Assembly: GCA_964519665.1 (NCBI GenBank)
Contig: CAZFIV010000012.1
Coordinates: forward strand, 44,814-108,813
DNA: 64,000 nt
Direction of reading: 5' to 3'
Origin: an uncultured Myxococcales bacterium
Lineage (GTDB): Bacteria > Myxococcota > Kuafuiibacteriia > Kuafuiibacteriales > Kuafuiibacteriaceae
In this document: piece after piece, positions 1 through 64,000 of the stretch
How the letters are laid out: the number at the start of each line of letters is the position of its first letter
Numbering within the stretch: position 1 is the stretch's first letter
Program-made: the position numbers and the translations under genes
The notes under the pieces: generated by a model
Seen by the model: the letters and a program-made list of their open reading frames with translations, nothing else
Database searches by the model: none
What the model was told of the DNA's origin: nothing

Positions 1-1
1 C

Positions 2-1309
2 CGCTGGTCACTGCGTCAGCGGCTAGAGGAAGCCGGGCACACCGTCGTCGAAGCCGCCGACGGTCAACAAGCGCTGGACCGCTACGTCGAGGGTGTCGAC
101 CTCGTTCTCCTCGATTGGCTGCTGCCTGACGAGAACGGCATCGAGGTTTTCCGAAGAATGAGGGCCGCAGACCCCACGCCTCCGGTCATCATGCTGACCG
201 CCCACACCTCGGTCGCTCGGGCCGTGCAGGTCATCAAAGAGGGCATCTTCCACTACGCTGGCAAGCCTTTCGACCTCGACGAGGTGATGCAGACGGTGCG
301 GTCGGCGCTCGACTCGAGCGCTCAGCGCTTTGCCATCTCGCAGATTCGGGGCGAAGCGAACCTCGACCACGTCGTCGGCGAATCGCCGGTCATGCAGGAG
401 CTCAAGGCACGGCTCCTCAAAATCGCGAAGAGCAGCGCCTCGGTGGTTCTTATTCAGGGTGAACGAGGCACCGGCAAGACGCTGGTCGCTCGCGCCATCC
501 ACGGGAGCAGCCCACGGTCGGGCGGCCCCGTTCATACGGTGCCTTGCAACCAAGTCCCCGAAGAAGAACTCGAACGAGAGCTGTTCGGCGAAGGCAGCAG
601 CCAGGGCTACCTGGAACGCTGCGACGGGGGCACCTTGGTCATCGATGACTTCGCGGACATACCGCCCAGCGTTCAGGCTCGCCTGCTCCGGTATCTCGAG
701 GACCGACGGTTTCGACGCATCAACGGTGGGGGCGACCGCACCTCGCAGGTCCGCATCATATTCACCACCTCGGCCGACCTGAGCGCGGCCATCGGGCGAA
801 AGATTCTGCGCGAAGATCTGTACCGGAAAATCTCGCTGCTATCGGCCGAGCTGCCGCCGCTGCGCCACCGCGACGGAGATATCCCCCTGTTGACGCGTTG
901 CTTCGTCGAGCACTTCTCCGTTCAGTTCGAACGCGCGGTGCGCGGGCCCACTGGCGAAGCGCTTCAGCTGCTGGAGAGCAACCCGTGGCTCGCGAACGTT
1001 CGAGAGCTGTACGACACGGTCGAACGGGCGGTTCTGCTGTGCGAAGGCGATATCCTGGAGGCGGATGCGTTCGAGCTGAACCGAAGCGGCTTGACCGCGG
1101 GACCGTCAAATCTGTTCAACCTGCCCCCGACCGGCGTTGACCTGCAAGACCTCGAACGGCGTCTGCTGATCCAAGCTCTCGAGCGAGCCAAGGGCAACCG
1201 AACGCGAGCCGGTCAGCTGTTGGGCATGAATCGTGACCAGGTCCGGTACCGCATCGAGAAGTTTAACCTAGAAGAGAAAAAGGCGTCCTCGCCTTCGCGC
1301 CAAAAGTGA
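2..1309 (+). CDS. NtrC-like response regulator (REC-AAA+-Fis HTH), 5'-partial, GAFTGA loop missing
   Basis: The frame is open from base 2 (RWSLRQRLEEAGHTVVEAADG...VDLVLLDWLLPD = receiver domain), upstream of the ORF-track start at 158. Walker A GERGTGKT and C-terminal HTH (ALERAKGNRTRAGQLLGM) are present. LFGEGSSQG stands where LFGHEKGAFTGA is expected. Confidence 0.9.
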   Translation, partial: RWSLRQRLEEAGHTVVEAADGQQALDRYVEGVDLVLLDWLLPDENGIEVFRRMRAADPTPPVIMLTAHTSVARAVQVIKEGIFHYAGKPFDLDEVMQTVRSALDSSAQRFAISQIRGEANLDHVVGESPVMQELKARLLKIAKSSASVVLIQGERGTGKTLVARAIHGSSPRSGGPVHTVPCNQVPEEELERELFGEGSSQGYLERCDGGTLVIDDFADIPPSVQARLLRYLEDRRFRRINGGGDRTSQVRIIFTTSADLSAAIGRKILREDLYRKISLLSAELPPLRHRDGDIPLLTRCFVEHFSVQFERAVRGPTGEALQLLESNPWLANVRELYDTVERAVLLCEGDILEADAFELNRSGLTAGPSNLFNLPPTGVDLQDLERRLLIQALERAKGNRTRAGQLLGMNRDQVRYRIEKFNLEEKKASSPSRQK

Positions 1310-2259
1310 GCCTCGCCGACCTCAGTCGGGCGCCCGTCGCCGCATTCTGCATCGACGAAAACGGGCGGATCATCGACGTCAACGCGGCTTTCGAATTCCA
1401 CAGCGAGCAGGCGCGCGACGCGCTCGTAGGACGTCGACTCGACGACGTTCTGCTGCGCAGCGACGTCGGCGACCGAGCTTCGAACACCCATCTGTCCGAA
1501 GACCTCAACCCTCCGACCAAGTCACCCGCCGGCGCCATCCAGCCGGAGCCCCGGACGCTGGGGGTGGGTCCCCGGGCCGGTCTCAAGCTCCGAACGGCCA
1601 TCTGGCGCAGTGGCGCGAAAACCTTCGGCCTCGCCGAGCCGCTCGGCGTTCATGAAGACGCGGCCGCTGCGCTGACCGAGTTTGCGGTCGTGATCGCCCA
1701 CGAGATCCGCAACCCGCTGGCGGGGATCGGTAGCGCCCTCGAAGTCATCTCGGACCGCCTCCCGCCCGGGGGCCCCGAGCGAGAAGTGATCGGCGAGATC
1801 CGAGGCCGCTTGCACCGCCTGAATCATCAGGTCGACGACCTGCTGTTGCTGGTCCGTCCGATTCATCCGCGCCCCCAATCCTGCGCCCTCGAGGCGCTGG
1901 TGGCGGCTGCCTATCGTCAAACCGGTTTGACCGAACCACCGCTCGGTCCTTCCGTGTCTTTGCGCGCCGACGACCGCCTGCTCGAAACCGCCTTGGTGCG
2001 GGTTCTGCGATATGCAGGACACGGGCCTCCGCCGGTCTGCGTCGAGTGGACCACGACGGAAGACCGGGTCACCCTCTCCGTCTCGGGCGGTCGGTTCGCG
2101 GCGCCGAGCCGGGCCCAGAACCACCAACCCGCTGTGCTGCCCCAAGATGGACTCGAGCTGCCGGTCGCTCGGCGTATCGCCGAGGCGCACGGCGGCCACC
2201 TTAAACTCGTTTTGTCTCCGCCGGGCGTCGAGCTTCGGCTCGAGCTGCCCATCGGATGA
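1306..2259 (+). CDS. PAS-HisKA sensor protein with degenerate HATPase domain
   Basis: H-box IAHEIRNPLAGI and N-terminal PAS-like segment. The N box (ALVRVLRYA), G1 and G2 boxes (QDGLEL) are degenerate. The start overlaps the upstream stop (GTGA). Confidence 0.85.
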   Translation: MSLADLSRAPVAAFCIDENGRIIDVNAAFEFHSEQARDALVGRRLDDVLLRSDVGDRASNTHLSEDLNPPTKSPAGAIQPEPRTLGVGPRAGLKLRTAIWRSGAKTFGLAEPLGVHEDAAAALTEFAVVIAHEIRNPLAGIGSALEVISDRLPPGGPEREVIGEIRGRLHRLNHQVDDLLLLVRPIHPRPQSCALEALVAAAYRQTGLTEPPLGPSVSLRADDRLLETALVRVLRYAGHGPPPVCVEWTTTEDRVTLSVSGGRFAAPSRAQNHQPAVLPQDGLELPVARRIAEAHGGHLKLVLSPPGVELRLELPIG

Positions 2260-2294
2260 CCACGAGGTCCAGGTCGCACGCGCTTCGCGGCGAT

Positions 2295-3326
2295 CTACTG
2301 GGCGATCTCGCTGGGCGAAGCGACGAACCGGTGCTCCTTCAGCCCGAACTTGGCGACCCGATACCGCATCTGGTCGCGGTTCAGCCCCAACAGACGGGCG
2401 GCACGGGTTCGATTGCCTTGGGTCCGCTCGAGGGCCTGGATCACCAAGCGCCGCTCGAGGTCCCGCAGGTTCAGCCCGCTCGCCGGCAGCCGGAAGTCGG
2501 CCTCCTTCGACTGCCCCGAGAGGCCCGGAAAGTCTTCAACGCCGAGGGTGGCCTGCGTGCACAGCAAGACGGCGTGCTCGATGGCGTTCTTCAGCTCGCG
2601 CACATTGCCGGGCCAGCTGTGCAGCTCCAGCAGTTTGATCGCTTCCGGAGAGACACCCCGAACGTCCTTGCGGAACTCGCGATTGAACATCCCCATGAAG
2701 TGGCTGACCAACAGTCGAACGTCGCCCTCGCGGTCCCTGAGGGGCGGCAGCTCGACCGGCAGGACTTCCAGACGGCGGTACAACTCCTCGTTGAAGTGGC
2801 CGTCCTGGACCGCTTTGTCGAGGTCGGTGGCCGTCGCCGCGATGATTCGAACGTTGACCGTCCGGACCGGCTCGTCGCCGTGGCGTCGCACGCAGCTGTC
2901 TTCGAGGAAGCGAAGCAGGCGAGCCTGCATCGCCAGCGACATGCTCGCAACCTCATCGAGGAACACGGTTCCCTGGTCGGCCAGCTCGAGGATGCCCTTC
3001 GCCGGTTCACCGTCTCCCCGGGCGAAAGAGCGACCGAAGAGCTCGGCCTCGAGCAGCCGCTCGGGCAGTGAAGCACAACTGATCGCCACGAACGGATAGC
3101 TCGCGCGGTCGCTGTTGTAGTGGATCACTCGGGCCGCCAGATCCCGGCCGGTACCGGTTTCGCCCCGCAACAGCACGGTCGCGCAGCCGCTGCGCGCGAC
3201 TTCGGCGAGGCGCAACTTCGCGTCGCGCATTACGCGAGACTCGCCGATCACCCGATCGATCTCGTGATTCTCGGTTACCGCACTGTGGTAAGCATCCAGC
3301 CCGTCATTCAGCGTCATTTCGGTCAT
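2295..3326 (-). CDS. NtrC-like AAA+/Fis-HTH regulator without receiver domain, GAFTGA missing
   Basis: VIGESRVM, GETGTGRD (Walker A K->R), VFLDEV, SWPGNVRELKN and HTH ALERTQGNRTRAARLLGL. An AGGAG-type RBS lies upstream of the ATG. Confidence 0.9.
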   Translation of the reverse strand: MTEMTLNDGLDAYHSAVTENHEIDRVIGESRVMRDAKLRLAEVARSGCATVLLRGETGTGRDLAARVIHYNSDRASYPFVAISCASLPERLLEAELFGRSFARGDGEPAKGILELADQGTVFLDEVASMSLAMQARLLRFLEDSCVRRHGDEPVRTVNVRIIAATATDLDKAVQDGHFNEELYRRLEVLPVELPPLRDREGDVRLLVSHFMGMFNREFRKDVRGVSPEAIKLLELHSWPGNVRELKNAIEHAVLLCTQATLGVEDFPGLSGQSKEADFRLPASGLNLRDLERRLVIQALERTQGNRTRAARLLGLNRDQMRYRVAKFGLKEHRFVASPSEIAQ

Positions 3327-3562
3327 TTCCGCTCCGCTCCTCGGGGCTGCGAGAGCCCCCCCTTGATGTCTTCAAGCCGGGCGTAAGACTTCGCCAAGCT
3401 CAGATCCTGGGCGCCCTCGACCATCCAGCGTAGGTCTTCCTTGCAACGCTGGCCCAAAAGCCAAAAAAGATGGGACCCAGTCACCGGGTGAAAGCTCTCG
3501 GCAGATTCGCGAACAGCTTTATGGGGTAGGTGAAGAATGCGAGAGAGTCTCGGTTTGAATCT

Positions 3563-4498
3563 CTAGATAAAACCCTTAGAAGCGTCAAAAAAACGTTCAA
3601 AATCGTAGAAAAATACGTCGGCGGAGACCATTTGGGGGAGGTTATGACCGGGTTTCAACCCATACCAAACTTGGACGGGGGGCCTCAGCCGCAGAGTCAT
3701 TGCATCGAACTGATCCACCTCCTCGGGCGGAAGTTCGCGCGCGATCGTCACTACCAAGACGTGGGCTCTACTCATGCGAACGGCCCACTCGATCTCGTCG
3801 AGCGGGAGCCCGCTTCCCAGATAGACCAGATCTTTTCCCTGCCCCGATGCGAGGAGGGCGGGCACCAGCAGCCGCTGCTCGTGGCGATGCTCGTCGGTAG
3901 TCGCAAAAACCAATCGCGGCGCCCCCACCGGCGGTGGAGCGAGGCGAAGCAGCGCCATCAAGACCGCGCGAAGATGCCCGGTGAGAATCCGCTCGTGAAC
4001 CGACCCCGGGCGCAGACTGCCCCATCGATCCGTCACCTCTCGCACCAGCGGCACCACGACCTCGAACACGAACGTCTGCCGGTCGAGAAACGTCGCCCCC
4101 CGCATCAGGATGTCGAATGCGCGCCGGCAATCCAGTCGCGCCGCGGCCGCCAAGTAAGCCTGCCGGAGCTCCCCAAATCCCGCCCCGGGCGCATCCTCGG
4201 GACGCGGAATGCTCTGCAGTGAAAACTCCGGACGGTCGACCAGGCGCTCGAGCTCGCTCAGCGCGAGCGGGGCAATACTCCGAATCGAATGCCCGCCCTC
4301 GGTCGCTTCCCGAAGCAGCACCAAGCGACGAACCTCGTCCGCAGTGAACCGCCGCGTATTGCCGGAGCTGCGCGATGGCGTCACCGCGCCGTGTCGACGT
4401 TCCCAGGCTCGGATGGTATCTGCGCTCAGGCCGGTCAGACGGGTCACCATCCGCATGGGATACAGTCCAGGCGACTCTTCGGGATGACGGTTGTGCAT
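3563..4498 (-). CDS. MerR-HTH / cobalamin-binding-domain regulator (CarH/CarA/LitR-like)
   Basis: MerR HTH (VTRLTGLSADTIRAWERRHG) followed by a B12_binding_2-like helical cap and a Rossmann-like B12 domain (RHEQ..., LVYLGSGLP). It is the last gene of the crt operon. The likely start is ATG 4498 or GTG 4501, overlapping the upstream stop. Confidence 0.85.
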   Translation of the reverse strand: MHNRHPEESPGLYPMRMVTRLTGLSADTIRAWERRHGAVTPSRSSGNTRRFTADEVRRLVLLREATEGGHSIRSIAPLALSELERLVDRPEFSLQSIPRPEDAPGAGFGELRQAYLAAAARLDCRRAFDILMRGATFLDRQTFVFEVVVPLVREVTDRWGSLRPGSVHERILTGHLRAVLMALLRLAPPPVGAPRLVFATTDEHRHEQRLLVPALLASGQGKDLVYLGSGLPLDEIEWAVRMSRAHVLVVTIARELPPEEVDQFDAMTLRLRPPVQVWYGLKPGHNLPQMVSADVFFYDFERFFDASKGFI

Positions 4499-5343
4499 CA
4501 CCTGGCCGTCGATTCCATCCCGCGTAAGCCATCGCCGAAGACGACCGAGGCTACGTCGTCGCTCGCCTCGTGCACCGGAAGGTGACCCGCCGCCGGCAAA
4601 AACCGCAGCGGCGCACTCGGCCACCGCGTCCGACGCCACCAGTCGACGCTATTCTTGACCGACTGAAACGTTCGATCTCCGACCAAGAACTCGCCGAGCG
4701 GGTCGAGCTTCTCGTACCCTCGGAGATGCAGGCCAGGGTCGCACAGCGCCTTCAGATAGCCGAGGGCGCGGTCGTGATCGGCGTTTTGAAAGTGTTCGGT
4801 CAGGCTGGTATCGTCGGCGCGACGTCCCGCGAGCCCGAGATTGGTCATCCAGCGACCGACCGGGTTGGCGAACGCGCTCAAGTAGCAGAGCCGACCGAAC
4901 CAGCCCCAGCAAAACAGCCGAAAGAACCACGGCGCGGTCATGAACGGATCGATCATCACGATCCGGGCGACCCGCGGCTCCAGCATGATCCCGAGCTCCA
5001 TGCCCACCACGGCGCCGCTGCAACTGCCCACGATGATCAACTCATCGAGCTCCAGCCGCTCGATGACCTCGGCGATCGGCTCTGCCAGCGACCGAACGTT
5101 CCACTCGGGTGGCGGGGGGCTTTTGCCAAAACCCGGCTGGTCGAAGCTTACCAGCGTGAAAGCGTTCGGCATCCGTTCGACGAGCGGCTCGAAGGAGCGA
5201 TGGTCACCGCTCCATCCGTGTAGACCGACGATGGTGCGGGGGCCGTCCCCGTACCGCTGCCAAAACGCTCGATCGGACGCCAGCGGTCCTTCGGCGAGGG
5301 CGGCTCGAGCCCCCTGCTCTACCAACCTCGCCGTCAAAGACAT
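4498..5343 (-). CDS. alpha/beta-fold hydrolase with Cys at the nucleophile elbow
   Basis: LHGWSG, FDQPGFGKS, elbow G-S-C-S-G and C-terminal AGHLP His. The start was trimmed to ATG 5343, which overlaps the crtB end. Confidence 0.85.
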   Translation of the reverse strand: MSLTARLVEQGARAALAEGPLASDRAFWQRYGDGPRTIVGLHGWSGDHRSFEPLVERMPNAFTLVSFDQPGFGKSPPPPEWNVRSLAEPIAEVIERLELDELIIVGSCSGAVVGMELGIMLEPRVARIVMIDPFMTAPWFFRLFCWGWFGRLCYLSAFANPVGRWMTNLGLAGRRADDTSLTEHFQNADHDRALGYLKALCDPGLHLRGYEKLDPLGEFLVGDRTFQSVKNSVDWWRRTRWPSAPLRFLPAAGHLPVHEASDDVASVVFGDGLRGMESTAR

Positions 5344-6326
5344 ACCGACTCCAGGCCCTCGGTGGCGACCGGCGCGCGCAGCTGTCGCGCCCCCGGGTTG
5401 CTTCCGGGTAGGTCTTGGAGCGCCACATGCAGGCTGGGGTCGTGTTGGACCGGCCGGCTCCAGCCGCTGATCCGAGGTCCCAAAAACGCCCCGATCGCCT
5501 TCGTCGCGACCCAGGTCTTGCCTAACGTCCCCACCACGGTCCGACCGGCCCACGCGTCCCCATCATTTGTCCGGAGTTTGTGCCCGATCGCTCGATAGAC
5601 TCGTGACGCGACCGTGATGGCGAGGCGAGGACCAAACGGGATGTACCGCATGCCGCCGTCGGCACTCGCGTAATACGTGTCGGCCCAGTCGACCATGGTG
5701 GTGACGACCCGGGCCAGCGCCCGGCGGTCGACCGTGCCCAAAAGCAGATCGTTCTGATCGATGCCCGCCGCGAATAACCGAGCGGCCGGAAGATAGACCC
5801 GACCCAGCCCCGCATCCTCCCGCACGTCGCGACAGATATTGGTCAGCTGCATCGCAACGCCGAGGTCGACGGCAAAGGGAAGCGCCGCGCCGTCGCGGAC
5901 CCCGAGGACCCCACACATCATCAAACCTACGGTGGATGCGACCCGATAGCAGTACCGCAGCAGCTCTCGGTCATCAGCGACGCGAACCTCGGCCAGGTCG
6001 CTCCGCACGCCGTCGATCAAGTTTTGGGCGTGCCGGAGGTCGACCTGACGGCGCTCGGCCATCGCGAGGAAGTAACCCATGAACCGGGTTGCCGCTCGGC
6101 GTCCCCACAGCTCGTCTTCGATCGTCCCCAGCGAAGCCTGCGCGACCTCGACCGACGGCGCCTCGTCGGCGGCGTCGTCGACCATCCGACAGAACGCGTA
6201 CAGAACCGCGGCGTCGGTCCGCTGATGGGACGCCAGGAATTTCGACGCCATGTTGAAGGACCGAGAACCGGCCGCCAGCGCCTCACGACTGACAGTGGCC
6301 ATCTGGCGGTCTGCAGCTACGGTCAT
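5334..6326 (-). CDS. crtB: phytoene synthase
   Basis: LYAFCRMVDDAAD, YCYRVASTVG and AMQLTNICRDVREDA motifs; crt context. Confidence 0.95.
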   Translation of the reverse strand: MTVAADRQMATVSREALAAGSRSFNMASKFLASHQRTDAAVLYAFCRMVDDAADEAPSVEVAQASLGTIEDELWGRRAATRFMGYFLAMAERRQVDLRHAQNLIDGVRSDLAEVRVADDRELLRYCYRVASTVGLMMCGVLGVRDGAALPFAVDLGVAMQLTNICRDVREDAGLGRVYLPAARLFAAGIDQNDLLLGTVDRRALARVVTTMVDWADTYYASADGGMRYIPFGPRLAITVASRVYRAIGHKLRTNDGDAWAGRTVVGTLGKTWVATKAIGAFLGPRISGWSRPVQHDPSLHVALQDLPGSNPGARQLRAPVATEGLESVCL

Positions 6327-6338
6327 CGTCAGGACCTT

Positions 6339-7871
6339 TCAGCCGGCGCGCCGAATCGGATGGGGCACCGGGACGAACTCCGACTCGCTGGGTCGGGGCA
6401 CTTGCTTTTCCATCACCTTCGCGGTGCTCAGAACGCCGGGCACGCCCGCCCCAGGGTGAGAGCTCGCGCCCACGAAATACAGCCCTGACACGTCTTCCGA
6501 GCGGTTGTGGTAGCGGAACCAAGCCGACTGTGTGAGCACCGGCTCGATTCCAAACGCAGCGCCTTTGTAGCTACGGAGATCTTCCCGGAAATACTTCGGC
6601 GTCACGTACTTCATCGACACGATGTTCTCACGCAGCCCTGGAACACAACGCTCTTCGAGACCCTGAAGAATTCGCTCGAGGTACTCGTCGCCGATCTCAT
6701 CCCAGTCGATACCACTTCCATCATTGGGCACCGGCGACAGGACGTAGAAGTTTTCGTGCCCCGGCGGCGCCAAGCTCGGATCGGTACGCGTCGGCGCGTG
6801 CATGTAGAGCGAGAAGTCTTCGGCGAGCACTTTGCGGTCGAAGATATCGGTGAGCAGACCCTTGTACCGAGGCCCCAAGACGATCGTGTGGTGTTTGAGC
6901 TCCGGGTATGTCTTTTTCGTTCCGAAGTAGGCCACGAAAAGACTCATCGACTGGCGTTTACGTGCGACTGCCCGATCGGTATTCGTGCGCCGGAACTTCT
7001 TGTCGATCATGCGGGTATAGACCGTCGAAGGATCCGCGTTGCTGACGATGAACTTACAAGGGATTCGTTCGCCGCTCTCGAGCTTCACGGCCGTGGCCCG
7101 CTTGTTCCCGTCGACCTCGATTTCGGCCACCGGCGCGTTCAGACGTACCGGCACTTCGATCTCCTCGAGCAAACGCACGAGCCCGTGAACGATGGCCGTG
7201 GTGCCTCCCTTGGCGAAGTGCACCCCCCATTCTCGTTCTAGCCAGTGAATCAGCGTGTAGATCGAGGTCACCTTGAATGGGTTGCCGCCCACCAGCAGCG
7301 GCTGAAAAGTGAAGACTTGACGCAGCCGCTCGTCCCGGATGTGCCGAGCCACGAAGCTGTACACCGACCGATAGGACTCGAGGCGCATCAGGTCCGGAAT
7401 GACCTTCAGCATGTCCATCAATCGGTCGAAGGGCACGTCGGCCAGCTGAACGTAACCCACGTCGAAGATGGCCTTCATCTTCTTGACCATCCGCTGATAG
7501 TTGTCGACGTCGGGCGGGTTGAACTCGCGAATTCGCTCGATCAGACGCTCGCTGTCGCCGACATAGTCGAACACCGAGCCATCATGAAAATCGATGCGGT
7601 AGAAAGGGTCGACGGGAACGAGCTCGAAGTAGTCACGCATGTCGCGACCCACCAGCTCGAAAAGCTCTCGTAGCAGGTACGGGGCGGTGATGACGGTCGG
7701 CCCCGCGTCGAAAGAGAAGCCGTCTTGCAAGAAGACTCCGGCCCGGCCGCCAGGCTGGTCCCGGGCCTCCAAAACGAGGGTCTTGTGTCCCATGGCTCGC
7801 AGACGGACCGCCGACGCGAGGCCGCCGAATCCCGAGCCGATGACGATTACCGGATGTTCCGAAGTACTCAT
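6339..7871 (-). CDS. crtI: phytoene desaturase
   Basis: IGSGFGGLASA FAD motif, FDAGPTVIT, and C-terminal LYFVGASSHPGAGVPGV. Confidence 0.95.
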   Translation of the reverse strand: MSTSEHPVIVIGSGFGGLASAVRLRAMGHKTLVLEARDQPGGRAGVFLQDGFSFDAGPTVITAPYLLRELFELVGRDMRDYFELVPVDPFYRIDFHDGSVFDYVGDSERLIERIREFNPPDVDNYQRMVKKMKAIFDVGYVQLADVPFDRLMDMLKVIPDLMRLESYRSVYSFVARHIRDERLRQVFTFQPLLVGGNPFKVTSIYTLIHWLEREWGVHFAKGGTTAIVHGLVRLLEEIEVPVRLNAPVAEIEVDGNKRATAVKLESGERIPCKFIVSNADPSTVYTRMIDKKFRRTNTDRAVARKRQSMSLFVAYFGTKKTYPELKHHTIVLGPRYKGLLTDIFDRKVLAEDFSLYMHAPTRTDPSLAPPGHENFYVLSPVPNDGSGIDWDEIGDEYLERILQGLEERCVPGLRENIVSMKYVTPKYFREDLRSYKGAAFGIEPVLTQSAWFRYHNRSEDVSGLYFVGASSHPGAGVPGVLSTAKVMEKQVPRPSESEFVPVPHPIRRAG

Positions 7872-7883
7872 GATATCTCCGCG

Positions 7884-8978
7884 CTAAAGCAAGTGCTGAA
7901 TGGCCTTTAAAGACATGGCCACCAATTGCAAGGCAACCTGCTGAAGGCGAGGCTCTTCGAGCAAGATCGGCGCGGCCGTAATCTCCGCTTCGACCGAGTG
8001 GATCCGATCGATGACCGCGTCGAGCGCGCCTCGGTCCCGGAAGCGGTCGACCGCCGCGTCGACGTCCGCAACCGTGGTTTCGTCACGGGGCTTGGCCAGA
8101 ATACCGATGAGCCAATCCTTATCATTTGGATGAAGCCGCAAGTGTTCGGCGACCAGCGCGGTCACCGCGCCTTCGCGAATGTCGCCGCCCTTCTCGGCGC
8201 GCCCCTTGTCGCCGTACAGGTCGACGACGTCGTCCTGGATCTGAAACAACAGACCGAGACGTTTGAAGCAGTTCGAGAGCGCCTCCGCCCGTTCGGGGTC
8301 GCGGCCGGCGAGCAACGCTGCGCCGTGCACCGGCAGCGCCATCAAGGCCGACGTCTTGCCGGTCGCCGCTTCGGCGTAGGAGTCCCAGTCCCACCGCCCC
8401 GAGTGGAGAAGACACATCTCGAGCGATTGACCGCGGACCGTCTGTTCTGCGCGGCGGGCGATGGCTCGAGACAGCTGCCAACGCACCTCACCGGTGACCG
8501 GTACGTGCTCCAGGGCGATGAACGGGAGCATCAGAAGAAGGTCACCGGCGTTGATGGCCTGGGCTTGTCCGTGCCGCACCCACACGGCGAACCGGCCCCG
8601 GCGGACTGGATCGCCGTCTTGGAGGTCATCGTGAACGAGGGTTGCGTTGTGCAGAAGCTCGCAGGCGGCCGCCCACGGGATACCGGCGTCGGCCGGACCG
8701 CCGAGCGCCTCGAGCGACGCCAATGCCAGACGAGCCCGCAGCCGTTTGCCCCCCGTGAATAAGTGCTCTTGCACAATCGCGCCGAGGCGCTCGAAGCTGC
8801 GCCCTGCGGCCAGCTTCAGCATCAGTGCCTTGACCGCCTCGAGCGGCTCTTCCTCCGCCCGCGACAAATCCACGGAGACTGCGTCCCGATTCGAAGCCGC
8901 GGCTTCGATGTCGGGCCCGATCTCGATGGGTAGTCGAGATCGGAGCGCAGCCGACCGCTTGTGAGTTTCTTCCGGCAT
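7884..8978 (-). CDS. crtE: geranylgeranyl diphosphate synthase (polyprenyl synthetase)
   Basis: GGKRLR, HNATLVHDDLQD, GKTSAL and FQIQDDVVD. The start is uncertain (8978 or 9029). Confidence 0.9.
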   Translation of the reverse strand: MPEETHKRSAALRSRLPIEIGPDIEAAASNRDAVSVDLSRAEEEPLEAVKALMLKLAAGRSFERLGAIVQEHLFTGGKRLRARLALASLEALGGPADAGIPWAAACELLHNATLVHDDLQDGDPVRRGRFAVWVRHGQAQAINAGDLLLMLPFIALEHVPVTGEVRWQLSRAIARRAEQTVRGQSLEMCLLHSGRWDWDSYAEAATGKTSALMALPVHGAALLAGRDPERAEALSNCFKRLGLLFQIQDDVVDLYGDKGRAEKGGDIREGAVTALVAEHLRLHPNDKDWLIGILAKPRDETTVADVDAAVDRFRDRGALDAVIDRIHSVEAEITAAPILLEEPRLQQVALQLVAMSLKAIQHLL

Positions 8979-9140
8979 GACGGTCCGATATGGACGCACA
9001 ATGACTGTGTCAAGGTCCCGTCCAAACATCGCGGACCTTTTTCTAGACAGGATCAGGACAGCGGTGCCAGTGGTGTTCTTGGTCGCAGCGTCGACGTCAA
9101 CCGTGATTTCCCGACGCCCAACAAAGGTCTACGCGACGCC

Positions 9141-10349
9141 TCACCGCATCAAGGCCGAAAAGCCCTTAGACATGAGCTGCCATTTGAGTGTCAGTCCAGC
9201 ATTGCCGAACAGAGACCACATCGCGGCCGCCACCTCTCGACTCGACACGTCACCCGACAGGTAGCCTTGCCAATGGTGTCTCGGCAGCTGAAAGAAAGCA
9301 TCGAAGAATCCGGCCGTGGACGAAACATCCATGTTTACCAGGACTTCCATCCCGTACTTATAAAGCGACCACGCTCGCCGACGGTCCGAAGACCATACCG
9401 CATCCCATCCAGCATCCGACCAGGCTTGGGCCCCCTCGCCCGCGTTGACCCGATCTCGCACCGACCAGACGGCCTCCGCGATGCGCGGCCCCATTCGCAA
9501 GACATTCGCAAGCATATACCCGGTGGCCGGGTGCACGGCGGCCGCCGCCCCGCCGACCGGAACCACTCTTTGATTGCGGGGCGGCTGAGGCCCCCCCATG
9601 GGGATGAAGCAATGCTCGACTTCCTGCGGCGGACCGACCCGCCACCCGAGCGAAGCGACGCGAACGTCGAGTCGACGCTGGCAGACCTTGATGTCCAGGG
9701 GCGGTCTCGCCACCAGAGACGTCTCTTCGATGAACACCGCACCATCGCCCAAGGGCATTGCGTACAGGAAGGTGGGAGGCTCTCGCTCGCCGATCGGCAG
9801 GTGACCGGCCCGAAAGTCCATGAGCACCATCCGGTCCTCCGGCATGACGCCCTCTTCGAGCACGCACTTGACTCCGTAGGCGACCTGCACCCCTGGGTCC
9901 CGCCCCCGGCCCATTCGGGTCAACTTGGGCCGATGTCCGGATGCGTCGACGACCAACACCGCCTTCAGTGGACCACCGGCGGTCAGCCCCAGAGTGGACC
10001 GCTCGTCGTCAAACGCAACCTCGGTCACCGCGTCGGACACCACGTGAAGACCGGCCGCTTCCGCTCGACTCCGCAGCGCCGCTTGCAGCCGCAACGTATC
10101 CACCCGAACGTATGGGCGCTCGAGCACGTGCACCCGTTCGTCATCCAGCCGCACTTCGGCTCTCGGCCAGGTTCGCTCCGCGACCCCCGGCCAGTCGACC
10201 AGCTCGTCCGCCCACGCGCCGTAGTTGTTGGGCCACTCGGCGTAGGGTTTGGGGGCGACCAAGACGGTCTTGAAGCCTCGCTGGGCGAAGCTCGTCGCCG
10301 TACTCCAACCGGCGGGACCACCGCCGACGACCGCCACCTCCCAAACCAC
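9141..10349 (-). CDS. crtY: lycopene cyclase (CrtY/CrtL FAD-dependent family)
   Basis: VAVVGGGPAG, WPNNYGAW, PTFLYAMP, IEETSL, IPMGG and VHPATGY motifs. Confidence 0.9.
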   Translation of the reverse strand: MVWEVAVVGGGPAGWSTATSFAQRGFKTVLVAPKPYAEWPNNYGAWADELVDWPGVAERTWPRAEVRLDDERVHVLERPYVRVDTLRLQAALRSRAEAAGLHVVSDAVTEVAFDDERSTLGLTAGGPLKAVLVVDASGHRPKLTRMGRGRDPGVQVAYGVKCVLEEGVMPEDRMVLMDFRAGHLPIGEREPPTFLYAMPLGDGAVFIEETSLVARPPLDIKVCQRRLDVRVASLGWRVGPPQEVEHCFIPMGGPQPPRNQRVVPVGGAAAAVHPATGYMLANVLRMGPRIAEAVWSVRDRVNAGEGAQAWSDAGWDAVWSSDRRRAWSLYKYGMEVLVNMDVSSTAGFFDAFFQLPRHHWQGYLSGDVSSREVAAAMWSLFGNAGLTLKWQLMSKGFSALMR

Positions 10350-10368
10350 CAGGAATGTAGACTACATC
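10350..10368. promoter_or_regulatory. 19-bp divergent junction containing inverted repeat ATGTAG-A-CTACAT (candidate operator)
   Basis: Perfect 6-bp arms at 10355-10367 between the crtY GTG (10349) and the crtC ATG (10369). Confidence 0.4.
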
Positions 10369-11466
10369 ATGGCGCACGATGAACTGATCACTCTTGGCGA
10401 CCCCAGCCGCCCTCTTTCGCAACATCTGCTGCAGCACCGCGGCGGCTTCGTATGGTGGTACGTCGACGCGCTCGACGAGCGACTCAACGGTCTGGTCTTT
10501 ATTTGGTCGTTCGGGCTTCCATTCCTGCCCGGATACCTCAAGGCGGCCCGGCAGGGGCGTGCGGAACCGGCGGGACAGCATCCCAGCCTCAATCTGGCGG
10601 TCTATCGAGAGGGGCGGCCCTGCTTCTACCTGCTGCAGGTATACGACCCCGGCGACACCGAGTGGAGCGCGGACTACTGGCGGTTCGGTCGCACGGAGAT
10701 CGCCCGGAGCGAAAAGGATGGACGACGCCGAGTGACCGCGACCCTCGACTGCACCGTACCCCGCAGTCAACAGCGGTTGCAGGGCACCATTCATGTAGAG
10801 GGCCCGACCCCGTTTCTGCATCCCGACCTGCCATCGAACGCCGAATCCCATCATGAGTGGTGTCCGGTGACCGGGCCCGCGCGATGCGGTGCGGTGCTTC
10901 GATGGGGTCCCAGCCGGCCTTTTCAGCTGGACGCACCGGCGTACCACGATCGAAACGCCGGCGATCGTCCCTTCGACCAGCTCGGAATCGACCACTGGAT
11001 CTGGGGGCGTACGGTCGGCCCCGGCGGCACCCGAATCCACTATCTGGTCTGGCCAAAGGGAACCTCGCAAGGCGCCAAGTCCTGGGTCTTCGACCTCATG
11101 TCGGACGGCGAGATCCAGCGCCGGGAGCTCGACTCCGCTCGTATTCACGGCCCGGATCGGGGCTGGTTCGGCGTCCCCTTTTGGCGTCGGGTCGACCTCG
11201 ACGACCTCGGTGAAGTCCGCACCGACCGGCTCGTCGAAGACGGTCCGTTCTACCTTCGCTCCGTCAATGCGGGTTTGGACCCGGCGGGCAACCTGCTTCC
11301 GGGGTGGGGCGAATGGATCCGTCCCGACCGGATCGACCTCGACGCCCATCGTCCCCTCGTGAAGATGAGGGTACACCGGACGGCCGGAAGCAATTCAGTC
11401 TGGTTGCCGTTGTTCGTTGGTCCTCGATCGACGCGCATCCGGCGTTTATTGGGGGTGGGCGGATGA
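10369..11466 (+). CDS. crtC: carotenoid 1,2-hydratase (hydroxyneurosporene synthase-like)
   Basis: GGFVWWYVDALD, AYHDRNAG, HWIWGR and EDGPFYLRS motifs; crt context. The start was trimmed to ATG 10369. Confidence 0.8.
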   Translation: MAHDELITLGDPSRPLSQHLLQHRGGFVWWYVDALDERLNGLVFIWSFGLPFLPGYLKAARQGRAEPAGQHPSLNLAVYREGRPCFYLLQVYDPGDTEWSADYWRFGRTEIARSEKDGRRRVTATLDCTVPRSQQRLQGTIHVEGPTPFLHPDLPSNAESHHEWCPVTGPARCGAVLRWGPSRPFQLDAPAYHDRNAGDRPFDQLGIDHWIWGRTVGPGGTRIHYLVWPKGTSQGAKSWVFDLMSDGEIQRRELDSARIHGPDRGWFGVPFWRRVDLDDLGEVRTDRLVEDGPFYLRSVNAGLDPAGNLLPGWGEWIRPDRIDLDAHRPLVKMRVHRTAGSNSVWLPLFVGPRSTRIRRLLGVGG

Positions 11467-12656
11467 TGCATCCCGTCGTCATTGTCTTGGGGCTCGCGTC
11501 GTTGGTCGTCCTGCTGCCCCTGACCCTGACTGTATTCAACATCCTGGTCTGGAGGCGGGGTCGACCCGACGGAAAGATCGATGGAACGGTGTCTATCCTC
11601 ATCCCCGCTCGAAACGAGGCTCGAAACATCGACGCCTGCCTGGCGGCGGTCCAGGCGAACCAGCATCCGGTATTGGAGATTCTGGTGTACGACGACGCGT
11701 CAACCGACGACACCGCCGACCGAGTGCTCGCTCGGGCCGAAGACGACCCTCGCATCCGAGTGCTGCGGGGGCGTGACCTTCCTCGTGGCTGGGTCGGCAA
11801 GTCTCACGGCTGCCATCGACTCGCATTGGCCGCTCGCGGTGATGTCCTGCTCTTCGTCGACGCCGACGTTCGCCTCGAAGCCGACGGCATCGCCCGATTA
11901 GGGAGCCAGTTCGAAGACCTGTCCGCCGATCTGGTCAGCGCGGTTCCGCGGCAGCAGATGCGAACGTGGGCCGAGCGGCTGGTTGTCCCCCTTCTGCACC
12001 TGACCTACACGAGTTGGCTACCCCTACCTCTCGTGTACGCGAGCCGCGACCCGCGGTTCTTGGCCGTCAACGGCCAGGTTCTCGCCATACGACGCTCCAC
12101 GTACGAATCGGTAGGCGGCTTCTCGGCCGTCAAGAACAGCGTCGTCGAGGACATGGCGTTTTGCAGCCTCGTCAAAAAGTCTGGCTTCCGCGTCACCTTC
12201 GTGGATGGGTTCCGAATCGCTCGCTGCCGAATGTATTCGGGTGCTCGCGAAGTCTGGGAAGGCTTTTCCAAGAATCTCTACCGGGGGTTAGGAGCGAAAC
12301 CCGTCGCGCTGATGAGCGTTCTCGCGCTGTACATCATCAGCTTCCTGGCGCCCTACGGCGTCGCGCTCTTCGCGTGGACCGCGCGAACCATGGGATGGAC
12401 GCTCTCGTTCGACGTCAATACCGTTCTGCTCGCGGCGACGGTCGGCGTATGCGCCAACTTCGTCTTGCGAGCGGTGCTGGCATGGCGTTTTCATCACCCG
12501 TGGTCGGGGGTGCTGTTGCAACCCGCGAGCGTGTTGGCCCTCGTGGCCATTGGCATCAATTCATTCATTTGGCATCAACGCGGCACCATCCGCTGGCGAG
12601 GCCGAGTCTACGGTAGTCAATCCGAGTTGACGACCACGGCGCCCCGCGCGCATTAA
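11463..12656 (+). CDS. GT2 glycosyltransferase, probable carotenoid glucosyltransferase
   Basis: N-terminal TM, ILIPARNEARNI, YDDAST, GKSHG, FVDAD and C-terminal TMs. ATGA overlap with crtC. Confidence 0.85.
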   Translation: MMHPVVIVLGLASLVVLLPLTLTVFNILVWRRGRPDGKIDGTVSILIPARNEARNIDACLAAVQANQHPVLEILVYDDASTDDTADRVLARAEDDPRIRVLRGRDLPRGWVGKSHGCHRLALAARGDVLLFVDADVRLEADGIARLGSQFEDLSADLVSAVPRQQMRTWAERLVVPLLHLTYTSWLPLPLVYASRDPRFLAVNGQVLAIRRSTYESVGGFSAVKNSVVEDMAFCSLVKKSGFRVTFVDGFRIARCRMYSGAREVWEGFSKNLYRGLGAKPVALMSVLALYIISFLAPYGVALFAWTARTMGWTLSFDVNTVLLAATVGVCANFVLRAVLAWRFHHPWSGVLLQPASVLALVAIGINSFIWHQRGTIRWRGRVYGSQSELTTTAPRAH

Positions 12657-12665
12657 GGAGTTGCT

Positions 12666-14165
12666 TTGACTGACGTTATCGTCATCGGCGCCGGGATTGG
12701 GGGACTCTCCGCGGCGATTTCGACTGCCGCCCGCGGTCACCGGGTCCGAGTGTTCGAAGCGAATACGCGGGCTGGCGGCAAAGCGGGCACCAGAATCATC
12801 GACGGCGTCGAGGTCGATACCGGCCCTAGCGTCGTCACGCTCCCCGAAGTCTTCGACGACCTCTTCAAGCTGGCCGGTTCCCGCCTCGAAGACGAGGTCT
12901 CGCTCCGGATCTCGACGCCGTCATTTCGGTATCGGTTCGCGGACGGGGTTCAACTCGACATGTTCCACGAGGTCGACGCCATGCTGGCCAGCATCGGTGC
13001 GACCCTGGGTTCCTCGGCGGCCGACGAAATGAACGCGTTCCTCAAGTACGCTCGGGAAGTCTGGGAGGCCGGCGCTCCGAACTTCGTGTACGGCAAGGCG
13101 CCGTCGTTCGGGCTGGTCTTGCGGCTCGGACTCACCCGCCTCAACGACGTGCGTCGAATCGACTCCATGCGGACGATGTACAAGGGCATCTGCGCGCACA
13201 TCCGTGAGCCCCACTTACGTTATCTGCTCGCTCGATACGCAACCTACAACGGCTCCAACGTGCTGACAGCACCCGCGACCCTCAACTGCATCGCACACGT
13301 TGAACTGGCCCTGGGCGGCTACGGCGTCGAGGGCGGGATCGCGGCCTTGGTCGAAGCCATGGTCCGCTGTGCCCGAAGGATGGGGGTGGAGTTCGCTTTC
13401 GAAACGCCGGTCCGCTCCATCGACGTGCGCAAGGGCCGAGTGGCTGGGGTGACGACCGAGCTCGGCGATTCCGTACCCGCGGCCAACGTGGTGGCCAACG
13501 CCGACGTCGGCCACGTCGCCACCCATCTGCTGCCCTCGTCTCATCGTCAGGTCGTGTCGGCTCCGACGCCCCCATCCATGTCCGGGTGGACGGGCATTCT
13601 TCGAGCCCAGCACGGCCCTGAGCCTCGTCCCGCCCATGCGGTCCTGTTCGCTGAAGAGTACCTCGAGGAATTCGTCGACATCTTCGACCGCGACCGGCCG
13701 CCCGAAACACCGACCGTATACTTGTGCGCACAGAAGACCTGTCACGGCCGCGCGGGATGGCCCGACGCCGAACCCGTCTTCGTCATGGCCAACTCTCCTG
13801 CGGAGCCCGAGAACGGAGTCCGCGACCCAGCGGTGTTCGAGGCCCTCGAGCGCCGGGTGCTCGACCGGCTGCGCCAAGCCGGTCTGATTCAGAACGGCGA
13901 CTCGCTCGTTTGGAGCCGGACGCCGACCGAGCTGGCGACCGCCTTTCCGGGCAGCCGAGGATCGATCTACGGGGCAGCTTCGAACAGCGCGACGGCGGCC
14001 TTCAAACGGCCGGCCAATCGAGTTCGGTCCCTGCCGGGCCTGTACTTGGCGAGCGGCAGCGCTCACCCCGGCGGCGGCTTGCCGCTTTGCGCCCTGTCCG
14101 GCGTGGCGGCCGCCAATGAGCTGGTTGCGGACAATGGTCACGGTACCCTGAGGGCCGTCTCGTGA
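12666..14165 (+). CDS. crtD: CrtI-family desaturase, probable 1-hydroxycarotenoid 3,4-desaturase
   Basis: IGAGIGGLSAA, DTGPSVVT and GLYLASGSAHPGGGLP. TTG start after AAGGAG. It is the second CrtI paralog and is linked to crtC. Confidence 0.75.
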   Translation: MTDVIVIGAGIGGLSAAISTAARGHRVRVFEANTRAGGKAGTRIIDGVEVDTGPSVVTLPEVFDDLFKLAGSRLEDEVSLRISTPSFRYRFADGVQLDMFHEVDAMLASIGATLGSSAADEMNAFLKYAREVWEAGAPNFVYGKAPSFGLVLRLGLTRLNDVRRIDSMRTMYKGICAHIREPHLRYLLARYATYNGSNVLTAPATLNCIAHVELALGGYGVEGGIAALVEAMVRCARRMGVEFAFETPVRSIDVRKGRVAGVTTELGDSVPAANVVANADVGHVATHLLPSSHRQVVSAPTPPSMSGWTGILRAQHGPEPRPAHAVLFAEEYLEEFVDIFDRDRPPETPTVYLCAQKTCHGRAGWPDAEPVFVMANSPAEPENGVRDPAVFEALERRVLDRLRQAGLIQNGDSLVWSRTPTELATAFPGSRGSIYGAASNSATAAFKRPANRVRSLPGLYLASGSAHPGGGLPLCALSGVAAANELVADNGHGTLRAVS

Positions 14166-14896
14166 GCCTGGAGCCGAGGCCTCCAGGCGCGGCTTGGGTG
14201 GGCACCATCGCCGCCCTGGCGATCATGGGTGCTTGGGTCGTTCACCTGGCCTGGTTGCTGAACCAACCGACGGTCTTTGTGTGGTGGGCCCCCGCGAGCG
14301 TGCTGGTCCAGACATTCCTACACACCGGGCTGTTCATCGTAGCCCACGACGGAATGCACGGCTCGATCGCCCCGGGCCACGAGCGGACGAACAAGGTCAT
14401 CGGTCAATCCTGCTTACTGATGTATGCTTTGTTTCCAATGGCTCCGCTCCTTCGGGCCCATATCGTGCACCACCGTTCCCCCGGAACCGCCGACGACCCC
14501 GACCACACCGGCGGCCGGCCGCTGGGTTACTTTCGTTGGTACCTCCGGTTCATGCTCCAGTACCTCCGGTGGTACCAGTTGCTCGGCATGGCGATGTTAT
14601 TCAACGCCGCCCATTATCTAGGCGGGATCGCCAACCCCAACTTGGTCGTCTTCTGGGTGGTTCCTTCTCTTCTGAGTACTTTTCAGCTCTTTACGTTCGG
14701 AACCTACATTCCGCACCGCGTCCCCCCGGGCGGTCATCGCGACCTTCACGCGGCCCGCTCGTCGAGCTGGCCTCATTGGCTGTCGCTTCTGACTTGTTAC
14801 CACTTCGGGTATCACTGGGAGCACCATCAGTACCCTGCCGTCCCTTGGTGGCGACTGCCCACATTCCATCGAATGACCCGCAACGCCGAGGGCTAG
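14162..14896 (+). CDS. crtW: beta-carotene ketolase (fatty-acid-desaturase family)
   Basis: His boxes HTGLFIVAHDGMHG, HIVHHR and HFGYHWEHH. Confidence 0.9.
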   Translation: MSLEPRPPGAAWVGTIAALAIMGAWVVHLAWLLNQPTVFVWWAPASVLVQTFLHTGLFIVAHDGMHGSIAPGHERTNKVIGQSCLLMYALFPMAPLLRAHIVHHRSPGTADDPDHTGGRPLGYFRWYLRFMLQYLRWYQLLGMAMLFNAAHYLGGIANPNLVVFWVVPSLLSTFQLFTFGTYIPHRVPPGGHRDLHAARSSSWPHWLSLLTCYHFGYHWEHHQYPAVPWWRLPTFHRMTRNAEG

Positions 14897-15085
14897 AGCG
14901 CCGATTCACTTGGAGCGTGCTGGTGTCGCGCCGGAATCGGCCCGTCGGGTCGTCGCGTGAGGAGGGCGCGTATCGGGAATACGCAACCGACGAAAGCCGA
15001 AGGCGGCGCGGCGAGCAGACGGGTGAGAACCAGCGACAATAGTGCGATCCAAGTGAATCGGCGCTCTAGACTTGCTCCGGCCCTC

Positions 15086-15345
15086 CTAAGAGGGTGGGTG
15101 CTGGAGGATCGACAGCTCGTACCTGAAATCCGCCTTGCGGTCCTCGGCCGTGAAGGGGGGCGGCAATCGGCGGAGCCCCTTGCGAAAGAACGTCTCGATG
15201 TGCCCGGCGCTGAAGCTATCGCGGATCGTCTGAAGCGTCTCCGCGTCGTCGCAGGCGAAGAAGCCGTTGTCGAGAGCCTCGTACCCGATCCCCTGGTGCG
15301 CGAGTTGCCGCTTGGCCCACCCGTGGCCGTTGAGCGCAGCCTCGC
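15086..15345 (-). mobile_element. remnant of a putative transposase-like gene (internal fragment, frameshifted)
   Basis: A frame absent from the ORF track reads LNGHGWAKRQLAHQGIGYEALDNGFFACDDAETLQTIRDSFSAGHIETFFRKGLRRLPPPFTAEDRKADFRYELSILQ then stops. From memory this matches a widespread ~500-aa putative transposase family (LNGHEWAKRQ...GIGFEALDNGF...YRYELSILQ). Not verified by search. Confidence 0.6.
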
Positions 15346-15490
15346 CAAGACTTCGTGCCGAGAGTTTCGATCCCCCGGAGCGCTCTCGGGCGAAGTACGC
15401 GAGCGGAGCGTAAGGGAAGCGATCCTACGTGCGCCGATTCCGACGGACGGAGTCGTCGTCGGCGAGCGATGGCGTGTCTGGTGGCCGCGA

Positions 15491-16522
15491 TCAGACCCGA
15501 GCGGTCACCGCCTCCGAGAAGTCTCGTACGTCGGTGGGGCGACCAACGACGATCGCGATGTCGCCGGCGCGAAGCTCGGTGTAGCGGTCGAGGCTGGTGA
15601 TCAGCTGTCCGTCGGCTCGTCGTAGCGCCACGATCAGCACTCCGTGGCGGTCCGGAATGTCGAGCTCGCCGAGTCGCCCGTTGTAATGCTCGACCTCGCC
15701 GATCGGAACGTCTTCGATCTGAAACTCGTCGTGCTCCCGGTTGACCGCGCGGTCGAGGAGCTGCGCCGCGTGCGGATGAATGAGCCCCTGGGCCATCCGG
15801 GCGCCGCTGATGCCGTACGGGTTGATCACCGCGTCGGCGCCAGCTCGATAAGCTTTTTGAACCGAGGCCTCATCATCGACCCGGGTAATGATGTGCAGCC
15901 GCGGGTTGAGCTGACGGGCGGACAGAGTCACGAAGATGTTGGTCGCGTCGGAGCCGGTCGCGGCCGCAATTCCGCGAGCGCGATCGATAGCGGCTTGGTT
16001 GAGAACGTCGTCCGAGCTGCCGTCCCCTCGCAGGCGGAGCTCGAGGTATGGTAGTTGGTCAGCCAGGTCGGCCTCCACCTCGATCGCGACCACCGGGTAG
16101 CCGCGGTGATGCAGCTCCGCGGCCACTTCCCGGCCGAGACGGCCAAGGCCAACCACGATGAAGTGATTCTCGAGCTTTCGCATCAGATTCCTTCGGCGTC
16201 GCTCCCGCAGGTCGCTTCGGAACTCGCCTTCGACGACGTACCGAGTTACCTGGCCGAGTGTATACGTTCCGACCCCGAGACCCGCGACGATGAGTCCCAC
16301 CGTAAAAAACCGACCCTCGGGGGACAAGGGATGCGGTTCGCTGTACCCGATGGTGGTCAGCGTTATCGTGACCATCCAAATACAGTCGACGAGCGGCCAC
16401 CCTTCGATCACGCGATAGCCGAGGGTGCCACTGGCGACCATAAAAAAGCTCAAGGCAATCGCCCATCGGAGTGTGCGAAAGAGCAAGCGAGGCGAGTATC
16501 GTCCGCCCTCTTGCCGCGTCAA
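15491..16522 (-). CDS. two-TM potassium channel with RCK (TrkA_N/TrkA_C) domains
   Basis: Pore motif TLTTIGYSE, Rossmann VVGLGRLG, GDGSSDDVL and ATGSDATN. Confidence 0.9.
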   Translation of the reverse strand: MTRQEGGRYSPRLLFRTLRWAIALSFFMVASGTLGYRVIEGWPLVDCIWMVTITLTTIGYSEPHPLSPEGRFFTVGLIVAGLGVGTYTLGQVTRYVVEGEFRSDLRERRRRNLMRKLENHFIVVGLGRLGREVAAELHHRGYPVVAIEVEADLADQLPYLELRLRGDGSSDDVLNQAAIDRARGIAAATGSDATNIFVTLSARQLNPRLHIITRVDDEASVQKAYRAGADAVINPYGISGARMAQGLIHPHAAQLLDRAVNREHDEFQIEDVPIGEVEHYNGRLGELDIPDRHGVLIVALRRADGQLITSLDRYTELRAGDIAIVVGRPTDVRDFSEAVTARV

Positions 16523-16608
16523 GTTGGGGGTGATCGCGTCGACAAGGTTGAAAACACCGAGTAAGCCACTACCAGGCGAGTCAGGTTTATCCAGTACGAA
16601 AGCACCAT

Positions 16609-17376
16609 ATGACGCGAACCATGATCATCACGGCAGCGCTGAGCCTCGGCCTTGTCGGGCAGGCGTCCGGCACCAGCCCGCAGCCCCCCGATCTTCCCGA
16701 CCTCTCTGGCACCTGGGCCCGTGCCCAGATCACGACCGCCCTGGTCCACGTGCCGATCGTCGGTGAGCTCGCGTCCCAAACCTTGGCCGTGACCCTTTTG
16801 CGCATCGAGCAGCATGGGCCGGAGTTATTATTGGTTGAAGAGGTCTGCCGCCTCGACACGAAAGCACCGACCTCGCTGGTGAAGACGACGTACCCCGACG
16901 CTTTCGTGAGGGCCGTCTCGGGCAACCGACGTCGGGGACGCCTCGAGTGGGACGGAGGGCAGATTCGGTACCGGGAGCCCAAACAGGCGTACTGGCGCGG
17001 CATGCGGGAAGGGGTGCCGATCGGCGAGCCCCTGCCCGACCATCCTGACGATCCCCGAGTCAGTGATCTCGACTCCGACGGAAACCCCGGCCTGACGGTC
17101 AAGGTGAGCGGACTGATCGATGGCGAGATCTTCCTGGTGCAGCGGAGCTGGAGTGAACTCGACGGAGTGCTACTGTCGGGTAACAGAATTGAGGGTCGAG
17201 TACATTGGGATTCGGAAGAGCAGATTCTCGGGGCGAGTCGCCAACTGCTTGCATCCAAACCGAAGAAGCGACCAGCCCCTGATCAATCCGGCAACTTCTT
17301 TCGGATGCGCCGAGTGCCGAACAGTGCGACCTGTGGCGAAGTTCTGGCTCGCCAGCGGAAGCTGCTCGGCATGTAG
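16609..17376 (+). CDS. secreted hypothetical protein
   Basis: Signal-peptide-like N-terminus, GC-consistent codon usage, and a DLDSDGNPG Ca-binding-like loop. Confidence 0.7.
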   Translation: MTRTMIITAALSLGLVGQASGTSPQPPDLPDLSGTWARAQITTALVHVPIVGELASQTLAVTLLRIEQHGPELLLVEEVCRLDTKAPTSLVKTTYPDAFVRAVSGNRRRGRLEWDGGQIRYREPKQAYWRGMREGVPIGEPLPDHPDDPRVSDLDSDGNPGLTVKVSGLIDGEIFLVQRSWSELDGVLLSGNRIEGRVHWDSEEQILGASRQLLASKPKKRPAPDQSGNFFRMRRVPNSATCGEVLARQRKLLGM

Positions 17377-17486
17377 ACCACGCTCGCCCTCAGATATCGC
17401 AGACGTAACGGTCGACCCCCCATTCGATACCTTTCGGTTACATCATCTCCTCCAAAGTAGGTGTCGGGCCACGGTTTGTTACCTAC

Positions 17487-19220
17487 TTGAGCATGGCATC
17501 AGCCTTGCTGTTTGGTCGGACGACCGTGAGTAGACCTGTCAACTCTGACGCGGCCAACGAAGCCGCCTCTGGCATGCGGGTTTGCCCAGGTCCGCACATC
17601 TCATCATCACTCGAGGCTTATCTTTCGATCGTCCCGCAAGCCATGCTTCAGCTCGACCCCGGGGGCTGCATCGTCGTGGCCAACGACGCGGCGGCCGACA
17701 TCTTCGAGCACCGACGGTTGGCAGGATTGGACTGGTACGACGGGCTGGTGGCGCCGCCTGACCGGGCCAACGAGCGCGACCTTTATCGGAGGCTGATCAC
17801 CGACGAGGGGCCTTTGGCCCGATCGGTTCGAGTTCGTACGGCGGGCGGTAAGCCCCGAACCCTGATCGTCCGCAGCAGCCTCTTGCGAGACGCAGAAGGC
17901 GTGCCGTGCGGGTCGCTGAACGCGGCCGAAGATGTGACCGAGCACCAGCCCTCGCAGAAGGTGCTTCAGGATACGCGCGACGCCCTCGAAGCCTATCAGT
18001 TCGCGCTCGATGCGTCCGCGATCGTGGCCATCACCGACCAGAGGGGCATCATTCAGCACGTCAACGAACAGTTCTGCGCAGTCAGCAAGTATCAGTCCGA
18101 CGAATTGATCGGTCTGGATCATCGTGTTCTGAACTCCGGCTATCACTCCCGAGACTTCTTCAAAGAGTTGTGGTCGCGAATCGGGCGGGGGCTCGTGTGG
18201 CGCGGTGACATCCGCAACCGAGCCAAAGATGGAACCTACTACTGGGTCGCGACGACGATCGTTCCTTTCCTCGACAAGTCCGGAAAGCCGAAGCAGTACG
18301 TCGCGATCCGGTTCGAGATCACCGAGCGCAAGCTCGCCGAAACCGCGCTCGAACGTACGGTTCGAGACCTGGCCATGGCCCGCGAAGCCGAGGCTCGACG
18401 CGCCGAGGCCCTCCGAGACGCTCGAGATAGTCTGGAAGCCGCCAACCGCCGGATCCGGGAAGAGCAAGCCAAGCTGATTCAGGCCGAGAAGCTCTCCTCG
18501 ATCGGGATGCTGGCATCCGGCGTCGCCCACGAGATCAACAACCCGCTCGCCGGGGTCATGAACTGCGTCAAGGCGCTCAGCGACGGGCGCGCCAAGGCGT
18601 CGCGACGAGACGAGTACTTCCGGACGGCGCTGGACGGCCTCGAACGGATCCAGCAGATCGTGCACGGCTTGCTCGACTACGCTCGCCAGCGTCCCCTGTC
18701 GTACTCCACGGTGGACGCGGAAGAGGTCATCGTCGCGTGCACCCGCCTCCTCGCCCCGTATCTTCGAAAGAACCAGGTCGAACTGCGACCGGAGTTTCGG
18801 CCCGCCCAGCTACGAGCCGACCGCTCCCGAATCATGCAGGCGCTCATCAACGTGCTCTTGAATGCCATCTACGTGTCGCCTCGAAACAGCGAAGTCGTCG
18901 TCTCGATCGTTCGAGCCCATCCGCTCATCGGTTTGGCGGTGCGCGACCACGGCCCCGGCATGCCGGACGACGTCCTGCAGAAGGCTTGCGACCCGTTCTT
19001 CACCACCAAACCAGAAGGGGAAGGTACCGGTCTCGGCTTGGCGGTCACCGCCAGCATTGTCCGCGCCCACGGTGGCCACGTGGACTTCGAAGTTCACGGT
19101 CGCGAAGGCGCGGACAGTCCCTGGGATCCCAAGCCAGATGCGCTAGGCTCGGCAGATTCCGGTACGACGGTCACCATCTGGCTGCCCGAAGAGGGCGAAC
19201 AAGGAGTCATCGATGCTTGA
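17487..19220 (+). CDS. PAS-PAS histidine kinase
   Basis: Two PAS/PAC domains, H-box [10 protein letters not shown] box NVLLNA, DHGPG, FFTTK and GTGLGL. The start is uncertain. Confidence 0.93.
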
Positions 19221-20589
19221 CATTATGCTGGTCGATGATGAGCCATCCATCCGCCTCACGGTTTCCGATGCGCTCGAAGAAGCCGGCCATGTCGTCGTCA
19301 CGGCCGAGGACGGCGGCGAGGCGATGCGTCATCTCGACGAAAGGACATTCGACCTCGTCATCACCGACATTCGAATGCCGCGCGTCGATGGCATGACGCT
19401 CTTTCGCCGAATCCGAAAGGAGCGGCCGACCACCGGCGTCATCCTCATGACCGCCTATGCCGCCGTTTCCGACGCGGTCTCGGCCCTCAAAGACGGGGCC
19501 CTAGACTATCTGACCAAGCCCTTCGACCTGGAAGAACTGCAGCTGAGGATCGGCCGATTCGCGGAACGCCGCGTGCTCGAAGCCGAGCTCGACGCGGCCC
19601 GGACCGAACTCGCCACCCGAGACCCCAGCTCGATCATCATCGGGCGGGCTCCCAACATGGTTCGGCTCCTCGACCTCGTCGAGACCATCGCGGACAGCGA
19701 TGCCCCGGTCTTGATCACCGGCGAGTCAGGAACCGGCAAGGAGCTCGTGGCCAAGACCGTCCATCGACTGAGCGGACGTCGCGATGGTCCGTTCGTAGCC
19801 GTGAACTGTGCCGCGTTCCCCGAGACGCTCCTGGAAGCCGAGCTGTTCGGCCACGAGCGGGGCGCGTTTACCGGTGCGGTGAAGGCGCGCGACGGCCGAT
19901 TCATGGCCGCGAAGAACGGCACCCTCTTCCTGGATGAGATCGCAGAGATCCCCCCGATGGCGCAGGCCAAGCTCCTGCGCGTTCTGCAGGAAGGATTGAT
20001 CGAGCCGCTGGGCACCAACAACCAGGTCAACGTCGATGTACGGGTGGTTTCCGCCACTCACCGCAACCTGAAGGAACGCATCCGAGACGGCCTGTTCCGA
20101 GAGGACCTCTACTATCGTTTGAATGTTCTCGACGTCGCCATCCCGCCCCTTCGCGATCGACGGAGCGACCTACCACTGCTCGTCGAGCACTTTCTCAGGC
20201 GCCTCGTCAAAGCCGGCCGACCGGAGCCCTCGATCTCCCCGCGCGCCTGGGCGGCGCTGAGCGAATATGCGTTTCCCGGCAACGTTCGCGAGTTGGAGCA
20301 CGCCATTCAGCGGGCGGTCGTCCTCTCGAGAGGCCAAGAGATCGACCTCGACCACCTGCCACCCGATATTCGCGGCACCACCGAAACGCCCAGCAAGCGC
20401 TCGGACGATGAGTCGACCGAGCTGCGCCCCCTCTCGACGGCGATCAAAGAATTCGAGCACCAGTACCTGCTTCGGGCTCTCAATGCCGCGCACGGCAAGA
20501 AAGCCAAAGCCGCCGAGCTCCTGGGCATCTCGCGCAAGAACCTATGGGAAAAACTGCGGTCCCACGAACTGGACTCCCGACCCGCGTGA
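19213..20589 (+). CDS. sigma54-dependent response regulator (NtrC family, intact)
   Basis: REC domain, GESGTGKE, LFGHERGAFTGA, FLDEI and Fis HTH. Confidence 0.95.
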   Translation: MLDIMLVDDEPSIRLTVSDALEEAGHVVVTAEDGGEAMRHLDERTFDLVITDIRMPRVDGMTLFRRIRKERPTTGVILMTAYAAVSDAVSALKDGALDYLTKPFDLEELQLRIGRFAERRVLEAELDAARTELATRDPSSIIIGRAPNMVRLLDLVETIADSDAPVLITGESGTGKELVAKTVHRLSGRRDGPFVAVNCAAFPETLLEAELFGHERGAFTGAVKARDGRFMAAKNGTLFLDEIAEIPPMAQAKLLRVLQEGLIEPLGTNNQVNVDVRVVSATHRNLKERIRDGLFREDLYYRLNVLDVAIPPLRDRRSDLPLLVEHFLRRLVKAGRPEPSISPRAWAALSEYAFPGNVRELEHAIQRAVVLSRGQEIDLDHLPPDIRGTTETPSKRSDDESTELRPLSTAIKEFEHQYLLRALNAAHGKKAKAAELLGISRKNLWEKLRSHELDSRPA

Positions 20590-20659
20590 GATGAGCGCTT
20601 CGCTCCACTGCCGTACTCTGCGTTGCAGCTTCCGCCGGGGTCGAAACTTCGTCCGTCGA

Positions 20660-22033
20660 CTACTCGTCCTCGGACGGCGGCGATAACCCACCAGACTCCG
20701 GAATCGGACTCAATCGCCCCGCCGGCGCGCCCTCGTCGACCAGGGCGAGCTGCCCTCTCTGGCCACCGGTACGAGCTTGAATCCGTGCGATCGCCGCCCT
20801 CGCCGTCATCTTGAGCTGGGGCGAGCGGGTCAACCCGCGAGTCAGCGGCAGCAGCCGCTCGACCGCCTCGACATGTCCGATCCCGCCGATCGCTTCGACC
20901 GCCGCGACCGCAACTTCCGCTTCCGACGCCGACAAATAGGGCAACACGAACGCGACGTCATCGGGACCGCCGGTCGCCTCGAGCGCCCGAAGTGCCGCCG
21001 CCACCACGTACGGCTGGTCGGCCGCGAGCGCACCCCGGACCTCACTCGTGAGGCCCGACGGCCTCTTCGAACGTACGACCTCGAGCGCCGCGCCGACCAA
21101 CTCGTCCGTGCGCGAGTTCAGGGCTTGAGTCAGGCCTCTCTTTAACGCGGAGTCATCGGCCGGCGCCGAGTGTCCCCACACCTGAAGGGCAGCCGCCCTC
21201 AGCGACACCGATGCGCCGAGATCGTCGAACACGGTCCGTGCGGCCGGCACTCCTCGCTCGCCCGCGTGCCGGGCCGCCATCAAACGGATCTCGGGCTCGG
21301 AATCCTCGAGCCGCTCCTCGATCGCCTGCTGGGTTGCGGGGGAGGTCGGATACCTACGTACAAGCGTCAGGAGACTGCTTCGCCGAATCGCGAGGACCGA
21401 ATCATTCGCGGCGCGGTCGCGCAACCCGTCCGGCCAGCGATCGATGGGTAGCGAAAGACCGTTGCCCAGAGCTGCTACCGCCCGCACGATCTGCGTGAGG
21501 TTCTCTTCCCGAGCAACGATGCCGGCCGCCACCAGCTTGAGCTGTTGGCCGCGCAGACATCCGTCTTGCGACACGAAGGACCGCAAACTCCGACGGATGG
21601 CGGGGGAAAGCGCCGCCAAGGCATAGGTCGAGTCACCATCGATGCGGACGATTCGGTCGAAATCGGCGTCGCCCAGGTTTGCGGCTCCGGAGGGCAGCAA
21701 ACGCTCGGTCATCCGGGTCCACGCCGATTTGGCACTCGCCGAGAAGGTGACCGGAATTCGCGCCGCATGAACCGAAACGACGGTGGCCGTGCGGTTGGTG
21801 CCCGCCGCCTCGTCCGAGTGAACGCTCACCGTGACCGCGCAGTCGCCGATCACGCCTTCGAGCCTCGGCGTCCGAAACGGTCCCTGACCGTCGTATCGAA
21901 GCCCCAGCCGAGCCGCGGCCGCCTGCCAGACGCTTTTCAGTCTGGTCATCCGCCAATGCGCGAGACCGCCGATGAGACCGAGCGCGGTCACCAGCATCAA
22001 GAAGCCCGGTATTGCGTCCACTCCGAACATCAT
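20660..22033 (-). CDS. membrane-anchored HEAT-repeat protein
   Basis: N-terminal TM and repeated helical motifs (EPEIRLMAA, VVAAALRAL, VAVAAVEAI). Confidence 0.7.
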   Translation of the reverse strand: MMFGVDAIPGFLMLVTALGLIGGLAHWRMTRLKSVWQAAAARLGLRYDGQGPFRTPRLEGVIGDCAVTVSVHSDEAAGTNRTATVVSVHAARIPVTFSASAKSAWTRMTERLLPSGAANLGDADFDRIVRIDGDSTYALAALSPAIRRSLRSFVSQDGCLRGQQLKLVAAGIVAREENLTQIVRAVAALGNGLSLPIDRWPDGLRDRAANDSVLAIRRSSLLTLVRRYPTSPATQQAIEERLEDSEPEIRLMAARHAGERGVPAARTVFDDLGASVSLRAAALQVWGHSAPADDSALKRGLTQALNSRTDELVGAALEVVRSKRPSGLTSEVRGALAADQPYVVAAALRALEATGGPDDVAFVLPYLSASEAEVAVAAVEAIGGIGHVEAVERLLPLTRGLTRSPQLKMTARAAIARIQARTGGQRGQLALVDEGAPAGRLSPIPESGGLSPPSEDE

Positions 22034-22170
22034 AGTCGTTTATCTGAAGGACCTGTGTGGATGACCCAGCCTACCGGTTCCGAGCTCGCACGGAAGCCGA
22101 AATCCCCCATCCCGCTGGCTCGGTCATTTACCGATGGATCCATCCGGCCCCGGTCGACGACACTCTGGCC

Positions 22171-22938
22171 GTGATTCTGTCCCTGCTGGAGCTCGATCCC
22201 GTGGTCGACGTCCTTCGGTCAGCGCGCCGCGTCTTGGTGATCACAGGCGCGGGTATGTCGGCCGATTCGGGCCTGCCGACCTACCGGGGAGTGGGTGGCC
22301 TGTACAACGACCGGGCCACCGAAGACGGCCTCCCCATCGAGGAGGCCCTCTCGGGCCACATGTTCATGGCGCGGCCGGCACTCACCTGGAAGCACATTCG
22401 CGAGATCGAGCACGCTTGCCGCGGCGCTCAGCCGAACGCCGGCCATCGGGTCCTGGCCGCCTGGGAGACCCGATTCGACCGCGTCTGCGTCCTGACTCAA
22501 AACGTAGACGGTCTACATCGCTCCGCCGGCTCGACGCGCGTCATCGACATTCACGGGGACACCGGCGAGCTGTTCTGTCCGATGTGCGATTGGCAGGAAA
22601 TCGTGAGCAGCTACGAGCACTTGGAGCCTCTTCCACTGTGCCCGCAGTGCGGAGCGGTCATCCGCCCTCGAGTCGTGCTGTTCGGCGAGCTGCTCGACCC
22701 GGCCAAGCTCGACAGTCTTCGAAATGAGCTGGTTCGGGGCTTCGATGTGGTGTTCTCGATCGGTACGAGCGCGCTGTTTCCGTACATCGTTCAACCGGTG
22801 CTGGATGCCGCTCGCAACGGCGTCACCAGCGTCGAGATCAACCCAAAGGCGACCGATATCTCGCCCCTCGTGACCTACCAAGTGCGGGCGGGCGCGGCGG
22901 ATACCCTCTTAGCCCTCGCCCACAAACTCGACCCTTGA
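22171..22938 (+). CDS. cobB: NAD-dependent protein deacylase (sirtuin)
   Basis: TGAGMSADSGLPTYRG, TQNVDGLH, HG, two CxxC motifs, RPRVVLFGE, GTSA and EINP. The start is uncertain. Confidence 0.93.
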   Translation: MILSLLELDPVVDVLRSARRVLVITGAGMSADSGLPTYRGVGGLYNDRATEDGLPIEEALSGHMFMARPALTWKHIREIEHACRGAQPNAGHRVLAAWETRFDRVCVLTQNVDGLHRSAGSTRVIDIHGDTGELFCPMCDWQEIVSSYEHLEPLPLCPQCGAVIRPRVVLFGELLDPAKLDSLRNELVRGFDVVFSIGTSALFPYIVQPVLDAARNGVTSVEINPKATDISPLVTYQVRAGAADTLLALAHKLDP

Positions 22939-23056
22939 CCGATCGGAGGCGGGCCGCTTCGGTCTTGGTGCTCGGTGGTGCATCGGTCCCCCCGGTCGCC
23001 GAGGACAGTGGACGCAGTCGCGGGAGTACGAGATATTCAGGGGCCCAGGGACCAGA

Positions 23057-23827
23057 GTGACGGCTGACATCAAGGAACAGGAATCCAAGCGGGCTCGAGC
23101 CACGGTCGCCCAGTACCATCTACTTCTGTCGCGCAGAAACCACTTCGAGCTCCTCGGGGTATTGCGAGATGCGAGTCAGGAGTCGATCCGCGAAGCCTTC
23201 AAAGACCTCGCCAAGCGCTGGCATTCGGACGCGTTTGCCCACGTGGACCTTGGACCCGAGAAGAAGAAGCTCGACGAGATTTTTCAGCGGCTGAACGAAG
23301 CCTACGAGACCCTCACCGACCCAGGGCTTCGCGATGAGTATCTCGTCTTCTTGGACCGTTCGGCGAGGGGGCTATCGACCGACGTGCACGGCATCTTGCG
23401 GGCCGAGGCGATCGTCGACGAGGCGCTGATGGACATGCGGCGCCGAAACTGGAGCGGCGCGGTCGACAAGCTCACCGAGGCCCGTCAGCTCAACCCGGAC
23501 GACCCGCTGTACGACGTGCACTTTGCGTGGGCCCGCTACAACGCCGCGCCCAACAAAGACGCCGCGGCTCCCGTAGCGATCGAGATGCTCAAGGCCGCGG
23601 CGAAGCGGCAAGACCACCTGGCGCTCGCGTACCAATACCTCGGTAAAGTCCACTTCGCGAGAGACAACTACGACGAGGCCAAAAAGTGGCTCAAGCTCTG
23701 CTTGAACTACGATCCGAGCGACGTCGATGCGCAGCGCGTCTTGCGCCTGATCAACACCCGAGCCCAGAAGCAAAAGCAGGGTGGTCTGATGAGCGCGATC
23801 AATCGTTTCTTGGGTAAGAAGAAATAG
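23057..23827 (+). CDS. J-like domain plus TPR protein (HSD instead of HPD)
   Basis: HFELLGV...IREAFKDLAKRWHSD...FQRLNEAYETLTDP followed by TPR helices. Confidence 0.85.
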   Translation: MTADIKEQESKRARATVAQYHLLLSRRNHFELLGVLRDASQESIREAFKDLAKRWHSDAFAHVDLGPEKKKLDEIFQRLNEAYETLTDPGLRDEYLVFLDRSARGLSTDVHGILRAEAIVDEALMDMRRRNWSGAVDKLTEARQLNPDDPLYDVHFAWARYNAAPNKDAAAPVAIEMLKAAAKRQDHLALAYQYLGKVHFARDNYDEAKKWLKLCLNYDPSDVDAQRVLRLINTRAQKQKQGGLMSAINRFLGKKK

Positions 23828-23839
23828 CGCCTTCGCCCG

Positions 23840-25027
23840 TTACCGAGGCTCGGTCGACGACCACCATGCAGCGAGCGCTTTTCGTAGGCCCCGCTCGGTC
23901 GGAAAGCCACTAAACTCGAAGGTCTCCGGGGGCCCGGCGTCCACTTCGAGCCGACGGGCCAGCTTGCGGTCGATGCCCATGATGAGGTCGGGCTGCGGCC
24001 GGGCCGCGAGCGCCGCCCGCCGACGTCGCCACGCGCCCTGATGCCACGGGTGGAACAACTCGATGGCGACCGTCCGTCCGTCGCGATGGGCATCCAGATC
24101 GGGCACGCACCACTCATGCACCCCGACGGGCCGGGGTGCCGGGTTCGCGTCGAGGCGCCAGTCGGGGTCGGACCAGCGCGCCACTACCGACTCGATCTCC
24201 GGTGGTACAAAACCTGCGCCGCCCTCGAGCCCAGGCCGAAGCCCTTGTTCGTGCGAAATCTCGAGCACGAGGGCCGCTCGGCGGGGGAGCTTGATCGCGG
24301 CTCGCACCGCCCATCGCTCGACCGTCGGGACCACCAAAAAGAACGTGGCCAGCTGCAGCCCGTACTTCTTGGCGCTGTCGAGCACCGCCGCCGGCCCCTC
24401 GATCACCAGCGACCAACCCTCGTCGTCGACGCGAACGTCGGTCACCAAGCGACAGAATCGCATCCAACGGAGCAAGCGGCGAAGCTCCGGCGTGTCACCA
24501 CCCTCGACCTGCAGCTCGAGTCGCTCGGCATAGAGCAATAGTCCCTGCACTTGCGCGAGGTCGTACCGAGCCAGGAGTTTGTCCGCGTCGAGCGCTTTGA
24601 AGCCCAGGAGAGGACGCCGGCCGGGGAGGTCGGCATACAGCGCATCCCTGACCTGGGCCAGCTCGATGACCTCCGACAATCGGGCCTCGTACTCTTCGAA
24701 CGACGCGGCGAGGGGGAGCCCGCGACGAACGTCGTCGGCCTGCCGAAGCCACGCCGACCGGGCCTCCGCCGCCTCGGGGTCCGGATGGGCGAACTCGCAT
24801 CGGTCCAAGAGAAGCTTGACCAGTCCCTTGGCGATTCGCGGCCGACGGTGCGCGCCGGCGACCGCCGCGAGCTCCGCCTCGACCTCCCCGCGCGGACGAC
24901 CGACCGACGGTCCGAGACACGCGAGCAACGACTCGGCGACATCGCGCTCATGCGCTTGGTCGGCGATCAGCTTCGGATAGATTCGACCGCTTCGGGTGCG
25001 GAAGTCGAGGAGGTCTTTGGTCAGCAC
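23840..25027 (-). CDS. DUF790 family protein (Bax1-like predicted nuclease)
   Basis: MLTKDLL start, LLARYDLAQVQGLL, IEGPAAVL...KYG and a C-terminal PDL...IELF nuclease-like motif. It overlaps the helicase stop. Confidence 0.85.
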   Translation of the reverse strand: MLTKDLLDFRTRSGRIYPKLIADQAHERDVAESLLACLGPSVGRPRGEVEAELAAVAGAHRRPRIAKGLVKLLLDRCEFAHPDPEAAEARSAWLRQADDVRRGLPLAASFEEYEARLSEVIELAQVRDALYADLPGRRPLLGFKALDADKLLARYDLAQVQGLLLYAERLELQVEGGDTPELRRLLRWMRFCRLVTDVRVDDEGWSLVIEGPAAVLDSAKKYGLQLATFFLVVPTVERWAVRAAIKLPRRAALVLEISHEQGLRPGLEGGAGFVPPEIESVVARWSDPDWRLDANPAPRPVGVHEWCVPDLDAHRDGRTVAIELFHPWHQGAWRRRRAALAARPQPDLIMGIDRKLARRLEVDAGPPETFEFSGFPTERGLRKALAAWWSSTEPR

Positions 25028-26439
25028 GCCTCGCCTTCTTCGTCGCTCGGGGCCTCGGCTCGGGCATAGGCCGCGTGCTGCCGACGGCGTTCGCTGATGC
25101 CCGCTTCCGCCGCGACGTCGGTGAACACTTCATACAGGATGGCCTGTTTGCCGGGTCGCTTGCGCAGGATGCGGCCGAGGCGCTGCACGTGCTCGCGCAC
25201 GCTCCCGCTTCCGCTGAGCACGACCCCCACGTTCGCTTCCGGCACATCGACCCCTTCGTTTAGGACCTTGGCGGTCACCAGCGCGCGCAGATGACCTTTT
25301 GCGAACCGCTCGAGGATCGCCTTTCGCTCGCCGGGCCGGGTATGATGGGTGATCGCCGGCAGGATGAAGTGACGAGCGAGCCGGTAAACCATCTCCGTGT
25401 CCTCGGTGAAGACGATGATCCGGTCATCTCGATGCCCGATCAGGATTCGCCACAGCTCAGCGAGCTTGCCTTCGCCGGCCAGTGCGATGCGTCGCTGGGT
25501 ACGATAGGCCGCGAACGCGGCGCGCCCCTCGGCGCTTTGGTGGGCTCGGCTGATGAATTCTGCCCATCCCGACGGCCGGTCGAACCGGATTCCTTGCTTG
25601 CGCAGAAATCGCAAGTATCGGCCCCGGCACTCGTCGTATTCGGCCTGCTCGGCGTCGGTCAGGGTCACCGCTACCGAGCGCACCTCGTACGGAGCCAGGT
25701 ACGCTCCCTCGAGCGCGTCGATCGGGGCCCGATACACGAGGGTCCCCAACAGTTGCTGAGCGATCGCTTCGCCACCGTCCTGCCGAGCCAACGTCGCCGT
25801 GAGACCCAGCCGAAACGGGGCGATACTGCCCTCGGCGATGAACCGATACGCGGGGGCGGGCAGATGGTGGCACTCATCGCAGATGAGCAGCCCAAACCGG
25901 TCCCCGTGAAACTCGACCTGCGCGGCCGCCGAATCGTACGTGGTGACGGTCAGCCGCCGACGGTCTTTTTCACCCCCGCCGACCATTCCGACCGGCACTT
26001 CGAAGTGCTCGGTCAACACGCTCTGCCACTGAACCATCAGGTCGATGGTCGGCACGACCACGAGCGTCGGCCGCTGGACCAACGCGATCGCCAAGACCGC
26101 CACGAAGGTCTTCCCGGCCCCGGTCGGAAGCTCGACGATGCCCCTTCCTCCGGCGGCCCACCACGCATCCAAGGCCTCCTGTTGATGAGGAAACGGCTGG
26201 TGGGGGGAGCGCCGGGCGAGGGTCATCGGCTCGAACTGCCGGGCGTGGTCTTCATAGCCGATGGCTGCCCCTCGGAGCGCCAGGACGACGTCTCGATAGG
26301 CGCGGGCCGGCGCACGGTGGGTTCCCGTTCTCGGGTCAGAAACGAGGTAAGGCTGGAGAATGGCTTGGGCCGCCGGCGGCACCACCGGGATCACCAACGT
26401 CCCGTCACTGAAGTGGAGCTGGAGTTCGCCGTCCGCCAC
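25021..26439 (-). CDS. XPB/Rad25-like superfamily 2 helicase
   Basis: LPTGAGKT, DECHH, LGLTAT, VLNEGVDVP and QRLGRILR. Confidence 0.92.
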   Translation of the reverse strand: MADGELQLHFSDGTLVIPVVPPAAQAILQPYLVSDPRTGTHRAPARAYRDVVLALRGAAIGYEDHARQFEPMTLARRSPHQPFPHQQEALDAWWAAGGRGIVELPTGAGKTFVAVLAIALVQRPTLVVVPTIDLMVQWQSVLTEHFEVPVGMVGGGEKDRRRLTVTTYDSAAAQVEFHGDRFGLLICDECHHLPAPAYRFIAEGSIAPFRLGLTATLARQDGGEAIAQQLLGTLVYRAPIDALEGAYLAPYEVRSVAVTLTDAEQAEYDECRGRYLRFLRKQGIRFDRPSGWAEFISRAHQSAEGRAAFAAYRTQRRIALAGEGKLAELWRILIGHRDDRIIVFTEDTEMVYRLARHFILPAITHHTRPGERKAILERFAKGHLRALVTAKVLNEGVDVPEANVGVVLSGSGSVREHVQRLGRILRKRPGKQAILYEVFTDVAAEAGISERRRQHAAYARAEAPSDEEGEAC

Positions 26440-26466
26440 TCGAGAACCGTGTACCGGGGAATGTGG

Positions 26467-26916
26467 CTAGTTGCGCTCAATGATGAACTCGACCCGGCGG
26501 TTGCGGTACCGACACTCTTCGGTCTTCTCCGGGCAGAGCGGCTTCGTATCGCCGAAGCCAGCCGTATCGAGGGACTGCGTGACCCCTTCGCCCCGCAGAT
26601 ACGCCTGAACCGACTTGGCCCTCTTTTCGGACAAGGTCTGGTTGAAGTCGGGGGCCCCGGTGTCGTCCGTGTGACCCTGAATCTTGACGGCGACGATATC
26701 CGGCGACTTCTTGAGCACGAAAGCGATGCGATCGAGCAGCTGATAGCTGTCTTGCTCGATCGTCGCTTCGTTGGTCGCGAAGTGAATCGTATCGTTGAGC
26801 TCGAGGTGATCGCCGACGATGCGGACCTCCGGTCCGCTCTTGCCTGCGCAGGCCGACACACCCGCTACCAGAGCCGTTACTAGGACAATGAAACCGAATC
26901 CGCGTACTCGTTGCAT
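26467..26916 (-). CDS. OmpA-family lipoprotein
   Basis: GGAGG RBS, lipobox VSAC, IQGHTD, NQTLSEKRA and NRRVEF. The start was trimmed to ATG 26916. Confidence 0.9.
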   Translation of the reverse strand: MQRVRGFGFIVLVTALVAGVSACAGKSGPEVRIVGDHLELNDTIHFATNEATIEQDSYQLLDRIAFVLKKSPDIVAVKIQGHTDDTGAPDFNQTLSEKRAKSVQAYLRGEGVTQSLDTAGFGDTKPLCPEKTEECRYRNRRVEFIIERN

Positions 26917-26960
26917 GACGCCTCCCTTTCGACCCATCCCTGCAGGCCGACGCCCGTGTC

Positions 26961-27737
26961 CTACCAGGTCTCGATGTACGGGCGAAGGTCGATCTCGAAA
27001 GTCCACGCATCTTTGGGCTGCCGGTGCAGCCACCAATAGTTTTCCGCGATGTGATGCGGATTCAGCACGCCGTCGACCTTCGTCTTTTCGGCATAAACGT
27101 CCGGGAAGTTCTCTTCGATGAAGGCGGTGTCGATCATTCCATCGACGACCACGTGGGCGACGTGAATGCCCCGCGGTCCGAGCTCCCGAGCCATGCTTTG
27201 TGCCAACGCCCGAAGCGCGTGCTTGGCGCCCGCGAAGCCCGCAAAGTTCGCGGAACCGCGCAACGAGGCCGTTGCACCGGTGAAGATGATCGTGCCGCGG
27301 CTGCGGGTGGCCATGCGCTTGGCGACTTCGCGCCCATTCAGGAAACCACCGAAGCAGGCCATCTCCCACAGTTTGTAATACTTGCGGGCGGTCTCCTCCA
27401 GCACCGGGCAAGGTACGTTACCGCCGACATTGTACACGAAGACCTCGATCGGGCCGATCTCCCGCTCGATGGTGTCGACCAGCTCGATCACTTGCTCTTC
27501 CCGGCGAGCGTCGGTGCCGAAGGCTTTCGCGGCGCCCCCTTCGGCCTCGATCTGGGCAACCAGCGGCACGAGCCGGTCGGCGTGACGGCGGGTGACGCAC
27601 GCGAAGAGCCCCTCGGCGGCAAAACGGCGCGCGACGGCGCCACCGGTGGCATCCCCGGCGCCCACGATGAGAGCCACCGGGCGGCTGCTCGAGCGACCCC
27701 TGGTGGGCGGGAGCTGGTTATCCAACGTGTGGGTCAT
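26961..27737 (-). CDS. short-chain dehydrogenase/reductase
   Basis: IVGAGDATGGAVA, YNVGGN, FTGATAS and FAGAK (FxxxK). The start was trimmed to ATG 27737. Confidence 0.9.
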   Translation of the reverse strand: MTHTLDNQLPPTRGRSSSRPVALIVGAGDATGGAVARRFAAEGLFACVTRRHADRLVPLVAQIEAEGGAAKAFGTDARREEQVIELVDTIEREIGPIEVFVYNVGGNVPCPVLEETARKYYKLWEMACFGGFLNGREVAKRMATRSRGTIIFTGATASLRGSANFAGFAGAKHALRALAQSMARELGPRGIHVAHVVVDGMIDTAFIEENFPDVYAEKTKVDGVLNPHHIAENYWWLHRQPKDAWTFEIDLRPYIETW

Positions 27738-27907
27738 GACCGGCGTTCCTCCAAAGGCCTCAGGGTGGCTCTCCGTAGGTGAAAAGTCCACTCCCCGACC
27801 CCGCCCGAGGGGCCCGCATGACTTTTGCGCGAAGGGCGAACACGCGATCCGGTTGTGCTTGGTCGTCCGACCGCCGATCGAGGTTCGGCCGGGGCCGGCG
27901 CCCGCGG

Positions 27908-28681
27908 TCACCGCTCTTCTTCGATTTTTTGCTCCAGCTCGACGATCTGCGCCGTCCACTCGGACCGCCACCCGTCCGACTGCGGGAGCTTGAGTTTCTC
28001 TTTGGCGACCGCCACCGCGTCCGCAGCTTCGTCGACCTGCTCGTCTTCCAGGAGGGCGTAGGCGAGGAGGATGTGGTTCTCCGCCCAGTCAGGCGCGAGT
28101 TCGACCGCCTCCCGCAAATGATCGAGCGCCAGGTCGAGGTCGCCAACGCTGGCCGGCCAGGCCGGCGCCCATAGATAGATCCCTCCCAAGAGCCGATGGG
28201 GCCCCGCCTTCGCGATCGTCGGGTCCCCCGCCAAAGCGGCCTGGCCCGCCTTTTCCATTCTCGGCACGAGGTCTAGCCCCTCGATCTGGCGCGCCTTGGC
28301 CCGCGCCCCCATGCACAGGGCGGAGTAGTAGTGAGCCTCAGCGCGCTTCGAGTATGCGGTCGCGACGGCCGCCGCATCCATACACTTTGCGGCGAGATGC
28401 GCGCGGTCTACATTCTTCATGTACGTCTGCAGGTAGAGGGCTCGGGCCGCCCGCCACGCAGCCTCGCCATGTCGTGGATCGGCCGCCAATACTCGGTCGG
28501 CGGCCGCCAACGATCGGGTGAGATCAGGGCCCCCGGGGCCCAGCCTTGACATCTCATCCGCGATGGCCAGCAGCGCGTTGGGATCGTTGGGCAAAGATAG
28601 GTCGCCCCCCTCGCGGGCGATGTACTTTTGCGGAACGTGGGCGCAGGCCAAACCGAGACCGACCCAGCCCGCGACGAGCAT
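27908..28681 (-). CDS. TPR lipoprotein (TatT/BstC-like)
   Basis: Lipobox-like LGLAC and helical repeats including GPHRLLGGIYLWAPAWP..GD...ALDHLREAVELAP. Confidence 0.7.
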   Translation of the reverse strand: MLVAGWVGLGLACAHVPQKYIAREGGDLSLPNDPNALLAIADEMSRLGPGGPDLTRSLAAADRVLAADPRHGEAAWRAARALYLQTYMKNVDRAHLAAKCMDAAAVATAYSKRAEAHYYSALCMGARAKARQIEGLDLVPRMEKAGQAALAGDPTIAKAGPHRLLGGIYLWAPAWPASVGDLDLALDHLREAVELAPDWAENHILLAYALLEDEQVDEAADAVAVAKEKLKLPQSDGWRSEWTAQIVELEQKIEEER

Positions 28682-28695
28682 CTGGCTCGCAGTGT

Positions 28696-31395
28696 CTAGA
28701 CCACCGGCCGCGCCCCGGCGGGCAAACGACCTCGCCGACGGTCGAGCCGTTCGACGACCGCCAAGGCGGCCGGCACCACGGTTATGGAGATCAGCAAGCA
28801 GGACCCCACCCCCAGAAGCATCATGACCCCCATGCTGGCCAGGCCACGATGACTCGACAGGGCCAAAGAGCCGAAGCCCACCATCGTCGTCAACGACGAC
28901 AGCGCCACCGCGGTTCCGGTGTGCTTCATCGCTTCGACCATCGACCCTGACTCCCGGTAGCGATGCATCAGGTGCACGCCGTTGTCGATGCCCACGCCGA
29001 TGATCAGGGGCAGTGCTACGATGTTGGCCAGATTATAAGGAACCCCGAGCACTTGCATGAGTCCGATCATCCACACGACCCCCAGCCCGACCGGGACCGA
29101 AGCCAAAAGCACGTCTCTAGGGCGGCGCAGGTCGATGCTCAGCAACATCAGAACGGCGAGACTCGCGTACAGCGCCGCCCAGACGAACGCGGACCGGAGC
29201 AGCCCGGCGTTCTCATAAAACGTCTCTGGAAAGCCGGTTGCGTCCTCGGCGACGGACCGAACCTCCTTCACGAATGCCGCGAGCGCCTCGCGGTCCCACA
29301 TGCTGTACCGAGGCACCGCGTAAACCGCGTATCGGCCCTCAGGGCTTACGAAACGCCGCCGGAGAGGCTCCGGCAGAGCTTCGATGCTCACCGGCCCTGC
29401 CTCGACCGTCTCTTCGAGGCGTCGGCGGGCGTTGTGAGCCGCTTCGCGAACCGCATCCGCGAATCGCTGGACCCCGGCCGCGACCTCGGGGTCTTCGACC
29501 TCTTCGCTGACAGCAGCGACCTTCTCCAGCGCCAGTTCGAGGGTTTTCGCCGCGACCTCGCGCCGTCTCTGCATCGCGAGGTCGGTCAGGGCCTCGACCT
29601 CGTCTTCGAGCTGCATGACCGCCTCGTCGATAGAGACGGCGGCGGACGCCCCGACCGGTTGATTCAGACTCCGCTTCATCTCGGCCAGCACGCCGAGACG
29701 CGCCTGTTGATGGCTCGGCAGGAACATAGCGGCGTCATGCACGCTGTAGACCGTCGGCTTGGCCCTCAATTCGGCCGCCACCACCCTCGCCTCGTGCAAC
29801 GAAGGGGCCGCCACGACCGCCGCGTTGGCCGACAGATCGCGCTCGCTCAGCATTCGATCCATCAGACGTGCACTTTCGGCGTCCTTCGGGAGAAGATCGA
29901 CGAGGCTGAAGTTGAAACGAATGTGCCAGCCACTGTAAGCGACCGGGATGGTCAGCAGTGCCGCGGCGACCAGAGGTGCGTAGGGCCTCCTGCCGATCCA
30001 GGTCGCCCACGACCCGAGCCCGAGGGCTCGCGGAGGTCGCGCCGGCATGCCGGGACCAGCCCACGTCAAGATGGCGGGGAACACGGTCAGCGCGGCGACC
30101 AACGTGAAGAGCAGCCCCAGGCCCGCCGCGATCCCGAGCTGCTCGATCCCCTGAAAGCCGCACCACCCCACGGCTGCGAAGGCTCCGGCGGACGTTACGG
30201 CCCCCGTGACGACCCCGCGGCCCGATCTGAGCACCGCCTGCCGAACCGCCTCTTCGTTGGTCATCCCCCGCTGACGTCCTTCCAGATACCGCGCCGACAG
30301 ATGGATGGAAAAATCGATCCCCATCCCGATCAACACGACGAGAAAGACCGACGACATGAGGTTGACGTACCCGAAGAGGAGCCGAACACAGGCCGCCGTC
30401 CAGACCACGCCGTACGCGACCGGCACCAGAGCGTAGGCAAGCATGCGAAGGGTCGGCAGGAACGCCAGGAACAAGAGGGCGACACCGACCAGAGCCACGA
30501 CACTGGTCAGCACGGTGTCCCGCTGAATGGCATAAAACTCGTCACGCTGAGTCGCGGGAATGCCGGTCAGTCCGTACTCGACGCTTGGAATCTGCTCGGC
30601 CACCTTCGCACAGGCAGCCCGGACCCGAGCCACGAACGGCAACACCACCTGCATTTCGTCGCGGGTGTACGGGGGGCGAACGAAGACGACGCCAGTCGTC
30701 CCGTCATGAAGCGTGAAATACCCCTCGGCGTCGATGCCACCCGGAGCCCCTCGGTCGTCGAGCGCCGCCGATAAGGCCGCCTTCCGGTCGAGCAGGGAAA
30801 GCGGGCCCTCGCGACCCTCCAGAGCATAGCCGTGAAAGGCGTCGATCAGACGGCCCAGGGTCATCGCCATCAGCTCGGATTGACGCGGCCCGGCGTCGGG
30901 CCCGACGATCGTCGGTGCCTGTCCAAGCAGAGCCGACAGCGCGCTGATCCGAGCCGCCGCGGGCTCGTCGCTCATCAAGCGGCGGGTCGGTTCGAGTTCC
31001 GCGATCTTTCGAAGGCGGTCGAGGTCTGCTTCGTCGAGGTACAAAAGACCGTGACGTTCGAACGCGCTGAGGTCGACCCGATGAAACACTGATTGCGCGA
31101 GTCCGGGCTCGTCGCGGATCGAAATGACGACTTCGTCCATGAACCGCCGGACGGACGTCGGGTCTTCGCCATCGACCACGATGACCAGATCCTCCGGAAT
31201 ACCGAACTCCTCTGCGAACGCCATATAGCGCTGCCAGTGCGGATTCCGGTCACTGACCAGGGCGGTTCGGGAAGTCGATATTTCGAGGCCACTCGCTATC
31301 CACGCGAGCGGTAGGGTGACGATGGTCGCCACCGCTAGCAGCCGTCGCGGCCGCTCCGACGCCCAATCGGCGAACCCATGCAGGAGAAAGTTCAT
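28696..31395 (-). CDS. MMPL/RND-family lipid transporter (HpnN/BstA-like)
   Basis: Two repeats of a large periplasmic loop plus TM bundle, with GMGIDFSIH and GVGIDNGVH motifs. Confidence 0.88.
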   Translation of the reverse strand: MNFLLHGFADWASERPRRLLAVATIVTLPLAWIASGLEISTSRTALVSDRNPHWQRYMAFAEEFGIPEDLVIVVDGEDPTSVRRFMDEVVISIRDEPGLAQSVFHRVDLSAFERHGLLYLDEADLDRLRKIAELEPTRRLMSDEPAAARISALSALLGQAPTIVGPDAGPRQSELMAMTLGRLIDAFHGYALEGREGPLSLLDRKAALSAALDDRGAPGGIDAEGYFTLHDGTTGVVFVRPPYTRDEMQVVLPFVARVRAACAKVAEQIPSVEYGLTGIPATQRDEFYAIQRDTVLTSVVALVGVALLFLAFLPTLRMLAYALVPVAYGVVWTAACVRLLFGYVNLMSSVFLVVLIGMGIDFSIHLSARYLEGRQRGMTNEEAVRQAVLRSGRGVVTGAVTSAGAFAAVGWCGFQGIEQLGIAAGLGLLFTLVAALTVFPAILTWAGPGMPARPPRALGLGSWATWIGRRPYAPLVAAALLTIPVAYSGWHIRFNFSLVDLLPKDAESARLMDRMLSERDLSANAAVVAAPSLHEARVVAAELRAKPTVYSVHDAAMFLPSHQQARLGVLAEMKRSLNQPVGASAAVSIDEAVMQLEDEVEALTDLAMQRRREVAAKTLELALEKVAAVSEEVEDPEVAAGVQRFADAVREAAHNARRRLEETVEAGPVSIEALPEPLRRRFVSPEGRYAVYAVPRYSMWDREALAAFVKEVRSVAEDATGFPETFYENAGLLRSAFVWAALYASLAVLMLLSIDLRRPRDVLLASVPVGLGVVWMIGLMQVLGVPYNLANIVALPLIIGVGIDNGVHLMHRYRESGSMVEAMKHTGTAVALSSLTTMVGFGSLALSSHRGLASMGVMMLLGVGSCLLISITVVPAALAVVERLDRRRGRLPAGARPVV

Positions 31396-31420
31396 CTACG
31401 CCGTGGTTCGTCGAATGTGG

Positions 31421-31960
31421 TCAGCCGGACCGCACGGCGGACGGCGCACAGTGGGGTTCGACCTGGCTTCGGTCGTCGGTGCGAGGCAGGCCTTCCCGGA
31501 CGATACGCTGAATGACCGTCGAGGGTTCAGCGGTTCGCTCTCGGCGCAGCTGTTCCGCGAGTTGTTCGGCCCACGTCCGCATGTACTCGACCACGTCGTC
31601 GCGCTGCCGGTAGTCGAGGGACCTCGGCCCGCCCGGAAGACCGCTCAGGACCTGATGGGATGACAACCGCTCGAGCTCGTGAATGTCTCGGTGGGTCATT
31701 CCGGCCTCGATCATGGTCGTGATGATGTGGTCCATCGGGTAGCCGCTGACCATACAGTGGTCGAGCGCTTGCTGCCCCCAGTCACCGGCCTTCTGCAGGG
31801 CGTACTGATGGATCTCAGCATTCGTCATTTTGGTGAGCGACTGCGCGAGGTGCCCGCAGTTGCATGACCCCATATGGGTCCAGCTGTAGTCGGCGCCCGC
31901 CTCCAAGCGGGCGGCAGCGGTCCGAAGGGCGTCGATCAGGATTTGCGTCGGTCGTGCCAT
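31421..31960 (-). CDS. conserved hypothetical protein with HMGSCNCGH motif
   Basis: Protein-like composition from ATG 31960 and a Cys/His cluster WTHMGSCNCGHLAQ. Confidence 0.7.
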   Translation of the reverse strand: MARPTQILIDALRTAAARLEAGADYSWTHMGSCNCGHLAQSLTKMTNAEIHQYALQKAGDWGQQALDHCMVSGYPMDHIITTMIEAGMTHRDIHELERLSSHQVLSGLPGGPRSLDYRQRDDVVEYMRTWAEQLAEQLRRERTAEPSTVIQRIVREGLPRTDDRSQVEPHCAPSAVRSG

Positions 31961-32060
31961 TCGCGTCTCTACATACCAGATAAGCATGCGCGGCGGGGGC
32001 CGCAAGACGTCGGAGACCGACCTCAGCGATTTCCCATGGGGCGTCAACCCCACTTTCGTC

Positions 32061-32726
32061 TCAGAAGACGAACTTCGCCTCTTTATCGACGTCCTTGCCA
32101 TCGAAAGCCGGAAATCGGATGCGCTTCGCCGCCTTCGCCACGCAAGGCGCGATCGAGGCCGCCACCCCATCGGTGGTCTCGACAACCTCGGAGTTCAGGA
32201 CCGAACCATCGGATCGGATTTTGAACGAGACCTTCATCGCCCCGCTGCGCTGACTACCGCGAAGCTTGCTCCGCGCGAGGCAAGCCCTCATGCCCCGCCA
32301 AGCGTTGACGGCATCCTGGAACTGGTCGTCCGTCAAGTTTCGCGGCACGTCGGGTTCGTCCTCGGCGCTGAAGCCCGCCGTGCTCGCGACGGCCCGGCGT
32401 TGGACACGACGCTTCGGCGGTTGCGGCTCCTCCGGTTCAGCAGCAGCCTCGTCTTTTCGACCGAGGCCCAGCAACGCGGCTCGGAGTGAATCCCCGCCCG
32501 CGCCGGCGAGCACGCTGCCCTCGGCCGGAGCCGCCGTACGCTCAGGAGTGGCTTGCGCTTGAGCAGTGACCTGCGCTTGGGTTGACGTTTCCGCTTCCGG
32601 GACCGACGGGACCGACGCTTCGGGAGCGGCGGGCGCCGTTTTCGGCGCCGCTGGCGTGCATGCTGACATTAGGCTCAGCAGCGCAACCCCGACAACGCCT
32701 ATCGAGTAAGTGAACGGTAGTCGCAT
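32061..32726 (-). CDS. lipoprotein with AgmX/PglI-like (TonB-C-like) C-terminal domain
   Basis: Lipobox MSAC, Ala/Pro linker, and MRACL...GAMKVSFKIRSDGSV...CV...IRFP. Confidence 0.7.
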   Translation of the reverse strand: MRLPFTYSIGVVGVALLSLMSACTPAAPKTAPAAPEASVPSVPEAETSTQAQVTAQAQATPERTAAPAEGSVLAGAGGDSLRAALLGLGRKDEAAAEPEEPQPPKRRVQRRAVASTAGFSAEDEPDVPRNLTDDQFQDAVNAWRGMRACLARSKLRGSQRSGAMKVSFKIRSDGSVLNSEVVETTDGVAASIAPCVAKAAKRIRFPAFDGKDVDKEAKFVF

Positions 32727-32931
32727 GCCTACACACCAACGGACAATGGACCCGGTCTCTCAAGCCTATACCCTAACCGAAGACGATTCAGGCCTGGTCA
32801 CTGGAGCAATTTCGCCCGGTCATCGGCGCCAAGGTGAACAATGGTGCGCTGGAACCGATTTCGACTTGCTTCGAACGGTTCGTTTCGTTCTGCTTTTCGT
32901 TATACGAACGACCGTGCTTTTTGAAACCCGG

Positions 32932-33519
32932 ATGAACAAGGGCGCGTCCACCAAGCGGGTCATCCTCGAGCGGGCTATGGAAATCGCGAGCACCGTGGGC
33001 CTCGAAGGTCTCAGCATCGGACTGCTGAGCAAGGCGCTCGGACTCTCCAAGAGCGGCCTGTTCGCCCACTTCAAGTCGAAAGAAAGGCTTCAGGTCGAAG
33101 TGCTATCGGCGGCCGAAGCGTACTTCATCGAGCGGGTCGTCCGGCCTGCGATCCGCGAGCCTCGCGGCGAACCAAGGATCCGTGCCCTCTTCCAGAATTG
33201 GCTCCGGTGGGCTCAAGAGCTCCTTCCGGGCGGCTGCCTGTTCGTCGCCGCGGCGACCGAGTACGACGATCGGCCGGGCGCGGTCCGCGAGGTGCTCGTG
33301 CGGGGTCAACAGGATTGGATCGATACCCTGACCCGGGCCGCGAGCATCGCAAAGGAGCACGGCCACTTCGGCGCCCACGTGGATGCTCGCCAGTTCGCCT
33401 TCGAACTGAACGCGCTGACGCTATCCGTCCACTTCTTCCATCGCCTCCTTCACGCGCCGGACAGTTTCGAGCTGGCCCGACGCGGGTTTGAGCGGCTCTT
33501 GGAAAGGTCCCGGCCCTAA
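32932..33519 (+). CDS. TetR/AcrR family transcriptional regulator
   Basis: GLEGLSIGLLSKALGLSKSGLFAHFKSKE and GGCLFV. The start was trimmed to ATG 32932. Confidence 0.93.
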   Translation: MNKGASTKRVILERAMEIASTVGLEGLSIGLLSKALGLSKSGLFAHFKSKERLQVEVLSAAEAYFIERVVRPAIREPRGEPRIRALFQNWLRWAQELLPGGCLFVAAATEYDDRPGAVREVLVRGQQDWIDTLTRAASIAKEHGHFGAHVDARQFAFELNALTLSVHFFHRLLHAPDSFELARRGFERLLERSRP

Positions 33520-33818
33520 GTCGGCACCCACATTCTTGCGTAACGGCCTGAACGACCTCTCCGCCGTCGCCCGATCGTGACCACGCGCCCCGCTCGCCGA
33601 CCTCCTTGGGGGCTCGGATCACGTTCGTTCGCGACCCTCGCGCATCACACCGAAAACGGCAGCACCGGTAGCCACTGCGTGGGATTTGCATTCGCGCGAC
33701 GTTCTGTTACTCCCGGCTGGTGTCGAGGGCCCGCCCAACGATCTCCCAACCTCAACCAGGGCCCGGGATGCCCCCGGCGTAGTCGCTCGGACATCCGTTC
33801 GACGGACAGGAGGAGGCT

Positions 33819-34625
33819 ATGATCACGATTTCAGACGGGATAATCACCGGAGCCCCGTTTCGCAATTCTCCAAACAAGAGCGGTCGGCTCATCCCCGATA
33901 CGATCGTCATGCACTACACGGCGGGAACCTCCACCAGCGGTGCGGCGAAGTGGCTGAGCAACCCGCAGGCGAAAGCGTCCGCCCACGTGGTCATCGGCCG
34001 CGACGGCGAGATCGTACAGCTGGTTTCTTTTAAAGAGATCGCTTGGCACGCCGGACGCTCGCGCTGGAAAGGCCGCACCGGCCTCAACAAGTATTCGGTG
34101 GGCATCGAGATCGTGAACGCCGGCCCGCTGACCAAGCACGCCGACGGCCACTACCGAACCCACTTCGGCAAGGTCATCAGCGACCCGGCCGAGGTCGTCG
34201 TGGCCACGCACAAACACGAACGAGAGCCCCGCTTTTGGCATAGCTACACCGAGGCGCAGCTGAGCCGGGTCGAAGAGCTGGTGCTCGCTCTCCTCAGCGA
34301 GTATCCGACGATCAACGAGGTCGTCGGGCATGACGACATCGCCAAGGGCCGAAAATCGGATCCCGGCCCGGCCTTCCCGATGGGACGCTACATCTCGTTG
34401 GTCGACGCGCGAAGCGAAGACGAGCCGGACGTCATGGTCGTCACCGCGTCCCGGCTCAATGTCCGGGAAGGACCAGGCATCGGTTACGATAAGGTCGACA
34501 ACGGACCACTCACGCGCGGTACGAGGGTGCAGCTCCTCGAGTGGGAGGCCCCTTGGGTCTTCGTCGCCTTCGGCGAGAACGATTTCGGCTGGGTTTCGAG
34601 CAACTATCTCGCATCGGTGTCCTGA
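33819..34625 (+). CDS. N-acetylmuramoyl-L-alanine amidase (Amidase_2) with C-terminal SH3b
   Basis: GGAGG RBS, IVMHYT, SAHVVI, AWHAG, VGIE, GHDDI..RKSDPG and LNVREGPG...GWVSSNY. Confidence 0.92.
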   Translation: MITISDGIITGAPFRNSPNKSGRLIPDTIVMHYTAGTSTSGAAKWLSNPQAKASAHVVIGRDGEIVQLVSFKEIAWHAGRSRWKGRTGLNKYSVGIEIVNAGPLTKHADGHYRTHFGKVISDPAEVVVATHKHEREPRFWHSYTEAQLSRVEELVLALLSEYPTINEVVGHDDIAKGRKSDPGPAFPMGRYISLVDARSEDEPDVMVVTASRLNVREGPGIGYDKVDNGPLTRGTRVQLLEWEAPWVFVAFGENDFGWVSSNYLASVS

Positions 34626-34914
34626 GCCGCATCGACCTTCCGGGGACCCGCGAAATAGGGCCAGCCCCCGGCCGCCCTCCCCGTCTTTGCGGTGACGACC
34701 TCATGTGGCACCCGCCGCGAACGAAGCCGGCAGCGGATGGCCCCGCTACGAGTTCGAGAACCGCCCAGACGTGGGCGCGCGAAGACCGAGGACCATTCAC
34801 CTGTTTCGCCGACGATGCCTCCCTGGCCGCATCGAGTCCCCCTGCTGGTTCGACGACGCCCTGACGATCCTCGGACTAGGCTCCGGAATGGACGGCCGAG
34901 ACGAGGGCGCCCAT

Positions 34915-35197
34915 GAGCTGGTTCAGGTCGGGGTCGAAGGCCATGGAATCCCAGACGGTGCCGCCGCCGCCCGTCTTCCACCACTCGCCTTTCCAGGTCT
35001 TGGCGGCTTCCTCCAAGGCCTTGCTTTCGAAGCCCTTCGCCGGGTCGCCAGGCACGGTATAGAAGCGCCACGCCTGATCGCCGGTTTCGGCGTCACAAGC
35101 CGTCACATAGCCGCGAACGCCCGGTTCGGCGCCCCCGGTTACCGATGATGATCTTGCCCTTCACCGCGCGTGGTGCACCGGTGATCGTGTAAGGCCT
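34915..35197 (-). pseudogene. fragment of PQQ-dependent (quinohemoprotein) alcohol dehydrogenase, frameshifted
   Basis: [20 protein letters not shown], then one extra base at ~35137, then [32 protein letters not shown]...[23 protein letters not shown]. No N- or C-terminal remainder is visible. Confidence 0.85.
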
Positions 35198-35233
35198 TGC
35201 CGACCCCACAAGGGCGCGTAGACTCCCGTCTTC

Positions 35234-36550
35234 ATGCGGATCAGTGTGTTCGGCTTGGGGTATGTGGGGGCGGTCTCGGCCGCCTGCCTTGCCCGTGATG
35301 GTCACCACGTCATCGGCTGCGACATCGACCCGATCAAACTCGATCTGATCCGACGCGGTGAGTCTCCGATCATCGAGCCGGGCCTCGCGGAGCTGATCCG
35401 ACACGGCGTCGAGCGCCGATCCTTTTCGGTCACCCATGACGCGTCGGAGGCCATCACCAACAGCGAGCTATCGCTGTTGTGCGTGGGCACGCCGTCCGAC
35501 CGCTCGGGGGCCCAAGACCTCACCGCGGTCCGCCGTCTGGCGCACCAGCTCGGGGACGTGCTCGCGCGAAAAAGGGAGTTTCATGGCTTCGTCATGCGGT
35601 CGACGGTCGCCCCCGGCACCACCGAATCGATCGTGATCGAGACGATCGCCGAGCGCTCGCAAAAGGAGCTCGGAGTCGACTTCGAGGTCGGCTTTCAGCC
35701 CGAGTTCCTGCGCGAGGGTTCGTCGATCGCCGACTACGACCAGCCCCCATACACAGTCGTCGGAACGAGCGGCGACCGACTGGAAGATGTTCTGAGATCG
35801 ATCTACGGCCGCTTGCCCGCCCCGTTCATCGTGACCGACATCCGCACGGCCGAGATGCTGAAGATGGTCGCCAACGCGTTCCACGCGCTCAAGATCACCT
35901 TTGCTAACGAGGTCGGTCGGCTCGGCCAAACGCTCGGCGTCGATACCCACCGAGTCATGGAGCTGATCTGCGAGGATCGTCAGCTCAATATCTCCCCCGC
36001 CTACCTTCGGCCGGGCTTCGCCTTCGGGGGCTCGTGCCTTCCGAAGGATGTCCGCGCGCTCGAAGCCCTATCGCGGCAGCACGCGCTTTCGCTCCCCATG
36101 ATGCAGGGCATCCTGCCGAGCAACCGCATTCATATCGAACACGCGGCGGACATCGTCCTCGAGTCCGGTCGCCGGCGCGTCGGGTTTATCGGGCTCAGCT
36201 TCAAGAGCGGTACCGACGACCTGCGCGAAAGCCCGTTGGTTACCCTCGCCGAACGCTTCATCGGACGCGGACTCGAGCTTCGGGTGTTCGACCCGGAGGT
36301 CAATCTGGCTCGACTGATCGGCGCGAATAAAAGATATATCGAAGAGAACATCCCTCATATCGCATCGCTGATGACTTCAGATATCGTTGATCTGATTCGA
36401 CGATCGGACGTCCTGGTGATTGGACGAACCACGTCCCAGATTGGGGAGGCCCTGCTTTCGTCTCATCGCGCCGACCAGCTGGTCGTCGACCTGGTGGGTC
36501 TGCGGCTCGACAGCCCGCTCCGAGCCACCGTTCGCGGCGTCTGCTGGTGA
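35234..36550 (+). CDS. UDP-glucose/GDP-mannose dehydrogenase (AlgD-like)
   Basis: MRISVFGLGYVG, FQPEFLREG, FGGSCLPKD, GLSFKSGTDDLRESP and terminal GVCW. Confidence 0.93.
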   Translation: MRISVFGLGYVGAVSAACLARDGHHVIGCDIDPIKLDLIRRGESPIIEPGLAELIRHGVERRSFSVTHDASEAITNSELSLLCVGTPSDRSGAQDLTAVRRLAHQLGDVLARKREFHGFVMRSTVAPGTTESIVIETIAERSQKELGVDFEVGFQPEFLREGSSIADYDQPPYTVVGTSGDRLEDVLRSIYGRLPAPFIVTDIRTAEMLKMVANAFHALKITFANEVGRLGQTLGVDTHRVMELICEDRQLNISPAYLRPGFAFGGSCLPKDVRALEALSRQHALSLPMMQGILPSNRIHIEHAADIVLESGRRRVGFIGLSFKSGTDDLRESPLVTLAERFIGRGLELRVFDPEVNLARLIGANKRYIEENIPHIASLMTSDIVDLIRRSDVLVIGRTTSQIGEALLSSHRADQLVVDLVGLRLDSPLRATVRGVCW

Positions 36551-36607
36551 CCGCGCCCGCCTATCGTTCGCTCAAGTGCCCCCTCCGTTCACCGATGAAA
36601 ACGTCAG

Positions 36608-38998
36608 ATGGTGTCGAGCTCCCGCATCGTTCCGTCCGCCACCGAGCGCGAAGAGGCCGGACCGGGCAGGGTTCGGCCGAGCACCGCCTCGCGCAACCTT
36701 TCGGTTCCGGCGGACCTGGCTCTCGTGGCCGACGTGCCGCTGGCGTGTGCCGACGCCGACGGCCGACATCAGTGGTGGAACGACGCGTACCGTACGTTCT
36801 CCGGCCGTACGGACGACGAGCTCGAGATCCTCAAGCTCGGTGAAGTCTTGGGCCGCCCGACCCACTTCGACCTCGAGTGGGAACGCGCGCTCTCCGGGCA
36901 CCGCGGGTGCTTCGAAATGCGCCGGCCCACCGCCACGGACGAAGGCGAATACTACCTCACGAGGTTGAAACCCCACCGAAACTCGGAGACGGGTCGCCTC
37001 CAAGTGGCGGTGTCGGTCGAGGATCAAACGGGTCCGCGCCGCGCGCTTAGCGACCTTCAGCGATACGCGAGCATGGTGTCCTACAGCATGGACGCCATAT
37101 TCAGTCTCGACCAGCGAGGGATGATCGAGACCTGGAACGCGGGCGCTCAAAACCTCTTCGGATACACCGCAGACGAGGTCCTCGGTCAGCCGTTGACCCT
37201 CCTCGCAGCCCCTGAAACGACCCTTCTGGAAACCCTGCCCGAACAGGTTCTGGAGGGAAACGTGGTCGAGGGTGACGACCTTCACCGCTGCCGCAACGGA
37301 ACCGTGCTGAGGGTATCGATCCAGGCCTCCCCCATCTATCACCGGGTCCTCGGCATCAGCGGCGTCGGTCTGGTCGCTCGTGACGTGACTGATCGACATG
37401 CGATCGAACAGGAGCTTCGGGCCGCGAAGGAGCGAGCGGAGCAGGCGGCGATCGCCAAGAGCCGATTCTTGGCCAATATGAGTCACGAGATCCGCACCCC
37501 GATGAACGGGGTCCTCGGGATGACCGACCTCCTGCTCGAGACCGACCTCAACCGAGAGCAGCGGGAGTACGCCGGGGCGGTCAAGAGCAGTGGCGACACC
37601 CTTCTTCAGCTCATCAACGATATCCTCGACTTCTCCAAGATCGAAGCGGGCCGGCTGGAGCTGGAGGACATCCCGTTCGACGTTTCGGCCACCTGCGAAG
37701 CGGTCCTCGACGTGGTCGGCCCCTTCGCCGCCCAAAAAGACATCGAGCTCACCGGCTACGTCGACCTCGATTTGCCCCCACGGATCTTCGGCGACCCGAG
37801 CCGCCTTCGCCAGGTCTTGCTCAACCTCACCAACAACGCCGTCAAGTTCACGACCGAAGGCGAAGTCGCCCTCCGCGTCCGCCACGCGCCCGGGGACCGA
37901 ATCCGATTCGAGGTCGAGGACACCGGCATCGGCATTCCGGCCGAACGGGTCGAGCAGCTCTTCACGGCGTTCACGCAGGTCGACAGCTCCACGACCCGGC
38001 GCTTCGGCGGCACCGGCCTCGGGCTCGCGATCAGCCGCGAGCTGGTCGAGCTGATGGGAGGGCGAATCGAGGTCGACTCGATCGAAGGGGTTGGCTCGCG
38101 TTTTTGGTTCGACCTACCGTTGCGCCCGGAAATCCCGGAGACCCCGCCGGCCGAACTGGCGGCGCTCGATGTGCTTCGCGGCTTGCGAGTGCTGGTGGTC
38201 GACGACATCGGCGCCAGCCGAGACGTCGTTCGACGGTATTGCGAGGCTTGGGGGTGTCAGGTTGCTGTCGCCGACAACGAAGCCACCGCGACGAGTTTGG
38301 TCGCTCAGGCCGAAGAGGCGAAGCAGCCCTATGCGGTCATCCTCCTCGACAACGGCCTGCCCGAGGTTCCCGGCCTCGAGCTAGGCCGGCGCTGGCAGTC
38401 GCGGTGGCCCAGTTCGCCTACGATCCGGGTCTTGCTGACTTCCTACGCGGAGCGGGGCGACGCCCGGCGAGCGCAGGACGCGGGATTCGCCGCCTATCTG
38501 ACCAAGCCCACCAAGAAGGGAACCCTCCGGGACGTGCTCCTGACGGTTCTGGGATCGGCGCCTCGAGGCCCCGCTCCGCGGCGGCTGGTCACCCGACACT
38601 CGGTCGTCGAGGACCGGCGCCGCAAGACCCGCATCCTCGTGGCGGAAGACAATCCGGTGAACCAGAAGGTGGTGCTTCGAATGCTGGAAAGGCTCGGTTT
38701 CCGACCCACGTTGGTGGCCGACGGCCGGCTCGCCGTCGAGCGGTTCTCGGCCGAGCCCTTCGATATCGTTCTGATGGACTGCCAGATGCCACACATGGAC
38801 GGCTACGAGGCTACCGGTCGGATCCGAGAGCTCGGCGAGCGAGGGGCCTGGGTTCCGATCGTCGCCATGACCGCGCACGCGATGAAAGGCGACCGAGAAA
38901 AGTGCCTGGCCGCCGGCATGAGCCACTACCTCGCGAAGCCCATCAGCTCCAAGGGGCTGGCCCAAGTGCTCGAATCTCTCATACCCAAGGAGGAGTAG
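36608..38998 (+). CDS. hybrid sensor kinase (PAS-HisKA-HATPase-REC-REC)
   Basis: FLANMSHEIRTPMNG, NLTNNAVKFT, DTGIGI, GGTGLGL and two receiver domains. Confidence 0.95.
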   Translation: MVSSSRIVPSATEREEAGPGRVRPSTASRNLSVPADLALVADVPLACADADGRHQWWNDAYRTFSGRTDDELEILKLGEVLGRPTHFDLEWERALSGHRGCFEMRRPTATDEGEYYLTRLKPHRNSETGRLQVAVSVEDQTGPRRALSDLQRYASMVSYSMDAIFSLDQRGMIETWNAGAQNLFGYTADEVLGQPLTLLAAPETTLLETLPEQVLEGNVVEGDDLHRCRNGTVLRVSIQASPIYHRVLGISGVGLVARDVTDRHAIEQELRAAKERAEQAAIAKSRFLANMSHEIRTPMNGVLGMTDLLLETDLNREQREYAGAVKSSGDTLLQLINDILDFSKIEAGRLELEDIPFDVSATCEAVLDVVGPFAAQKDIELTGYVDLDLPPRIFGDPSRLRQVLLNLTNNAVKFTTEGEVALRVRHAPGDRIRFEVEDTGIGIPAERVEQLFTAFTQVDSSTTRRFGGTGLGLAISRELVELMGGRIEVDSIEGVGSRFWFDLPLRPEIPETPPAELAALDVLRGLRVLVVDDIGASRDVVRRYCEAWGCQVAVADNEATATSLVAQAEEAKQPYAVILLDNGLPEVPGLELGRRWQSRWPSSPTIRVLLTSYAERGDARRAQDAGFAAYLTKPTKKGTLRDVLLTVLGSAPRGPAPRRLVTRHSVVEDRRRKTRILVAEDNPVNQKVVLRMLERLGFRPTLVADGRLAVERFSAEPFDIVLMDCQMPHMDGYEATGRIRELGERGAWVPIVAMTAHAMKGDREKCLAAGMSHYLAKPISSKGLAQVLESLIPKEE

Positions 38999-39036
38999 CG
39001 CGCCCCGCTTGTGGGAACGATGTCTCGCTTGGCAAG

Positions 39037-40308
39037 ATGCGGCCGGAGCGAGCGAGGGTGACGGACAACGACGAGAAGGTCTCGGCCGCTTGGTCATCGG
39101 TCATTGGGCCGACTGGCGACACCTCGAACGCGCGCGCGAAATCGCGGCCCGCCGAATCCGCTTCGGCGCACCTCGACGGCGCGCCGTCGAGGTTGGCCTC
39201 GCAGAAGCCCATCGACGCCAACCTCGATTCGCTGGACGCGCCCACGGTGTTCGATCCCGAGCAGGACGCTACGGTGGGTATGGTCGCCACCGTACAGACA
39301 GAAGCCGGTCCCCGGATGCGTGGCGCGTCGGCGGGATTCAAACCCCAGGTGCGAGGGCGACGGATCGTCGAGCATCGACGGCCGACATCCCACATCTCCG
39401 CCCAGCGAAACGCCCCTGCGGCGACCGCGTTCCGCGACCGTTCACAGGGCGCCAACCGCCCGTCGTCGCCGGGCGGCTACAATACGTTGTCCATCTCGAC
39501 GAACGCTTCGGCTCACCTCCCCGGCGAGCCGTCGAGCTTGTCCTCGGAGAATTCCGTCGGCCCAGCACATCCTGGCCCGCCTCGGCCAGCGCACGCAGGT
39601 CCGGATGAGGTCCTCGTCGGCGAAGGCCCCACTGAGATCCATCCGGTTCAGTCCTCGACGGCCGCAAGAGCGCCTCATCGCGATGCCACCCACATCGACA
39701 TCGCGTCGGCCCTCGGTGTGGGCCCACTGCCCCCGCCCGCGCCGCGAGCCCCGGTCGAGCCCCCGACCAGCACGCCCCACGCTCCGTTGTTACGGTCGGC
39801 CCCGCTGCCGAAAGTGCTCGGTGAACTGAAGGCCCGCGCGGCCGAGCGACCACCACCGGCGTCCGACCCTGCGCTCGATGCGGGCGAGCTGCAGCGGGTG
39901 GTGGCGACAACCGAATCCGTCTCCCGACTGATTCCGGTCGTGCTGCTGCTGTTTTTGGTCATTGCCACGGGCATCGTCGCTGCACTGCTCCTGAACTCGG
40001 GCCCTCCGGGAGCGCAGGAACACGTCGAGCTGCGGTTCGTGACCAAGACCGGAGAACCGGTGCGGGCGAGCGCGACCACCGATTCCACTCGCATCTCGTT
40101 GACCACGGATCCTCCAGGCCTTTTGGTGCTTCACGAGCGCGATGTTCTCGGCAAGACGCCGTTGATCCTGGATTTACCCGTTCGGCTGGAGAACCCGGCC
40201 GCGATCGAACTGAATAGCCCGTACTTCGAGCGATGGGCGACGACCGTCTCAGCCGACCCTTCAGGGTCCTATCGCGTCCAAGCGAGATTGGTCCGACGCC
40301 GCCGGTAA
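39037..40308 (+). CDS. Pro/Ala-rich single-TM protein with PEGA-like C-terminal domain
   Basis: Low-complexity N-terminus, TM LIPVVLLLFLVIATGIVAALLL, and LTTDPPGL...LGKTP. The start is 39037 or GTG 39058. Confidence 0.65.
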   Translation: MRPERARVTDNDEKVSAAWSSVIGPTGDTSNARAKSRPAESASAHLDGAPSRLASQKPIDANLDSLDAPTVFDPEQDATVGMVATVQTEAGPRMRGASAGFKPQVRGRRIVEHRRPTSHISAQRNAPAATAFRDRSQGANRPSSPGGYNTLSISTNASAHLPGEPSSLSSENSVGPAHPGPPRPAHAGPDEVLVGEGPTEIHPVQSSTAARAPHRDATHIDIASALGVGPLPPPAPRAPVEPPTSTPHAPLLRSAPLPKVLGELKARAAERPPPASDPALDAGELQRVVATTESVSRLIPVVLLLFLVIATGIVAALLLNSGPPGAQEHVELRFVTKTGEPVRASATTDSTRISLTTDPPGLLVLHERDVLGKTPLILDLPVRLENPAAIELNSPYFERWATTVSADPSGSYRVQARLVRRRR

Positions 40309-40800
40309 ACCTTTGGCCTCTCGGTCCGCCCGGTTTTCAGCCCGACCGTCACGCCCCCGGGGACCGTACCGCGCCGCATCGTGGTCTGCGAAAACCCTTT
40401 TCGTGGCCGCCCCTTCGTGTCCGCTCGCGGAGTGGACCAGGATCACCCCGAAGCCGTCAGCGAGCGCATGGATGAGCCATGCGACTTCGGCATCGTCGAT
40501 ACCCAACCGAATCAAGCCCGAGACCAAGCTTCCGCTCACACCGAAGCTCCGAGCCGGGCCCACGGCTCTGATCCGAAGACCGCCCGTAAAGCCTCCTTGC
40601 ATCAGCGACAAGCGCCCCAAGACTTTGCGGACTTCCGTGTTAGGGGTCTCCATGAGCGGCGAATCCTCGGCGATGAGGATCGACACATCGCCGGTCGACA
40701 AACCGGCCTCCAATAACCCGAGGTAGGCTGCCGACAGTCGGCTGGCCTCGGTAAATGCTGCGCACACTACGTTTCGGTCTTCCTCTGCCCACATAGCCAT
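40261..40800 (-). CDS. hypothetical protein (general-stress/YflT-like fold suspected)
   Basis: AAF...AAYLGLLEAGLSTGDVSIL and GLIRLGIDDAE...GVILVH resemble this fold; GGGATG context. Confidence 0.55.
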   Translation of the reverse strand: MAMWAEEDRNVVCAAFTEASRLSAAYLGLLEAGLSTGDVSILIAEDSPLMETPNTEVRKVLGRLSLMQGGFTGGLRIRAVGPARSFGVSGSLVSGLIRLGIDDAEVAWLIHALADGFGVILVHSASGHEGAATKRVFADHDAARYGPRGRDGRAENRADREAKGLPAASDQSRLDAIGP

Positions 40801-40986
40801 CCCACGTTTTCTCGGCTCCAGAGCTGTGCAAGATGGGCGCCGGAAATGCTGGCTTCATCGGGCTCGCCGCACCGCGGCGAGCCGGTGACCTCGATGAAGA
40901 CGCCGGTCACGACCGGGTAACCATCCGACCCATGGGCGACGGCCGCAGCCCGAGGTACAACTCTGAAGGCTCGAAGCCGTCTCGCC

Positions 40987-43900
40987 ATGCGAAACTTACA
41001 GAAGATCTTCGGTCTATGTTTATGCGTCGGTTGCTCGGGGGGCCCGGTTGCGGACCGGGTCGCGTCGACTCCCGCCGCGGCCGCGCCATCCGACCGGAAC
41101 CGTCAAATCCCGATCTCGACGGCCCAGGATGGGCTCGAGTTCACGTTAAGCGAGGGTGACTCGCGAACGCCGCGACCCGACCGGACGCCGGAGGCGACGA
41201 CGCGAGAACTCTCATCGCGGGAAGCCGACCGGCTGCTGGGCCGCCTCTCTGCCTTGCCCGAGCCCCGACCGGAGACCTTCCAGCTTCCGGTCCAGAGTCG
41301 CCGACGCCCGGCGGCCCAAACCGTCGAGCGATCCTTTCCTCCCGAGAAAGACCGAACGCGCCCCGCGGTCCTGGATTCCGAAGGCCCGTTGAGGATCGTC
41401 CGCCGGGCCCCTGAAGGTTCGGTGACCGCCGCCGCCCGGATCACCGTGACCTTCGACGAGCCGATCGGCGAGATCGGCGCGGACCCTACGATTGCCGACG
41501 ATGACCCGCCGTTTCGGTTGACGCCCCCGACGGACGGGCGCTGGCGGTGGTTGAGTCCAAAGACTTTAGTCTTCGAAACCGAGTCAGGCCGCCTGCCGAT
41601 GGCCACGTCGTTCAAAGTCACCGCGCGCCCAAGTTGGCGATCTCCGACCGGCCGCCGCTTCGACGAGCGTTTCTCGTGGTCGTTCGAGACCCCGGCCCCC
41701 CGCGTCGTGGGTTGGCATCCGAGCGGCAACCAAGTCCGACCGCAGGTCATCCAGTCGCTCGATTTCGACCAGGCCGTCGACCCCGACGAAATCCGGCGCT
41801 TCCTGGTTGTCAAGGCCGGCGACCGCTCATTCCCGATCCGCGCCCCCACCGACCGAGAGCTCACCCGCGTCCAATCCGAAGACGGCGGACGCCCTGAGCC
41901 ACCGGGGCGCACTCGGGTGCCCTTCATCACCACGGAGCCCCTCCCCCTGGACACTCCGGTGACCGTCGCGTTGACGGCCGGCTGGCGGGGACGAGAGGGC
42001 CCCAGGAGGGCGGTCGGTGTCGTCCGTCATAAATTTTCGACTTATCCGCCGCTGGCTCTGCGCGATTCGCGCTGCGGGTGGAGGATGAATTGTCCTCCGT
42101 TTTCTTCCCCGTTCTATCTCGAGTTCAATAACCGCTTGGATCCGGAAGTCTTCGATCCGTCGAGCATTCGAGTCGAGCCCGCCATCCCAGACCTCGAGGT
42201 CGAGCTCAACGAAAACGTGATCTCCCTTCGAGGGATCACGCAAGGACGAACGACCTACAAGGTGACCGCCGCGGGCTCGGTGACCGACGTCTTTGGCCAA
42301 AAGCTGGGTGCCGACGAGACCGTCGAGTTCGCCGTCGGCGCCGCTGACCCTCACCTGGTCAGCATGGGCCAGCCGATGCGAATTCAGGATCCCGCGGCGC
42401 CCAACGCCTTCGAGGTCTCCAGCGTCAACTACCGGCGGCTCGAAGTCCGGGCGTGGCGAATGAAACCCAAGGACTGGGCGAAGTTCCTTCGCGGCAACCC
42501 GCGCGACCGCGACAACCGCCTGCGCCGGGTTCTCGGTCGCCCGCAGCTTTCGCGCACGGTTCGCGTGAAAGGTGAACCGGACCAACTGAATTCGACCGCC
42601 TTCGACTTGAGCCGAGTCTTCGGCGACCGACCCGGTCATGCGGTTATCGAGATCATTCCGCCGCGAACCGATCTGACCGGCTGGCGGCGCGAAAACCCGC
42701 CCGTCGTTCAGCAGTGGCTGCAGAAGACCGAGCTCGCGGTGCAGGTGCGCGTGGACGCGACCCGCCTGCTGGCGTGGGTGAGCGCGCTCACGAACGGCGC
42801 CCCGGTGTCGGGGGCCACCGTCGAGCTCTATCCCCTCGGTTTGACCGCGACCACCGACCCCGGCGGCTTGGCGAGCTTCGATCTGCCCGACGACGCGAAA
42901 GGCAACGGCGCCATGGTCATCGCCCGCCAAGGCAGCGACTCGGTCTTCGTGCCCGAGTCTCTTTGGCGGCGGTCCCACACCAGCTGGTCGAGAACGAAGT
43001 CGTCGGAGCTCTTGCGGGCGTTCGTCTTCGACGACCGCCACATCTACCGACCTGGGGAAGACGTCAAGATCAAGGGATGGTTGCGTATCGAGACCCCCGG
43101 ACCGAAAGGTGACTTGCAACCCCTCGATGGCCGCATCAAGACCTTGCAGGCGACATTCTTCGACGGATGGAACACCAAATTCGCGGAGACCACCGTCACG
43201 CCCAATCGATGGGGAGGCTTCGACCTGGCGTTCAGGATTCCCGACGATGCCAGCCTCGGACCAGCCCGCGTTCAATTCACGGCGAAACCTCAAACGGAGG
43301 CGGTCAGAGGCCTTTTCTTCCAGCACCGATACGAGATCCAGACCTTCCGCCGGCCTGAATTCGAAGTGCGCGTCGATGCGGACGCGCCCCCTTATCTCGT
43401 CGGTGAGTTCACCACCTTCGAAACCGAGGCTCGGTACTACGCCGGGGGCCCGTTGCCCGATGCCTCGGTGGACTGGCAGGTCTCGTCCGTACCCTCGGAG
43501 TACCAGCCCCCCGGATTCGACGACTATGCCTTCGGGCGCTGGCGACCCTGGTGGCTCTCGCTCGGCCCCCTGTTCGAGGTGGGCGAATCGAGCACCGCCC
43601 ACCGCAAAGAGTTCACCTCGCGGACGAACAGCGCGGGCCGAAGCCGCTTGCGAGTCGATCTGACCGGCATCGAGCCGCCCGAACCCACCACCGTCCGGGT
43701 GAGCGCCGCCGTCACCGACCGCAACCGGCAGACTTGGTCCGGCGACACATCCGTGTTGGTGCACCCCGCGAACCTCTATGTCGGCCTCAAGGCCGACCAA
43801 GGCTTTACCGACCTGGGCCAGCCCACGGCGGTCCCGGGGGTCGTCGTCGACATCGACGGCCGGCCGGCCCCCGGACACACGGTGACCGCCACCCTGGCTC

Positions 43901-46900
43901 GCCTCGCTTGGGAGCGAGACGGCAAGCGATGGTCGGAGGTCGAAAGAGATCCTCTTTCGTGCCGTGCGACCACCGATCCGGAGGGCCGGTTCAACTGCGA
44001 ATTCAAGCCCACCAAGGGCGGACGATATCGCCTGAGCGCGGAGATCCGAGATGAGCGGAACCGGCGAAACCGCACCACCCGCACGTTGTGGATCTCCGGA
44101 AGGTCAACGAACCCCGACCGCTCGGTCAATGCCGAACGGGTCCGGTTGGTGCCCGACCGCGCTCGCTACGAGCCGGGCGAGACCGCTCGTATCTTGATTC
44201 AGGCCCCGTTCGCCGACGCGCAAGGCCTCTTGACGGTAGAACGGGAAGGCATCGCCAGCACGACGAGGTTCGCGATCGATGGCGCCAGTCATGTCGTGGA
44301 GGTCCCGATCGCCGACAACTACTTGCCTCGGGTCCGCGTCGCGGTCGAGCTCGTCGGCCGTACTTCGCGCGACGATGCGCCCGAACGAATGCGTCCGGCC
44401 TTCGCCCACGGCGAGATCGACCTCGCCGTGAGCGAACGCCATCGCCGCCTGTTCGTCGAGGCTCGACCGGTGCAGCGACTCTTGGAGCCGGGCGCTCCGG
44501 CGGCGGTCGACGTCCGGGTGACCGACGCCGACGGGCAACCGGTCAGTGACGCCGAGGTCGCCATCGTCGTGGTCGACGAGGCGATCTTGGCCCTGACCGG
44601 CAGGAGCTCGCCGAACGCGATCGCGGCGATGTATCCGCCGCGTTCGGCCGGGGTCCGCATCATACGGACCCGAGACCGGCTGCAGCTCGGGAGTGCCAAA
44701 CTGTTGGCCGAAACATTGGGCTCCTATCGAAATGGGCGAGCCGCCGGTTTCACGTCCGGCGCGGTCGAAAATGGCGACATGATGGTGCAAGTCACCGGAA
44801 GCCGGATACGACGCCGCGCAGTCCTGCTGGATGGAGAACGAAAGACGTCCCGCGCCGATGAAGCGATCGTCGTTCGAAAAAACTTTTCGGCCCTCGCCAA
44901 CTTCAGTCCGGCCGAGATAACCGGCGCCGATGGCACCGCGAAAGTCACGTTTACGCTTCCCGACAGCGTGACCCGGTATCGGATCATCGCCGTCGCCGCG
45001 GACGCGCAGCGCCGATTCGGCAGCGGCGAGTCTTCACTCACCGCACGCAAAACGCTGGTCGTTCGTCCCTCCGCACCGCGGTTCCTCAATTACGGAGACC
45101 GGGCCGAGGTCCCGGTCATCGTTCAGAACGCCGGGGACATCCCCCTCGAGGTGAGTCTGGCCTTGAGAGCCCGCAACGCCCGCCTAGCCGGCGACCGCGG
45201 CCTCCGCTTCACGGTGCCGGGCGGCGACCGCCGCGAGGTCCGATTCCCCATCGAGACCGAGCGCGCCGGCCAGGCGTCCTTTCAGGTCGCGGCCAGCGCC
45301 GGCGAGCTGACCGACGCGGCGCAATTCACCTTGCCGGTGTACAGCCCGGCGACGACCGAGGCCTTCGCGGCCTACGGGACGACGAGCGAAGAGGCCGTCG
45401 TCCAGCCGTTACGGCGCCCCAGAGACGTCGTGCCGACCTTCGGGGGGCTCGAGATCTCCACCGCCTCGACCCAGTTGCAGTCGCTGACCGACGCCTACCT
45501 GTATCTTCGTCAGTACCCCTTCGAGTGTTCCGAGCAGATCGCCTCCCGGGTCCTCTCCACGGTGGCCCTCAAGGACGTGTTGGCCGCGTTCGACGCCAAA
45601 GACCTGCCCAGCCCGGAGGCGACCATCGCGGCCACCCAGCAGGACATCGAGCGGCTGGTCGAGATGCAGCGATGGGACGGCGGTTGGGGCTTCTGGACGG
45701 AAGAATCACCCGGCTGGCCGTTCCTGACCACTCACGTGATGCACGCGCTCGTCCGGGCCCGCGCCAAGGGGCTACAGGTGCCCAGCGAGCCCCTACGGGA
45801 CGGCCATCGGTACCTCCGCCGGATCGAACGCCACATTCCCCGGGACTATCCGGAGCCCGTGAAGATCAGCCTGCAAGCGTACGCCTTGTACGTCCGGTCG
45901 CTGATGGGCGACCTCGACGAACCCCGCGCGTTGAAGCTCATTCGGCAGTCGGGGGGGATCGACCGAATGCCCCTTGAGACGCTCGGCTGGCTCTACCCCG
46001 TGCTGATCGACGGCCAGAGCACCCAGTCCCCGCTCGCCCAGCTGCGCCGCCGCTTGAACAATGACGCCACCGAGACGGCGGGCGAGGCGCATTTCGTGAC
46101 CCGGTACGAAGACGGCGCGCACCTGCTGTTGCACTCGAACCGCCGCATCGACGCTCTGTTGCTGGACGGCTTGCTGCAGGACCGTCCGCAGGATCCGATG
46201 GTGCCCAAGCTCGTCAAGGGCCTGCTCGCGCACCGAACCCAGGGCCGCTGGAGCAGCACGCAGGAAAACACTTGGGTCTTGCTCGCGCTCGAGCGGTACT
46301 TCCGGGTCTACGAGAAAGTCACGCCCGACTTCGTGGCCCGCATCTGGTTGGGCGATCGATTCGCGGGCGAACAGGCCTACGAAGGGCGCAGCGCCGAGCA
46401 GCACCGGTGGTTCGTTCCGATGGCCCAGCTCGGTGACGCACGGGACATCGTCCTCGCCAAGACCGGCGACGGACGGCTGTATTATCGCCTCGGCCTTCGA
46501 TACGCGCCGTCGAGTCTGTCGCTGCCCGCCCTGGACCGCGGATTCGTGGTGACCCGACGGTACGAAGCGGTCGACGATGAAGGTGACGTCACTCGGGACG
46601 CCGACGGGACCTGGCGAGTACGCGCCGGCGCCGTGGTGCGAGTACGACTCGAGATGGTCGCGCCGAGCACGCGTTACCACGTCGCGTTGGTCGACGCTCT
46701 TCCGGCCGGCCTCGAGCCGCTCAACCCCGCCCTCGCAGTGACCCCCGACGTCGATGACGAGCCGGAGCTGCCCTCGTCGCCGTGGTGGTGGCAGCGACCG
46801 TGGTTCGAGCACCAAAACCTCCGGGATGAACGGGTCGAAGCCTTCGCTCCCCGGATCGGCGCGGGAGTCTATTCATACGACTACATGGCCCGGGCCACGA

Positions 46901-47004
46901 CTCCCGGACACTACGTCGTCCCTCCCGCCAAGGCCGAGCAAATGTACGCCCCCGAAACGTTCGGTCGCTCCGGGACCAACCGTCTGATCGTCTCCGCACC
47001 CTGA
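40987..47004 (+). CDS. bacterial alpha-2-macroglobulin
   Basis: 2005 aa with Ig-like N-terminus, DDRHIYRPGE, LPDSVTRYRI, thioester motif YPFECSEQ, STQEN and PPAKAEQMYAPE. Confidence 0.95.
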   Translation: MRNLQKIFGLCLCVGCSGGPVADRVASTPAAAAPSDRNRQIPISTAQDGLEFTLSEGDSRTPRPDRTPEATTRELSSREADRLLGRLSALPEPRPETFQLPVQSRRRPAAQTVERSFPPEKDRTRPAVLDSEGPLRIVRRAPEGSVTAAARITVTFDEPIGEIGADPTIADDDPPFRLTPPTDGRWRWLSPKTLVFETESGRLPMATSFKVTARPSWRSPTGRRFDERFSWSFETPAPRVVGWHPSGNQVRPQVIQSLDFDQAVDPDEIRRFLVVKAGDRSFPIRAPTDRELTRVQSEDGGRPEPPGRTRVPFITTEPLPLDTPVTVALTAGWRGREGPRRAVGVVRHKFSTYPPLALRDSRCGWRMNCPPFSSPFYLEFNNRLDPEVFDPSSIRVEPAIPDLEVELNENVISLRGITQGRTTYKVTAAGSVTDVFGQKLGADETVEFAVGAADPHLVSMGQPMRIQDPAAPNAFEVSSVNYRRLEVRAWRMKPKDWAKFLRGNPRDRDNRLRRVLGRPQLSRTVRVKGEPDQLNSTAFDLSRVFGDRPGHAVIEIIPPRTDLTGWRRENPPVVQQWLQKTELAVQVRVDATRLLAWVSALTNGAPVSGATVELYPLGLTATTDPGGLASFDLPDDAKGNGAMVIARQGSDSVFVPESLWRRSHTSWSRTKSSELLRAFVFDDRHIYRPGEDVKIKGWLRIETPGPKGDLQPLDGRIKTLQATFFDGWNTKFAETTVTPNRWGGFDLAFRIPDDASLGPARVQFTAKPQTEAVRGLFFQHRYEIQTFRRPEFEVRVDADAPPYLVGEFTTFETEARYYAGGPLPDASVDWQVSSVPSEYQPPGFDDYAFGRWRPWWLSLGPLFEVGESSTAHRKEFTSRTNSAGRSRLRVDLTGIEPPEPTTVRVSAAVTDRNRQTWSGDTSVLVHPANLYVGLKADQGFTDLGQPTAVPGVVVDIDGRPAPGHTVTATLARLAWERDGKRWSEVERDPLSCRATTDPEGRFNCEFKPTKGGRYRLSAEIRDERNRRNRTTRTLWISGRSTNPDRSVNAERVRLVPDRARYEPGETARILIQAPFADAQGLLTVEREGIASTTRFAIDGASHVVEVPIADNYLPRVRVAVELVGRTSRDDAPERMRPAFAHGEIDLAVSERHRRLFVEARPVQRLLEPGAPAAVDVRVTDADGQPVSDAEVAIVVVDEAILALTGRSSPNAIAAMYPPRSAGVRIIRTRDRLQLGSAKLLAETLGSYRNGRAAGFTSGAVENGDMMVQVTGSRIRRRAVLLDGERKTSRADEAIVVRKNFSALANFSPAEITGADGTAKVTFTLPDSVTRYRIIAVAADAQRRFGSGESSLTARKTLVVRPSAPRFLNYGDRAEVPVIVQNAGDIPLEVSLALRARNARLAGDRGLRFTVPGGDRREVRFPIETERAGQASFQVAASAGELTDAAQFTLPVYSPATTEAFAAYGTTSEEAVVQPLRRPRDVVPTFGGLEISTASTQLQSLTDAYLYLRQYPFECSEQIASRVLSTVALKDVLAAFDAKDLPSPEATIAATQQDIERLVEMQRWDGGWGFWTEESPGWPFLTTHVMHALVRARAKGLQVPSEPLRDGHRYLRRIERHIPRDYPEPVKISLQAYALYVRSLMGDLDEPRALKLIRQSGGIDRMPLETLGWLYPVLIDGQSTQSPLAQLRRRLNNDATETAGEAHFVTRYEDGAHLLLHSNRRIDALLLDGLLQDRPQDPMVPKLVKGLLAHRTQGRWSSTQENTWVLLALERYFRVYEKVTPDFVARIWLGDRFAGEQAYEGRSAEQHRWFVPMAQLGDARDIVLAKTGDGRLYYRLGLRYAPSSLSLPALDRGFVVTRRYEAVDDEGDVTRDADGTWRVRAGAVVRVRLEMVAPSTRYHVALVDALPAGLEPLNPALAVTPDVDDEPELPSSPWWWQRPWFEHQNLRDERVEAFAPRIGAGVYSYDYMARATTPGHYVVPPAKAEQMYAPETFGRSGTNRLIVSAP

Positions 47005-47030
47005 CGAGTGCTGACGAAGTCAGCGCTCGG

Positions 47031-48044
47031 CTACGAGAGCCGACTTTCAACGACGGAGTCGATCGTCCGCAGGCCTTCTTCCGTGGCCGAGCAGCGAACC
47101 GCCCATCGGCGAGCCCGGGCAGCGGCGGCGGGCGGCGCGCGGTCGGCATAATCCGTGTAGAACCGGCGGGCGGTGACAAACCGGGCTCGAAGGCGACCGA
47201 TCAAGGGCCCGAGCGCTCCGTAGGTGGCGCCGCTCTTGAACGTGTTTACGAGAACCGTCCTCCGGGCGCCGAACCCGCCCGGCAGGCGATCTTCTCGGCC
47301 CACCGACCGTACTGCTTGCCGGCTCAAAAAAGCGCCCCCTCGGATGGGGGTCAGCAGGAGATCGGCGATGTCGCCGAGGCCGGTTTCGTCGGCCGCGAGC
47401 AAGGTCGCCCACGCCGATGAAGCGACCGGTTCAGCCTCGGCGAGGAGATTCGCAGCCTCGTCCGAAGACGGAAGATCACTTCGATGATGGTGCAAGAGCT
47501 CGGTGACCCGCTCCGCCCACATGCGGTAGAACGGAAAGTCACCGTTGTGCAGCGCTTCCGCCAACGCTGGCCACCACCAAAGAAGGTGGGCGTCGAGCAA
47601 CTCGATTTGCATCTGCTCGATGGCTGCGACCACCTCCGTTCGGGCGTCGACCCGGGCGTCGGCCTCCGCTCCGCACAGAAACGCCATCGCCTCCAGCAGC
47701 CAGCTGACATGGTCGGGCGTCGGTCCGGTCGGGTCGACGCGAAAGCCGATCCTCGAGAAGAATGCGGCAACGCGGTCGGTTTCCGGACCTCCCGGCATCG
47801 CGTCGTCCCCCAGAAAGACCCCCTGAAACGGAAAGATCTCGTGCACCAAAGCCTGGTAGTGCGCGGCCGAAGCACGGTCGAAGTCGACCGGACCGCCCGA
47901 CGTCGGGCGCCACCGGTCGATCTCGGACGCGAGCTCCGGCACCGCGTCAGCCAGCGGCATCAAGTCGGGCGTCCACCCTTGCCTCGCGATGGCAGCAAAC
48001 AACCCGTAAGCGCGACTTCGCGCCTCCGCCAGATGAGCTGACAT
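47031..48044 (-). CDS. TorD/DmsD-family molybdoenzyme maturation chaperone
   Basis: FPFQGVF, PDHVSWLLEAMAFL and LDAHLLWW; last gene of the Mo-enzyme operon. Confidence 0.85.
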   Translation of the reverse strand: MSAHLAEARSRAYGLFAAIARQGWTPDLMPLADAVPELASEIDRWRPTSGGPVDFDRASAAHYQALVHEIFPFQGVFLGDDAMPGGPETDRVAAFFSRIGFRVDPTGPTPDHVSWLLEAMAFLCGAEADARVDARTEVVAAIEQMQIELLDAHLLWWWPALAEALHNGDFPFYRMWAERVTELLHHHRSDLPSSDEAANLLAEAEPVASSAWATLLAADETGLGDIADLLLTPIRGGAFLSRQAVRSVGREDRLPGGFGARRTVLVNTFKSGATYGALGPLIGRLRARFVTARRFYTDYADRAPPAAAARARRWAVRCSATEEGLRTIDSVVESRLS

Positions 48045-48047
48045 GCA

Positions 48048-51041
48048 CTAGGAACGGCCAAAAGGCGCCGTGGGAAGAGCGTAGGTGGCTTTGCTCGGCT
48101 TGAGCGGCCGCTTGAGCCAGAACGGGCGCCGAGTGCCGTCGGGGCTGTGGTCGACGCTCGACCGCGTGAGCCCCACCCACTCCCGATACACCTGCATCGA
48201 CCGGTTCGTATCGACGTACACATCGCCGAACTTCTCGTTGCCTTGGGCCTTGCGCACGCTCACCGCCTTCTGCAGCCAGCAGTGCGCACCGCTGATCGGG
48301 TCGGGGTGCACGGCGTGGGTCAAGTTTTGGTGCACACCGACGTCTTCCCACCACACCCGCGCGGTATCGGGGTCGAAGCTCGAATAGGCCTTCGCGCCCT
48401 GCTTCACGGTGAGGGTGTGGCCGCCCGTTCCGTCCTCGGCGAGGCTGACCAGGTTCGACATACCGGGGTTCACGCCGGTGCCATCTTGCAGACGCCACCG
48501 TCCGAGGTGGTGGCTCATCGCGATCACCCCTGGCTTGATGCCTTCGGTCACCCACACTCGGTCGACGAAATAGCCGATCTCCGTCTCGACCCGAACGAGG
48601 TCGCCGGTCGCCACACCGAGACGGGTCGCGTCGACCGAATTCATCCACACCGGATTCTTGTGGCTGATCTCGTATAGCCACTTCGCGTTCGCGCTGCGGG
48701 TATGAATGAGGGTCGGAAGCCGGAAGTTGGGCAGCAACAGCATCTCGCCCCGGTCCCGATCGATGTGGCGGGGATGCACGTGGCTCTCCAGGGGCCACGG
48801 GACCGTGTATCGCTGCTCGGGCCAGCCCCAGTTGTGGAGCGTCGTACTGAAGAACTCCAACCGTCGACTCGGCGTCTCGAAGCCCTTGCACGCGTCACCG
48901 TCGACCATGAGACCCACTGCCGTGCCGTCGGATTTCAAGACCCGACCGCGCTCGTCGACGGTGGTCGCCCCCGTGTCGACCGGCTTCAGGTAAGGCGCGT
49001 AGTTCTCCTTCACCACCTCGAAGCAAGCATACTTGCGCATGTACTCGAGCGGCTTCAACCCCTCGGCGGCGGCCGCCTCGGGGAGGCCGGGTACGGAGTT
49101 CTCGAAGATCCACTGATAGTACTCGTCGACGGTGATGATCTCGCCGGACCGGAAAGGACTCTCAAAGTGCTGGCGAATGCCCAGCGAACCGTCCGGATCC
49201 ATGCGGTCGGACAGGTCGATCCACAGCTCATTCTCCTCCCAAACCTCGCCGGGATTCGCTTCGTAGGTCCGGTTGACCTTCTGCCCGAGCTTCTCCATCG
49301 CGACCCGACGGACCGGCTGCCGAAATCCAATCCATTGCCCAGCGTGGGTCTCCTGGCTCATGAGGTCGTGCCGCTCGCCGGCGTGACCCATCGGCAGCAC
49401 GTAGTCCGCAAACCAAGCGGACTCGTTCCACGTCGGCGTCAGAGCAACATGGAGCTTGAGTTTTTCTTCATCCCGAAGGGCCTTCAGCCACATGAATCCG
49501 TCGGGATTGATCCACATCGGGTTGTAGACCCGAGTAAAGTACACATCGACGTCACCTCGCCCTTCCTCGAGGAAGTGGGGCAACAGGAACGACATCTCAT
49601 AAAAGGCGAACGGCCACTCGTGGGGCAAATGCAGCTCGTTCCAGCTCTCGATGGCCGGCGGGACTTTGAACGGCTTGGGCACGAACTTGTTCCAACTGTT
49701 GCCCGATGTACCGCCCTTGGTACCGACCCCACCGGTCAGCACGCTCAAGAAGAATAGGCAGCGGGCGATCTGCCAGCCGCCGAGATTGCCGATGGTCGCC
49801 GAACGCCAGGTATGAGCGGCCAGCCGGCCCTCGCAGGCCGCTACCATCTCCGCCGCCTCGACGATCCGTTCAACGGGTACCAACGCTTCGTCGGCCGCTC
49901 GTTGGAAGGTAAAGGGCGCGTACAACGCCTTCAAGACCCGGTCGAAGACCTCGAAGTCGACGTCTCCGCGCTCTTCTCGAGCCCGCAGGAAGGCGACCTT
50001 GACTCCTTCATCGCTGTCGCTCTCGGGGAGCATCTGCAGATATTCTTGCCAGTTCGTCCACCGCCGGACGAACTCTTTGTCGTACAGATCGTTCTGAATC
50101 AGGTGGTTGGCGATGGCCAGCAACACCCACCCTTCACTGCCCGGCCACGTCGGCAACCACACGTCGCTCTTAGCCGCGGTGTTCGACAGCCGAGGGTCGA
50201 AGGTGATCAGTTTGGCCCCCTTCTCCTTGCCCTCGATGATCCGCTGAGCGTGAGGATTGAAGTAGTGACCGGTCTCGAGATGACTCGACACCAATAGAAT
50301 GCACCGGGCCTCGGAGTAGTCAGGGCTGGGTCGATCGAAACCGGCCCAGAAGTGGTAACCCGCCCGGGCGCTCGACGAGCAGATATTGGTGTGTGAGTTG
50401 TGACCGTCGACGCCCCACGCTTGAATGCAACGGTTGGTGTATCCGTCTTCGCCGGGCCGTCCGACGTGGTACATGATGCCATCGCGTCGACGCTGCCGGC
50501 TCTGCCGCATCTTGCCCGCGATGTCGTCGAGCGCCTCGTCCCAGGTGACCCGCTTCCACTTGCCCTCGCCGCGGGCACCCACCCGCTTGAGTGGATAGAG
50601 GATCCGCTCGGGGTCGTACACCTGGTTGTGGGTCGCCGGGCCCTTGGCGCAGTTGCGACCGCGGCTACCGGGGTGCACGGGGTTGCCTTCGAACTTCTTG
50701 ATCTCCAGCGTCGTTCGGTCGACGTAGGCCAGGAGACCGCAAGCGCTCTCGCAGTTGAAACAGATGGTTGGGATCAGCATGTACCGTCGCGGCACTCGGC
50801 GCGGCCAGGCCCGTGGATCCCACTCGACCCAATCGTCCCACTTTTCGGCCGGAGGATATTGGCTCATCCGGCCGTCAGGATGCTGGACGACGGTCAACTT
50901 GACCGGCTCTTGAGTGTGTTCCCCGAACGACGGAAGGTCTTGTCCGCCTACGTTGGTCGGCGCACGTCCTGCGGGGCGCGGCGTAACGCGAGACCGCCCC
51001 ATGAGGCGATCTAGAAACGAAGGTGCCGTATAACCTGCCAT
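48048..51041 (-). CDS. DMSO-reductase-family molybdopterin oxidoreductase, catalytic subunit, no Tat signal
   Basis: CFNCESACG...C [4Fe-4S] motif, RILYPLKR, HNSHTNICSS (probable Cys ligand), DPRLS, DYVLP and C-terminal VWMNSVDA. No RRxF motif in the N-terminus. Confidence 0.92.
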   Translation of the reverse strand: MAGYTAPSFLDRLMGRSRVTPRPAGRAPTNVGGQDLPSFGEHTQEPVKLTVVQHPDGRMSQYPPAEKWDDWVEWDPRAWPRRVPRRYMLIPTICFNCESACGLLAYVDRTTLEIKKFEGNPVHPGSRGRNCAKGPATHNQVYDPERILYPLKRVGARGEGKWKRVTWDEALDDIAGKMRQSRQRRRDGIMYHVGRPGEDGYTNRCIQAWGVDGHNSHTNICSSSARAGYHFWAGFDRPSPDYSEARCILLVSSHLETGHYFNPHAQRIIEGKEKGAKLITFDPRLSNTAAKSDVWLPTWPGSEGWVLLAIANHLIQNDLYDKEFVRRWTNWQEYLQMLPESDSDEGVKVAFLRAREERGDVDFEVFDRVLKALYAPFTFQRAADEALVPVERIVEAAEMVAACEGRLAAHTWRSATIGNLGGWQIARCLFFLSVLTGGVGTKGGTSGNSWNKFVPKPFKVPPAIESWNELHLPHEWPFAFYEMSFLLPHFLEEGRGDVDVYFTRVYNPMWINPDGFMWLKALRDEEKLKLHVALTPTWNESAWFADYVLPMGHAGERHDLMSQETHAGQWIGFRQPVRRVAMEKLGQKVNRTYEANPGEVWEENELWIDLSDRMDPDGSLGIRQHFESPFRSGEIITVDEYYQWIFENSVPGLPEAAAAEGLKPLEYMRKYACFEVVKENYAPYLKPVDTGATTVDERGRVLKSDGTAVGLMVDGDACKGFETPSRRLEFFSTTLHNWGWPEQRYTVPWPLESHVHPRHIDRDRGEMLLLPNFRLPTLIHTRSANAKWLYEISHKNPVWMNSVDATRLGVATGDLVRVETEIGYFVDRVWVTEGIKPGVIAMSHHLGRWRLQDGTGVNPGMSNLVSLAEDGTGGHTLTVKQGAKAYSSFDPDTARVWWEDVGVHQNLTHAVHPDPISGAHCWLQKAVSVRKAQGNEKFGDVYVDTNRSMQVYREWVGLTRSSVDHSPDGTRRPFWLKRPLKPSKATYALPTAPFGRS

Positions 51042-51048
51042 GTGGTCC

Positions 51049-52719
51049 TCAGGAGTTCGGGATGTGTTGGGGCGCCATTACGAACGCGTATTCGAACCAA
51101 TAGAGGCCGGCGATCACCGCGACCGCGGCCGCGCCGGCTAGAACCGGAGATGAACCGAGCAGCAGCAACCCGAACGGAACCAGGTGGCCCACCAAGACGC
51201 TGCCCGTCCAAAAGTGATGGCGATACTTGCCCCGTGTAATGTCGTGAGCGGCGGCCGCGGCCACGTCGGTCGCGTGGGGCATGCCGAACTCGCCGACCAG
51301 GGTCACGAACAGGTCGACGCCGAGGCTGACCATCCAGACCCACCACACCAACGACATCAACCCCTCGGGCGCGTCGAGCACCACGGACAGCAGGCCGAGC
51401 GTTGCTGCGCCCACCATGAGCGCTTGAATCAGAAGATGAGCCGGCAGCAAGGTGCTCTGCCAAAGGTCGCGGCCCTCGGCCTGGCCGAAGAGGAAGGCCG
51501 TGTACACGGCCGTGCCCACCGCCAACGGAGTCCCCGCTGCGAGAAGAGCGGTGCGCGCCGTCGCGACCGAATCCGTCCACCCGAAATAGGCCGCCGCTTC
51601 CACCAGCAACCACAGGCCCGCGACGACCGAAAAGCCGATCAGAATGAACGCGCCGCGCACCAACCAGCTTCGCCACTGCGGAAACCGAAGAATGCTCAGA
51701 AAGCGGGTTGGACGCTCGAGATCATAAATGAGAAGCGCGGTCGTCACGCCGATCGACCCGACCGACACTGCGGCGGCCAGCAACGCATAGGGCGCGTCGC
51801 CGCCGAGGGGCATGAGCCCGAGCCCCCACGCCACCGCCATGATCAGGAAGATGCCCGCGCCGATGCCCTTGGTGACCAGATACGCCGGCACCGGCCAGTG
51901 CCAAGGCACGTGATGCTGGGCGTTGTAGCCCACCTGAACCATATGCTCGGCCATGCGACCGGGCGCGAGCTGAATGGGACCACCGGCGGGGTGACCTTGG
52001 TCGGCGGCCGACCGAATCGGGGTGCCCGACGGGGCGCGCCCGAGCTCCGGTTCTGCCTCTGCGCCGGCGTGAAGGGGGCCGTTCGAGCCCGGCGTTCCGT
52101 ATTCGGCCTCCGACACGACCTCCGCCCACATGAAGGTAGACGGGGTCGCGGTCGCGGTCGGAGTCAGAGCGACCGCGTCACCATCGATGTAAAAGAGCTT
52201 CGGCCCGGTCCCTTGTTCCGGCTTGCGAACCGCGACCTTCTCTTTGGTCAACACTCGGCTTATTTCGGAGGCCGGATCGTCGAGGTCGCCGGCGATGATC
52301 GCGTGCTCCGGACAGACCACCACGCAGGCCGGCTCCAGGCCCAGGTCCGTGCGGTGCGAGCAAAAGTGGCACTTGCTGGCGGTGCCTGAATTCGGGTCGA
52401 TGTGAATGGCATCGTACGGACACGCCTGCAGACAGGCTTTGCATCCGATGCAGCGATCCGGGTCGAACTCGACGATGCCATCGTGGCGCTGGTACATCGC
52501 GGTGACCGGGCAGATGCGAACACACGGAGGGTTCGCGCAGTGGTTGCATCGCGTCACTTGAAATGTGCGCTGGGTGTTGGGGTACTGGCCGTGCTCCGTG
52601 TATTTGACCCACGTCCGATACACGCCCAGCGGCACTTCGTTTTCGCTTTTGCAGGCCGTCGAACAGGCGTGACAGCCAATGCAAGTGCGGTTGTTGATGA
52701 CAAACCCGAAGTTCGGCAC
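51049..52719 (-). CDS. fused NrfC/DmsB-type 4x[4Fe-4S] protein and NrfD/PsrC-type membrane anchor
   Basis: CIGCHACSTAC, CNHCANPPCVRICP, CIGCKACLQACP and KCHFC...CVVVCP, then WHWPVPAYL, DLERP and about 8 TMs. GGAG RBS before GTG 52719. Confidence 0.92.
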   Translation of the reverse strand: MPNFGFVINNRTCIGCHACSTACKSENEVPLGVYRTWVKYTEHGQYPNTQRTFQVTRCNHCANPPCVRICPVTAMYQRHDGIVEFDPDRCIGCKACLQACPYDAIHIDPNSGTASKCHFCSHRTDLGLEPACVVVCPEHAIIAGDLDDPASEISRVLTKEKVAVRKPEQGTGPKLFYIDGDAVALTPTATATPSTFMWAEVVSEAEYGTPGSNGPLHAGAEAEPELGRAPSGTPIRSAADQGHPAGGPIQLAPGRMAEHMVQVGYNAQHHVPWHWPVPAYLVTKGIGAGIFLIMAVAWGLGLMPLGGDAPYALLAAAVSVGSIGVTTALLIYDLERPTRFLSILRFPQWRSWLVRGAFILIGFSVVAGLWLLVEAAAYFGWTDSVATARTALLAAGTPLAVGTAVYTAFLFGQAEGRDLWQSTLLPAHLLIQALMVGAATLGLLSVVLDAPEGLMSLVWWVWMVSLGVDLFVTLVGEFGMPHATDVAAAAAHDITRGKYRHHFWTGSVLVGHLVPFGLLLLGSSPVLAGAAAVAVIAGLYWFEYAFVMAPQHIPNS

Positions 52720-52743
52720 GAGGGCTCCTCCGAACGACGTCGA

Positions 52744-52759
52744 CGCAAAGGTTGTGCCG
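52744..52759 (-). promoter_or_regulatory. sigma54 (-24/-12) promoter for the Mo-enzyme operon
   Basis: Minus strand CGGCACAACCTTTGCG = GG-N10-GC, with GC ~26 nt upstream of the GTG. Confidence 0.7.
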
Positions 52760-52878
52760 TTCCTCACGACGCTGCATCGCGCCCGCCCATGTCGCCGCTG
52801 TTTCAGAGCTTTGAACCATCGGTGCTACCTTTATGAAACGGTGGTGAGGTTGCCGCTCACTTGGGCAACGGTCGCCGC

Positions 52879-52894
52879 CGGCACGCGGCTTGCG
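52879..52894 (+). promoter_or_regulatory. sigma54 (-24/-12) promoter for the persulfide dioxygenase gene
   Basis: CGGCACGCGGCTTGCG = GGCACG-N4-TTGC, ~60 nt upstream of the ATG. Confidence 0.7.
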
Positions 52895-52952
52895 ACCGCG
52901 GCCTCGACGCACGGTTCAGTCGAGTTTCGCTAGACCGATCAGGAGGCCCACT

Positions 52953-53969
52953 ATGCTCTTCAGGCAGCTCTTCGACGCTCAGTCATGCACATATAGCTAT
53001 CTTCTTGCGGACGCTTCCGGTGCCGCGGTGCTCATCGATCCCGTCCTCGAGCAGGCCGAACGCGACATCCAGCTGATCAAGGAGCTCGGCCTAGAGCTGG
53101 TGCACACGATCGAGACACATGTTCACGCCGACCACGTGACTGCCTCCGGCGTCCTTAGAAATCGCTTGGGCAGCCGAAGTGTCATGTCGCGGCACGCGGG
53201 GGTCGGCTGCGCCGACGTCATGATCGGCGACGGCGACATCGTCTCGTGCGGCGAATTGCGGCTGGAAGTGCGACAGACGCCTGGCCACACCGTGGAGTCC
53301 ATTTGTTTGGTCACCGAAGACAAGAAGATGGCTTTTACGGGTGACACCCTTTTGATTCGAGGATGCGGCCGCACCGACTTTCAAGCCGGTTCTCCGCAGG
53401 AACTCTACCGCTCGGTGCACACCAAGATCTTTTCGCTTCCGGACGGCTGTCTCCTGTACCCGGGCCACGACTACAAGGGCCGGACCGTCACCACCGTGGG
53501 CGAAGAGAAGGCTCACAACCCGCGCTTGGGGGGCGGAAAGACCGAGGCTGAGTTCGTCGAGATCATGAACAACCTCAACCTGCCCCGCCCCAAGCTGATC
53601 GACGAGGCCGTTCCGGCCAACCAGCAGTGCGGATTCGAGCGGCCGTCGATCAGTCGATCCAGCGACGGCGTTCCGGAAGTCAGCGTCGACTGGGTGCGGG
53701 CGAACCAAGGAACCGTCCGGTTGATCGACGTGCGAAGCGAAGCCGAGTTCAACGGCGAACTCGGTCACATCGACGGCGCAGAGCTGGTGGAGCTCGAAAC
53801 CGTGGCCGCCACCGCCGCCGACTGGAACCGCGACCAGACCATCGTCATGATCTGTCGCAGCGGTGGGCGTTCGGGTCGGGCGGCCAAGGCCCTCGAAGAG
53901 ATGGGCTTCAAGAACGTCACCTCGATGGCCGGCGGCATGCTCGCCTGGAACCAGCGGGCCGCTTCGTAG
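52953..53969 (+). CDS. persulfide dioxygenase (ETHE1-like MBL fold) fused to rhodanese
   Basis: AGGAGG RBS, MLFRQLFD, ETHVHADH, TPGHT, FTGDTLLIRGCGRTDF, PGHDY and C-terminal CRSGGRS. Confidence 0.92.
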   Translation: MLFRQLFDAQSCTYSYLLADASGAAVLIDPVLEQAERDIQLIKELGLELVHTIETHVHADHVTASGVLRNRLGSRSVMSRHAGVGCADVMIGDGDIVSCGELRLEVRQTPGHTVESICLVTEDKKMAFTGDTLLIRGCGRTDFQAGSPQELYRSVHTKIFSLPDGCLLYPGHDYKGRTVTTVGEEKAHNPRLGGGKTEAEFVEIMNNLNLPRPKLIDEAVPANQQCGFERPSISRSSDGVPEVSVDWVRANQGTVRLIDVRSEAEFNGELGHIDGAELVELETVAATAADWNRDQTIVMICRSGGRSGRAAKALEEMGFKNVTSMAGGMLAWNQRAAS

Positions 53970-54137
53970 ACCCGCCCGGGATCAAGGCTCACGCAACGCG
54001 GCGAGCTCGGCCGGCTGATCTCCCAGAACCCGCTTTTCGTCCAGATCGACCCGATCGCGAACGCGTCGTTCAGGCGCGCTTGATTCAGCGAAGCGGTCGC
54101 CGACCAACACTCAGGAGTCCGCTCACGGGAGATATCC

Positions 54138-54989
54138 ATGTCGTTTGCATTGTCCATCGTCTGCGTTGCGACCGCGGTCGGGAATCCGCCCTCGACCTCG
54201 CTCGAAGACCACCCCCCGACCACCATTTTGAAGCACGTCCGCCCCGGCACCCTTCGCGCCGGAAAGGACCAGTGGCGAGTCATCGATTTTCGGACCGGAG
54301 GTGTCAGCCGAGTCAGCAAGATTCAGCTCGACGCCGACGGTCACCTCGGCGCGCTCGAGCAGATCCTTCCTGCGCCGGGGAGCGTCGAGTTCTCGACCGA
54401 GGTCGAGCTCCTGAGCCGGGATACGATTCACGACCCGACGGCCGGGTTGGTGCCGACCCGCGGGGGCTTTGGGCTCGTGAGCGACCTGAAGCATCTCGAG
54501 TTGTCTTGGTACCGAGATTCAGCCAGCACGACGGTGCCGCTGCAGGCCACCGCGCTGCGGGTCTATATCTACGATCCGGACCTCGGCGCCGAGGGCACGT
54601 CGTACACCCTCGTGTGGGAACCCTTTTACAACGGCTATGCGACCCTCCCGGGACGCAGCGTCCCCACGGACACGTGGATTCGTTCCAACGTCACCGACGA
54701 CTTCTTCTGGCGAACGCCTCTGTATCTCGATGGTCTTCGAGTCCCCACCGACTTTTGTCGGCAGAACTCGCGAGAGTGCTACATTTTCAATCGAACGATC
54801 GGCGAGTGGGACTTCGGTCCCCGGGCCGTGATCTTCGGGTTGAGCCTCGCCGCTGGCTCTGGATGGAGCGGCAGCTATCAAGGGTACGTCGACCACGTGG
54901 TGATGGAGGTCGACGACCAGCGCTGGGCCTGGGATTTTGCGCCGGGTCGCCGCTACGCGCTTTCGAAAGCAAGCAAAGCTCAGAAGTAG
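54138..54989 (+). CDS. secreted hypothetical protein, beta-rich
   Basis: GGGAGA RBS, hydrophobic N-terminus, aromatic-rich LSWYR / LVWEPFYNG segments. Confidence 0.7.
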   Translation: MSFALSIVCVATAVGNPPSTSLEDHPPTTILKHVRPGTLRAGKDQWRVIDFRTGGVSRVSKIQLDADGHLGALEQILPAPGSVEFSTEVELLSRDTIHDPTAGLVPTRGGFGLVSDLKHLELSWYRDSASTTVPLQATALRVYIYDPDLGAEGTSYTLVWEPFYNGYATLPGRSVPTDTWIRSNVTDDFFWRTPLYLDGLRVPTDFCRQNSRECYIFNRTIGEWDFGPRAVIFGLSLAAGSGWSGSYQGYVDHVVMEVDDQRWAWDFAPGRRYALSKASKAQK

Positions 54990-55016
54990 GAGACCGCCGA
55001 CGAAGTCGGCGGTCTC
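54990..55016. terminator. perfect GC-rich hairpin between convergent genes
   Basis: GAGACCGCCGAC-GAA-GTCGGCGGTCTC (12-bp stem) immediately after the stop; no U-tract. Confidence 0.55.
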
Positions 55017-55067
55017 GCCGGTCAAGAACCAAGCTTCGGGCGTCGATTCGACCCCCGAAGCCCGACT

Positions 55068-55718
55068 TCAGCTCGCGAGGACGCCGATCGGGCAGGAGAC
55101 CCCGGTGCCACCGAGACCGCAATAACCACCCGGATTCTTGGCGAGGTACTGTTGGTGGTAGTCCTCGGCGAAGTAGTACGGGGGAGCGTCCAGGATCTCG
55201 GTCGTGATGTCACCGTAGCCGGCCTCACCCAACTTGGCGGCGAACATCGCCTTCGATTCCAGGGCAGCCGCTTTCTGCTCGGCCGAGTACGTATAGATGC
55301 CCGACCGGTACTGGGTACCCACGTCGTTTCCCTGCTGCATGCCCTGGGTCGGATCGTGGCTCTCCCAGAAGATCTTGAGCATCTCGAGATAGCTGGTCTT
55401 CTCTGGATCGAAGACCACTTGGACCACTTCGTTGTGCCCCGTCATTCCGCTGCACACCTCGCGGTAAGTCGGGTTGGGCGTGTGGCCGGCGGCGTAGCCG
55501 ACCGAGGTCGTGTAGACGCCCGGCGCCTCCCAGAACTTACGCTCGGCCCCCCAAAAGCAGCCCATGCCGAACATCGCGGTCTTCGTGCCTTCGGGGAACG
55601 GAGGCTTCAGCGGCGTACCGAGCACGAAGTGCTGAGCCGGGACCGGCATCGGTTCGGCCCGGCCCGGAAGCGCCTGGTCGGCGGAGGGGATCTGAAGCTT
55701 CTTCGTGCTAAAGAACAT
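55068..55718 (-). CDS. msrA: peptide-methionine (S)-S-oxide reductase
   Basis: [22 protein letters not shown] and AEDYHQQY. Confidence 0.97.
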
Positions 55719-55725
55719 CGCTACC

Positions 55726-56646
55726 TCAATATCTAGGCACCGTGTTGTCGACGTGCAGCGCCCACGCGTCGATTCCCCCGGTCATGTTGAAGACGTTGCG
55801 GAAGCCCCGTGCGGTGAACCGTTCGGCCATGGCCTGGCTTCGCGGACCGTGATGGCAGTGGAAGACCAGCATCGTGTTGCGGTCCCGATCCATGAGCTCT
55901 CGCTCGTACTGCGCATCCAGGAGTCGTGCGGCCTCGATACGAGCGATCTTGGCCTCCTCGGGGGTGCGAACATCGATGAGGTCGAGCTTCTCGCCGGCTT
56001 CGAGCTTGGCCTGTACGTCTTCGGGGGCGATCTGACGAACCCGAGCAGGAGCATTGGGGTTGTCGATCTTGAATCCCCCTTGTTCGCCGGGAACGAAGTC
56101 GATGACGACCCCGTTGGCCCGCTGGGCGGTTCCGGTGTCCATGATGACCTTCAGCCCATTGGCATCGACGGTGACGTCGATCGGACCGGCCGCGTCGAGG
56201 TCCAGGCCGGGTCGAAAAGTGGGATCGATCATCAGACGAACCGACGTGCCCGGCTGCTCGGACAGGGGCCCTTTGAGGGCCTCGGAGGCCGCGTCGGTGA
56301 TCGTAATGGTCGGCGGCTCGACCTGCGGCGGCTCGCGGCCGAGGATCTTGAACAGCTCGCCGCTTTCATACTTTTGAACGACGATGTCGCAGCCACCGAC
56401 GAACTCGCCCTTGACGTAGAGCTGCGGAATCGTTGGCCACTCGGAAAATTCCTTGATACCCTGGCGGACTTCTGCGTCTTCGAGCACGTTGATCGTCTTG
56501 TACTCGGGAAGCACCGTGTCGAGGATCTGAACGACCTGGGCCGAGAAACCGCACTGCGGCATCCGACGGTGCCCTTTCATGAAGAGCACGACCTCGCTCC
56601 CGTCGATGGTGTTCTGGATTTGGGCTCGAACGTTGTCACTCAGCAT
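55726..56646 (-). CDS. grxD: monothiol glutaredoxin (Grx4) fused to HesB/IscA-like and rhodanese domains
   Basis: LFMKG...PQCGFS and WPTIPQLY...GG, then ITITDAA...GFKIDNPN, then DVRT...CHHGPRS. The start was trimmed to ATG 56646 (GGAG RBS). Confidence 0.88.
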
Positions 56647-56662
56647 TATAAGGACTCCTCCT

Positions 56663-59542
<2,880 letters not shown>

Positions 59543-59710
59543 CGGACGCTCACGCGGCGGTGATACCGCCGCATACGCCTGTCTAGCGTCGCCGAGATAG
59601 GGGCACAAGCTCCAATCGCGGCCGCCGCAGGGCGCCAAGGGGCCTCCCCTGGGGTGCGCGCTCCTCGTTCCAGGTCGAGTCAAGGCCCCGCGATGCTCGT
59701 CGAACGCCGA

Positions 59711-60259
59711 TCAGGCTACCGTCCATTTTCGGACCATCCGAAGGACGGACGCGTCCGTATCGTAGGTGTGAACTTCGTCCCGCGGAACCCACGCCAACGC
59801 GTGCGACTCTTCGCTGACCACGAACTGCGCGCCGGCAGGGGCGACGACTACGAACCGAACGTCGTAGTGTAGATGAGCCGGCTCGCTCTTGCGAGCGGGG
59901 ATCTCGTGGATATCGATATCAAAAATCTCGGGGCATCGCAGGGAGAGGTCCGAGATTCCTGATTCCTCGACCGCTTCACGCAGGGCAACTTGCCGGATAT
60001 CGGGGTCACCGTCGGCGTGACCTCCGGGCTGAAGCCACAGATTGAGCTTTTTGTGATGGGTGAGCAGCGTCGCTCGTTGGTCATGGTTCAAGACCCACGC
60101 CGACCCGGTCACGTGGCCCTCGAGAAGGCTTCGTTCGAAGCAGTCGGGGTTCGCGGCGACAAAGGCCATCATACGTTCCGCGTCGGCGCGCTCTTCGTCA
60201 GTGATACGATCGCTGGCCTGGTAGGCCGCCAGCGCCTCGAGCAGGGGGCGTCGATGCAT
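59711..60259 (-). CDS. NUDIX hydrolase
   Basis: GHVTGSAWV, PGGHADG..IRQVALREAVEESG and HYDVRF. Confidence 0.92.
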   Translation of the reverse strand: MHRRPLLEALAAYQASDRITDEERADAERMMAFVAANPDCFERSLLEGHVTGSAWVLNHDQRATLLTHHKKLNLWLQPGGHADGDPDIRQVALREAVEESGISDLSLRCPEIFDIDIHEIPARKSEPAHLHYDVRFVVVAPAGAQFVVSEESHALAWVPRDEVHTYDTDASVLRMVRKWTVA

Positions 60260-60359
60260 GCTCGGGCCATAGCGCTCCGCCCATCGCCAGACAACGCAGG
60301 GCCCGCAGCGCCAACAACAATCTCGGGAAATCCGAGGCCATCTGTGTTGTTGTGACTCC

Positions 60360-60902
60360 GTGGGTTGGCTTGTACTCCTGTTCGTTCTCGTTCCCGCTGT
60401 CGAGATCTATATCCTTATCAAGATCGGCAGCATCTTCGGGGCCTTACCGACCCTTGGGCTCATCGTGCTCACCGGGATGGTCGGGGCCAACCTCGCCCAG
60501 CGCCAGGGCTTGAGTGTGCTCGAACGATTCCGAGCGGAGACCCAGGCGGGACGCCTGCCGGGAGACGCTCTCTTCGACGGGGCCATCATTCTCGTTTCAG
60601 GCGCGTTGTTGCTCACCCCCGGCGTGCTGACCGACGTCGTCGGGTTCCTAGGGCTGTTGCCGCCCACCCGGGCGGCTATCAAGGCGTTGATCCGTCGTTC
60701 CCTCGCCAAGGCGGTGTCGAGGGGTCAAGTGCGGGTCCATACCTACGTTGTGGGTGTCGAACCGACCGATTTTCGCGATCCTCGAGCGCCTATGCACGGG
60801 GTCCCCCATCGGGCCCCACCCAACATTCGTGGTGCTGGACCCGTTATCGACATCACGCCCCCAAGCGACAACACCGATGAGGTCCCACCACGGCGCGACT
60901 GA
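60360..60902 (+). CDS. fxsA: FxsA family membrane protein
   Basis: VPAVEIYILI and GALLLTPGVLTDVVG. Confidence 0.9.
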   Translation: MGWLVLLFVLVPAVEIYILIKIGSIFGALPTLGLIVLTGMVGANLAQRQGLSVLERFRAETQAGRLPGDALFDGAIILVSGALLLTPGVLTDVVGFLGLLPPTRAAIKALIRRSLAKAVSRGQVRVHTYVVGVEPTDFRDPRAPMHGVPHRAPPNIRGAGPVIDITPPSDNTDEVPPRRD

Positions 60903-61031
60903 GCCTCGAAGCTCGTCGAATCTCGAAATAGGGTCGGCACGAATACCGACCCGCGTCGCGGTTGATGAGTGGAAACGGATTGTGGATTCCACGCCCCCCA
61001 CCAACCCGGGTCGACAAGCGCCGGGGCGACG

Positions 61032-61424
61032 CTACTCGCCGTCGTCGAGCGCCTTCGCGGCCTCCTCGAAGCTTTCTTGGGCGCCGCGGAGCGCCTCGCG
61101 GGCGGTTTCCGACTTTTCTCGCAGTTCGTCGGAGAGCTCAGACGCCTTATCGAGCTTGTCACCGATCTTTTCTTTGGCCTCGCGGAGCTTCTCACCGACC
61201 ACCTCGCTCCCCTCGCGGGCCGCCTCGACCGTCTTTTCGAGTTTGGCCGGTGGTTTCTTATCAGGGTTCAGCACGAAGTAGCCAACCACCCCACAAAACG
61301 CGAGAGCCGCGACGAGGGCGAGGGTGAAAATCCTCCGAATGATAAAGAACAGCACTGCCGCCAGCAGCGCGATCATCAGGGCCGCAAACGCGGGGTGGTC
61401 GGTCAAGCGCTCGAGCATTTCCAT
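61032..61424 (-). CDS. small membrane protein with charged coiled-coil tail
   Basis: AAGGAG RBS, two hydrophobic segments and an E/K/A-rich tail. Confidence 0.7.
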   Translation of the reverse strand: MEMLERLTDHPAFAALMIALLAAVLFFIIRRIFTLALVAALAFCGVVGYFVLNPDKKPPAKLEKTVEAAREGSEVVGEKLREAKEKIGDKLDKASELSDELREKSETAREALRGAQESFEEAAKALDDGE

Positions 61425-61515
61425 ACAGTTCTCCTTAGCGTTATCCTTACTGTCCTTACTGTAGAAAGCCGGCCCGGTCGATCCCTGCTCTCTACGTGCT
61501 CGATCGCATACTCGC

Positions 61516-62451
61516 TCATGCAGCCGCGCGAATCTCGTCGGTCGCCGTGAGCAACGAACCCAGATTTCTCAGATGGCTTTCCACCGCCGAGGCGCCTAGC
61601 TTGCGTGCGAGCTTCTTCACCAAGGCCGGCGGATAGGCCGACCGCAACATTTTCTTGCCGTTCGACGTCAGCACGCAGTGCACAATTCGCGCATCGTTAG
61701 CGTCGTCACGTTTCTCGATGAGGCCTTTGGTCTCGATGGCCTTTAGGGTTTGGGAGACCGTCCCCTTGGTGAGGTCGAGGTGCCGGCTCAGCCCGGACGG
61801 GGTGTCGGAGTTTTCTTCGCAGCTGGCCAGGTACTGAAGGGCCTCCAGCTGCACCAGCTTCAGCCCCTGGGCGGTCGCCAACTGCCGAATCTCGGCGCGA
61901 AAGATGCTGCCCAACCGGCACATGCTCTCGGAGAGATCGATGACCAACTCGGTCTCTTTACCCCGGCTTCGCTGCTTGCACGCCTTGCATTCACCGCATC
62001 GGTCGAACGCCTTTTGCTGCCGAATGGTCTGCGCCTCTGCGATAAGTGCCCGGAGGCCTGTCAACAGTGCTTTCGCCTGCCGCGGCCCTAGGCTTCGTTC
62101 GAGCTTTCTGACGAACGGCGGCACCTGCGTCGACCGCGCTATCTTACGGCCGGCCATCGTCAGCTCGCAGTGCACGATCCGAGCGTCTGCATCGTCGCCG
62201 TACTTTTCGATGAGACCTTTGGCTTCGAGCGCCTTCAGAGTCTGGGACACCGTTCCTTTGGTCAGGTCGAGGTACTCACTGAGTCCGGCTGGCGTCCGGC
62301 TGAAGTGCAAACACGACGCCAGATAATGGATGGCCTCGAGCTGGACGAGCTTGAGCCGATGGGCGGTCCCTTGCTGACGCATTTCCGCTCGAACGACGGT
62401 CGCGAGACGGCCGAGGTGTTCACAGAGAGAAGCGACGGTCACGGCGGGCAA
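61516..62451 (-). CDS. tandem (duplicated) MarR-family regulator
   Basis: Two units, each with LKLVQLEA(I/L)xYLASC...TP.GLS..LDLTKGTVSQTLKA...KGLIEK..D..DARIVHC.LT; the linker has CGECKAC. Confidence 0.9.
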   Translation of the reverse strand: MPAVTVASLCEHLGRLATVVRAEMRQQGTAHRLKLVQLEAIHYLASCLHFSRTPAGLSEYLDLTKGTVSQTLKALEAKGLIEKYGDDADARIVHCELTMAGRKIARSTQVPPFVRKLERSLGPRQAKALLTGLRALIAEAQTIRQQKAFDRCGECKACKQRSRGKETELVIDLSESMCRLGSIFRAEIRQLATAQGLKLVQLEALQYLASCEENSDTPSGLSRHLDLTKGTVSQTLKAIETKGLIEKRDDANDARIVHCVLTSNGKKMLRSAYPPALVKKLARKLGASAVESHLRNLGSLLTATDEIRAAA

Positions 62452-62569
62452 GGTAGCGACTCAGAACTTGGCTGGCAACGCCTCCCCGGTGAGTTCATGT
62501 TTCGGTCACGCGCCCTTCGCATGATTGGTCGGTCTGTGTCGTCAACGCCCCGCCAAGAACTCACTTGGA

Positions 62570-62935
62570 CTACTCAACGTTACGAAACAGGAAGCGACTA
62601 AAGAAATGTCGATTCCGAGCCACGATGTAGTAGCCAAGCTCGACGAACCAGATGAAGGGCACCCACCCCATGACTCGCGCAAACCAACGAAAGCCGACTT
62701 GCGATAGGATAAACAGGGACGCCCGACCTGCTTTGAGGACCCGTCCATCACTGGTGATGACATGCATCGCCCGACCGCACGCTTCGCGCAGCTCGGGAGT
62801 CATCGGTGGTGACGGCGCTTCTTGGTAGGGCACCGCCTCGAAGCATTCGCTTCCTTCTTGCAGCCTGACCCAGGCTACCGACCGGCGTCAGAAGCCTCAG
62901 TCGCCATCCCAAAGGATGTAGTGCTTTCGTTCCAC
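62570..62935 (-). CDS. DCC/DUF393 thiol-disulfide oxidoreductase with two in-frame UGA codons (candidate UxxU selenoprotein)
   Basis: GTG 62935 reads VERKHYILWDGD*GF*RRSVAWVRLQEGSECFEAVPYQ... in frame with the truncated ORF 62570..62833 (AMHVITSDGRV..G...ELGYYIVARNR). The TGAs at 62899-62897 and 62890-62888 sit at both Cys positions of DxxCxxC. An in-frame TAG 4 codons upstream fixes the start. Confidence 0.8.
62860..62878 (-). promoter_or_regulatory. candidate bacterial SECIS hairpin
   Basis: mRNA GUAGCCUG-GGU-CAGGCUGC (8 bp including one U.G pair, G-rich loop), starting 9 nt after the second UGA. Confidence 0.65.
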
Positions 62936-63027
62936 ACCTGAAGCCTAGCAGCCCGCCTTCCGCCGATCACTACCTGTTCGACCCGAAGCGGAATCTCAAA
63001 CCGCCCGCTGCATGCGCCCGCTATTCG

Positions 63028-63405
63028 CTACGCCCTCGGACTGGCCGCCTGAGCGCGAATAGCTTGCCGAGTGGTCTCGACCGTCTCGAACAGGAAAGCG
63101 ACCGCTTCGCCGACCTCCTCGCGCTGACGTACCATCAGCGACGCCGCCCCGGAGGCGGTCGGTATGCTCAGTGGCGACCGACGCGGCGGCACCCACAGTC
63201 CCGAGATATCGATCCGGACCCCGCCTTTGCGCGACCGAAGCCGCAGATACGCAAGCGCTCGGCCATCGCAGTCGAGGCGACGGTAAGGGGGCGGACCCGG
63301 TGTCATGACGATGCCTTCGAAGATCCGTTCGCCACTATGGGTGACGACTCGAATGATCTCGTTCATCCACTGCCGAAGGTCCCGATTCTGTTCATCGCTA
63401 TTCAT
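63028..63405 (-). CDS. hypothetical protein
   Basis: AAGGAG RBS before ATG 63405; protein-like composition (YRRLDCDGRALAYLR). Confidence 0.7.
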   Translation of the reverse strand: MNSDEQNRDLRQWMNEIIRVVTHSGERIFEGIVMTPGPPPYRRLDCDGRALAYLRLRSRKGGVRIDISGLWVPPRRSPLSIPTASGAASLMVRQREEVGEAVAFLFETVETTRQAIRAQAASPRA

Positions 63406-63856
63406 AGTGAATCTCCTTACTGACGAGCCGACTCGAGACATCGCAGGTTTCGGGCCAGAGCCCGGCTTCGAGCGGCGGAGGTTCAACCGGTATCGGGGAC
63501 GGTCACGCTTCGCAGGACCCCGCGAAATCACAAGCATTGTGACGTTTCGACCTTCGGCCGCTCAGCGCTTCGTCGTCCGACCGCCACGCGTCAACGCTGA
63601 ACCGAATCGATTTCCGTCCGTCCATCCGATTTCCGACGAACACCTACCCGACGGTTCGGACCTGCCAAGCTCGAGCGCTGACGGGTCGACCGCCGGTCGG
63701 TATAGCGATGCGTTGGACGAGGTCAGATCGACGAACGGGCCGAAAGAGATCGGCGTCGGGGGCACAAGGAGACAGAAACGGCGCTCGATGGGGGCCGCGA
63801 GGCAGGGACGCAACGTTGGCCATCATCAGCTGACGTCCAACGATGCGCACCGCTCG

Positions 63857-63895
63857 AAGGGTCGGCGGCGGCCGGGCGGCGCCCGCCGAGCCCTT
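63857..63895 (-). terminator. GC-rich hairpin downstream of the partial minus-strand gene
   Basis: AAGGG-TCGGCGG...CCGCCGA-G-CCCTT stem with one bulge. Confidence 0.4.
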
Positions 63896-63907
63896 ACGAA
63901 GCCGACC

Positions 63908-63970
63908 GGCTACTCGGGCTACTCGGGCTACTCGGGCTACTCGGGCTACTCGGGCTACTCGGGCTACTCG
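63908..63970. repeat. 9-bp tandem repeat (GGCTACTCG) x7
   Basis: Seven exact copies counted directly. Confidence 0.97.
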
Positions 63971-64000
63971 TCGTCGTCATCGTCATCGTCGTCGTCGTCG
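63964..64000 (-). CDS. C-terminal end of a gene entering from the right (poly-Asp tail)
   Basis: The minus strand reads GAC/GAT x10, GAG, TAG = DDDDDDDDDDE*. Confidence 0.65.
   Translation of the reverse strand, partial: DDDDDDDDDDE

What the first reader, a model, noticed from the sequence alone, without database searches (positions are those of the whole stretch)
47031..53969. Tat-less molybdoenzyme operon paired with persulfide dioxygenase-rhodanese: candidate cytoplasmic sulfane-sulfur/sulfite oxidation module
Seen: an NrfC-NrfD fusion, a DMSO-reductase-family subunit with no twin-arginine signal (probable Cys ligand in HTNICSS) and a TorD-like chaperone, divergent from an ETHE1-like dioxygenase with a rhodanese domain. 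Established: persulfide dioxygenase converts glutathione persulfide to sulfite, and SoeABC is a cytoplasm-facing Mo enzyme with an NrfD-like anchor that oxidises sulfite. Inference: the pair may form a persulfide -> sulfite -> quinone route (or a thiosulfate/polysulfide reductase running the other way). The CFNCESAC-type catalytic subunit is not one I can assign to a characterised clade.
Basis: partly seen in the sequence, partly recalled or inferred. Interest (0 to 1): 0.65.

Follow-up and report, generated by a model that had tools for sequence, protein, structure and literature searches.

The report
Inward-facing molybdoenzyme beside persulfide dioxygenase
A myxobacterial genome from a stromatolite carries a membrane-bound molybdenum enzyme that faces the cell interior, next to the genome's only persulfide dioxygenase; it most likely oxidises the sulfite that this dioxygenase makes, and it belongs to a widespread family already noted in the literature whose activity has never been assayed.

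Summary
Three co-directional genes sit divergent from a persulfide dioxygenase-rhodanese fusion:
- a fused 4x[4Fe-4S]/NrfD subunit;
- a 997-aa bis-MGD catalytic subunit with a Cys ligand and no Tat signal;
- a NarJ/TorD-like chaperone.

The dioxygenase fusion is a close homologue of the characterised BpPRF.

Charge distribution in the anchor and the lack of any export signal place the Fe-S and Mo subunits in the cytoplasm.

The catalytic subunit reaches no curated family cut-off. It belongs to a very conserved family (53-85% identity) found in at least ten bacterial phyla and in haloarchaea. Its nearest outgroups are Tat-exported enzymes with B-C-A gene order.

About a third of 84 related loci carry a persulfide dioxygenase nearby, of three different structural classes. 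Rhodanese, SulP, YeeE, TusA/DsrE and LbpA/LplA genes are the other recurrent neighbours. These neighbours make or carry compounds that end as cytoplasmic sulfite.

The best reading is a sulfite:menaquinone oxidoreductase that works like SoeABC. The architecture was already described in the literature as PSRLC3, or "cytoplasmic PSR", and proposed as a sulfite oxidiser. This is therefore a new member of a known but untested kind. I could not fetch a SoeA reference, so orthology to SoeA stays untested.

The parts
47031..48044 (-). NarJ/TorD-family assembly chaperone (NarJ domain at 47559-47873) with a C-terminal extension of about 170 aa of unknown fold. Last gene of the operon.
   Evidence: Pfam PF02613, E 2.7e-10. 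No PDB relative. The same two-part protein follows the catalytic gene in 32 of 84 related loci, and Pfam finds Nitrate_red_del in 17 of 206 neighbour ORFs.
48048..51041 (-). Mo/W-bisPGD catalytic subunit, 997 aa, no Tat signal, with an N-terminal tail of about 90 aa carrying the motif YPPxExWDDW
   Evidence: Pfam domains. No NCBIfam cut-off reached. Best PDB match is PsrA 2vpw, E 2.6e-38. 53-85% identical relatives in many phyla.
50739..50762 (-). FS0 [4Fe-4S] motif CFNCESAC (Cys94, 97, 101). The fourth Cys, Cys131, lies in NCAKG at 50640-50654.
   Evidence: Invariant in alignment A1. Coordinates.
50373..50393 (-). HTNICSS, holding Cys221, the predicted Mo ligand
   Evidence: Aligns with Cys173 of Thermus PsrA. 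Invariant in A1.
51049..52719 (-). Fused electron-transfer and anchor subunit: 4x[4Fe-4S] ferredoxin domain (52168-52719), linker of about 80 aa (51919-52167), and 8-TM NrfD/PsrC domain (51052-51918). The ORF is open up to 52767.
   Evidence: Pfam Fer4_11 plus NrfD. Fe-S half matches PsrB 2vpw_B, E 2e-57, from query residue 18. TM and charge analysis. The fusion is the rule in the family.
52880..52893 (+). GGCACGCGGCTTGC, a sigma54-type -24/-12 element 60 nt upstream of the dioxygenase start
   Evidence: Read directly. Conserved in the 84% relative L100.
52800..52839 (.). Conserved inverted repeat GTTTCA-N28-TGAAAC in the divergent intergenic region, a candidate regulator site
   Evidence: Conserved block between the window and L100.
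52953..53969 (+). Type I (ETHE1-like) persulfide dioxygenase fused to a rhodanese domain. Metal motifs: HVHADH 53118-53135, PGHT 53280-53291, FTGDTLL 53334-53354. Rhodanese loop CRSGGRS 53853-53873.
   Evidence: PDB BpPRF 5ve3, E 1e-104 over residues 19-355. M. xanthus PDO 4ysb and human ETHE1 4chl, E 1e-80. It is the only ETHE1-type gene in the genome.
55726..56739 (-). Glutaredoxin / IscA-like / rhodanese protein. A possible accessory neighbour; membership in the module is uncertain.
   Evidence: Pfam. Synteny with MsrA and GcvP is kept in the 84% relative L100.

Best explanation
The three co-directional genes encode a two-subunit, membrane-anchored molybdoenzyme and its assembly chaperone. 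The catalytic and Fe-S parts of the enzyme sit on the cytoplasmic face.

Proposed mechanism:
1. The dioxygenase-rhodanese fusion next door turns glutathione persulfide into sulfite. Through its rhodanese domain it also uses the sulfane sulfur of thiosulfate.
2. The Mo subunit, with its Cys-ligated Mo-bisPGD and FS0 cluster, oxidises that sulfite to sulfate.
3. The electrons pass through the four [4Fe-4S] clusters of the fused subunit.
4. [quoted passage not shown]
5. The respiratory chain then reoxidises the quinol.

In other genomes the same enzyme is combined with SulP or YeeE transporters, TusA/DsrE carriers or LbpA-type sulfur-oxidation genes. All of these also deliver cytoplasmic sulfite.

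Shown here: gene content, cofactor motifs, cytoplasmic topology, family membership and conserved linkage. Inferred: the substrate, the direction of the reaction and the quinone type.
For: Topology:
- No Tat or Sec signal on either subunit, here or in 77 and 61 relatives.
- The Fe-S domain is fused to the N-terminus of the anchor.
- K+R counts are 12 on the Fe-S side against 1 on the other side, over 8 TM helices.

Cofactors:
- FS0 motif and the Cys aligned to the PsrA Mo ligand.
- Fe-S half matches PsrB at E 2e-57.

Partner enzyme:
- P0004 matches the characterised PDO-rhodanese fusion BpPRF at E 1e-104, with metal and rhodanese motifs intact.
- It is the only such gene in the genome.

Linkage:
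- A PDO-type MBL gene lies within 9 kb in 28 of 84 related loci, mostly on the same strand and adjacent.
- An unbiased Pfam census of 206 same-strand neighbours from 65 loci is topped by Rhodanese 21, NarJ 17, Lactamase_B 16, SulP 13, STAS 12, YeeE 5, LplA 5 and GcvH-like 4.
- Three PDO classes are recruited: type I here, type II in Enhygromyxa and type III CstB-like in Saprospiraceae.
- A 43% sister lineage has EBP / PDO-Rhd / YeeE x2 / FeS-NrfD / MopB in a single cluster.
- In R. jostii RHA1 pRHL3, DsrE, TusA, three MBL genes and ArsR regulators flank the pair.
- In T. roseum a CsoR-family regulator precedes it.
- An Anaerolineales group has an HdrD-like CCG protein, two GcvH-like proteins and LplA upstream.
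- Full synteny is kept in an 84% relative.

Literature:
- The same architecture in green sulfur bacteria was proposed to oxidise sulfite (PMC3906813, PMC9324843).
- SoeABC is the precedent for a cytoplasm-facing, NrfD-anchored sulfite:quinone enzyme (PMC8076601).
Against: - No activity, expression or mutant data exist for any member. No RNA run holds this sequence.
- About half of the related loci show no sulfur gene within 9 kb.
- The closest solved and curated relatives are reductases: PsrA, and PhsA at 183 bits.
- The genome also has four SUOX-fold genes that could oxidise sulfite elsewhere.
- BpPRF was interpreted by its authors as serving sulfur assimilation. In that role sulfite would be kept, not burnt.
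- Orthology to SoeA could not be tested, and gene order and fusion differ from SoeABC.
Confidence: 0.55

Rival explanations
1. The enzyme acts on sulfane sulfur or thiosulfate rather than free sulfite. It could be a cytoplasmic polysulfide, persulfide or thiosulfate reductase that uses menaquinol to discharge excess sulfane sulfur as sulfide. Alternatively it could be an oxidoreductase that takes carrier-bound sulfur directly from rhodanese, TusA or DsrE.
For: - The closest solved structures and curated models are PsrAB and PhsA.
- The neighbours are sulfur carriers: rhodanese, TusA and DsrE.
- Marine Group A authors read the same architecture as a polysulfide reductase (PMC3906813).
Against: - Most carriers belong to lineages I know mainly as aerobic heterotrophs, and the recurrent partner is an O2-dependent dioxygenase.
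- By textbook redox potentials, reduction of thiosulfate or polysulfide by menaquinol is uphill.
- The protein lies outside the Psr/Phs-like group on a long, fully supported branch.
- SulP and DASS anion transporters fit a sulfate or sulfite end product better.
Confidence: 0.22
2. The substrate is not a sulfur compound. Candidates are arsenite, selenite or tellurite, formate, or an organic molecule. The sulfur neighbours would then reflect co-regulation under general thiol or redox stress.
For: - Public names include 'formate dehydrogenase' and 'selenocysteine-containing dehydrogenase'.
- About half of the loci have no sulfur neighbour.
- A Soe-like paralogue in Thioalkalivibrio was induced by arsenite (PMC6620896).
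- MsrA and a glutaredoxin fusion lie nearby in this window.
Against: - The public names are automatic.
- No arsenic, selenium or formate genes recur among 206 neighbours, whereas sulfur families fill the top ranks.
- Fdh models score lower than PhsA.
Confidence: 0.12
3. The two divergent units are functionally independent in this genome. The dioxygenase-rhodanese would serve sulfur assimilation or sulfide detoxification alone, and the adjacency to the molybdoenzyme would be an accident of gene order.
For: - The genes are divergently transcribed, not co-transcribed.
- Only the dioxygenase-side sigma54 element is conserved in the 84% relative.
- The linkage is absent from two thirds of loci.
Against: - One PDO gene in 8 Mb gives a chance of well under 1% of lying within 10 kb. 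Yet 28 of 84 loci show the linkage, with three PDO classes, often in the same operon.
Confidence: 0.1

Closest known systems
PSRLC3 / 'cytoplasmic PSR' of green sulfur bacteria, and the psrBC-psrA operons of Marine Group A, Marine Group II, Haladaptatus and Caldilinea (Frigaard & Bryant 2008 and Gregersen 2011, as cited in PMC3906813 and PMC9324843; Wright 2014, PMC3906813)
   Same: - Tat-less PsrA-like catalytic subunit, psrB-psrC gene fusion and BC-A gene order.
- Lateral spread across phyla and domains.
- Proposed but untested sulfite oxidation.
- The window protein is 73-77% identical to Caldilineae proteins and 53% identical to a haloarchaeal one. Wright 2014 names Caldilinea aerophila and a different haloarchaeon, Haladaptatus.
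   Different: - Here the partner that makes sulfite is an O2-dependent persulfide dioxygenase-rhodanese in a probable aerobic heterotroph, not the Dsr system of an anaerobic phototroph.
- A two-domain NarJ-like chaperone is part of the operon.
- I had no green sulfur bacterial sequence to place in my tree.
SoeABC sulfite:quinone oxidoreductase (Allochromatium vinosum, Aquifex aeolicus; Dahl 2013 and Boughanemi 2020, as cited in PMC8076601)
   Same: - Cytoplasm-facing Mo-bisPGD enzyme with a Cys ligand, a 4-cluster Fe-S subunit and an inverted NrfD-type anchor.
- Similar size of the catalytic subunit (SoeA size is from memory).
- A role downstream of cytoplasmic sulfite producers.
   Different: - SoeABC has three separate genes, which I recall as being in A-B-C order. 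Here B and C are fused and precede A.
- KEGG-based surveys find SoeC only in Proteobacteria, Aquificae and a few Clostridia (PMC8076601), not in the phyla that carry this family.
- The nearest relatives found here are Tat-exported B-C-A enzymes.
- Orthology was not testable.
Thermus thermophilus polysulfide reductase PsrABC (PDB 2vpw-2vpz)
   Same: - Best solved match for both the catalytic subunit (E 2.6e-38) and the Fe-S part (E 2e-57).
- Same Cys ligand position.
- An 8-TM NrfD-type anchor that I expect, from the PsrABC structure as I recall it, to have its N-terminus on the Fe-S side.
   Different: - PsrAB are Tat-exported and periplasmic, and PsrA has 765 aa.
- Only the first third of the catalytic subunit aligns well.
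- The window enzyme is about 230 aa longer and faces the other way.
BpPRF, the persulfide dioxygenase-rhodanese fusion of Burkholderia (Paraburkholderia) phytofirmans (PDB 5ve3-5ve5)
   Same: - Same two-domain architecture, aligned over the whole length at E 1e-104.
- Metal-binding and rhodanese Cys motifs are kept.
   Different: From memory of Motl et al. 2017, BpPRF sits with a SulP-type transporter and was read as assimilatory. I know of no Mo enzyme reported beside it.

Membership tests
PSRLC3 / cytoplasmic PSR (fused psrBC-psrA type) | Catalytic subunit without a Tat signal | tested here: met
   No RR motif or h-region before FS0 in the window protein or in 77 relatives.
PSRLC3 / cytoplasmic PSR (fused psrBC-psrA type) | PsrB-like and PsrC-like parts fused in one polypeptide, encoded upstream of the catalytic gene | tested here: met
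   Fer4_11 plus NrfD in P0003. Gene order BC-A. The fusion is present in most of the 84 loci.
PSRLC3 / cytoplasmic PSR (fused psrBC-psrA type) | Clusters with the green sulfur bacterial PSRLC3 sequences in a tree | not testable with these tools
   No Chlorobi sequence could be fetched. The indirect link is that Wright 2014 (PMC3906813) groups Caldilinea aerophila and Haladaptatus fusions with the GSB enzymes, and the window protein is 73-77% identical to Caldilineae proteins and 53% identical to a Natrinema protein.
SoeABC sulfite:quinone oxidoreductase | Cytoplasmic orientation of the A and B subunits with an inverted NrfD-type anchor | tested here: met
   No signals. Positive-inside count of 12 against 1 with the Fe-S side inside.
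SoeABC sulfite:quinone oxidoreductase | Three separate subunits (the A-B-C gene order is from memory) | tested here: not met
   B and C are fused, and the order is BC-A-chaperone.
SoeABC sulfite:quinone oxidoreductase | Orthology to A. vinosum SoeA (D3RNN8) or Aquifex aq_1234 | not testable with these tools
   No reference sequence was obtainable. Among the full-length representatives I inspected from the 150 nearest 50% clusters, the only Tat-less ones of about 950 aa were this family and its 43% sister. KEGG SoeC is absent from the phyla that carry this family (PMC8076601).
SoeABC sulfite:quinone oxidoreductase | Sulfite-dependent quinone reduction | not testable with these tools
   This needs biochemistry.
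PsrABC / PhsABC polysulfide and thiosulfate reductases | Tat-exported catalytic subunit | tested here: not met
PsrABC / PhsABC polysulfide and thiosulfate reductases | Score above the curated PhsA model cut-off, or placement in the Psr/Phs group | tested here: not met
   PhsA 183 bits against a cut-off of 694. Separated from 13 Psr/Phs-like Tat enzymes and from plasmid PhsA by a branch of 1.43 with 100% SH-aLRT support.
PsrABC / PhsABC polysulfide and thiosulfate reductases | Cys ligand to Mo and an FS0 cluster | tested here: met
   Alignment to PsrA Cys173. CFNCESAC-x29-C motif.
Persulfide dioxygenase-rhodanese fusion (PRF, type I PDO) | ETHE1-type MBL domain with His/His/Asp metal motifs and a C-terminal rhodanese with a catalytic Cys loop | tested here: met
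   5ve3 E 1e-104, 4ysb E 1e-81, 4chl E 7e-80. The motifs HVHADH, PGHT, FTGDTLL and CRSGGRS are present.

The most novel reading that the evidence does not exclude
This would be a lineage separate from SoeABC that became cytoplasm-facing on its own. The route would start from a Tat-exported B-C-A ancestor, lose the signal and fuse B to C.

It would be the missing sulfite:menaquinone oxidoreductase of aerobic heterotrophs. Together with persulfide dioxygenase-rhodanese, and in other genomes SulP or YeeE importers, it would form a Sox-independent cytoplasmic route from persulfide or thiosulfate to sulfate. That route would feed half of the electrons into the respiratory chain, in at least ten bacterial phyla and in haloarchaea.
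Probability: 0.4. Interest if true: 0.7.

Novelty: new member of a known kind. Interest (0 to 1): 0.45.

Why it matters
Heterotrophs that oxidise sulfide with SQR and persulfide dioxygenase release sulfite inside the cell. How most of them remove it is unclear, because SoeABC is largely confined to Proteobacteria and Aquificae in gene surveys (PMC8076601).

If this family is the enzyme that does it, sulfite oxidation potential is being missed in metagenomic sulfur budgets for several abundant groups: Chloroflexota, Bacteroidota, Gemmatimonadota, Acidobacteriota, Myxococcota, Actinomycetota and haloarchaea. One sediment survey reported soeABC as undetected in groups that carry many pdo genes (PMC12345210).

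The family has cultured carriers on which the hypothesis could be tested, such as Rhodococcus jostii RHA1 and Thermomicrobium roseum.

Tried and rejected
   - Plasmid tblastn gave only this family, PhsA, Fdh/Nas/Nap/Dms and solitary 1140-aa enzymes.
   - A Ralstonia megaplasmid hit looked, from ORF sizes alone, like an assimilatory nitrate reductase locus.
   - The genome search cannot be centred on a plasmid locus.
   - Cluster look-ups gave no useful names.
   - Papers held no sequences.
2. My first neighbourhood clustering by all-vs-all BLAST merged PDO, SulP and NarJ-like genes into one cluster through multidomain proteins. In GC-rich DNA it also picked up antisense ORFs. I replaced it with seeded tblastn and a Pfam census.
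4. Regex 'Tat-like' hits in 7 relatives were rejected. They are either the conserved RRYxLIPT just before FS0 or lie in over-extended GC-rich ORF heads, and none has a hydrophobic region.
6. An expression check was impossible. Only four DNA runs, from a stromatolite metagenome, hold the sequence.
7. I searched the literature for a paper linking this enzyme to persulfide dioxygenase and found none.
8. I considered structure prediction of the catalytic subunit and dropped it, because it would not discriminate between substrates.
Full report
**What is in the window**

- On the minus strand, 51049-52767 encodes a ferredoxin domain with four Cys groups fused through a linker of about 80 residues to an NrfD/PsrC membrane domain.
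- 48048-51041 encodes a 997-aa molybdopterin subunit.
- 47031-48044 encodes a NarJ/TorD-family protein with an extra C-terminal half that matches nothing.
- On the plus strand, divergent, lies a metallo-beta-lactamase plus rhodanese protein.

Two start codons need adjusting.
- The dioxygenase most likely begins at ATG 52953, behind AGGAGG.
- The fused subunit most likely begins at GTG 52719. An RBS precedes that codon. The alignment to Thermus PsrB starts at query residue 18. The homologous gene in an 84% relative is called at the equivalent codon.

The window comes from a genome assembled from stromatolite metagenomes. No RNA data hold it.

**Cofactors and orientation**

The catalytic subunit has the FS0 motif C94-x2-C97-x3-C101-x29-C131. 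In the HMMER alignment to Thermus PsrA (2vpw), Cys221 of HTNICSS falls on Cys173, which is the Mo ligand in that structure.

About 90 residues precede FS0, with no twin arginine followed by a hydrophobic stretch. The same holds for 77 relatives. None of 61 fused partners has anything before its first cluster.

The NrfD part has eight hydrophobic segments. Loops on the side of the fused Fe-S domain carry 12 Lys+Arg, and loops on the other side carry 1. A folded four-cluster domain without a Tat signal cannot be exported. The positive-inside rule agrees, so the Fe-S and Mo parts face the cytoplasm.

**Which family**

No NCBIfam model reaches its cut-off. Scores are PhsA 183 (cut-off 694), DmsA/YnfE 171, ArrA 98 and TtrA 94.

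The family is very large and very conserved.
- More than 8000 clusters matched, the closest at 71-85% identity.
- Identity is 53-76% between Myxococcota, Rhodothermales, Chloroflexota, Thermomicrobium, Rhodococcus and the archaeon Natrinema.
- In a library clustered at 50% identity the family collapses to essentially one full-length representative.
- It is patchy among relatives: about 8 of the 40 other related genomes searched.
- Natrinema and a Saprospiraceae member pair up in the tree. Both observations point to lateral transfer.

The next full-length relatives are:
- a Tat-less 43% sister from Myxococcota_A;
- Tat-exported enzymes of 1115-1123 aa at 36-48% identity, one of which (P0128) was checked and lies in a B-C-A-NarJ operon with a cytochrome c.

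The Tat-exported ones share the N-terminal YPPxExW motif.

A maximum-likelihood tree puts all of these in one clade of 19 rows with 100% SH-aLRT support on a branch of 1.43. That clade is apart from 13 Psr/Phs-like Tat enzymes, an E. coli-plasmid PhsA and E. coli DmsA. The Tat-less fused enzymes are therefore related most closely to exported B-C-A enzymes.

I could not obtain SoeA, TtrA, ArrA or SreA sequences, so their position relative to this clade is open.

**The partner enzyme**

The divergent gene aligns over its full length with BpPRF, the characterised persulfide dioxygenase-rhodanese fusion (E 1e-104). It also aligns with the Myxococcus xanthus and human ETHE1 dioxygenases (E about 1e-80). 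The metal motifs and the rhodanese Cys loop are intact. It is the only ETHE1-type gene in the 8-Mb assembly.

**Is the linkage conserved?**

Yes, though not universally.
- With seeded tblastn, a dioxygenase-type MBL gene lies within 9 kb in 28 of 84 related loci. Rhodanese does so in 23 and SulP in 20. Most are on the same strand, directly before the fused gene or directly after the catalytic gene.
- With one dioxygenase gene per 8 Mb, chance would give less than one locus.
- A census of 206 same-strand neighbour ORFs from 65 loci, run blind against Pfam, is headed by Rhodanese (21), NarJ-like (17), Lactamase_B (16), SulP (13), STAS (12), YeeE/YedE (5), LplA (5) and GcvH-like (4).
- The dioxygenases are of three structural classes: type I fused to rhodanese here, type II in Enhygromyxa, and CstB-like type III in Saprospiraceae and Rhodothermales. 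In Enhygromyxa the type II gene sits in the same reading frame as the NarJ-like gene. Independent recruitment of three classes is hard to explain without a functional tie.
- The 43% sister lineage has a sigma54 activator, PDO-rhodanese, two YeeE genes, the fused subunit and the catalytic subunit in one cluster.
- R. jostii RHA1 pRHL3 has DsrE and TusA directly upstream, with three MBL genes and ArsR regulators around.
- T. roseum has a CsoR-family regulator upstream.
- An Anaerolineales group has an HdrD-like CCG protein, two GcvH-like proteins and a lipoate ligase upstream, and a DASS/CitMHS anion transporter downstream.
- An 84% relative keeps the complete local order of the window, including MsrA and the glutaredoxin-rhodanese gene.
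- The shared intergenic region keeps GGCAC-N5-TTGC before the dioxygenase and the repeat GTTTCA-N28-TGAAAC.

**How it most likely works**

The recurrent neighbours share one product. This rests on established knowledge of these families, not on tests here.
- Persulfide dioxygenase makes sulfite.
- Rhodanese acting on thiosulfate releases sulfite.
- YeeE imports thiosulfate. SulP family members carry sulfate or related anions.
- LbpA-dependent sHdr systems end in sulfite.

The simplest reading is that the molybdoenzyme oxidises cytoplasmic sulfite to sulfate and reduces the quinone pool, as SoeABC does. From what I know of their lipoquinones, the carrier lineages use menaquinone, which the very low sulfate/sulfite potential can reduce easily. 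Both half-reactions would lie on the cytoplasmic side, so the step itself need not be electrogenic. Energy would be gained when the quinol is reoxidised.

I give this reading 0.55. The main rival, at 0.22, is action on sulfane sulfur, polysulfide or thiosulfate. It is suggested by the Psr/Phs resemblance and by the carrier proteins. It is weakened by the aerobic, O2-dependent context and by thermodynamics with menaquinol. A non-sulfur substrate (0.12) and a merely accidental adjacency in this genome (0.10) are less likely.

**Comparison with what is known**

The architecture is not new. Wright et al. 2014 (PMC3906813) describe Tat-less PsrA homologues with a psrBC fusion in psrBCA order. They report them in Marine Group A, several green sulfur bacteria, Marine Group II, Haladaptatus and Caldilinea aerophila. 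They cite the proposal that the green sulfur bacterial complex (PSRLC3) oxidises sulfite from the Dsr system. Later papers repeat that inference (PMC9324843, PMC6338057).

The window enzyme meets all the architectural criteria of that type. It is 73-77% identical to Caldilineae proteins.

It works like SoeABC in the proposed sense, but it fails the Soe subunit criterion. It also comes from phyla where KEGG-based surveys find no SoeC (PMC8076601).

Earlier notes of this scan reach the same reading for many other genomes. I used them as leads only. They pointed me to the PSRLC3 and Marine Group A literature, which I then read.

**Verdict**

The feature is a new member of a known but biochemically untested kind.

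What this window adds is a clean case of the enzyme paired with the genome's sole type I persulfide dioxygenase-rhodanese, under a conserved sigma54-type control region. The survey made here also shows that the pairing recurs with three dioxygenase classes.

Noticed in passing
L016:11819-13807: In Enhygromyxa salina SWB007 the NarJ-like chaperone and a type II persulfide dioxygenase (best PDB matches 9g8t and 4ysk) lie in one uninterrupted 662-aa reading frame directly after the catalytic gene. In strain DSM 15201 (L017) the chaperone ORF is separate and the dioxygenase-type match follows about 1 kb downstream of the catalytic gene.
   Followed up: partly
L010:14428-16674 (also L013, L022, L033): Caldilineae and Ardenticatenaceae loci encode a SulP-STAS transporter with a C-terminal rhodanese domain (about 710-750 aa) downstream of the molybdoenzyme operon. 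This hints that the transported anion is handled by a sulfurtransferase.
   Followed up: no
L019:2181-7287 and 12090-15568: An Anaerolineales subgroup flanks the enzyme with several genes. Upstream are an HdrD-like Fer4+CCG protein, two GcvH-like proteins, a lipoate-protein ligase and a methyltransferase. Downstream are a CitMHS/DASS anion transporter, DUF2270/DUF2179 and an FmdE-domain protein.
   Followed up: partly
L101:3545-4156: A 203-aa PAS plus Fis-type HTH protein without an AAA+ sigma54-interaction domain lies divergent from a YeeE pair and the molybdoenzyme operon, in a 77% relative.
   Followed up: no
window 54138-54989: A 283-aa ORF with a signal-like N-terminus and no Pfam match lies between the dioxygenase and msrA. 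A 286-aa gene without Pfam hits occupies the same place in the 84% relative L100.
   Followed up: partly
window 55726-56739: A three-domain protein, glutaredoxin + IscA-like Fe-S_biosyn (just below cut-off) + rhodanese, sits next to msrA and gcvP. The arrangement is conserved in L100.
   Followed up: partly
window 52768-52800: The sigma54-like element proposed earlier on the molybdoenzyme side (TGGGCG-N5-GATGC) is not conserved in L100. It would also sit inside the longer ORF reading. Only the dioxygenase-side element is conserved.
   Followed up: partly
G004:C44:415551-417491 and G010:C40:21577-23508: Two family-level relatives of the window's organism carry 1120-1137-aa versions (48-51% identity over the first 660 residues). 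They resemble the Tat-exported B-C-A type rather than the fused Tat-less enzyme.
   Followed up: no
L002:9886-11055 and L003:9897-11057: In Rhodococcus jostii RHA1 and Natrinema halophilum an Mrp/NBP35 ATPase gene, overlapping the end of the catalytic gene, takes the place of the NarJ-like chaperone.
   Followed up: no
tree: The haloarchaeal (Natrinema) enzyme pairs with a Saprospiraceae enzyme at 99% SH-aLRT support inside the bacterial radiation. This indicates inter-domain transfer.
   Followed up: no

Follow-up and report, generated by a model that had tools for sequence, protein, structure and literature searches.

A DCC1-like oxidoreductase gene with TGA at both motif cysteine codons and a SECIS-type hairpin: a candidate two-selenocysteine protein family in bacteria

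A DCC1-like gene with two in-frame TGA codons

The window, the whole 64,000-nucleotide stretch of DNA analysed here, carries on its minus strand a DCC1-like gene with a DxxUxxU motif, which reads as 121 codons followed by a TAG stop (62572-62570). From its GTG start the frame runs VERKHYILWDGD-TGA-GF-TGA-RRSVAWVRLQEG, and the residues after the second TGA begin RRSVAWV. The two TGA codons, designated UGA1 and UGA2, are the only internal stops, and the frame contains no frameshift (Table 1). An in-frame TAG (62947-62945), four codons 5' of the GTG, closes the frame, so the GTG is the sole start before the TGAs. Several of the TGA-bearing relatives described below start at exactly the position of this GTG, with ATG in L003, L005 and L053, GTG in L067, and TTG in L041 and L049. 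The first-pass annotation of this DNA had predicted that gene callers would truncate the gene, and they do: the mechanical open reading frame begins only downstream of the motif, and the public gene call (P0013) is shorter still, with 77 aa beginning at an ATG at 62803.

Table 1 Features of the DCC1-like locus, with positions in the window
Feature	Position	Strand	Basis
Full-length DCC1-like (DxxUxxU) gene	62570..62935	-	Reading frame, Pfam PF04134, Cys homologs
GTG start, 12 codons ahead of UGA1	62933..62935	-	Sole start between upstream TAG and UGA1
UGA1, codon 13, aligned with first Cys of DxxCxxC	62897..62899	-	TGA in 28/151 related loci
UGA2, codon 16, aligned with second Cys of DxxCxxC	62888..62890	-	TGA in 32/151 related loci
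Candidate bacterial SECIS hairpin, GUAGCCUG-GGU-CAGGCUGC	62860..62878	-	8-bp stem, one G-U pair
Truncated mechanical ORF, 87 aa	62570..62833	-	In-frame GTG start at 62833

The product was compared with Pfam as a protein in which U had been edited to C. It matched the DCC1-like family PF04134 end to end (residues 7-113 against profile positions 1-111 of 113) with an E-value of 3.4e-14 and a score of 54.5 bits, against a gathering cut-off of 27.8. Its identity to full-length Cys homologs was about 60%, and about 55-64% to many bacterial members. Alignment with 25 full-length homologs (53-63% identical) indicated that W9, D10, C13 and C16 are invariant, and the segment ILW-D-GD-U-GF-U of the window protein occupies the position of DxxCxxC after a hydrophobic strand. 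Because C13 and C16 are invariant in the homologs, both UGAs fall exactly on the two cysteines of DxxCxxC, which bears out the original claim that TGA stands at both catalytic Cys codons of a DCC frame. By its sequence, the gene encodes a member of the DCC1-like thiol-disulfide oxidoreductase family. Arabidopsis DCC1, the sole DCC member with a reported activity, reportedly acts as a reductase on a disulfide of the protein CA2 (PMC7598583). Some bacterial DCC proteins are fused to HTTM domains.

The structure was modelled with AlphaFold on a natural Cys homolog, P0001, which is 64% identical to the window protein (pLDDT 86, pTM 0.77). The model is ordered as strand b1 (6-10), the CxxC cysteines (14, 17), helix a1 (15-27), strand b2 (33-37), another helix, two strands and three C-terminal helices. 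The CxxC lies between b1 and a1, and this would place the redox pair where thioredoxin and glutaredoxin have theirs, at the N-terminus of helix alpha-1. Comparison of the model with the PDB by Foldseek returned weak matches (best E=0.02, TM about 0.4), every one of them a thioredoxin-fold protein, comprising glutaredoxins, GST N-terminal domains, mycoredoxin and thioredoxin; no DCC protein was found among PDB sequences in a profile search.

The DNA, including both TGAs, was identical in two independently assembled stromatolite metagenome runs (SRR6462991 and SRR6462992), which rules out an assembly error. When contigs of four runs were compared with the region, further short contigs, diverged and derived from other members of the community, aligned only over 62847-62935; these also keep both TGAs, and the sole listed variant, at 62885, alters a third codon position and is synonymous. 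The TGAs are thus not peculiar to one assembly. TGA terminates 28 of the 50 long ORFs in the window, and the genome therefore treats it as a normal stop. As the residue aligned with the TGAs is Cys, and neither Trp nor Gly, a genome-wide reassignment of TGA was likewise ruled out.

Recurrence of the TGA codons and of the hairpin

Related loci were collected from GTDB, scanned at one genome per species (80 loci), and from metagenomes (80 loci), and the aligned codon pair was scored only where the motif could be placed, giving a total of 151 loci with the window. Among the GTDB species genomes, 14 loci were UxxU (TGA/TGA), 1 was CxxU (TGY/TGA) and 58 were Cys/Cys; the metagenome loci comprised 13 UxxU, 3 CxxU and 61 Cys/Cys. 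With the window included, the totals were 28 UxxU, 4 CxxU and 119 Cys/Cys, and UxxC was found at none of the 151 loci. Both outcomes that the first-pass annotation had looked for among homologs, an aligned Cys (119 Cys/Cys loci) and a conserved TGA (32 loci), were therefore present, and orthologs are far from uniformly Cys-coded, the 28 UxxU and 4 CxxU genes being spread over at least five phyla.

Of the proteins encoded by the 32 TGA-bearing genes, 28 are distinct. Judged by record titles and taxonomy, carriers include members of the Myxococcota (L003, L034, L058, L073), the Armatimonadota (L005, L049, L053 and L067, all UxxU), the Chloroflexota, class Anaerolineae (L015), the Planctomycetota (L046, from the complete chromosome of a Ca. 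Uabimicrobium, and L071, from a Ca. Brocadia) and the Actinomycetota (L078, and L041 as CxxU). Complete genomes with a UxxU DCC gene include NZ_CP165719.1 (Ca. Uabimicrobium sp. HlEnr_7) and OZ241372.1 (Anaerolineae). In the TGA-bearing genes, protein conservation extends to either side of the TGAs, and a start codon precedes the motif by 5-15 codons. The L003 protein is 68% identical to that of the window, and the gene order downstream of the window gene is present there too, which makes L003 its closest relative.

A search was also made for a conserved operon partner. Synteny of MarR, hypothetical, FxsA and NUDIX genes was seen in L003 only, and a DUF2071 neighbour occurred at 15 of the 151 loci and was absent at the window locus; the idea of a conserved partner was rejected on these grounds. 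Public database entries for the Sec forms are confined to ORFs that are truncated or labelled hypothetical (P0013, P0123, P0194). One of these, P0194 (L165), was confirmed as UxxU. That all truncated database calls are Sec forms was rejected, since P0184 (L163) is a CxxC gene whose start had been miscalled.

Downstream of the two TGAs, the transcript can form a hairpin with a GGU loop (62870-62868), the loop starting 17 nt past UGA2 and 26 nt past UGA1. The consensus across the TGA genes is CCGCCUG-GGU-CAGGCGG. A contiguous, in-register stem of 6-9 bp was found in all 32 TGA genes, as against 0-4 bp in 118 of the 119 Cys genes. For the Arg of the 3' arm, all 32 Sec forms use AGR, whereas 19 of the 20 Cys forms with Arg at this position use CGN (Fisher p=2.6e-13). 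The Cys genes L019 and L032, which encode the same peptide (AAWVRRRD), use CGC instead of AGG and form no stem.

The helix was further assessed in an alignment of 16 sequences. The core six pairs were formed in all 16, with compensatory changes at two stem pairs (CG 12, AU 2 and UA 2 at one; CG 13 and UA 3 at the other). The covariation score was 0.217, compared with 0.115 in shuffles, and none of 500 shuffles reached 0.217. Paired cells made up 81%, compared with 18-43% when the 3' partner columns were slid, and RNAalifold recovered the same helix. The compensatory changes and the forced AGR codons point to selection on the RNA rather than on the protein. In the window RNA the hairpin is the centroid fold (-12.5 kcal/mol), and 28-nt minimum free energies across the TGA genes ranged from -8.3 to -16.2 kcal/mol. 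Folded alone, the window hairpin was not exceptionally stable for its GC-rich composition (z=-0.75), so the case for it rests on the comparative evidence; an Rfam scan of the window returned no recognisable element.

The published bacterial SECIS model specifies a loop of 3-9 nt, a stem of 4-16 bp, a G in the first two loop positions, a distance of 16-37 nt from UGA to loop, and a minimum free energy of -7.5 kcal/mol or lower (PMC13188914). The hairpin lies within every one of these bounds for UGA1 and UGA2 alike, and is a candidate bacterial SECIS element strictly linked to the TGAs.

Decoding of the UGA codons

The 64-kb window is a small fraction of the genome; none of about 50 ORFs annotated in it with Pfam was selA, selB or selD, and tRNA and Rfam scans of it found no tRNA-Sec. 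Nor did any of these genes lie in the flanks of a Sec-form locus, and scans of 34 loci detected no tRNAs of any kind there or in the window. Genes of the Sec machinery are seldom linked to the genes that they serve, and because this unlinked arrangement is usual, the missing tRNA-Sec at these loci is uninformative. No other selenoprotein gene was evident in the window in two scans, based on C/U context and on GC3; the read-through scans gave only antisense-frame noise, as GC3 does not discriminate at 64.6% GC.

The best overall explanation is that the gene encodes a full-length DCC oxidoreductase with two Sec residues, decoded by way of the hairpin (probability about 0.8). SelB bound to Sec-tRNA(Sec) would dock on the single in-ORF hairpin, and Sec would be inserted instead of termination at both UGAs, which lie 9 nt apart and would share the one hairpin. 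The product would carry the DxxUxxU motif at the N-terminus of helix alpha-1 in a thioredoxin-like fold, and its predicted redox cycle would run between a diselenol and a selenenyl-selenide (diselenide), in place of dithiol and disulfide. That the gene is a full-length gene recoded in a SECIS-dependent manner is very probable, and the decoding is presumably SelB-dependent; that Sec stands at both UGAs in the source organism is a rather less secure proposition, although we consider it probable. The recurrence of 28 UxxU and 4 CxxU genes and the linkage of the hairpin to them support the original proposal of Sec recoding at both Cys codons, and would mark the source organism and its relatives as probable selenocysteine users. 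Whether DCC-UxxU proteins are a widespread natural diselenide redox system, largely of aerobic soil and mat bacteria (Myxococcota, Armatimonadota, Planctomycetota), with one minimal SECIS serving UGAs at 17 and 26 nt, we regard as an even question.

An unlikely alternative keeps the SECIS and SelB and differs in the residue inserted: one or both UGAs would be read as Cys by a tRNA of the tRNA-ReC (SelC*) type, giving CxxC, CxxU or UxxC, perhaps as a selenium-dependent mixture. This decoding was not considered in the first-pass annotation. tRNA-ReC decodes UGA as Cys given a downstream SECIS, and about 56% of genomes with UXXU-type hydrogenases carry it, compared with about 2.3% of other Sec-type genomes (PMC13582414). 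It was also present in 5 of 5 Armatimonadota (PMC13582414), the phylum of the UxxU DCC genes L005, L049, L053 and L067, and the greater distance of UGA1 from the loop (26 nt) would suit it as well. Cys decoding of this kind would, however, still require the full Sec apparatus of SelB and SECIS, and since a UGA with a hairpin is costlier than a Cys codon, retention of both would be puzzling if only Cys were made, when 119 relatives simply use TGY. It is quite improbable that UGA2 alone is read as Sec while UGA1 mostly terminates or is read through at a low level, leaving little full-length product or another residue at position 13. All four single-TGA genes do have their TGA at position 2, and UGA2 lies near the classical spacing of E. 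coli fdhF, with UGA1 9 nt further out. Against this, TGA at position 1 is retained in 28 genes of many lineages together with a conserved N-terminal stretch of 12 codons, its distance of 26 nt falls within the 16-37 nt of the bacterial consensus, and other UxxU families are known.

The two remaining alternatives would dispense with recoding. If the functional product were a short C-terminal protein without the redox motif, the 12-codon upstream ORF and the hairpin would form a leader or attenuator; in-frame starts do exist downstream (GTG 62833 and ATG 62803), and the hairpin would then lie in the 5' leader. Yet conservation of the beta-1 strand and of DxxCxxC covers the sequence before and between the TGAs, the family shows no conservation of the downstream starts, the loop sequence and its distance from the UGAs fit the SECIS rules, and judged by the P0001 model the fragment would be deprived of strand beta-1 and the start of helix alpha-1. 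We consider such a product very improbable. A decaying pseudogene, with two chance nonsense mutations at the catalytic Cys codons, would account for the fact that standard gene calling yields a truncated ORF only, and for the GC3 of the gene, which at 0.66 is below that of its neighbours (0.76-0.81). It is effectively refuted by the same two TGAs in 27 further loci of at least five phyla with intact frames, by their constant association with the covarying hairpin, and by the lack of further stops or frameshifts in a sequence identical in two assemblies.

Known selenoproteins and a suggested order of substitution

The protein encoded by the window gene appears to belong to a new, uncatalogued selenoprotein family. 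Neither PF04134, DCC nor DUF393 has an entry in the May 2026 review of 119 prokaryotic selenoprotein families and subfamilies (PMC13188914), which agrees with the earlier view that DCC proteins stand outside the classic selenoprotein families. NCBIfam release 20, which includes selenoprotein naming models, gave no match at E<=0.01; DCC and DUF393 go unmentioned in the papers on the GOS selenoproteome, deep-Sep and BSepDB; and no paper among those searched linked selenoprotein with DUF393 or DCC or named PF04134. A search with the RefSeq-genome gene L046 likewise retrieved no full-length or selenoprotein-named entry. Since the family is missing from the catalogue of 119 families and from the NCBI naming models, public annotation truncates or drops its genes (P0013, P0194, P0123).

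The kind of gene is already familiar: a thiol oxidoreductase with many Cys homologs occurs in a Sec form, with a bacterial SECIS inside the ORF. Further bacterial selenoprotein families are reported at regular intervals, and UxxU itself is not without precedent; the review of 119 families has UxxU entries for three families only, a Prx-like thiol:disulfide oxidoreductase (PF00578, UxxC or UxxU), a metal-binding protein (NF041115) and an FmdB-family protein (TIGR02605) (PMC13188914). As in these three, UxxU replaces the CxxC of homologs and is predicted from in-frame UGA and a bacterial SECIS; unlike them, the window protein is from an unrelated family. The description of UxxU as rare in the first-pass annotation thus needs qualifying, as the two-Sec motif is indeed rare and is already known in several bacterial families.

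With Cys-type DCC1-like (DUF393, YuxK) proteins the window protein shares DxxCxxC after strand beta-1, a predicted thioredoxin-like core and C-terminal helices. It differs from them in that the motif cysteines are UGA-encoded and in the hairpin within the A-W-V-R-R codons, which is absent from the Cys forms. The candidate SECIS resembles that of E. coli fdhF, in which GGUC lies about 18-19 nt after the UGA: it is an in-ORF stem-loop just 3' of the UGA, with GGU in a small apical loop and GGUC about 18 nt past UGA2. In contrast to the fdhF element, its stem is shorter and perfect (6-9 bp), no bulged U is evident, it would serve two UGAs, and SelB binding is predicted. SelL, which Shchedrina et al. 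(cited in PMC2398784) reportedly described in 2007 as a UxxU diselenide selenoprotein of aquatic organisms, is a precedent for a diselenide redox centre. In SelL, a member of a Prx-like family, UxxU replaces the CxxC of a thioredoxin-fold protein, and its SECIS is mainly of the eukaryotic 3'-UTR kind. The window protein likewise has UxxU in the place of a thioredoxin-fold CxxC, but its family differs, no sequence relationship between the two is expected, and its candidate SECIS lies inside the ORF.

Large subunits of UXXU and CXXU Group 4 [NiFeSe] hydrogenases show the same layout of UGA-N6-UGA followed by one SECIS, have CxxU relatives with the same SECIS, and occur as a mosaic among Cys forms, with Armatimonadota and Chloroflexota represented in both groups (PMC13582414). 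A single SECIS for both UGAs is proposed in that study without demonstration, and decoding by tRNA-ReC is noted there as a caveat (PMC13582414). In these hydrogenases, however, Sec serves as a Ni ligand in a large metalloenzyme and UxxC also occurs, whereas in the DCC proteins they would form the redox pair of a 121-aa predicted thioredoxin-fold protein and UxxC was never seen.

The DCC family offers 32 natural examples, from at least five phyla, of a rare two-Sec motif with one very small hairpin. The reach of a SECIS from its UGA, the role of tRNA-ReC in UxxU decoding and the function of a diselenide in a thioredoxin-fold enzyme are now testable. If the two-Sec reading is correct, the family would be a compact natural system for the spacing tolerance of SelB and SECIS and for diselenide chemistry in a thioredoxin fold, and also for stepwise evolution from CxxC through CxxU to UxxU.

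All four single-TGA genes are CxxU. The existence of CxxU and the absence of UxxC suggest that Sec may have been gained first at position 2, nearer the hairpin, and later at position 1 by means of the same hairpin. Gains and losses of Sec could not be counted in a neighbour-joining tree of 142 proteins because of its poor resolution; in this tree L092, a Cys/Cys gene with TGC and TGT codons, was sister to a CxxU gene. L092 has an intact 8-bp hairpin and the AGG codon, and it has the appearance of a gene that reverted recently from Sec to Cys and kept its SECIS as a fossil, in which case all three states, the CxxU intermediates included, and one revertant still exist in the family.

The SECIS-type hairpin among DCC genes

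Locus L092, on metagenome contig Ga0134127_10285220, carries a DCC gene with Cys codons (TGC/TGT) at both motif positions, yet a SECIS-type hairpin of 8 bp persists in the gene, as does the AGG codon. L092 is sister to a CxxU gene and looks like the product of a recent reversion from Sec to Cys that left a fossil SECIS behind.

When a longer stretch of the window DCC gene was folded, the minimum free energy structure contained an alternative hairpin that spans the second in-frame UGA (UGA2) and competes with the 5' arm of the candidate SECIS stem. This hairpin was found at the same place in L003, the closest relative, and in no other TGA-bearing (Sec-form) gene. Given this narrow distribution, lineage specificity or chance is the probable explanation.

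The source stromatolite metagenome (runs X1 and X2) yielded several short, low-depth contigs that match window positions 62847-62935 at approximately 85-93% identity, with the alignment confined to the UGA-UGA-hairpin segment. These matches suggest that further members of the stromatolite community have their own UxxU DCC genes.

Genes adjoining the DCC gene

Directly downstream of the DCC gene, on the same strand and after a gap of 119 nt in which no terminator-like site was found, lies a gene whose protein product carries two MarR-type winged-helix domains in tandem. The linker between the domains contains CGECKACK, a CxxCxxC motif. This protein could be a redox-sensing regulator that is co-transcribed with the selenoprotein; the gene pair is kept only in L003.

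A DUF2071 (PF09844) gene adjoins the DCC gene in 15 of the 151 loci, Sec and Cys forms alike, at times overlapping its stop codon; no such gene is present in the window. The DUF2071 protein may be a lineage-specific functional partner of DCC. The GC3 of the DCC gene (62570-62935) is 0.66, lower than that of its neighbors MarR2 (0.76) and GcvP (0.81), which may reflect hairpin constraint on a short gene or horizontal acquisition.

Redox and other genes in the window

The cluster at 47031-52767 resembles a Psr/Ttr/Nrf-type respiratory complex. Its three genes encode a 4Fe-4S dicluster/NrfD fusion of 572 aa, an Fe4S4-domain molybdopterin oxidoreductase of 997 aa and a nitrate-reductase-delta-like chaperone; the frame of the catalytic subunit contains no TGA. 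Selenoprotein forms are known among rhodanese-domain proteins; the glutaredoxin-rhodanese fusion gene, which adjoins gcvP, contains no in-frame TGA.

The alpha-2-macroglobulin comprises MG2, bMG3, bait region, A2M and bMG10 domains. The carotenoid-type genes (phytoene/squalene synthase, two amine-oxidase-type desaturases, polyprenyl synthetase and a family-2 glycosyltransferase), together with three sigma-54 activators, fit a Myxococcota-like genome. Near the window end, a 9-nt tandem DNA repeat encodes the (Pro-Ser-Ser) repeats of a short ORF.

Locations of the features described (window positions unless a locus is named)
Feature	Location	Strand	Details
Cys/Cys DCC gene	L092:1026-1100		
Alternative hairpin	62873-62896	-	GGCUU.CUGAC-GCCG-GUCGG.AGCC
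Two-domain MarR-type gene	61516-62451	-	311 aa
DUF2071-adjacent DCC loci	L005, L058, L067, L159, L163, L165 and 11 Cys-form loci		
Three-gene cluster	47031-52767	-	
Glutaredoxin-rhodanese fusion gene	55726-56739	-	337 aa
Glycine dehydrogenase GcvP gene	56663-59683		
Bacterial alpha-2-macroglobulin gene	40987-47004	+	2005 aa
Carotenoid-type genes	5334-9029	-	
Carotenoid-type genes	11304-14165	+	
(Pro-Ser-Ser)-repeat ORF	63894-63986	-

Follow-up and report, generated by a model that had tools for sequence, protein, structure and literature searches.

Examination of the 64,000-nucleotide stretch of DNA analysed here (the window, taken at its full length) revealed on its minus strand a gene coding for a thiol-disulfide oxidoreductase with two UGA codons in its reading frame, together with a downstream neighbour coding for a regulator. 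Relatives of this gene are referred to by their motif, namely UxxU (both UGAs), UxxC (UGA1 only), CxxU (UGA2 only) and CxxC.

62570..62935, minus strand: DCC1-like (DUF393) thiol-disulfide oxidoreductase gene of 121 codons and a TAG stop, with a GTG start at 62935

61516..62451, minus strand: gene on the downstream side of the DCC gene, for a regulator bearing two MarR domains; the nearest relative (L003) shows synteny of the pair

62897..62899, minus strand: UGA1, codon 13, at the first Cys of the CxxC motif; TGA in 68 UxxU and 17 UxxC distinct relatives

62888..62890, minus strand: UGA2, codon 16, at the second Cys of the CxxC motif; TGA in 68 UxxU relatives and 1 CxxU relative

A search of the DCC1-like protein against Pfam, with Cys written in at both UGA positions, gave a match to PF04134 (E=3.4e-14, 54.5 bits for a cut-off of 27.8) that covers residues 7-113 and spans profile positions 1-111, the N-terminal CxxC region included. 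No NCBIfam model matches the protein, and therefore no curated selenoprotein family covers it. Alignment with 25 homologues places the two UGAs exactly on the invariant C13 and C16. The translated redox motif is U-G-F-U where C-x-x-C is expected, and the DCC motif D-x-x-C-x-x-C reads W-D-G-D-U-G-F-U, which is complete only if the UGAs are decoded as selenocysteine (Sec) or cysteine. Gene callers shorten the gene to a product of 77 amino acids starting at Met45 (P0013). An assembly check found the DNA to be identical between contigs from two separate sequencing runs of one stromatolite metagenome. The MarR-domain regulator shares 77% identity with its counterpart in L003, where the gene order is the same.

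The reading frame is open on both sides of the motif throughout the family. In each of the 63 UxxU genes whose 3' end is complete, the frame stays open for 103-140 codons past the motif, as it does in the Cys forms, and an in-frame start is found upstream in 68 of 68 UxxU forms. TGA is the ordinary stop of 22 of the 41 long ORFs in the window and 33 of these 63 UxxU genes themselves terminate with it, so that a local recoding signal is needed; a global reassignment of UGA was rejected, as TGA ends most of the long window ORFs and half of the UxxU genes. One true pseudogene was encountered among the relatives (L135, in which TAG stands in place of the Trp codon and the stem is broken). A codon-position GC scan of the window for other genes with an in-frame TGA returned a sole plausible candidate, TGA 54081, which was dismissed: it sits just upstream of an ordinary ATG start followed by a signal peptide.

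Across the two UGAs and beyond them, the minus strand reads ...GAC UGA GGC UUC UGA CGCCGGUCG GUAGCCUG GGU CAGGCUGC AAG..., in which a spacer and the three parts of a hairpin can be distinguished.

62879..62887, minus strand: spacer CGCCGGUCG, 9 nt from UGA2 to the stem base, without conserved pairing

62871..62878, minus strand: 5' arm of the hairpin, GUAGCCUG, codons Val-Ala-Trp (alignment columns 37-44)

62868..62870, minus strand: apical loop GGU, formed by the third base of the Trp codon and the first two bases of the Val codon

62860..62867, minus strand: 3' arm of the hairpin, CAGGCUGC, comprising the third base of the Val codon, Arg AGG, Leu CUG and the first base of a Gln codon

This hairpin (62878-62860) is 19 nt long, with 8 bp and a GGU loop, and has a dG of -11.1 kcal/mol when folded alone. 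Its stem base begins 9 nt past UGA2 and 18 nt past UGA1, and its loop 17 nt past UGA2 and 26 nt past UGA1. The first-pass annotation had described a GUAGCCUG-GGU-CAGGCUGC hairpin past UGA2 with its loop at these two distances, and both the coordinates and the 8-bp stem bear this out. Comparable hairpins (stem of at least 8 bp, G in the first two loop positions, loop 16-37 nt downstream of TGA) follow 3.9% of the 1572 TGA triplets on both strands of the window; for this reason the hairpin is only suggestive in a single sequence, and its significance derives from the comparative data.

According to the passages of PMC13188914 that set out the bacterial SECIS (bSECIS) model of Zhang and Gladyshev (2005), implemented in bSECISearch, the upper stem has 4-16 bp, the loop has 3-9 nt with a G in one of its first two positions, usually followed by G or U, the loop lies 16-37 nt from the UGA and the dG is -7.5 kcal/mol or lower. 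The hairpin falls within all of these limits (8 bp, 3-nt loop, first-position G, 17 and 26 nt, -11.1 kcal/mol). The range of 16-37 nt cited in the earlier annotation agrees with that model, and the two distances observed both lie inside it. Further attributes expected of a bSECIS are also present, namely UGAs aligned with Cys, an ORF intact on both sides, covariation in Sec forms and loss of the stem in Cys forms. A cmscan of 62000-64000 (E<=10) gave no match to the Rfam SECIS families (SECIS_1 to SECIS_5) at 62860-62899. Elsewhere in the scanned region, a match to SECIS_2 at 63221-63275 (22.9 bits for a gathering threshold of 70) was dismissed, as it lies in the upstream ORF with no in-frame UGA before it.

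A longer structure that excludes the 19-nt hairpin can be drawn over the same region.

62862..62905, minus strand: alternative long hairpin, with both UGAs in its stem and a GCCG loop

In a free RNA of 66 nt the 5' arm is paired to the UGA region in the minimum free energy fold (-29.6 kcal/mol versus -26.5), and with this rival fold 3.1 kcal/mol more stable the 19-nt hairpin has a probability of only about 0.7%. Its probability rises to about 1.0 once a stretch of 12 nt or more, starting at the first base of either UGA, is occluded to model the decoding ribosome, and with the ribosome modelled on either UGA it is the dominant fold in 63-64 of the 68 UxxU forms. The earlier statement that the mRNA folds as this hairpin consequently holds for RNA in which the UGA region is occluded and fails for the free 66-nt RNA. 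The long hairpin is not predicted in the family consensus (RNAalifold, 86 relatives), and the stretch from UGA1 through the hairpin is identical solely in L003. As a functional element the long hairpin was rejected, being unconserved and incompatible with the decoding of either UGA.

Public genomes and metagenomes provided 86 distinct UGA-containing relatives, of which 68 are UxxU, 17 UxxC and 1 CxxU; because the pattern used to gather the metagenome set demanded UGA1, the frequencies of the forms are biased, and the hairpin region lay outside that pattern. One relative, L012, sits on a complete chromosome (OZ241372.1). The hairpin occupies an identical, ungapped register in all of them, with stems of 6-8 pairs. 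The first G of the loop is invariant, and its second G and U are each at least 90% conserved among the 86 sequences. Over 83 distinct UGA-containing rows, whose record labels name several phyla, the paired share of cells is 92.8%; sliding the 3' partners by 1-3 columns lowers it to 14.5-40.8%, and shuffling to 84.3%. Five of the eight stem pairs have changed on both sides (77 cells in the 83 rows), and the covariation score of 0.303 was reached by none of 500 shuffles. For example, CG occurs at pair 42-50 in 49 sequences and UA in 31, and at pair 38-54 there are 37 sequences with UA and 32 with CG. Unconstrained RNAalifold prediction on the 86 relatives returned the 19-nt hairpin and no second conserved structure, both over 72 columns and over the 75 nt from UGA1. 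The mean dG of the UxxU forms is -11.1 kcal/mol, with 68 of 68 at or below -7.5. The 17 distinct UxxC forms, whose identity to UxxU forms reaches 90% over a segment of 42 residues, and the single CxxU form have the same hairpin in the same register. Weakened stems do occur among the UGA forms, with a G.A mismatch in five UxxC contigs and an internal mismatch combined with a GAC loop in three UxxU contigs.

The Cys forms lack the hairpin. Among 67 CxxC relatives the paired share of cells is 50.7%, which corresponds to chance and equals that of the shuffled and slid controls; no consensus hairpin is predicted, the mean dG is -2.8 kcal/mol and only 2 of 67 reach -7.5 or below. The stem is degenerate even in the closest CxxC forms, which are 79% identical over the 42-residue segment. 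Synonymous sites are constrained in the Sec forms only. The Arg codon is AGG or AGA in 50 of 50 Sec forms versus CGN in nine of ten Cys forms, all 86 UGA-containing forms have C as the last base of the codon that follows Trp, and the third base of the Ala codon, C or U, changes in step with AGG or AAG on the other side of the stem. As regards the comparisons proposed in the first-pass annotation, compensatory changes were thus found in the orthologues at five of eight pairs, the hairpin is retained in UGA-containing orthologues (92.8% of cells in the 83 rows) and it is not equally conserved in Cys-only homologues (50.7%). Its claim that no second comparable hairpin lies between the two UGAs is likewise upheld by the single hairpin that RNAalifold yields for the 86 relatives.

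Taken with the spacing, these comparisons make it probable that the 19-nt hairpin at 62878-62860 is a bSECIS and the only recoding signal for both in-frame UGAs. Since forms with a single UGA of either kind have the same hairpin and no other conserved structure, one bacterial SECIS most likely serves both codons, and the earlier suggestion that a single cis element directs two Sec insertions finds support in the comparative data.

The way in which one element could act twice may be outlined as follows. We infer that SelB binds, that the hairpin is used twice in succession and which residue is inserted. The approaching ribosome would unwind any competing upstream pairing, allowing the hairpin to form just outside the mRNA entrance, where SelB-GTP carrying Sec-tRNA(Sec) would bind the G-G-U loop and the upper stem. 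A first delivery would take place with UGA1 in the A site and the loop 26 nt downstream. Three codons on, with UGA2 in the A site, the hairpin would still be intact because its stem base lies 9 nt beyond the A-site codon; the melting of the element by the ribosome, which had been raised earlier as a difficulty, would not be needed between the two events. A second SelB ternary complex on the same hairpin, its loop now 17 nt downstream, would insert the second residue in competition with RF2, and the ribosome would then translate the hairpin itself as Val-Ala-Trp-Val-Arg-Leu. The predicted product has a selenium-containing UxxU redox centre.

The 64-kb window and 1.1 Mb of related loci yielded neither selA, selB nor selD, and no gene for tRNA-Sec. 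Scanning 40 ORFs of the window with Pfam gave no sel gene, tblastn with SelD and SelA probes had no match in the window and the 1.1 Mb of loci, and ARAGORN, run on the window and 60 related loci, detected a single tRNA-Val and no tRNA gene in the window. The lack of sel genes near the DCC gene says little, as linkage is not required.

Several other explanations of the two UGAs and the hairpin have to be weighed against a SECIS that directs two Sec insertions. One of them retains the hairpin and SelB and supposes that a SelB-compatible tRNA(ReC) (selC*) reads one UGA, or both, as cysteine, in which case the mature protein would be CxxC, CxxU or UxxC and the cis element would still serve two codons. 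Genes resembling tRNA-ReC are present in about 56% of the genomes with UXXU hydrogenases as compared with about 2.3% of other Sec-type genomes, with five of five Armatimonadota among the former, and in the presence of such a tRNA either or both UGAs may be read as Cys (PMC13582414); one of the UxxU DCC genes, L005, comes from an Armatimonadota (Chthonomonadaceae) MAG. However, there is no tRNA gene in the window and no Sec-type tRNA near the related genes, which leaves this explanation without positive support, and a recoding to Cys has no evident gain over UGC, yet UGA and hairpin are kept in 86 distinct sequences. We regard it as rather unlikely. It is improbable that the hairpin acts as a SECIS for UGA2 alone, with UGA1 passed by near-cognate read-through or by means of an unrecognised second element. 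The distance from UGA2, which is 9 nt to the stem base and 10-11 nt to the part of the stem (6-7 bp) that most forms conserve, fits the 11 nt of the minimal E. coli SECIS, while UGA1 lies 9 nt further away. Nevertheless, the 26 nt separating UGA1 from the loop are within the 16-37 nt of the bSECIS model, the 17 distinct UxxC forms, in which UGA1 is the only UGA, keep the hairpin in its register with no other consensus structure, and the 75 nt following UGA1 contain no second conserved structure.

The two remaining alternatives deny the RNA element altogether. The codons of a nearly invariant Trp and a common Val supply the loop and some of the stem, and the main stem variants, GCC...GGC and GCU...AGC, largely track two clades, so that the hairpin might be thought a by-product of protein conservation (Ala-Trp-Val-Arg/Lys within one clade) or of shared ancestry. 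This is very improbable in view of the synonymous positions, which are fixed or covarying in UGA forms only, of the Cys forms L046, L056, L058, L007 and L014, which encode A-W-V-K or W-V-R without forming the stem, and of the slid controls, which preserve relatedness and drop to 41% paired or less. A pseudogene, or a gene whose real product is a 77-aa C-terminal fragment, with the hairpin a chance feature, would agree with the start of the automatically annotated protein at Met45 (P0013) and with the 3.9% of window TGA triplets that precede a comparable hairpin. Both interruptions, however, are TGA and sit exactly at the two catalytic Cys positions; in an unbiased genome set (10 genomes) these positions have TGA only, never TAA or TAG; the N-terminal part is in frame with a start codon in 68 of 68 UxxU forms; and L135 illustrates what real decay looks like, with its TAG at the Trp codon and broken stem. 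We attach next to no probability to this last explanation.

Comparison with known systems places a hairpin that would direct two Sec insertions in a wider context. Like other elements described by the bSECIS model, it is a stem-loop of the coding region just past an in-frame UGA, with a small loop in which G is followed by G. It differs in being minimal (19 nt, with a perfect stem and neither an internal loop nor a conserved lower stem) and in that a single copy puts two UGAs 9 nt apart in the allowed range, UGA2 being near the limit (17 for a minimum of 16). The SECIS of E. coli fdhF reportedly begins directly after the UGA, with a long lower stem starting at the UGA itself, and its minimal upper stem-loop, 11 nt away, has a bulged U and a GGUC tetraloop (Heider et al. 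1992; Liu et al. 1998; later structural work). The spacing of about 11 nt previously attributed to fdhF hence applies to the minimal upper stem-loop and not to the whole SECIS. Both elements are hairpins within the ORF, 3' of the UGA, with an apical G-U, and they share G-G-U-C across the loop and closing base as well as an upper stem about 10-11 nt after the UGA, here UGA2. The DCC1-like hairpin has a triloop rather than a tetraloop, lacks the bulged U and the long lower stem, and would serve a pair of codons, of which one is some 19-20 nt away from the conserved stem. SECIS spacing is strict in E. coli, and a literature search for experiments on two UGA codons and SelB gave nothing relevant, hence no experimental precedent for two spacings 9 nt apart.

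In eukaryotes, selenoprotein L reportedly contains a UxxU motif for which a diselenide was proposed (Shchedrina et al. 2007). Selenoprotein L and the eukaryotic selenoproteins with multiple Sec residues resemble the DCC1-like gene in the UxxU motif and in having one SECIS for more than one UGA. Eukaryotic SECIS elements lie in the 3' UTR, act at a distance via SBP2/EFSec and are never traversed by the ribosome, whereas the DCC1-like element is in the ORF, 9 nt from UGA2, and is itself translated.

Among bacteria, UxxU motifs are listed for several predicted selenoprotein families (PMC13188914, PMC2398784), including a Prx-like thiol:disulfide oxidoreductase, an FmdB-family protein and a protein that binds metal, putatively a mercuric reductase (PMC13188914 Table 1; PMC2398784). 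These have in common with the DCC1-like protein a CxxC-type redox or metal-binding motif with both Cys replaced by Sec, but their folds and families are unrelated to it. For the UXXU hydrogenases, a single SECIS for both UGAs has been raised (PMC13582414, 2026). The hydrogenases share with the DCC1-like family UGAs in place of the CXXC cysteines, CXXU, UXXC and UXXU variants within one family, and a downstream SECIS-like hairpin with a G in its loop (PMC13582414). There the motif binds the metal of a hydrogenase, while here it belongs to a small thiol-disulfide oxidoreductase; close Cys forms of the hydrogenases also form SECIS-like structures, in contrast to DCC1-like Cys forms, which lack the stem; and in the DCC1-like family single-UGA forms of both kinds share an ungapped hairpin register, accompanied by covariation statistics. 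The arrangement, which had been called mechanistically unusual, is therefore less so than stated, given the known UxxU families and the shared SECIS already raised in PMC13582414. The DCC1-like gene adds a further family to the bacterial selenoproteins for which such an arrangement has been described before. The text of the 2026 inventory (PMC13188914), which covers 119 prokaryotic selenoprotein families, does not mention this family (PF04134/DUF393/YuxK), and a literature search for a link between DUF393 or DCC and selenoproteins found nothing relevant.

The usual picture of bacterial SECIS elements gives each UGA its own hairpin, a fixed short distance away. Through its ungapped register, its compensatory changes and its natural single-UGA controls, the DCC1-like family provides unusually clean comparative evidence that one minimal hairpin can serve a UGA at two spacings (17 and 26 nt) as well as both codons of a single mRNA, and renders testable the questions of SECIS spacing tolerance, of SelB reloading and of the efficiency cost of two consecutive recodings. 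On balance, we favour the view that DCC1-like (DUF393) proteins from metagenomes and MAGs of several labelled phyla constitute an unrecognised selenoprotein family with a two-selenium, possibly diselenide, UxxU centre, in which a 19-nt SECIS is reused for UGAs 9 nt apart. Other UGA-containing relatives are likely to be shortened by automatic gene calling as well. Public selenoproteome counts for soil and mat bacteria are probably too low, because gene calling truncates such genes and the family is missing from the text of the 119-family inventory (2026). Finally, if this view is correct, the CxxC / CxxU / UxxC / UxxU series with its fixed hairpin register would be a ready-made system that could gauge the reach of the bacterial SECIS and the reloading of SelB between close insertions.

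The two in-frame TGA codons belong to a reverse-strand gene that opens past a TAG (62947-62945), starts at GTG 62935, stops at TAG 62572-62570 and translates as MERKHYILWDGD*GF*RRSVAWVRLQEGSECFEAVPYQEAPSPPMTPELREACGRAMHV...FRNVE (*, TGA). With Cys entered at both TGA positions, residues 7-113 matched Pfam PF04134 (DCC1-like thiol-disulfide oxidoreductase, DUF393) at 54.5 bits, the cut-off being 27.8. In an alignment with 25 of the nearest database proteins (53-64% identity) both TGAs align with C13 and C16, the invariant cysteines of the family CxxC motif. Because of the two TGAs, gene callers report only P0013, a 77-amino acid fragment from Met45 of the DCC gene (62570-62935, minus strand). 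The DNA of the locus was identical in contigs of two separate stromatolite metagenome runs. The elements concerned are:

62899-62897 (-), UGA1, in-frame TGA
62890-62888 (-), UGA2, in-frame TGA
62878-62860 (-), hairpin GUAGCCUG-GGU-CAGGCUGC, from 9 nt past UGA2
62862-62905 (-), alternative long imperfect hairpin, minimum-energy fold of the free RNA (-29.6 kcal/mol, z = -2.86)

The isolated 19-nt element folds into 8 bp and a triloop at -11.1 kcal/mol, and the first-pass annotation correctly placed its loop 17 nt from UGA2 and 26 nt from UGA1. Taken singly, the hairpin is only mildly unusual, as 3.9% of the window's 1572 TGA triplets have a comparable one (stem of at least 8 bp, G in the first two loop positions) at 16-37 nt. 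It satisfies every published bSECIS constraint on loop length, stem length, first-position loop G, spacing (16-37 nt) and dG (<= -7.5), as quoted in PMC13188914. No Rfam SECIS model matches it. The SECIS of fdhF has a bulged U, which the stem of the window hairpin lacks.

The earlier statement that the mRNA folds in this way holds for the isolated element, or when the UGA region is occluded, but not for the free 66-nt RNA. There the alternative, longer hairpin is favoured (-29.6 vs -26.5 kcal/mol); it pairs the UGA1/UGA2 segment with the 5' arm of the SECIS-like hairpin, holds both UGAs in its stem, excludes the SECIS-like hairpin and leaves it a probability of about 0.7%. The bases needed by the alternative fold sit within a ribosome decoding either UGA, and occluding at least 12 nt, counted from the start of either UGA codon, brings the SECIS-like hairpin to a probability of about 1.0. 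From UGA1 through the hairpin, only the nearest relative, the Myxococcota MAG contig L003, has the identical sequence, and the alternative fold showed no conservation across the family.

Relatives, typed by the form of their redox motif (U, in-frame UGA), came from two scans. The genome scan covered one genome per species with two peptide patterns, of which P[YF]QxAPSPPM does not depend on the redox motif, and the best 80 of 233 related genes were kept. Seventy-eight of these 80 were typed as 8 UxxU, 1 CxxU (L042) and 69 CxxC, the window's own gene being a ninth UxxU. According to record titles, the UxxU genes derive from Myxococcota, Chthonomonadaceae, Anaerolineae and one MAG labelled Enterobacteriaceae, and the CxxU gene from a MAG labelled Actinomycetes. 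Locus L072 (CAYTLW010000056.1), with a UxxU DCC gene and hairpin in a MAG labelled 'uncultured Enterobacteriaceae bacterium', bears an odd label among Myxococcota-like relatives, which may be a binning or labelling error. The metagenome scan, with the pattern W-D-G-x-TGA-G-x-TG[A/C/T] and downstream sequence unconstrained, added many further UxxU and at least 20 UxxC contigs. After deduplication, the distinct 90-nt segments comprised at least 68 UxxU, at least 17 UxxC, 1 CxxU and 67 CxxC.

The UGA-containing DCC genes are intact. Motif interruptions in the typed genome loci (best 80 of 233) were TGA in every case, with neither TAA nor TAG at the motif positions among the 78. Among the matches listed, the 63 UxxU genes whose 3' end is complete all remain open for 103-140 codons past the motif (median 105; Cys forms, 103-130, median 106), 33 of these 63 use TGA as their own stop, and an in-frame start lies upstream in 68/68 UxxU genes. 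The UxxC locus L135 (112-183), in which TAG replaces the Trp codon of the hairpin, the stem is broken and the frame closes 5 codons past the motif, is likely a pseudogene that illustrates how decay of a DCC gene looks.

Among the matches listed, 86 UGA-containing segments aligned without gaps, and the stem (columns 37-44 against 48-55) showed standard pairs in 92.8% of its cells over 83 distinct rows, compared with 84.3% in shuffles and 14.5-40.8% after the 3' partners had been slid by 1-3 columns. Two-sided changes occurred in 5 of the 8 stem pairs (77 cells), and the covariation score of 0.303 was matched by 0/500 shuffles. Pair 42-50 alternates between C-G (n = 49) and U-A (n = 31), pair 38-54 between U-A (n = 37) and C-G (n = 32), and pair 41-51 between C-G (n = 78) and U-A (n = 5), while pair 39-53 occurs as C-G, U-A, U-G and A-U. 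RNAalifold, run without an input structure, returned the hairpin as its sole prediction both in the 72 columns and in the 75 nt from UGA1. The consensus hairpin was absent from the 67 Cys forms, with 50.7% of stem cells paired (shuffles, 50.5%; slid controls no different). Covariation in UGA-containing relatives and stem loss in Cys homologues, which the first-pass annotation had proposed looking for, were both seen.

Predicted folding energy of the 19-nt segment by motif form
UxxU (matches listed): mean -11.1 kcal/mol; <= -7.5 in 68/68
UxxC (matches listed): mean -9.0 kcal/mol; <= -7.5 in 13/17
CxxU: -12.5 kcal/mol; <= -7.5 in 1/1
CxxC: mean -2.8 kcal/mol; <= -7.5 in 2/67

Weakened stems were observed in five UxxC loci (L105, L122, L130, L132 and L159), where the third pair counted from the loop is a G.A mismatch, and in three UxxU loci (L142, L144 and L199), which combine an internal G.G mismatch with a GAC loop. 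Such relatives may be tolerated variants or decaying genes.

Codon choice indicates that the constraint acts on the RNA rather than on the peptide. Among the matches listed, Arg in the 3' arm is encoded by AGG or AGA in 50/50 Sec forms, and by CGN in 9 of the 10 Cys forms that have Arg there. Directly after Trp, 86/86 listed Sec forms use a codon ending in C, while Cys forms vary; at the next codon 40 Sec forms have CGA, and Cys forms mostly have CGC. In the Ala codon (GCC/GCU), the third base covaries with AGG/AAG of the opposite arm. Cys forms encoding the same A-W-V-K or W-V-R (e.g. L046, L056, L058, L007, L014) do not form the stem.

The single-UGA forms are the natural counterpart of the single-UGA reporters suggested earlier. 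UxxC forms, with UGA1 only, carry the hairpin (typically GUCGCUUG-GGU-CAAGCGAC) 26 nt from the UGA, with its register unchanged, and no other consensus structure was found in them; in the CxxU form, with UGA2 only, it lies 17 nt from the UGA. Among the matches listed, UxxC forms share up to 90% identity with UxxU forms over the 42-residue post-motif segment, with the hairpin unchanged, and the closest CxxC forms share 79%, with a degenerate stem. One hairpin position therefore accompanies UGA at either site or at both. The observation itself is confirmed, and its reading as one SECIS for two UGAs is supported in silico.

Counted from the P site, toeprints lie at +16 and the helicase acts near +11, so that about 9 nt past the A-site codon lie within the ribosome. 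When UGA2 occupies the A site, the 9-nt spacer would fill this space and the stem base would stand at the mRNA entrance; with UGA1 there, the stem would lie 9 nt further out. The hairpin would thus not need to melt between the two decodings, and would be unwound only later, on translation as Val-Ala-Trp-Val-Arg-Leu. As each SelB carries one tRNA, two ternary complexes in succession would have to share the one hairpin within three codons, each step competing with RF2, and a failed insertion would release a peptide of 12 or 15 residues.

The inserted residue may be selenocysteine or cysteine. According to PMC13582414, tRNA(ReC), which decodes SECIS-dependent UGA as Cys, is enriched in genomes with UXXU hydrogenases, where either UGA or both may then be read as Cys. 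No tRNA genes were found in the window, no sel genes among its 40 scanned ORFs, and no Sec machinery genes in 1.1 Mb flanking the related genes.

The window shares synteny with L003, neighbours being 45-91% identical and in the same order, which makes the organism most probably one of the Myxococcota, as far as the label of that MAG can be trusted. Other features are:

61516-62451 (-), MarR-type regulator carrying two MarR domains in tandem, next gene downstream from DCC
63028-63405 (-), 125-amino acid ORF without Pfam match, upstream of the DCC gene
63908-63970, perfect tandem repeat, 9-nt unit GGCTACTCG, 7 copies
after 63970 to the window end (64000), TCG repeat, 3-nt unit
5334-14896, carotenoid-type cluster: phytoene synthase, two phytoene desaturase-like amine oxidases, polyprenyl synthetase, lycopene cyclase, a glycosyltransferase and a fatty-acid-desaturase-like gene
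47031-52767 (-), operon-like set: 997-amino acid molybdopterin oxidoreductase, fused 4Fe-4S/NrfD membrane protein, NarJ-like chaperone
52890-53969, metallo-beta-lactamase/rhodanese fusion, near this set
55068-55718, Cys-type MsrA, also near it

The domains of the MarR regulator (77% identity, same position in L003) are joined by a segment with C-G-E-C-K-A-C, and the regulator may be functionally linked to the DCC protein through redox sensing. The upstream ORF is 91% identical in L003, above the 68% of the DCC gene. A sub-threshold Rfam SECIS_2 match within it (63221-63275, minus strand; 22.9 bits, gathering score 70, E = 0.18) was rejected as chance; this ORF has no in-frame UGA. On the minus strand, 63908-64000 reads as short ORFs with runs of repeated Ser-Pro-Ser and of Asp/Thr. 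The catalytic subunit of the molybdopterin oxidoreductase has no in-frame UGA.

The first-pass annotation regarded one SECIS serving two UGAs as mechanistically unusual. UxxU proteins were described from ocean metagenomes in 2008 (PMC2398784), Table 1 of PMC13188914 gives UxxU motifs for Prx-like oxidoreductases, an FmdB-family protein and a metal-binding protein, and a single downstream SECIS for both UGAs of UXXU was raised in September 2026 for Group 4 [NiFeSe] hydrogenases (PMC13582414). The arrangement is therefore already known, but the DCC family offers an unusually clean case: the evidence is cleaner here, with an ungapped register, stemless Cys forms and single-UGA forms of both kinds. 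The text of PMC13188914, with its 119-family table, does not contain DCC, DUF393, PF04134 or YuxK, NCBIfam has no model for the DCC protein, and a literature search found no paper tying the family to selenoproteins. DCC would thus be a new, putative selenoprotein family. Its UGA-containing members are expected to be truncated by gene callers as in the window, and the family is therefore probably under-annotated in public protein sets.
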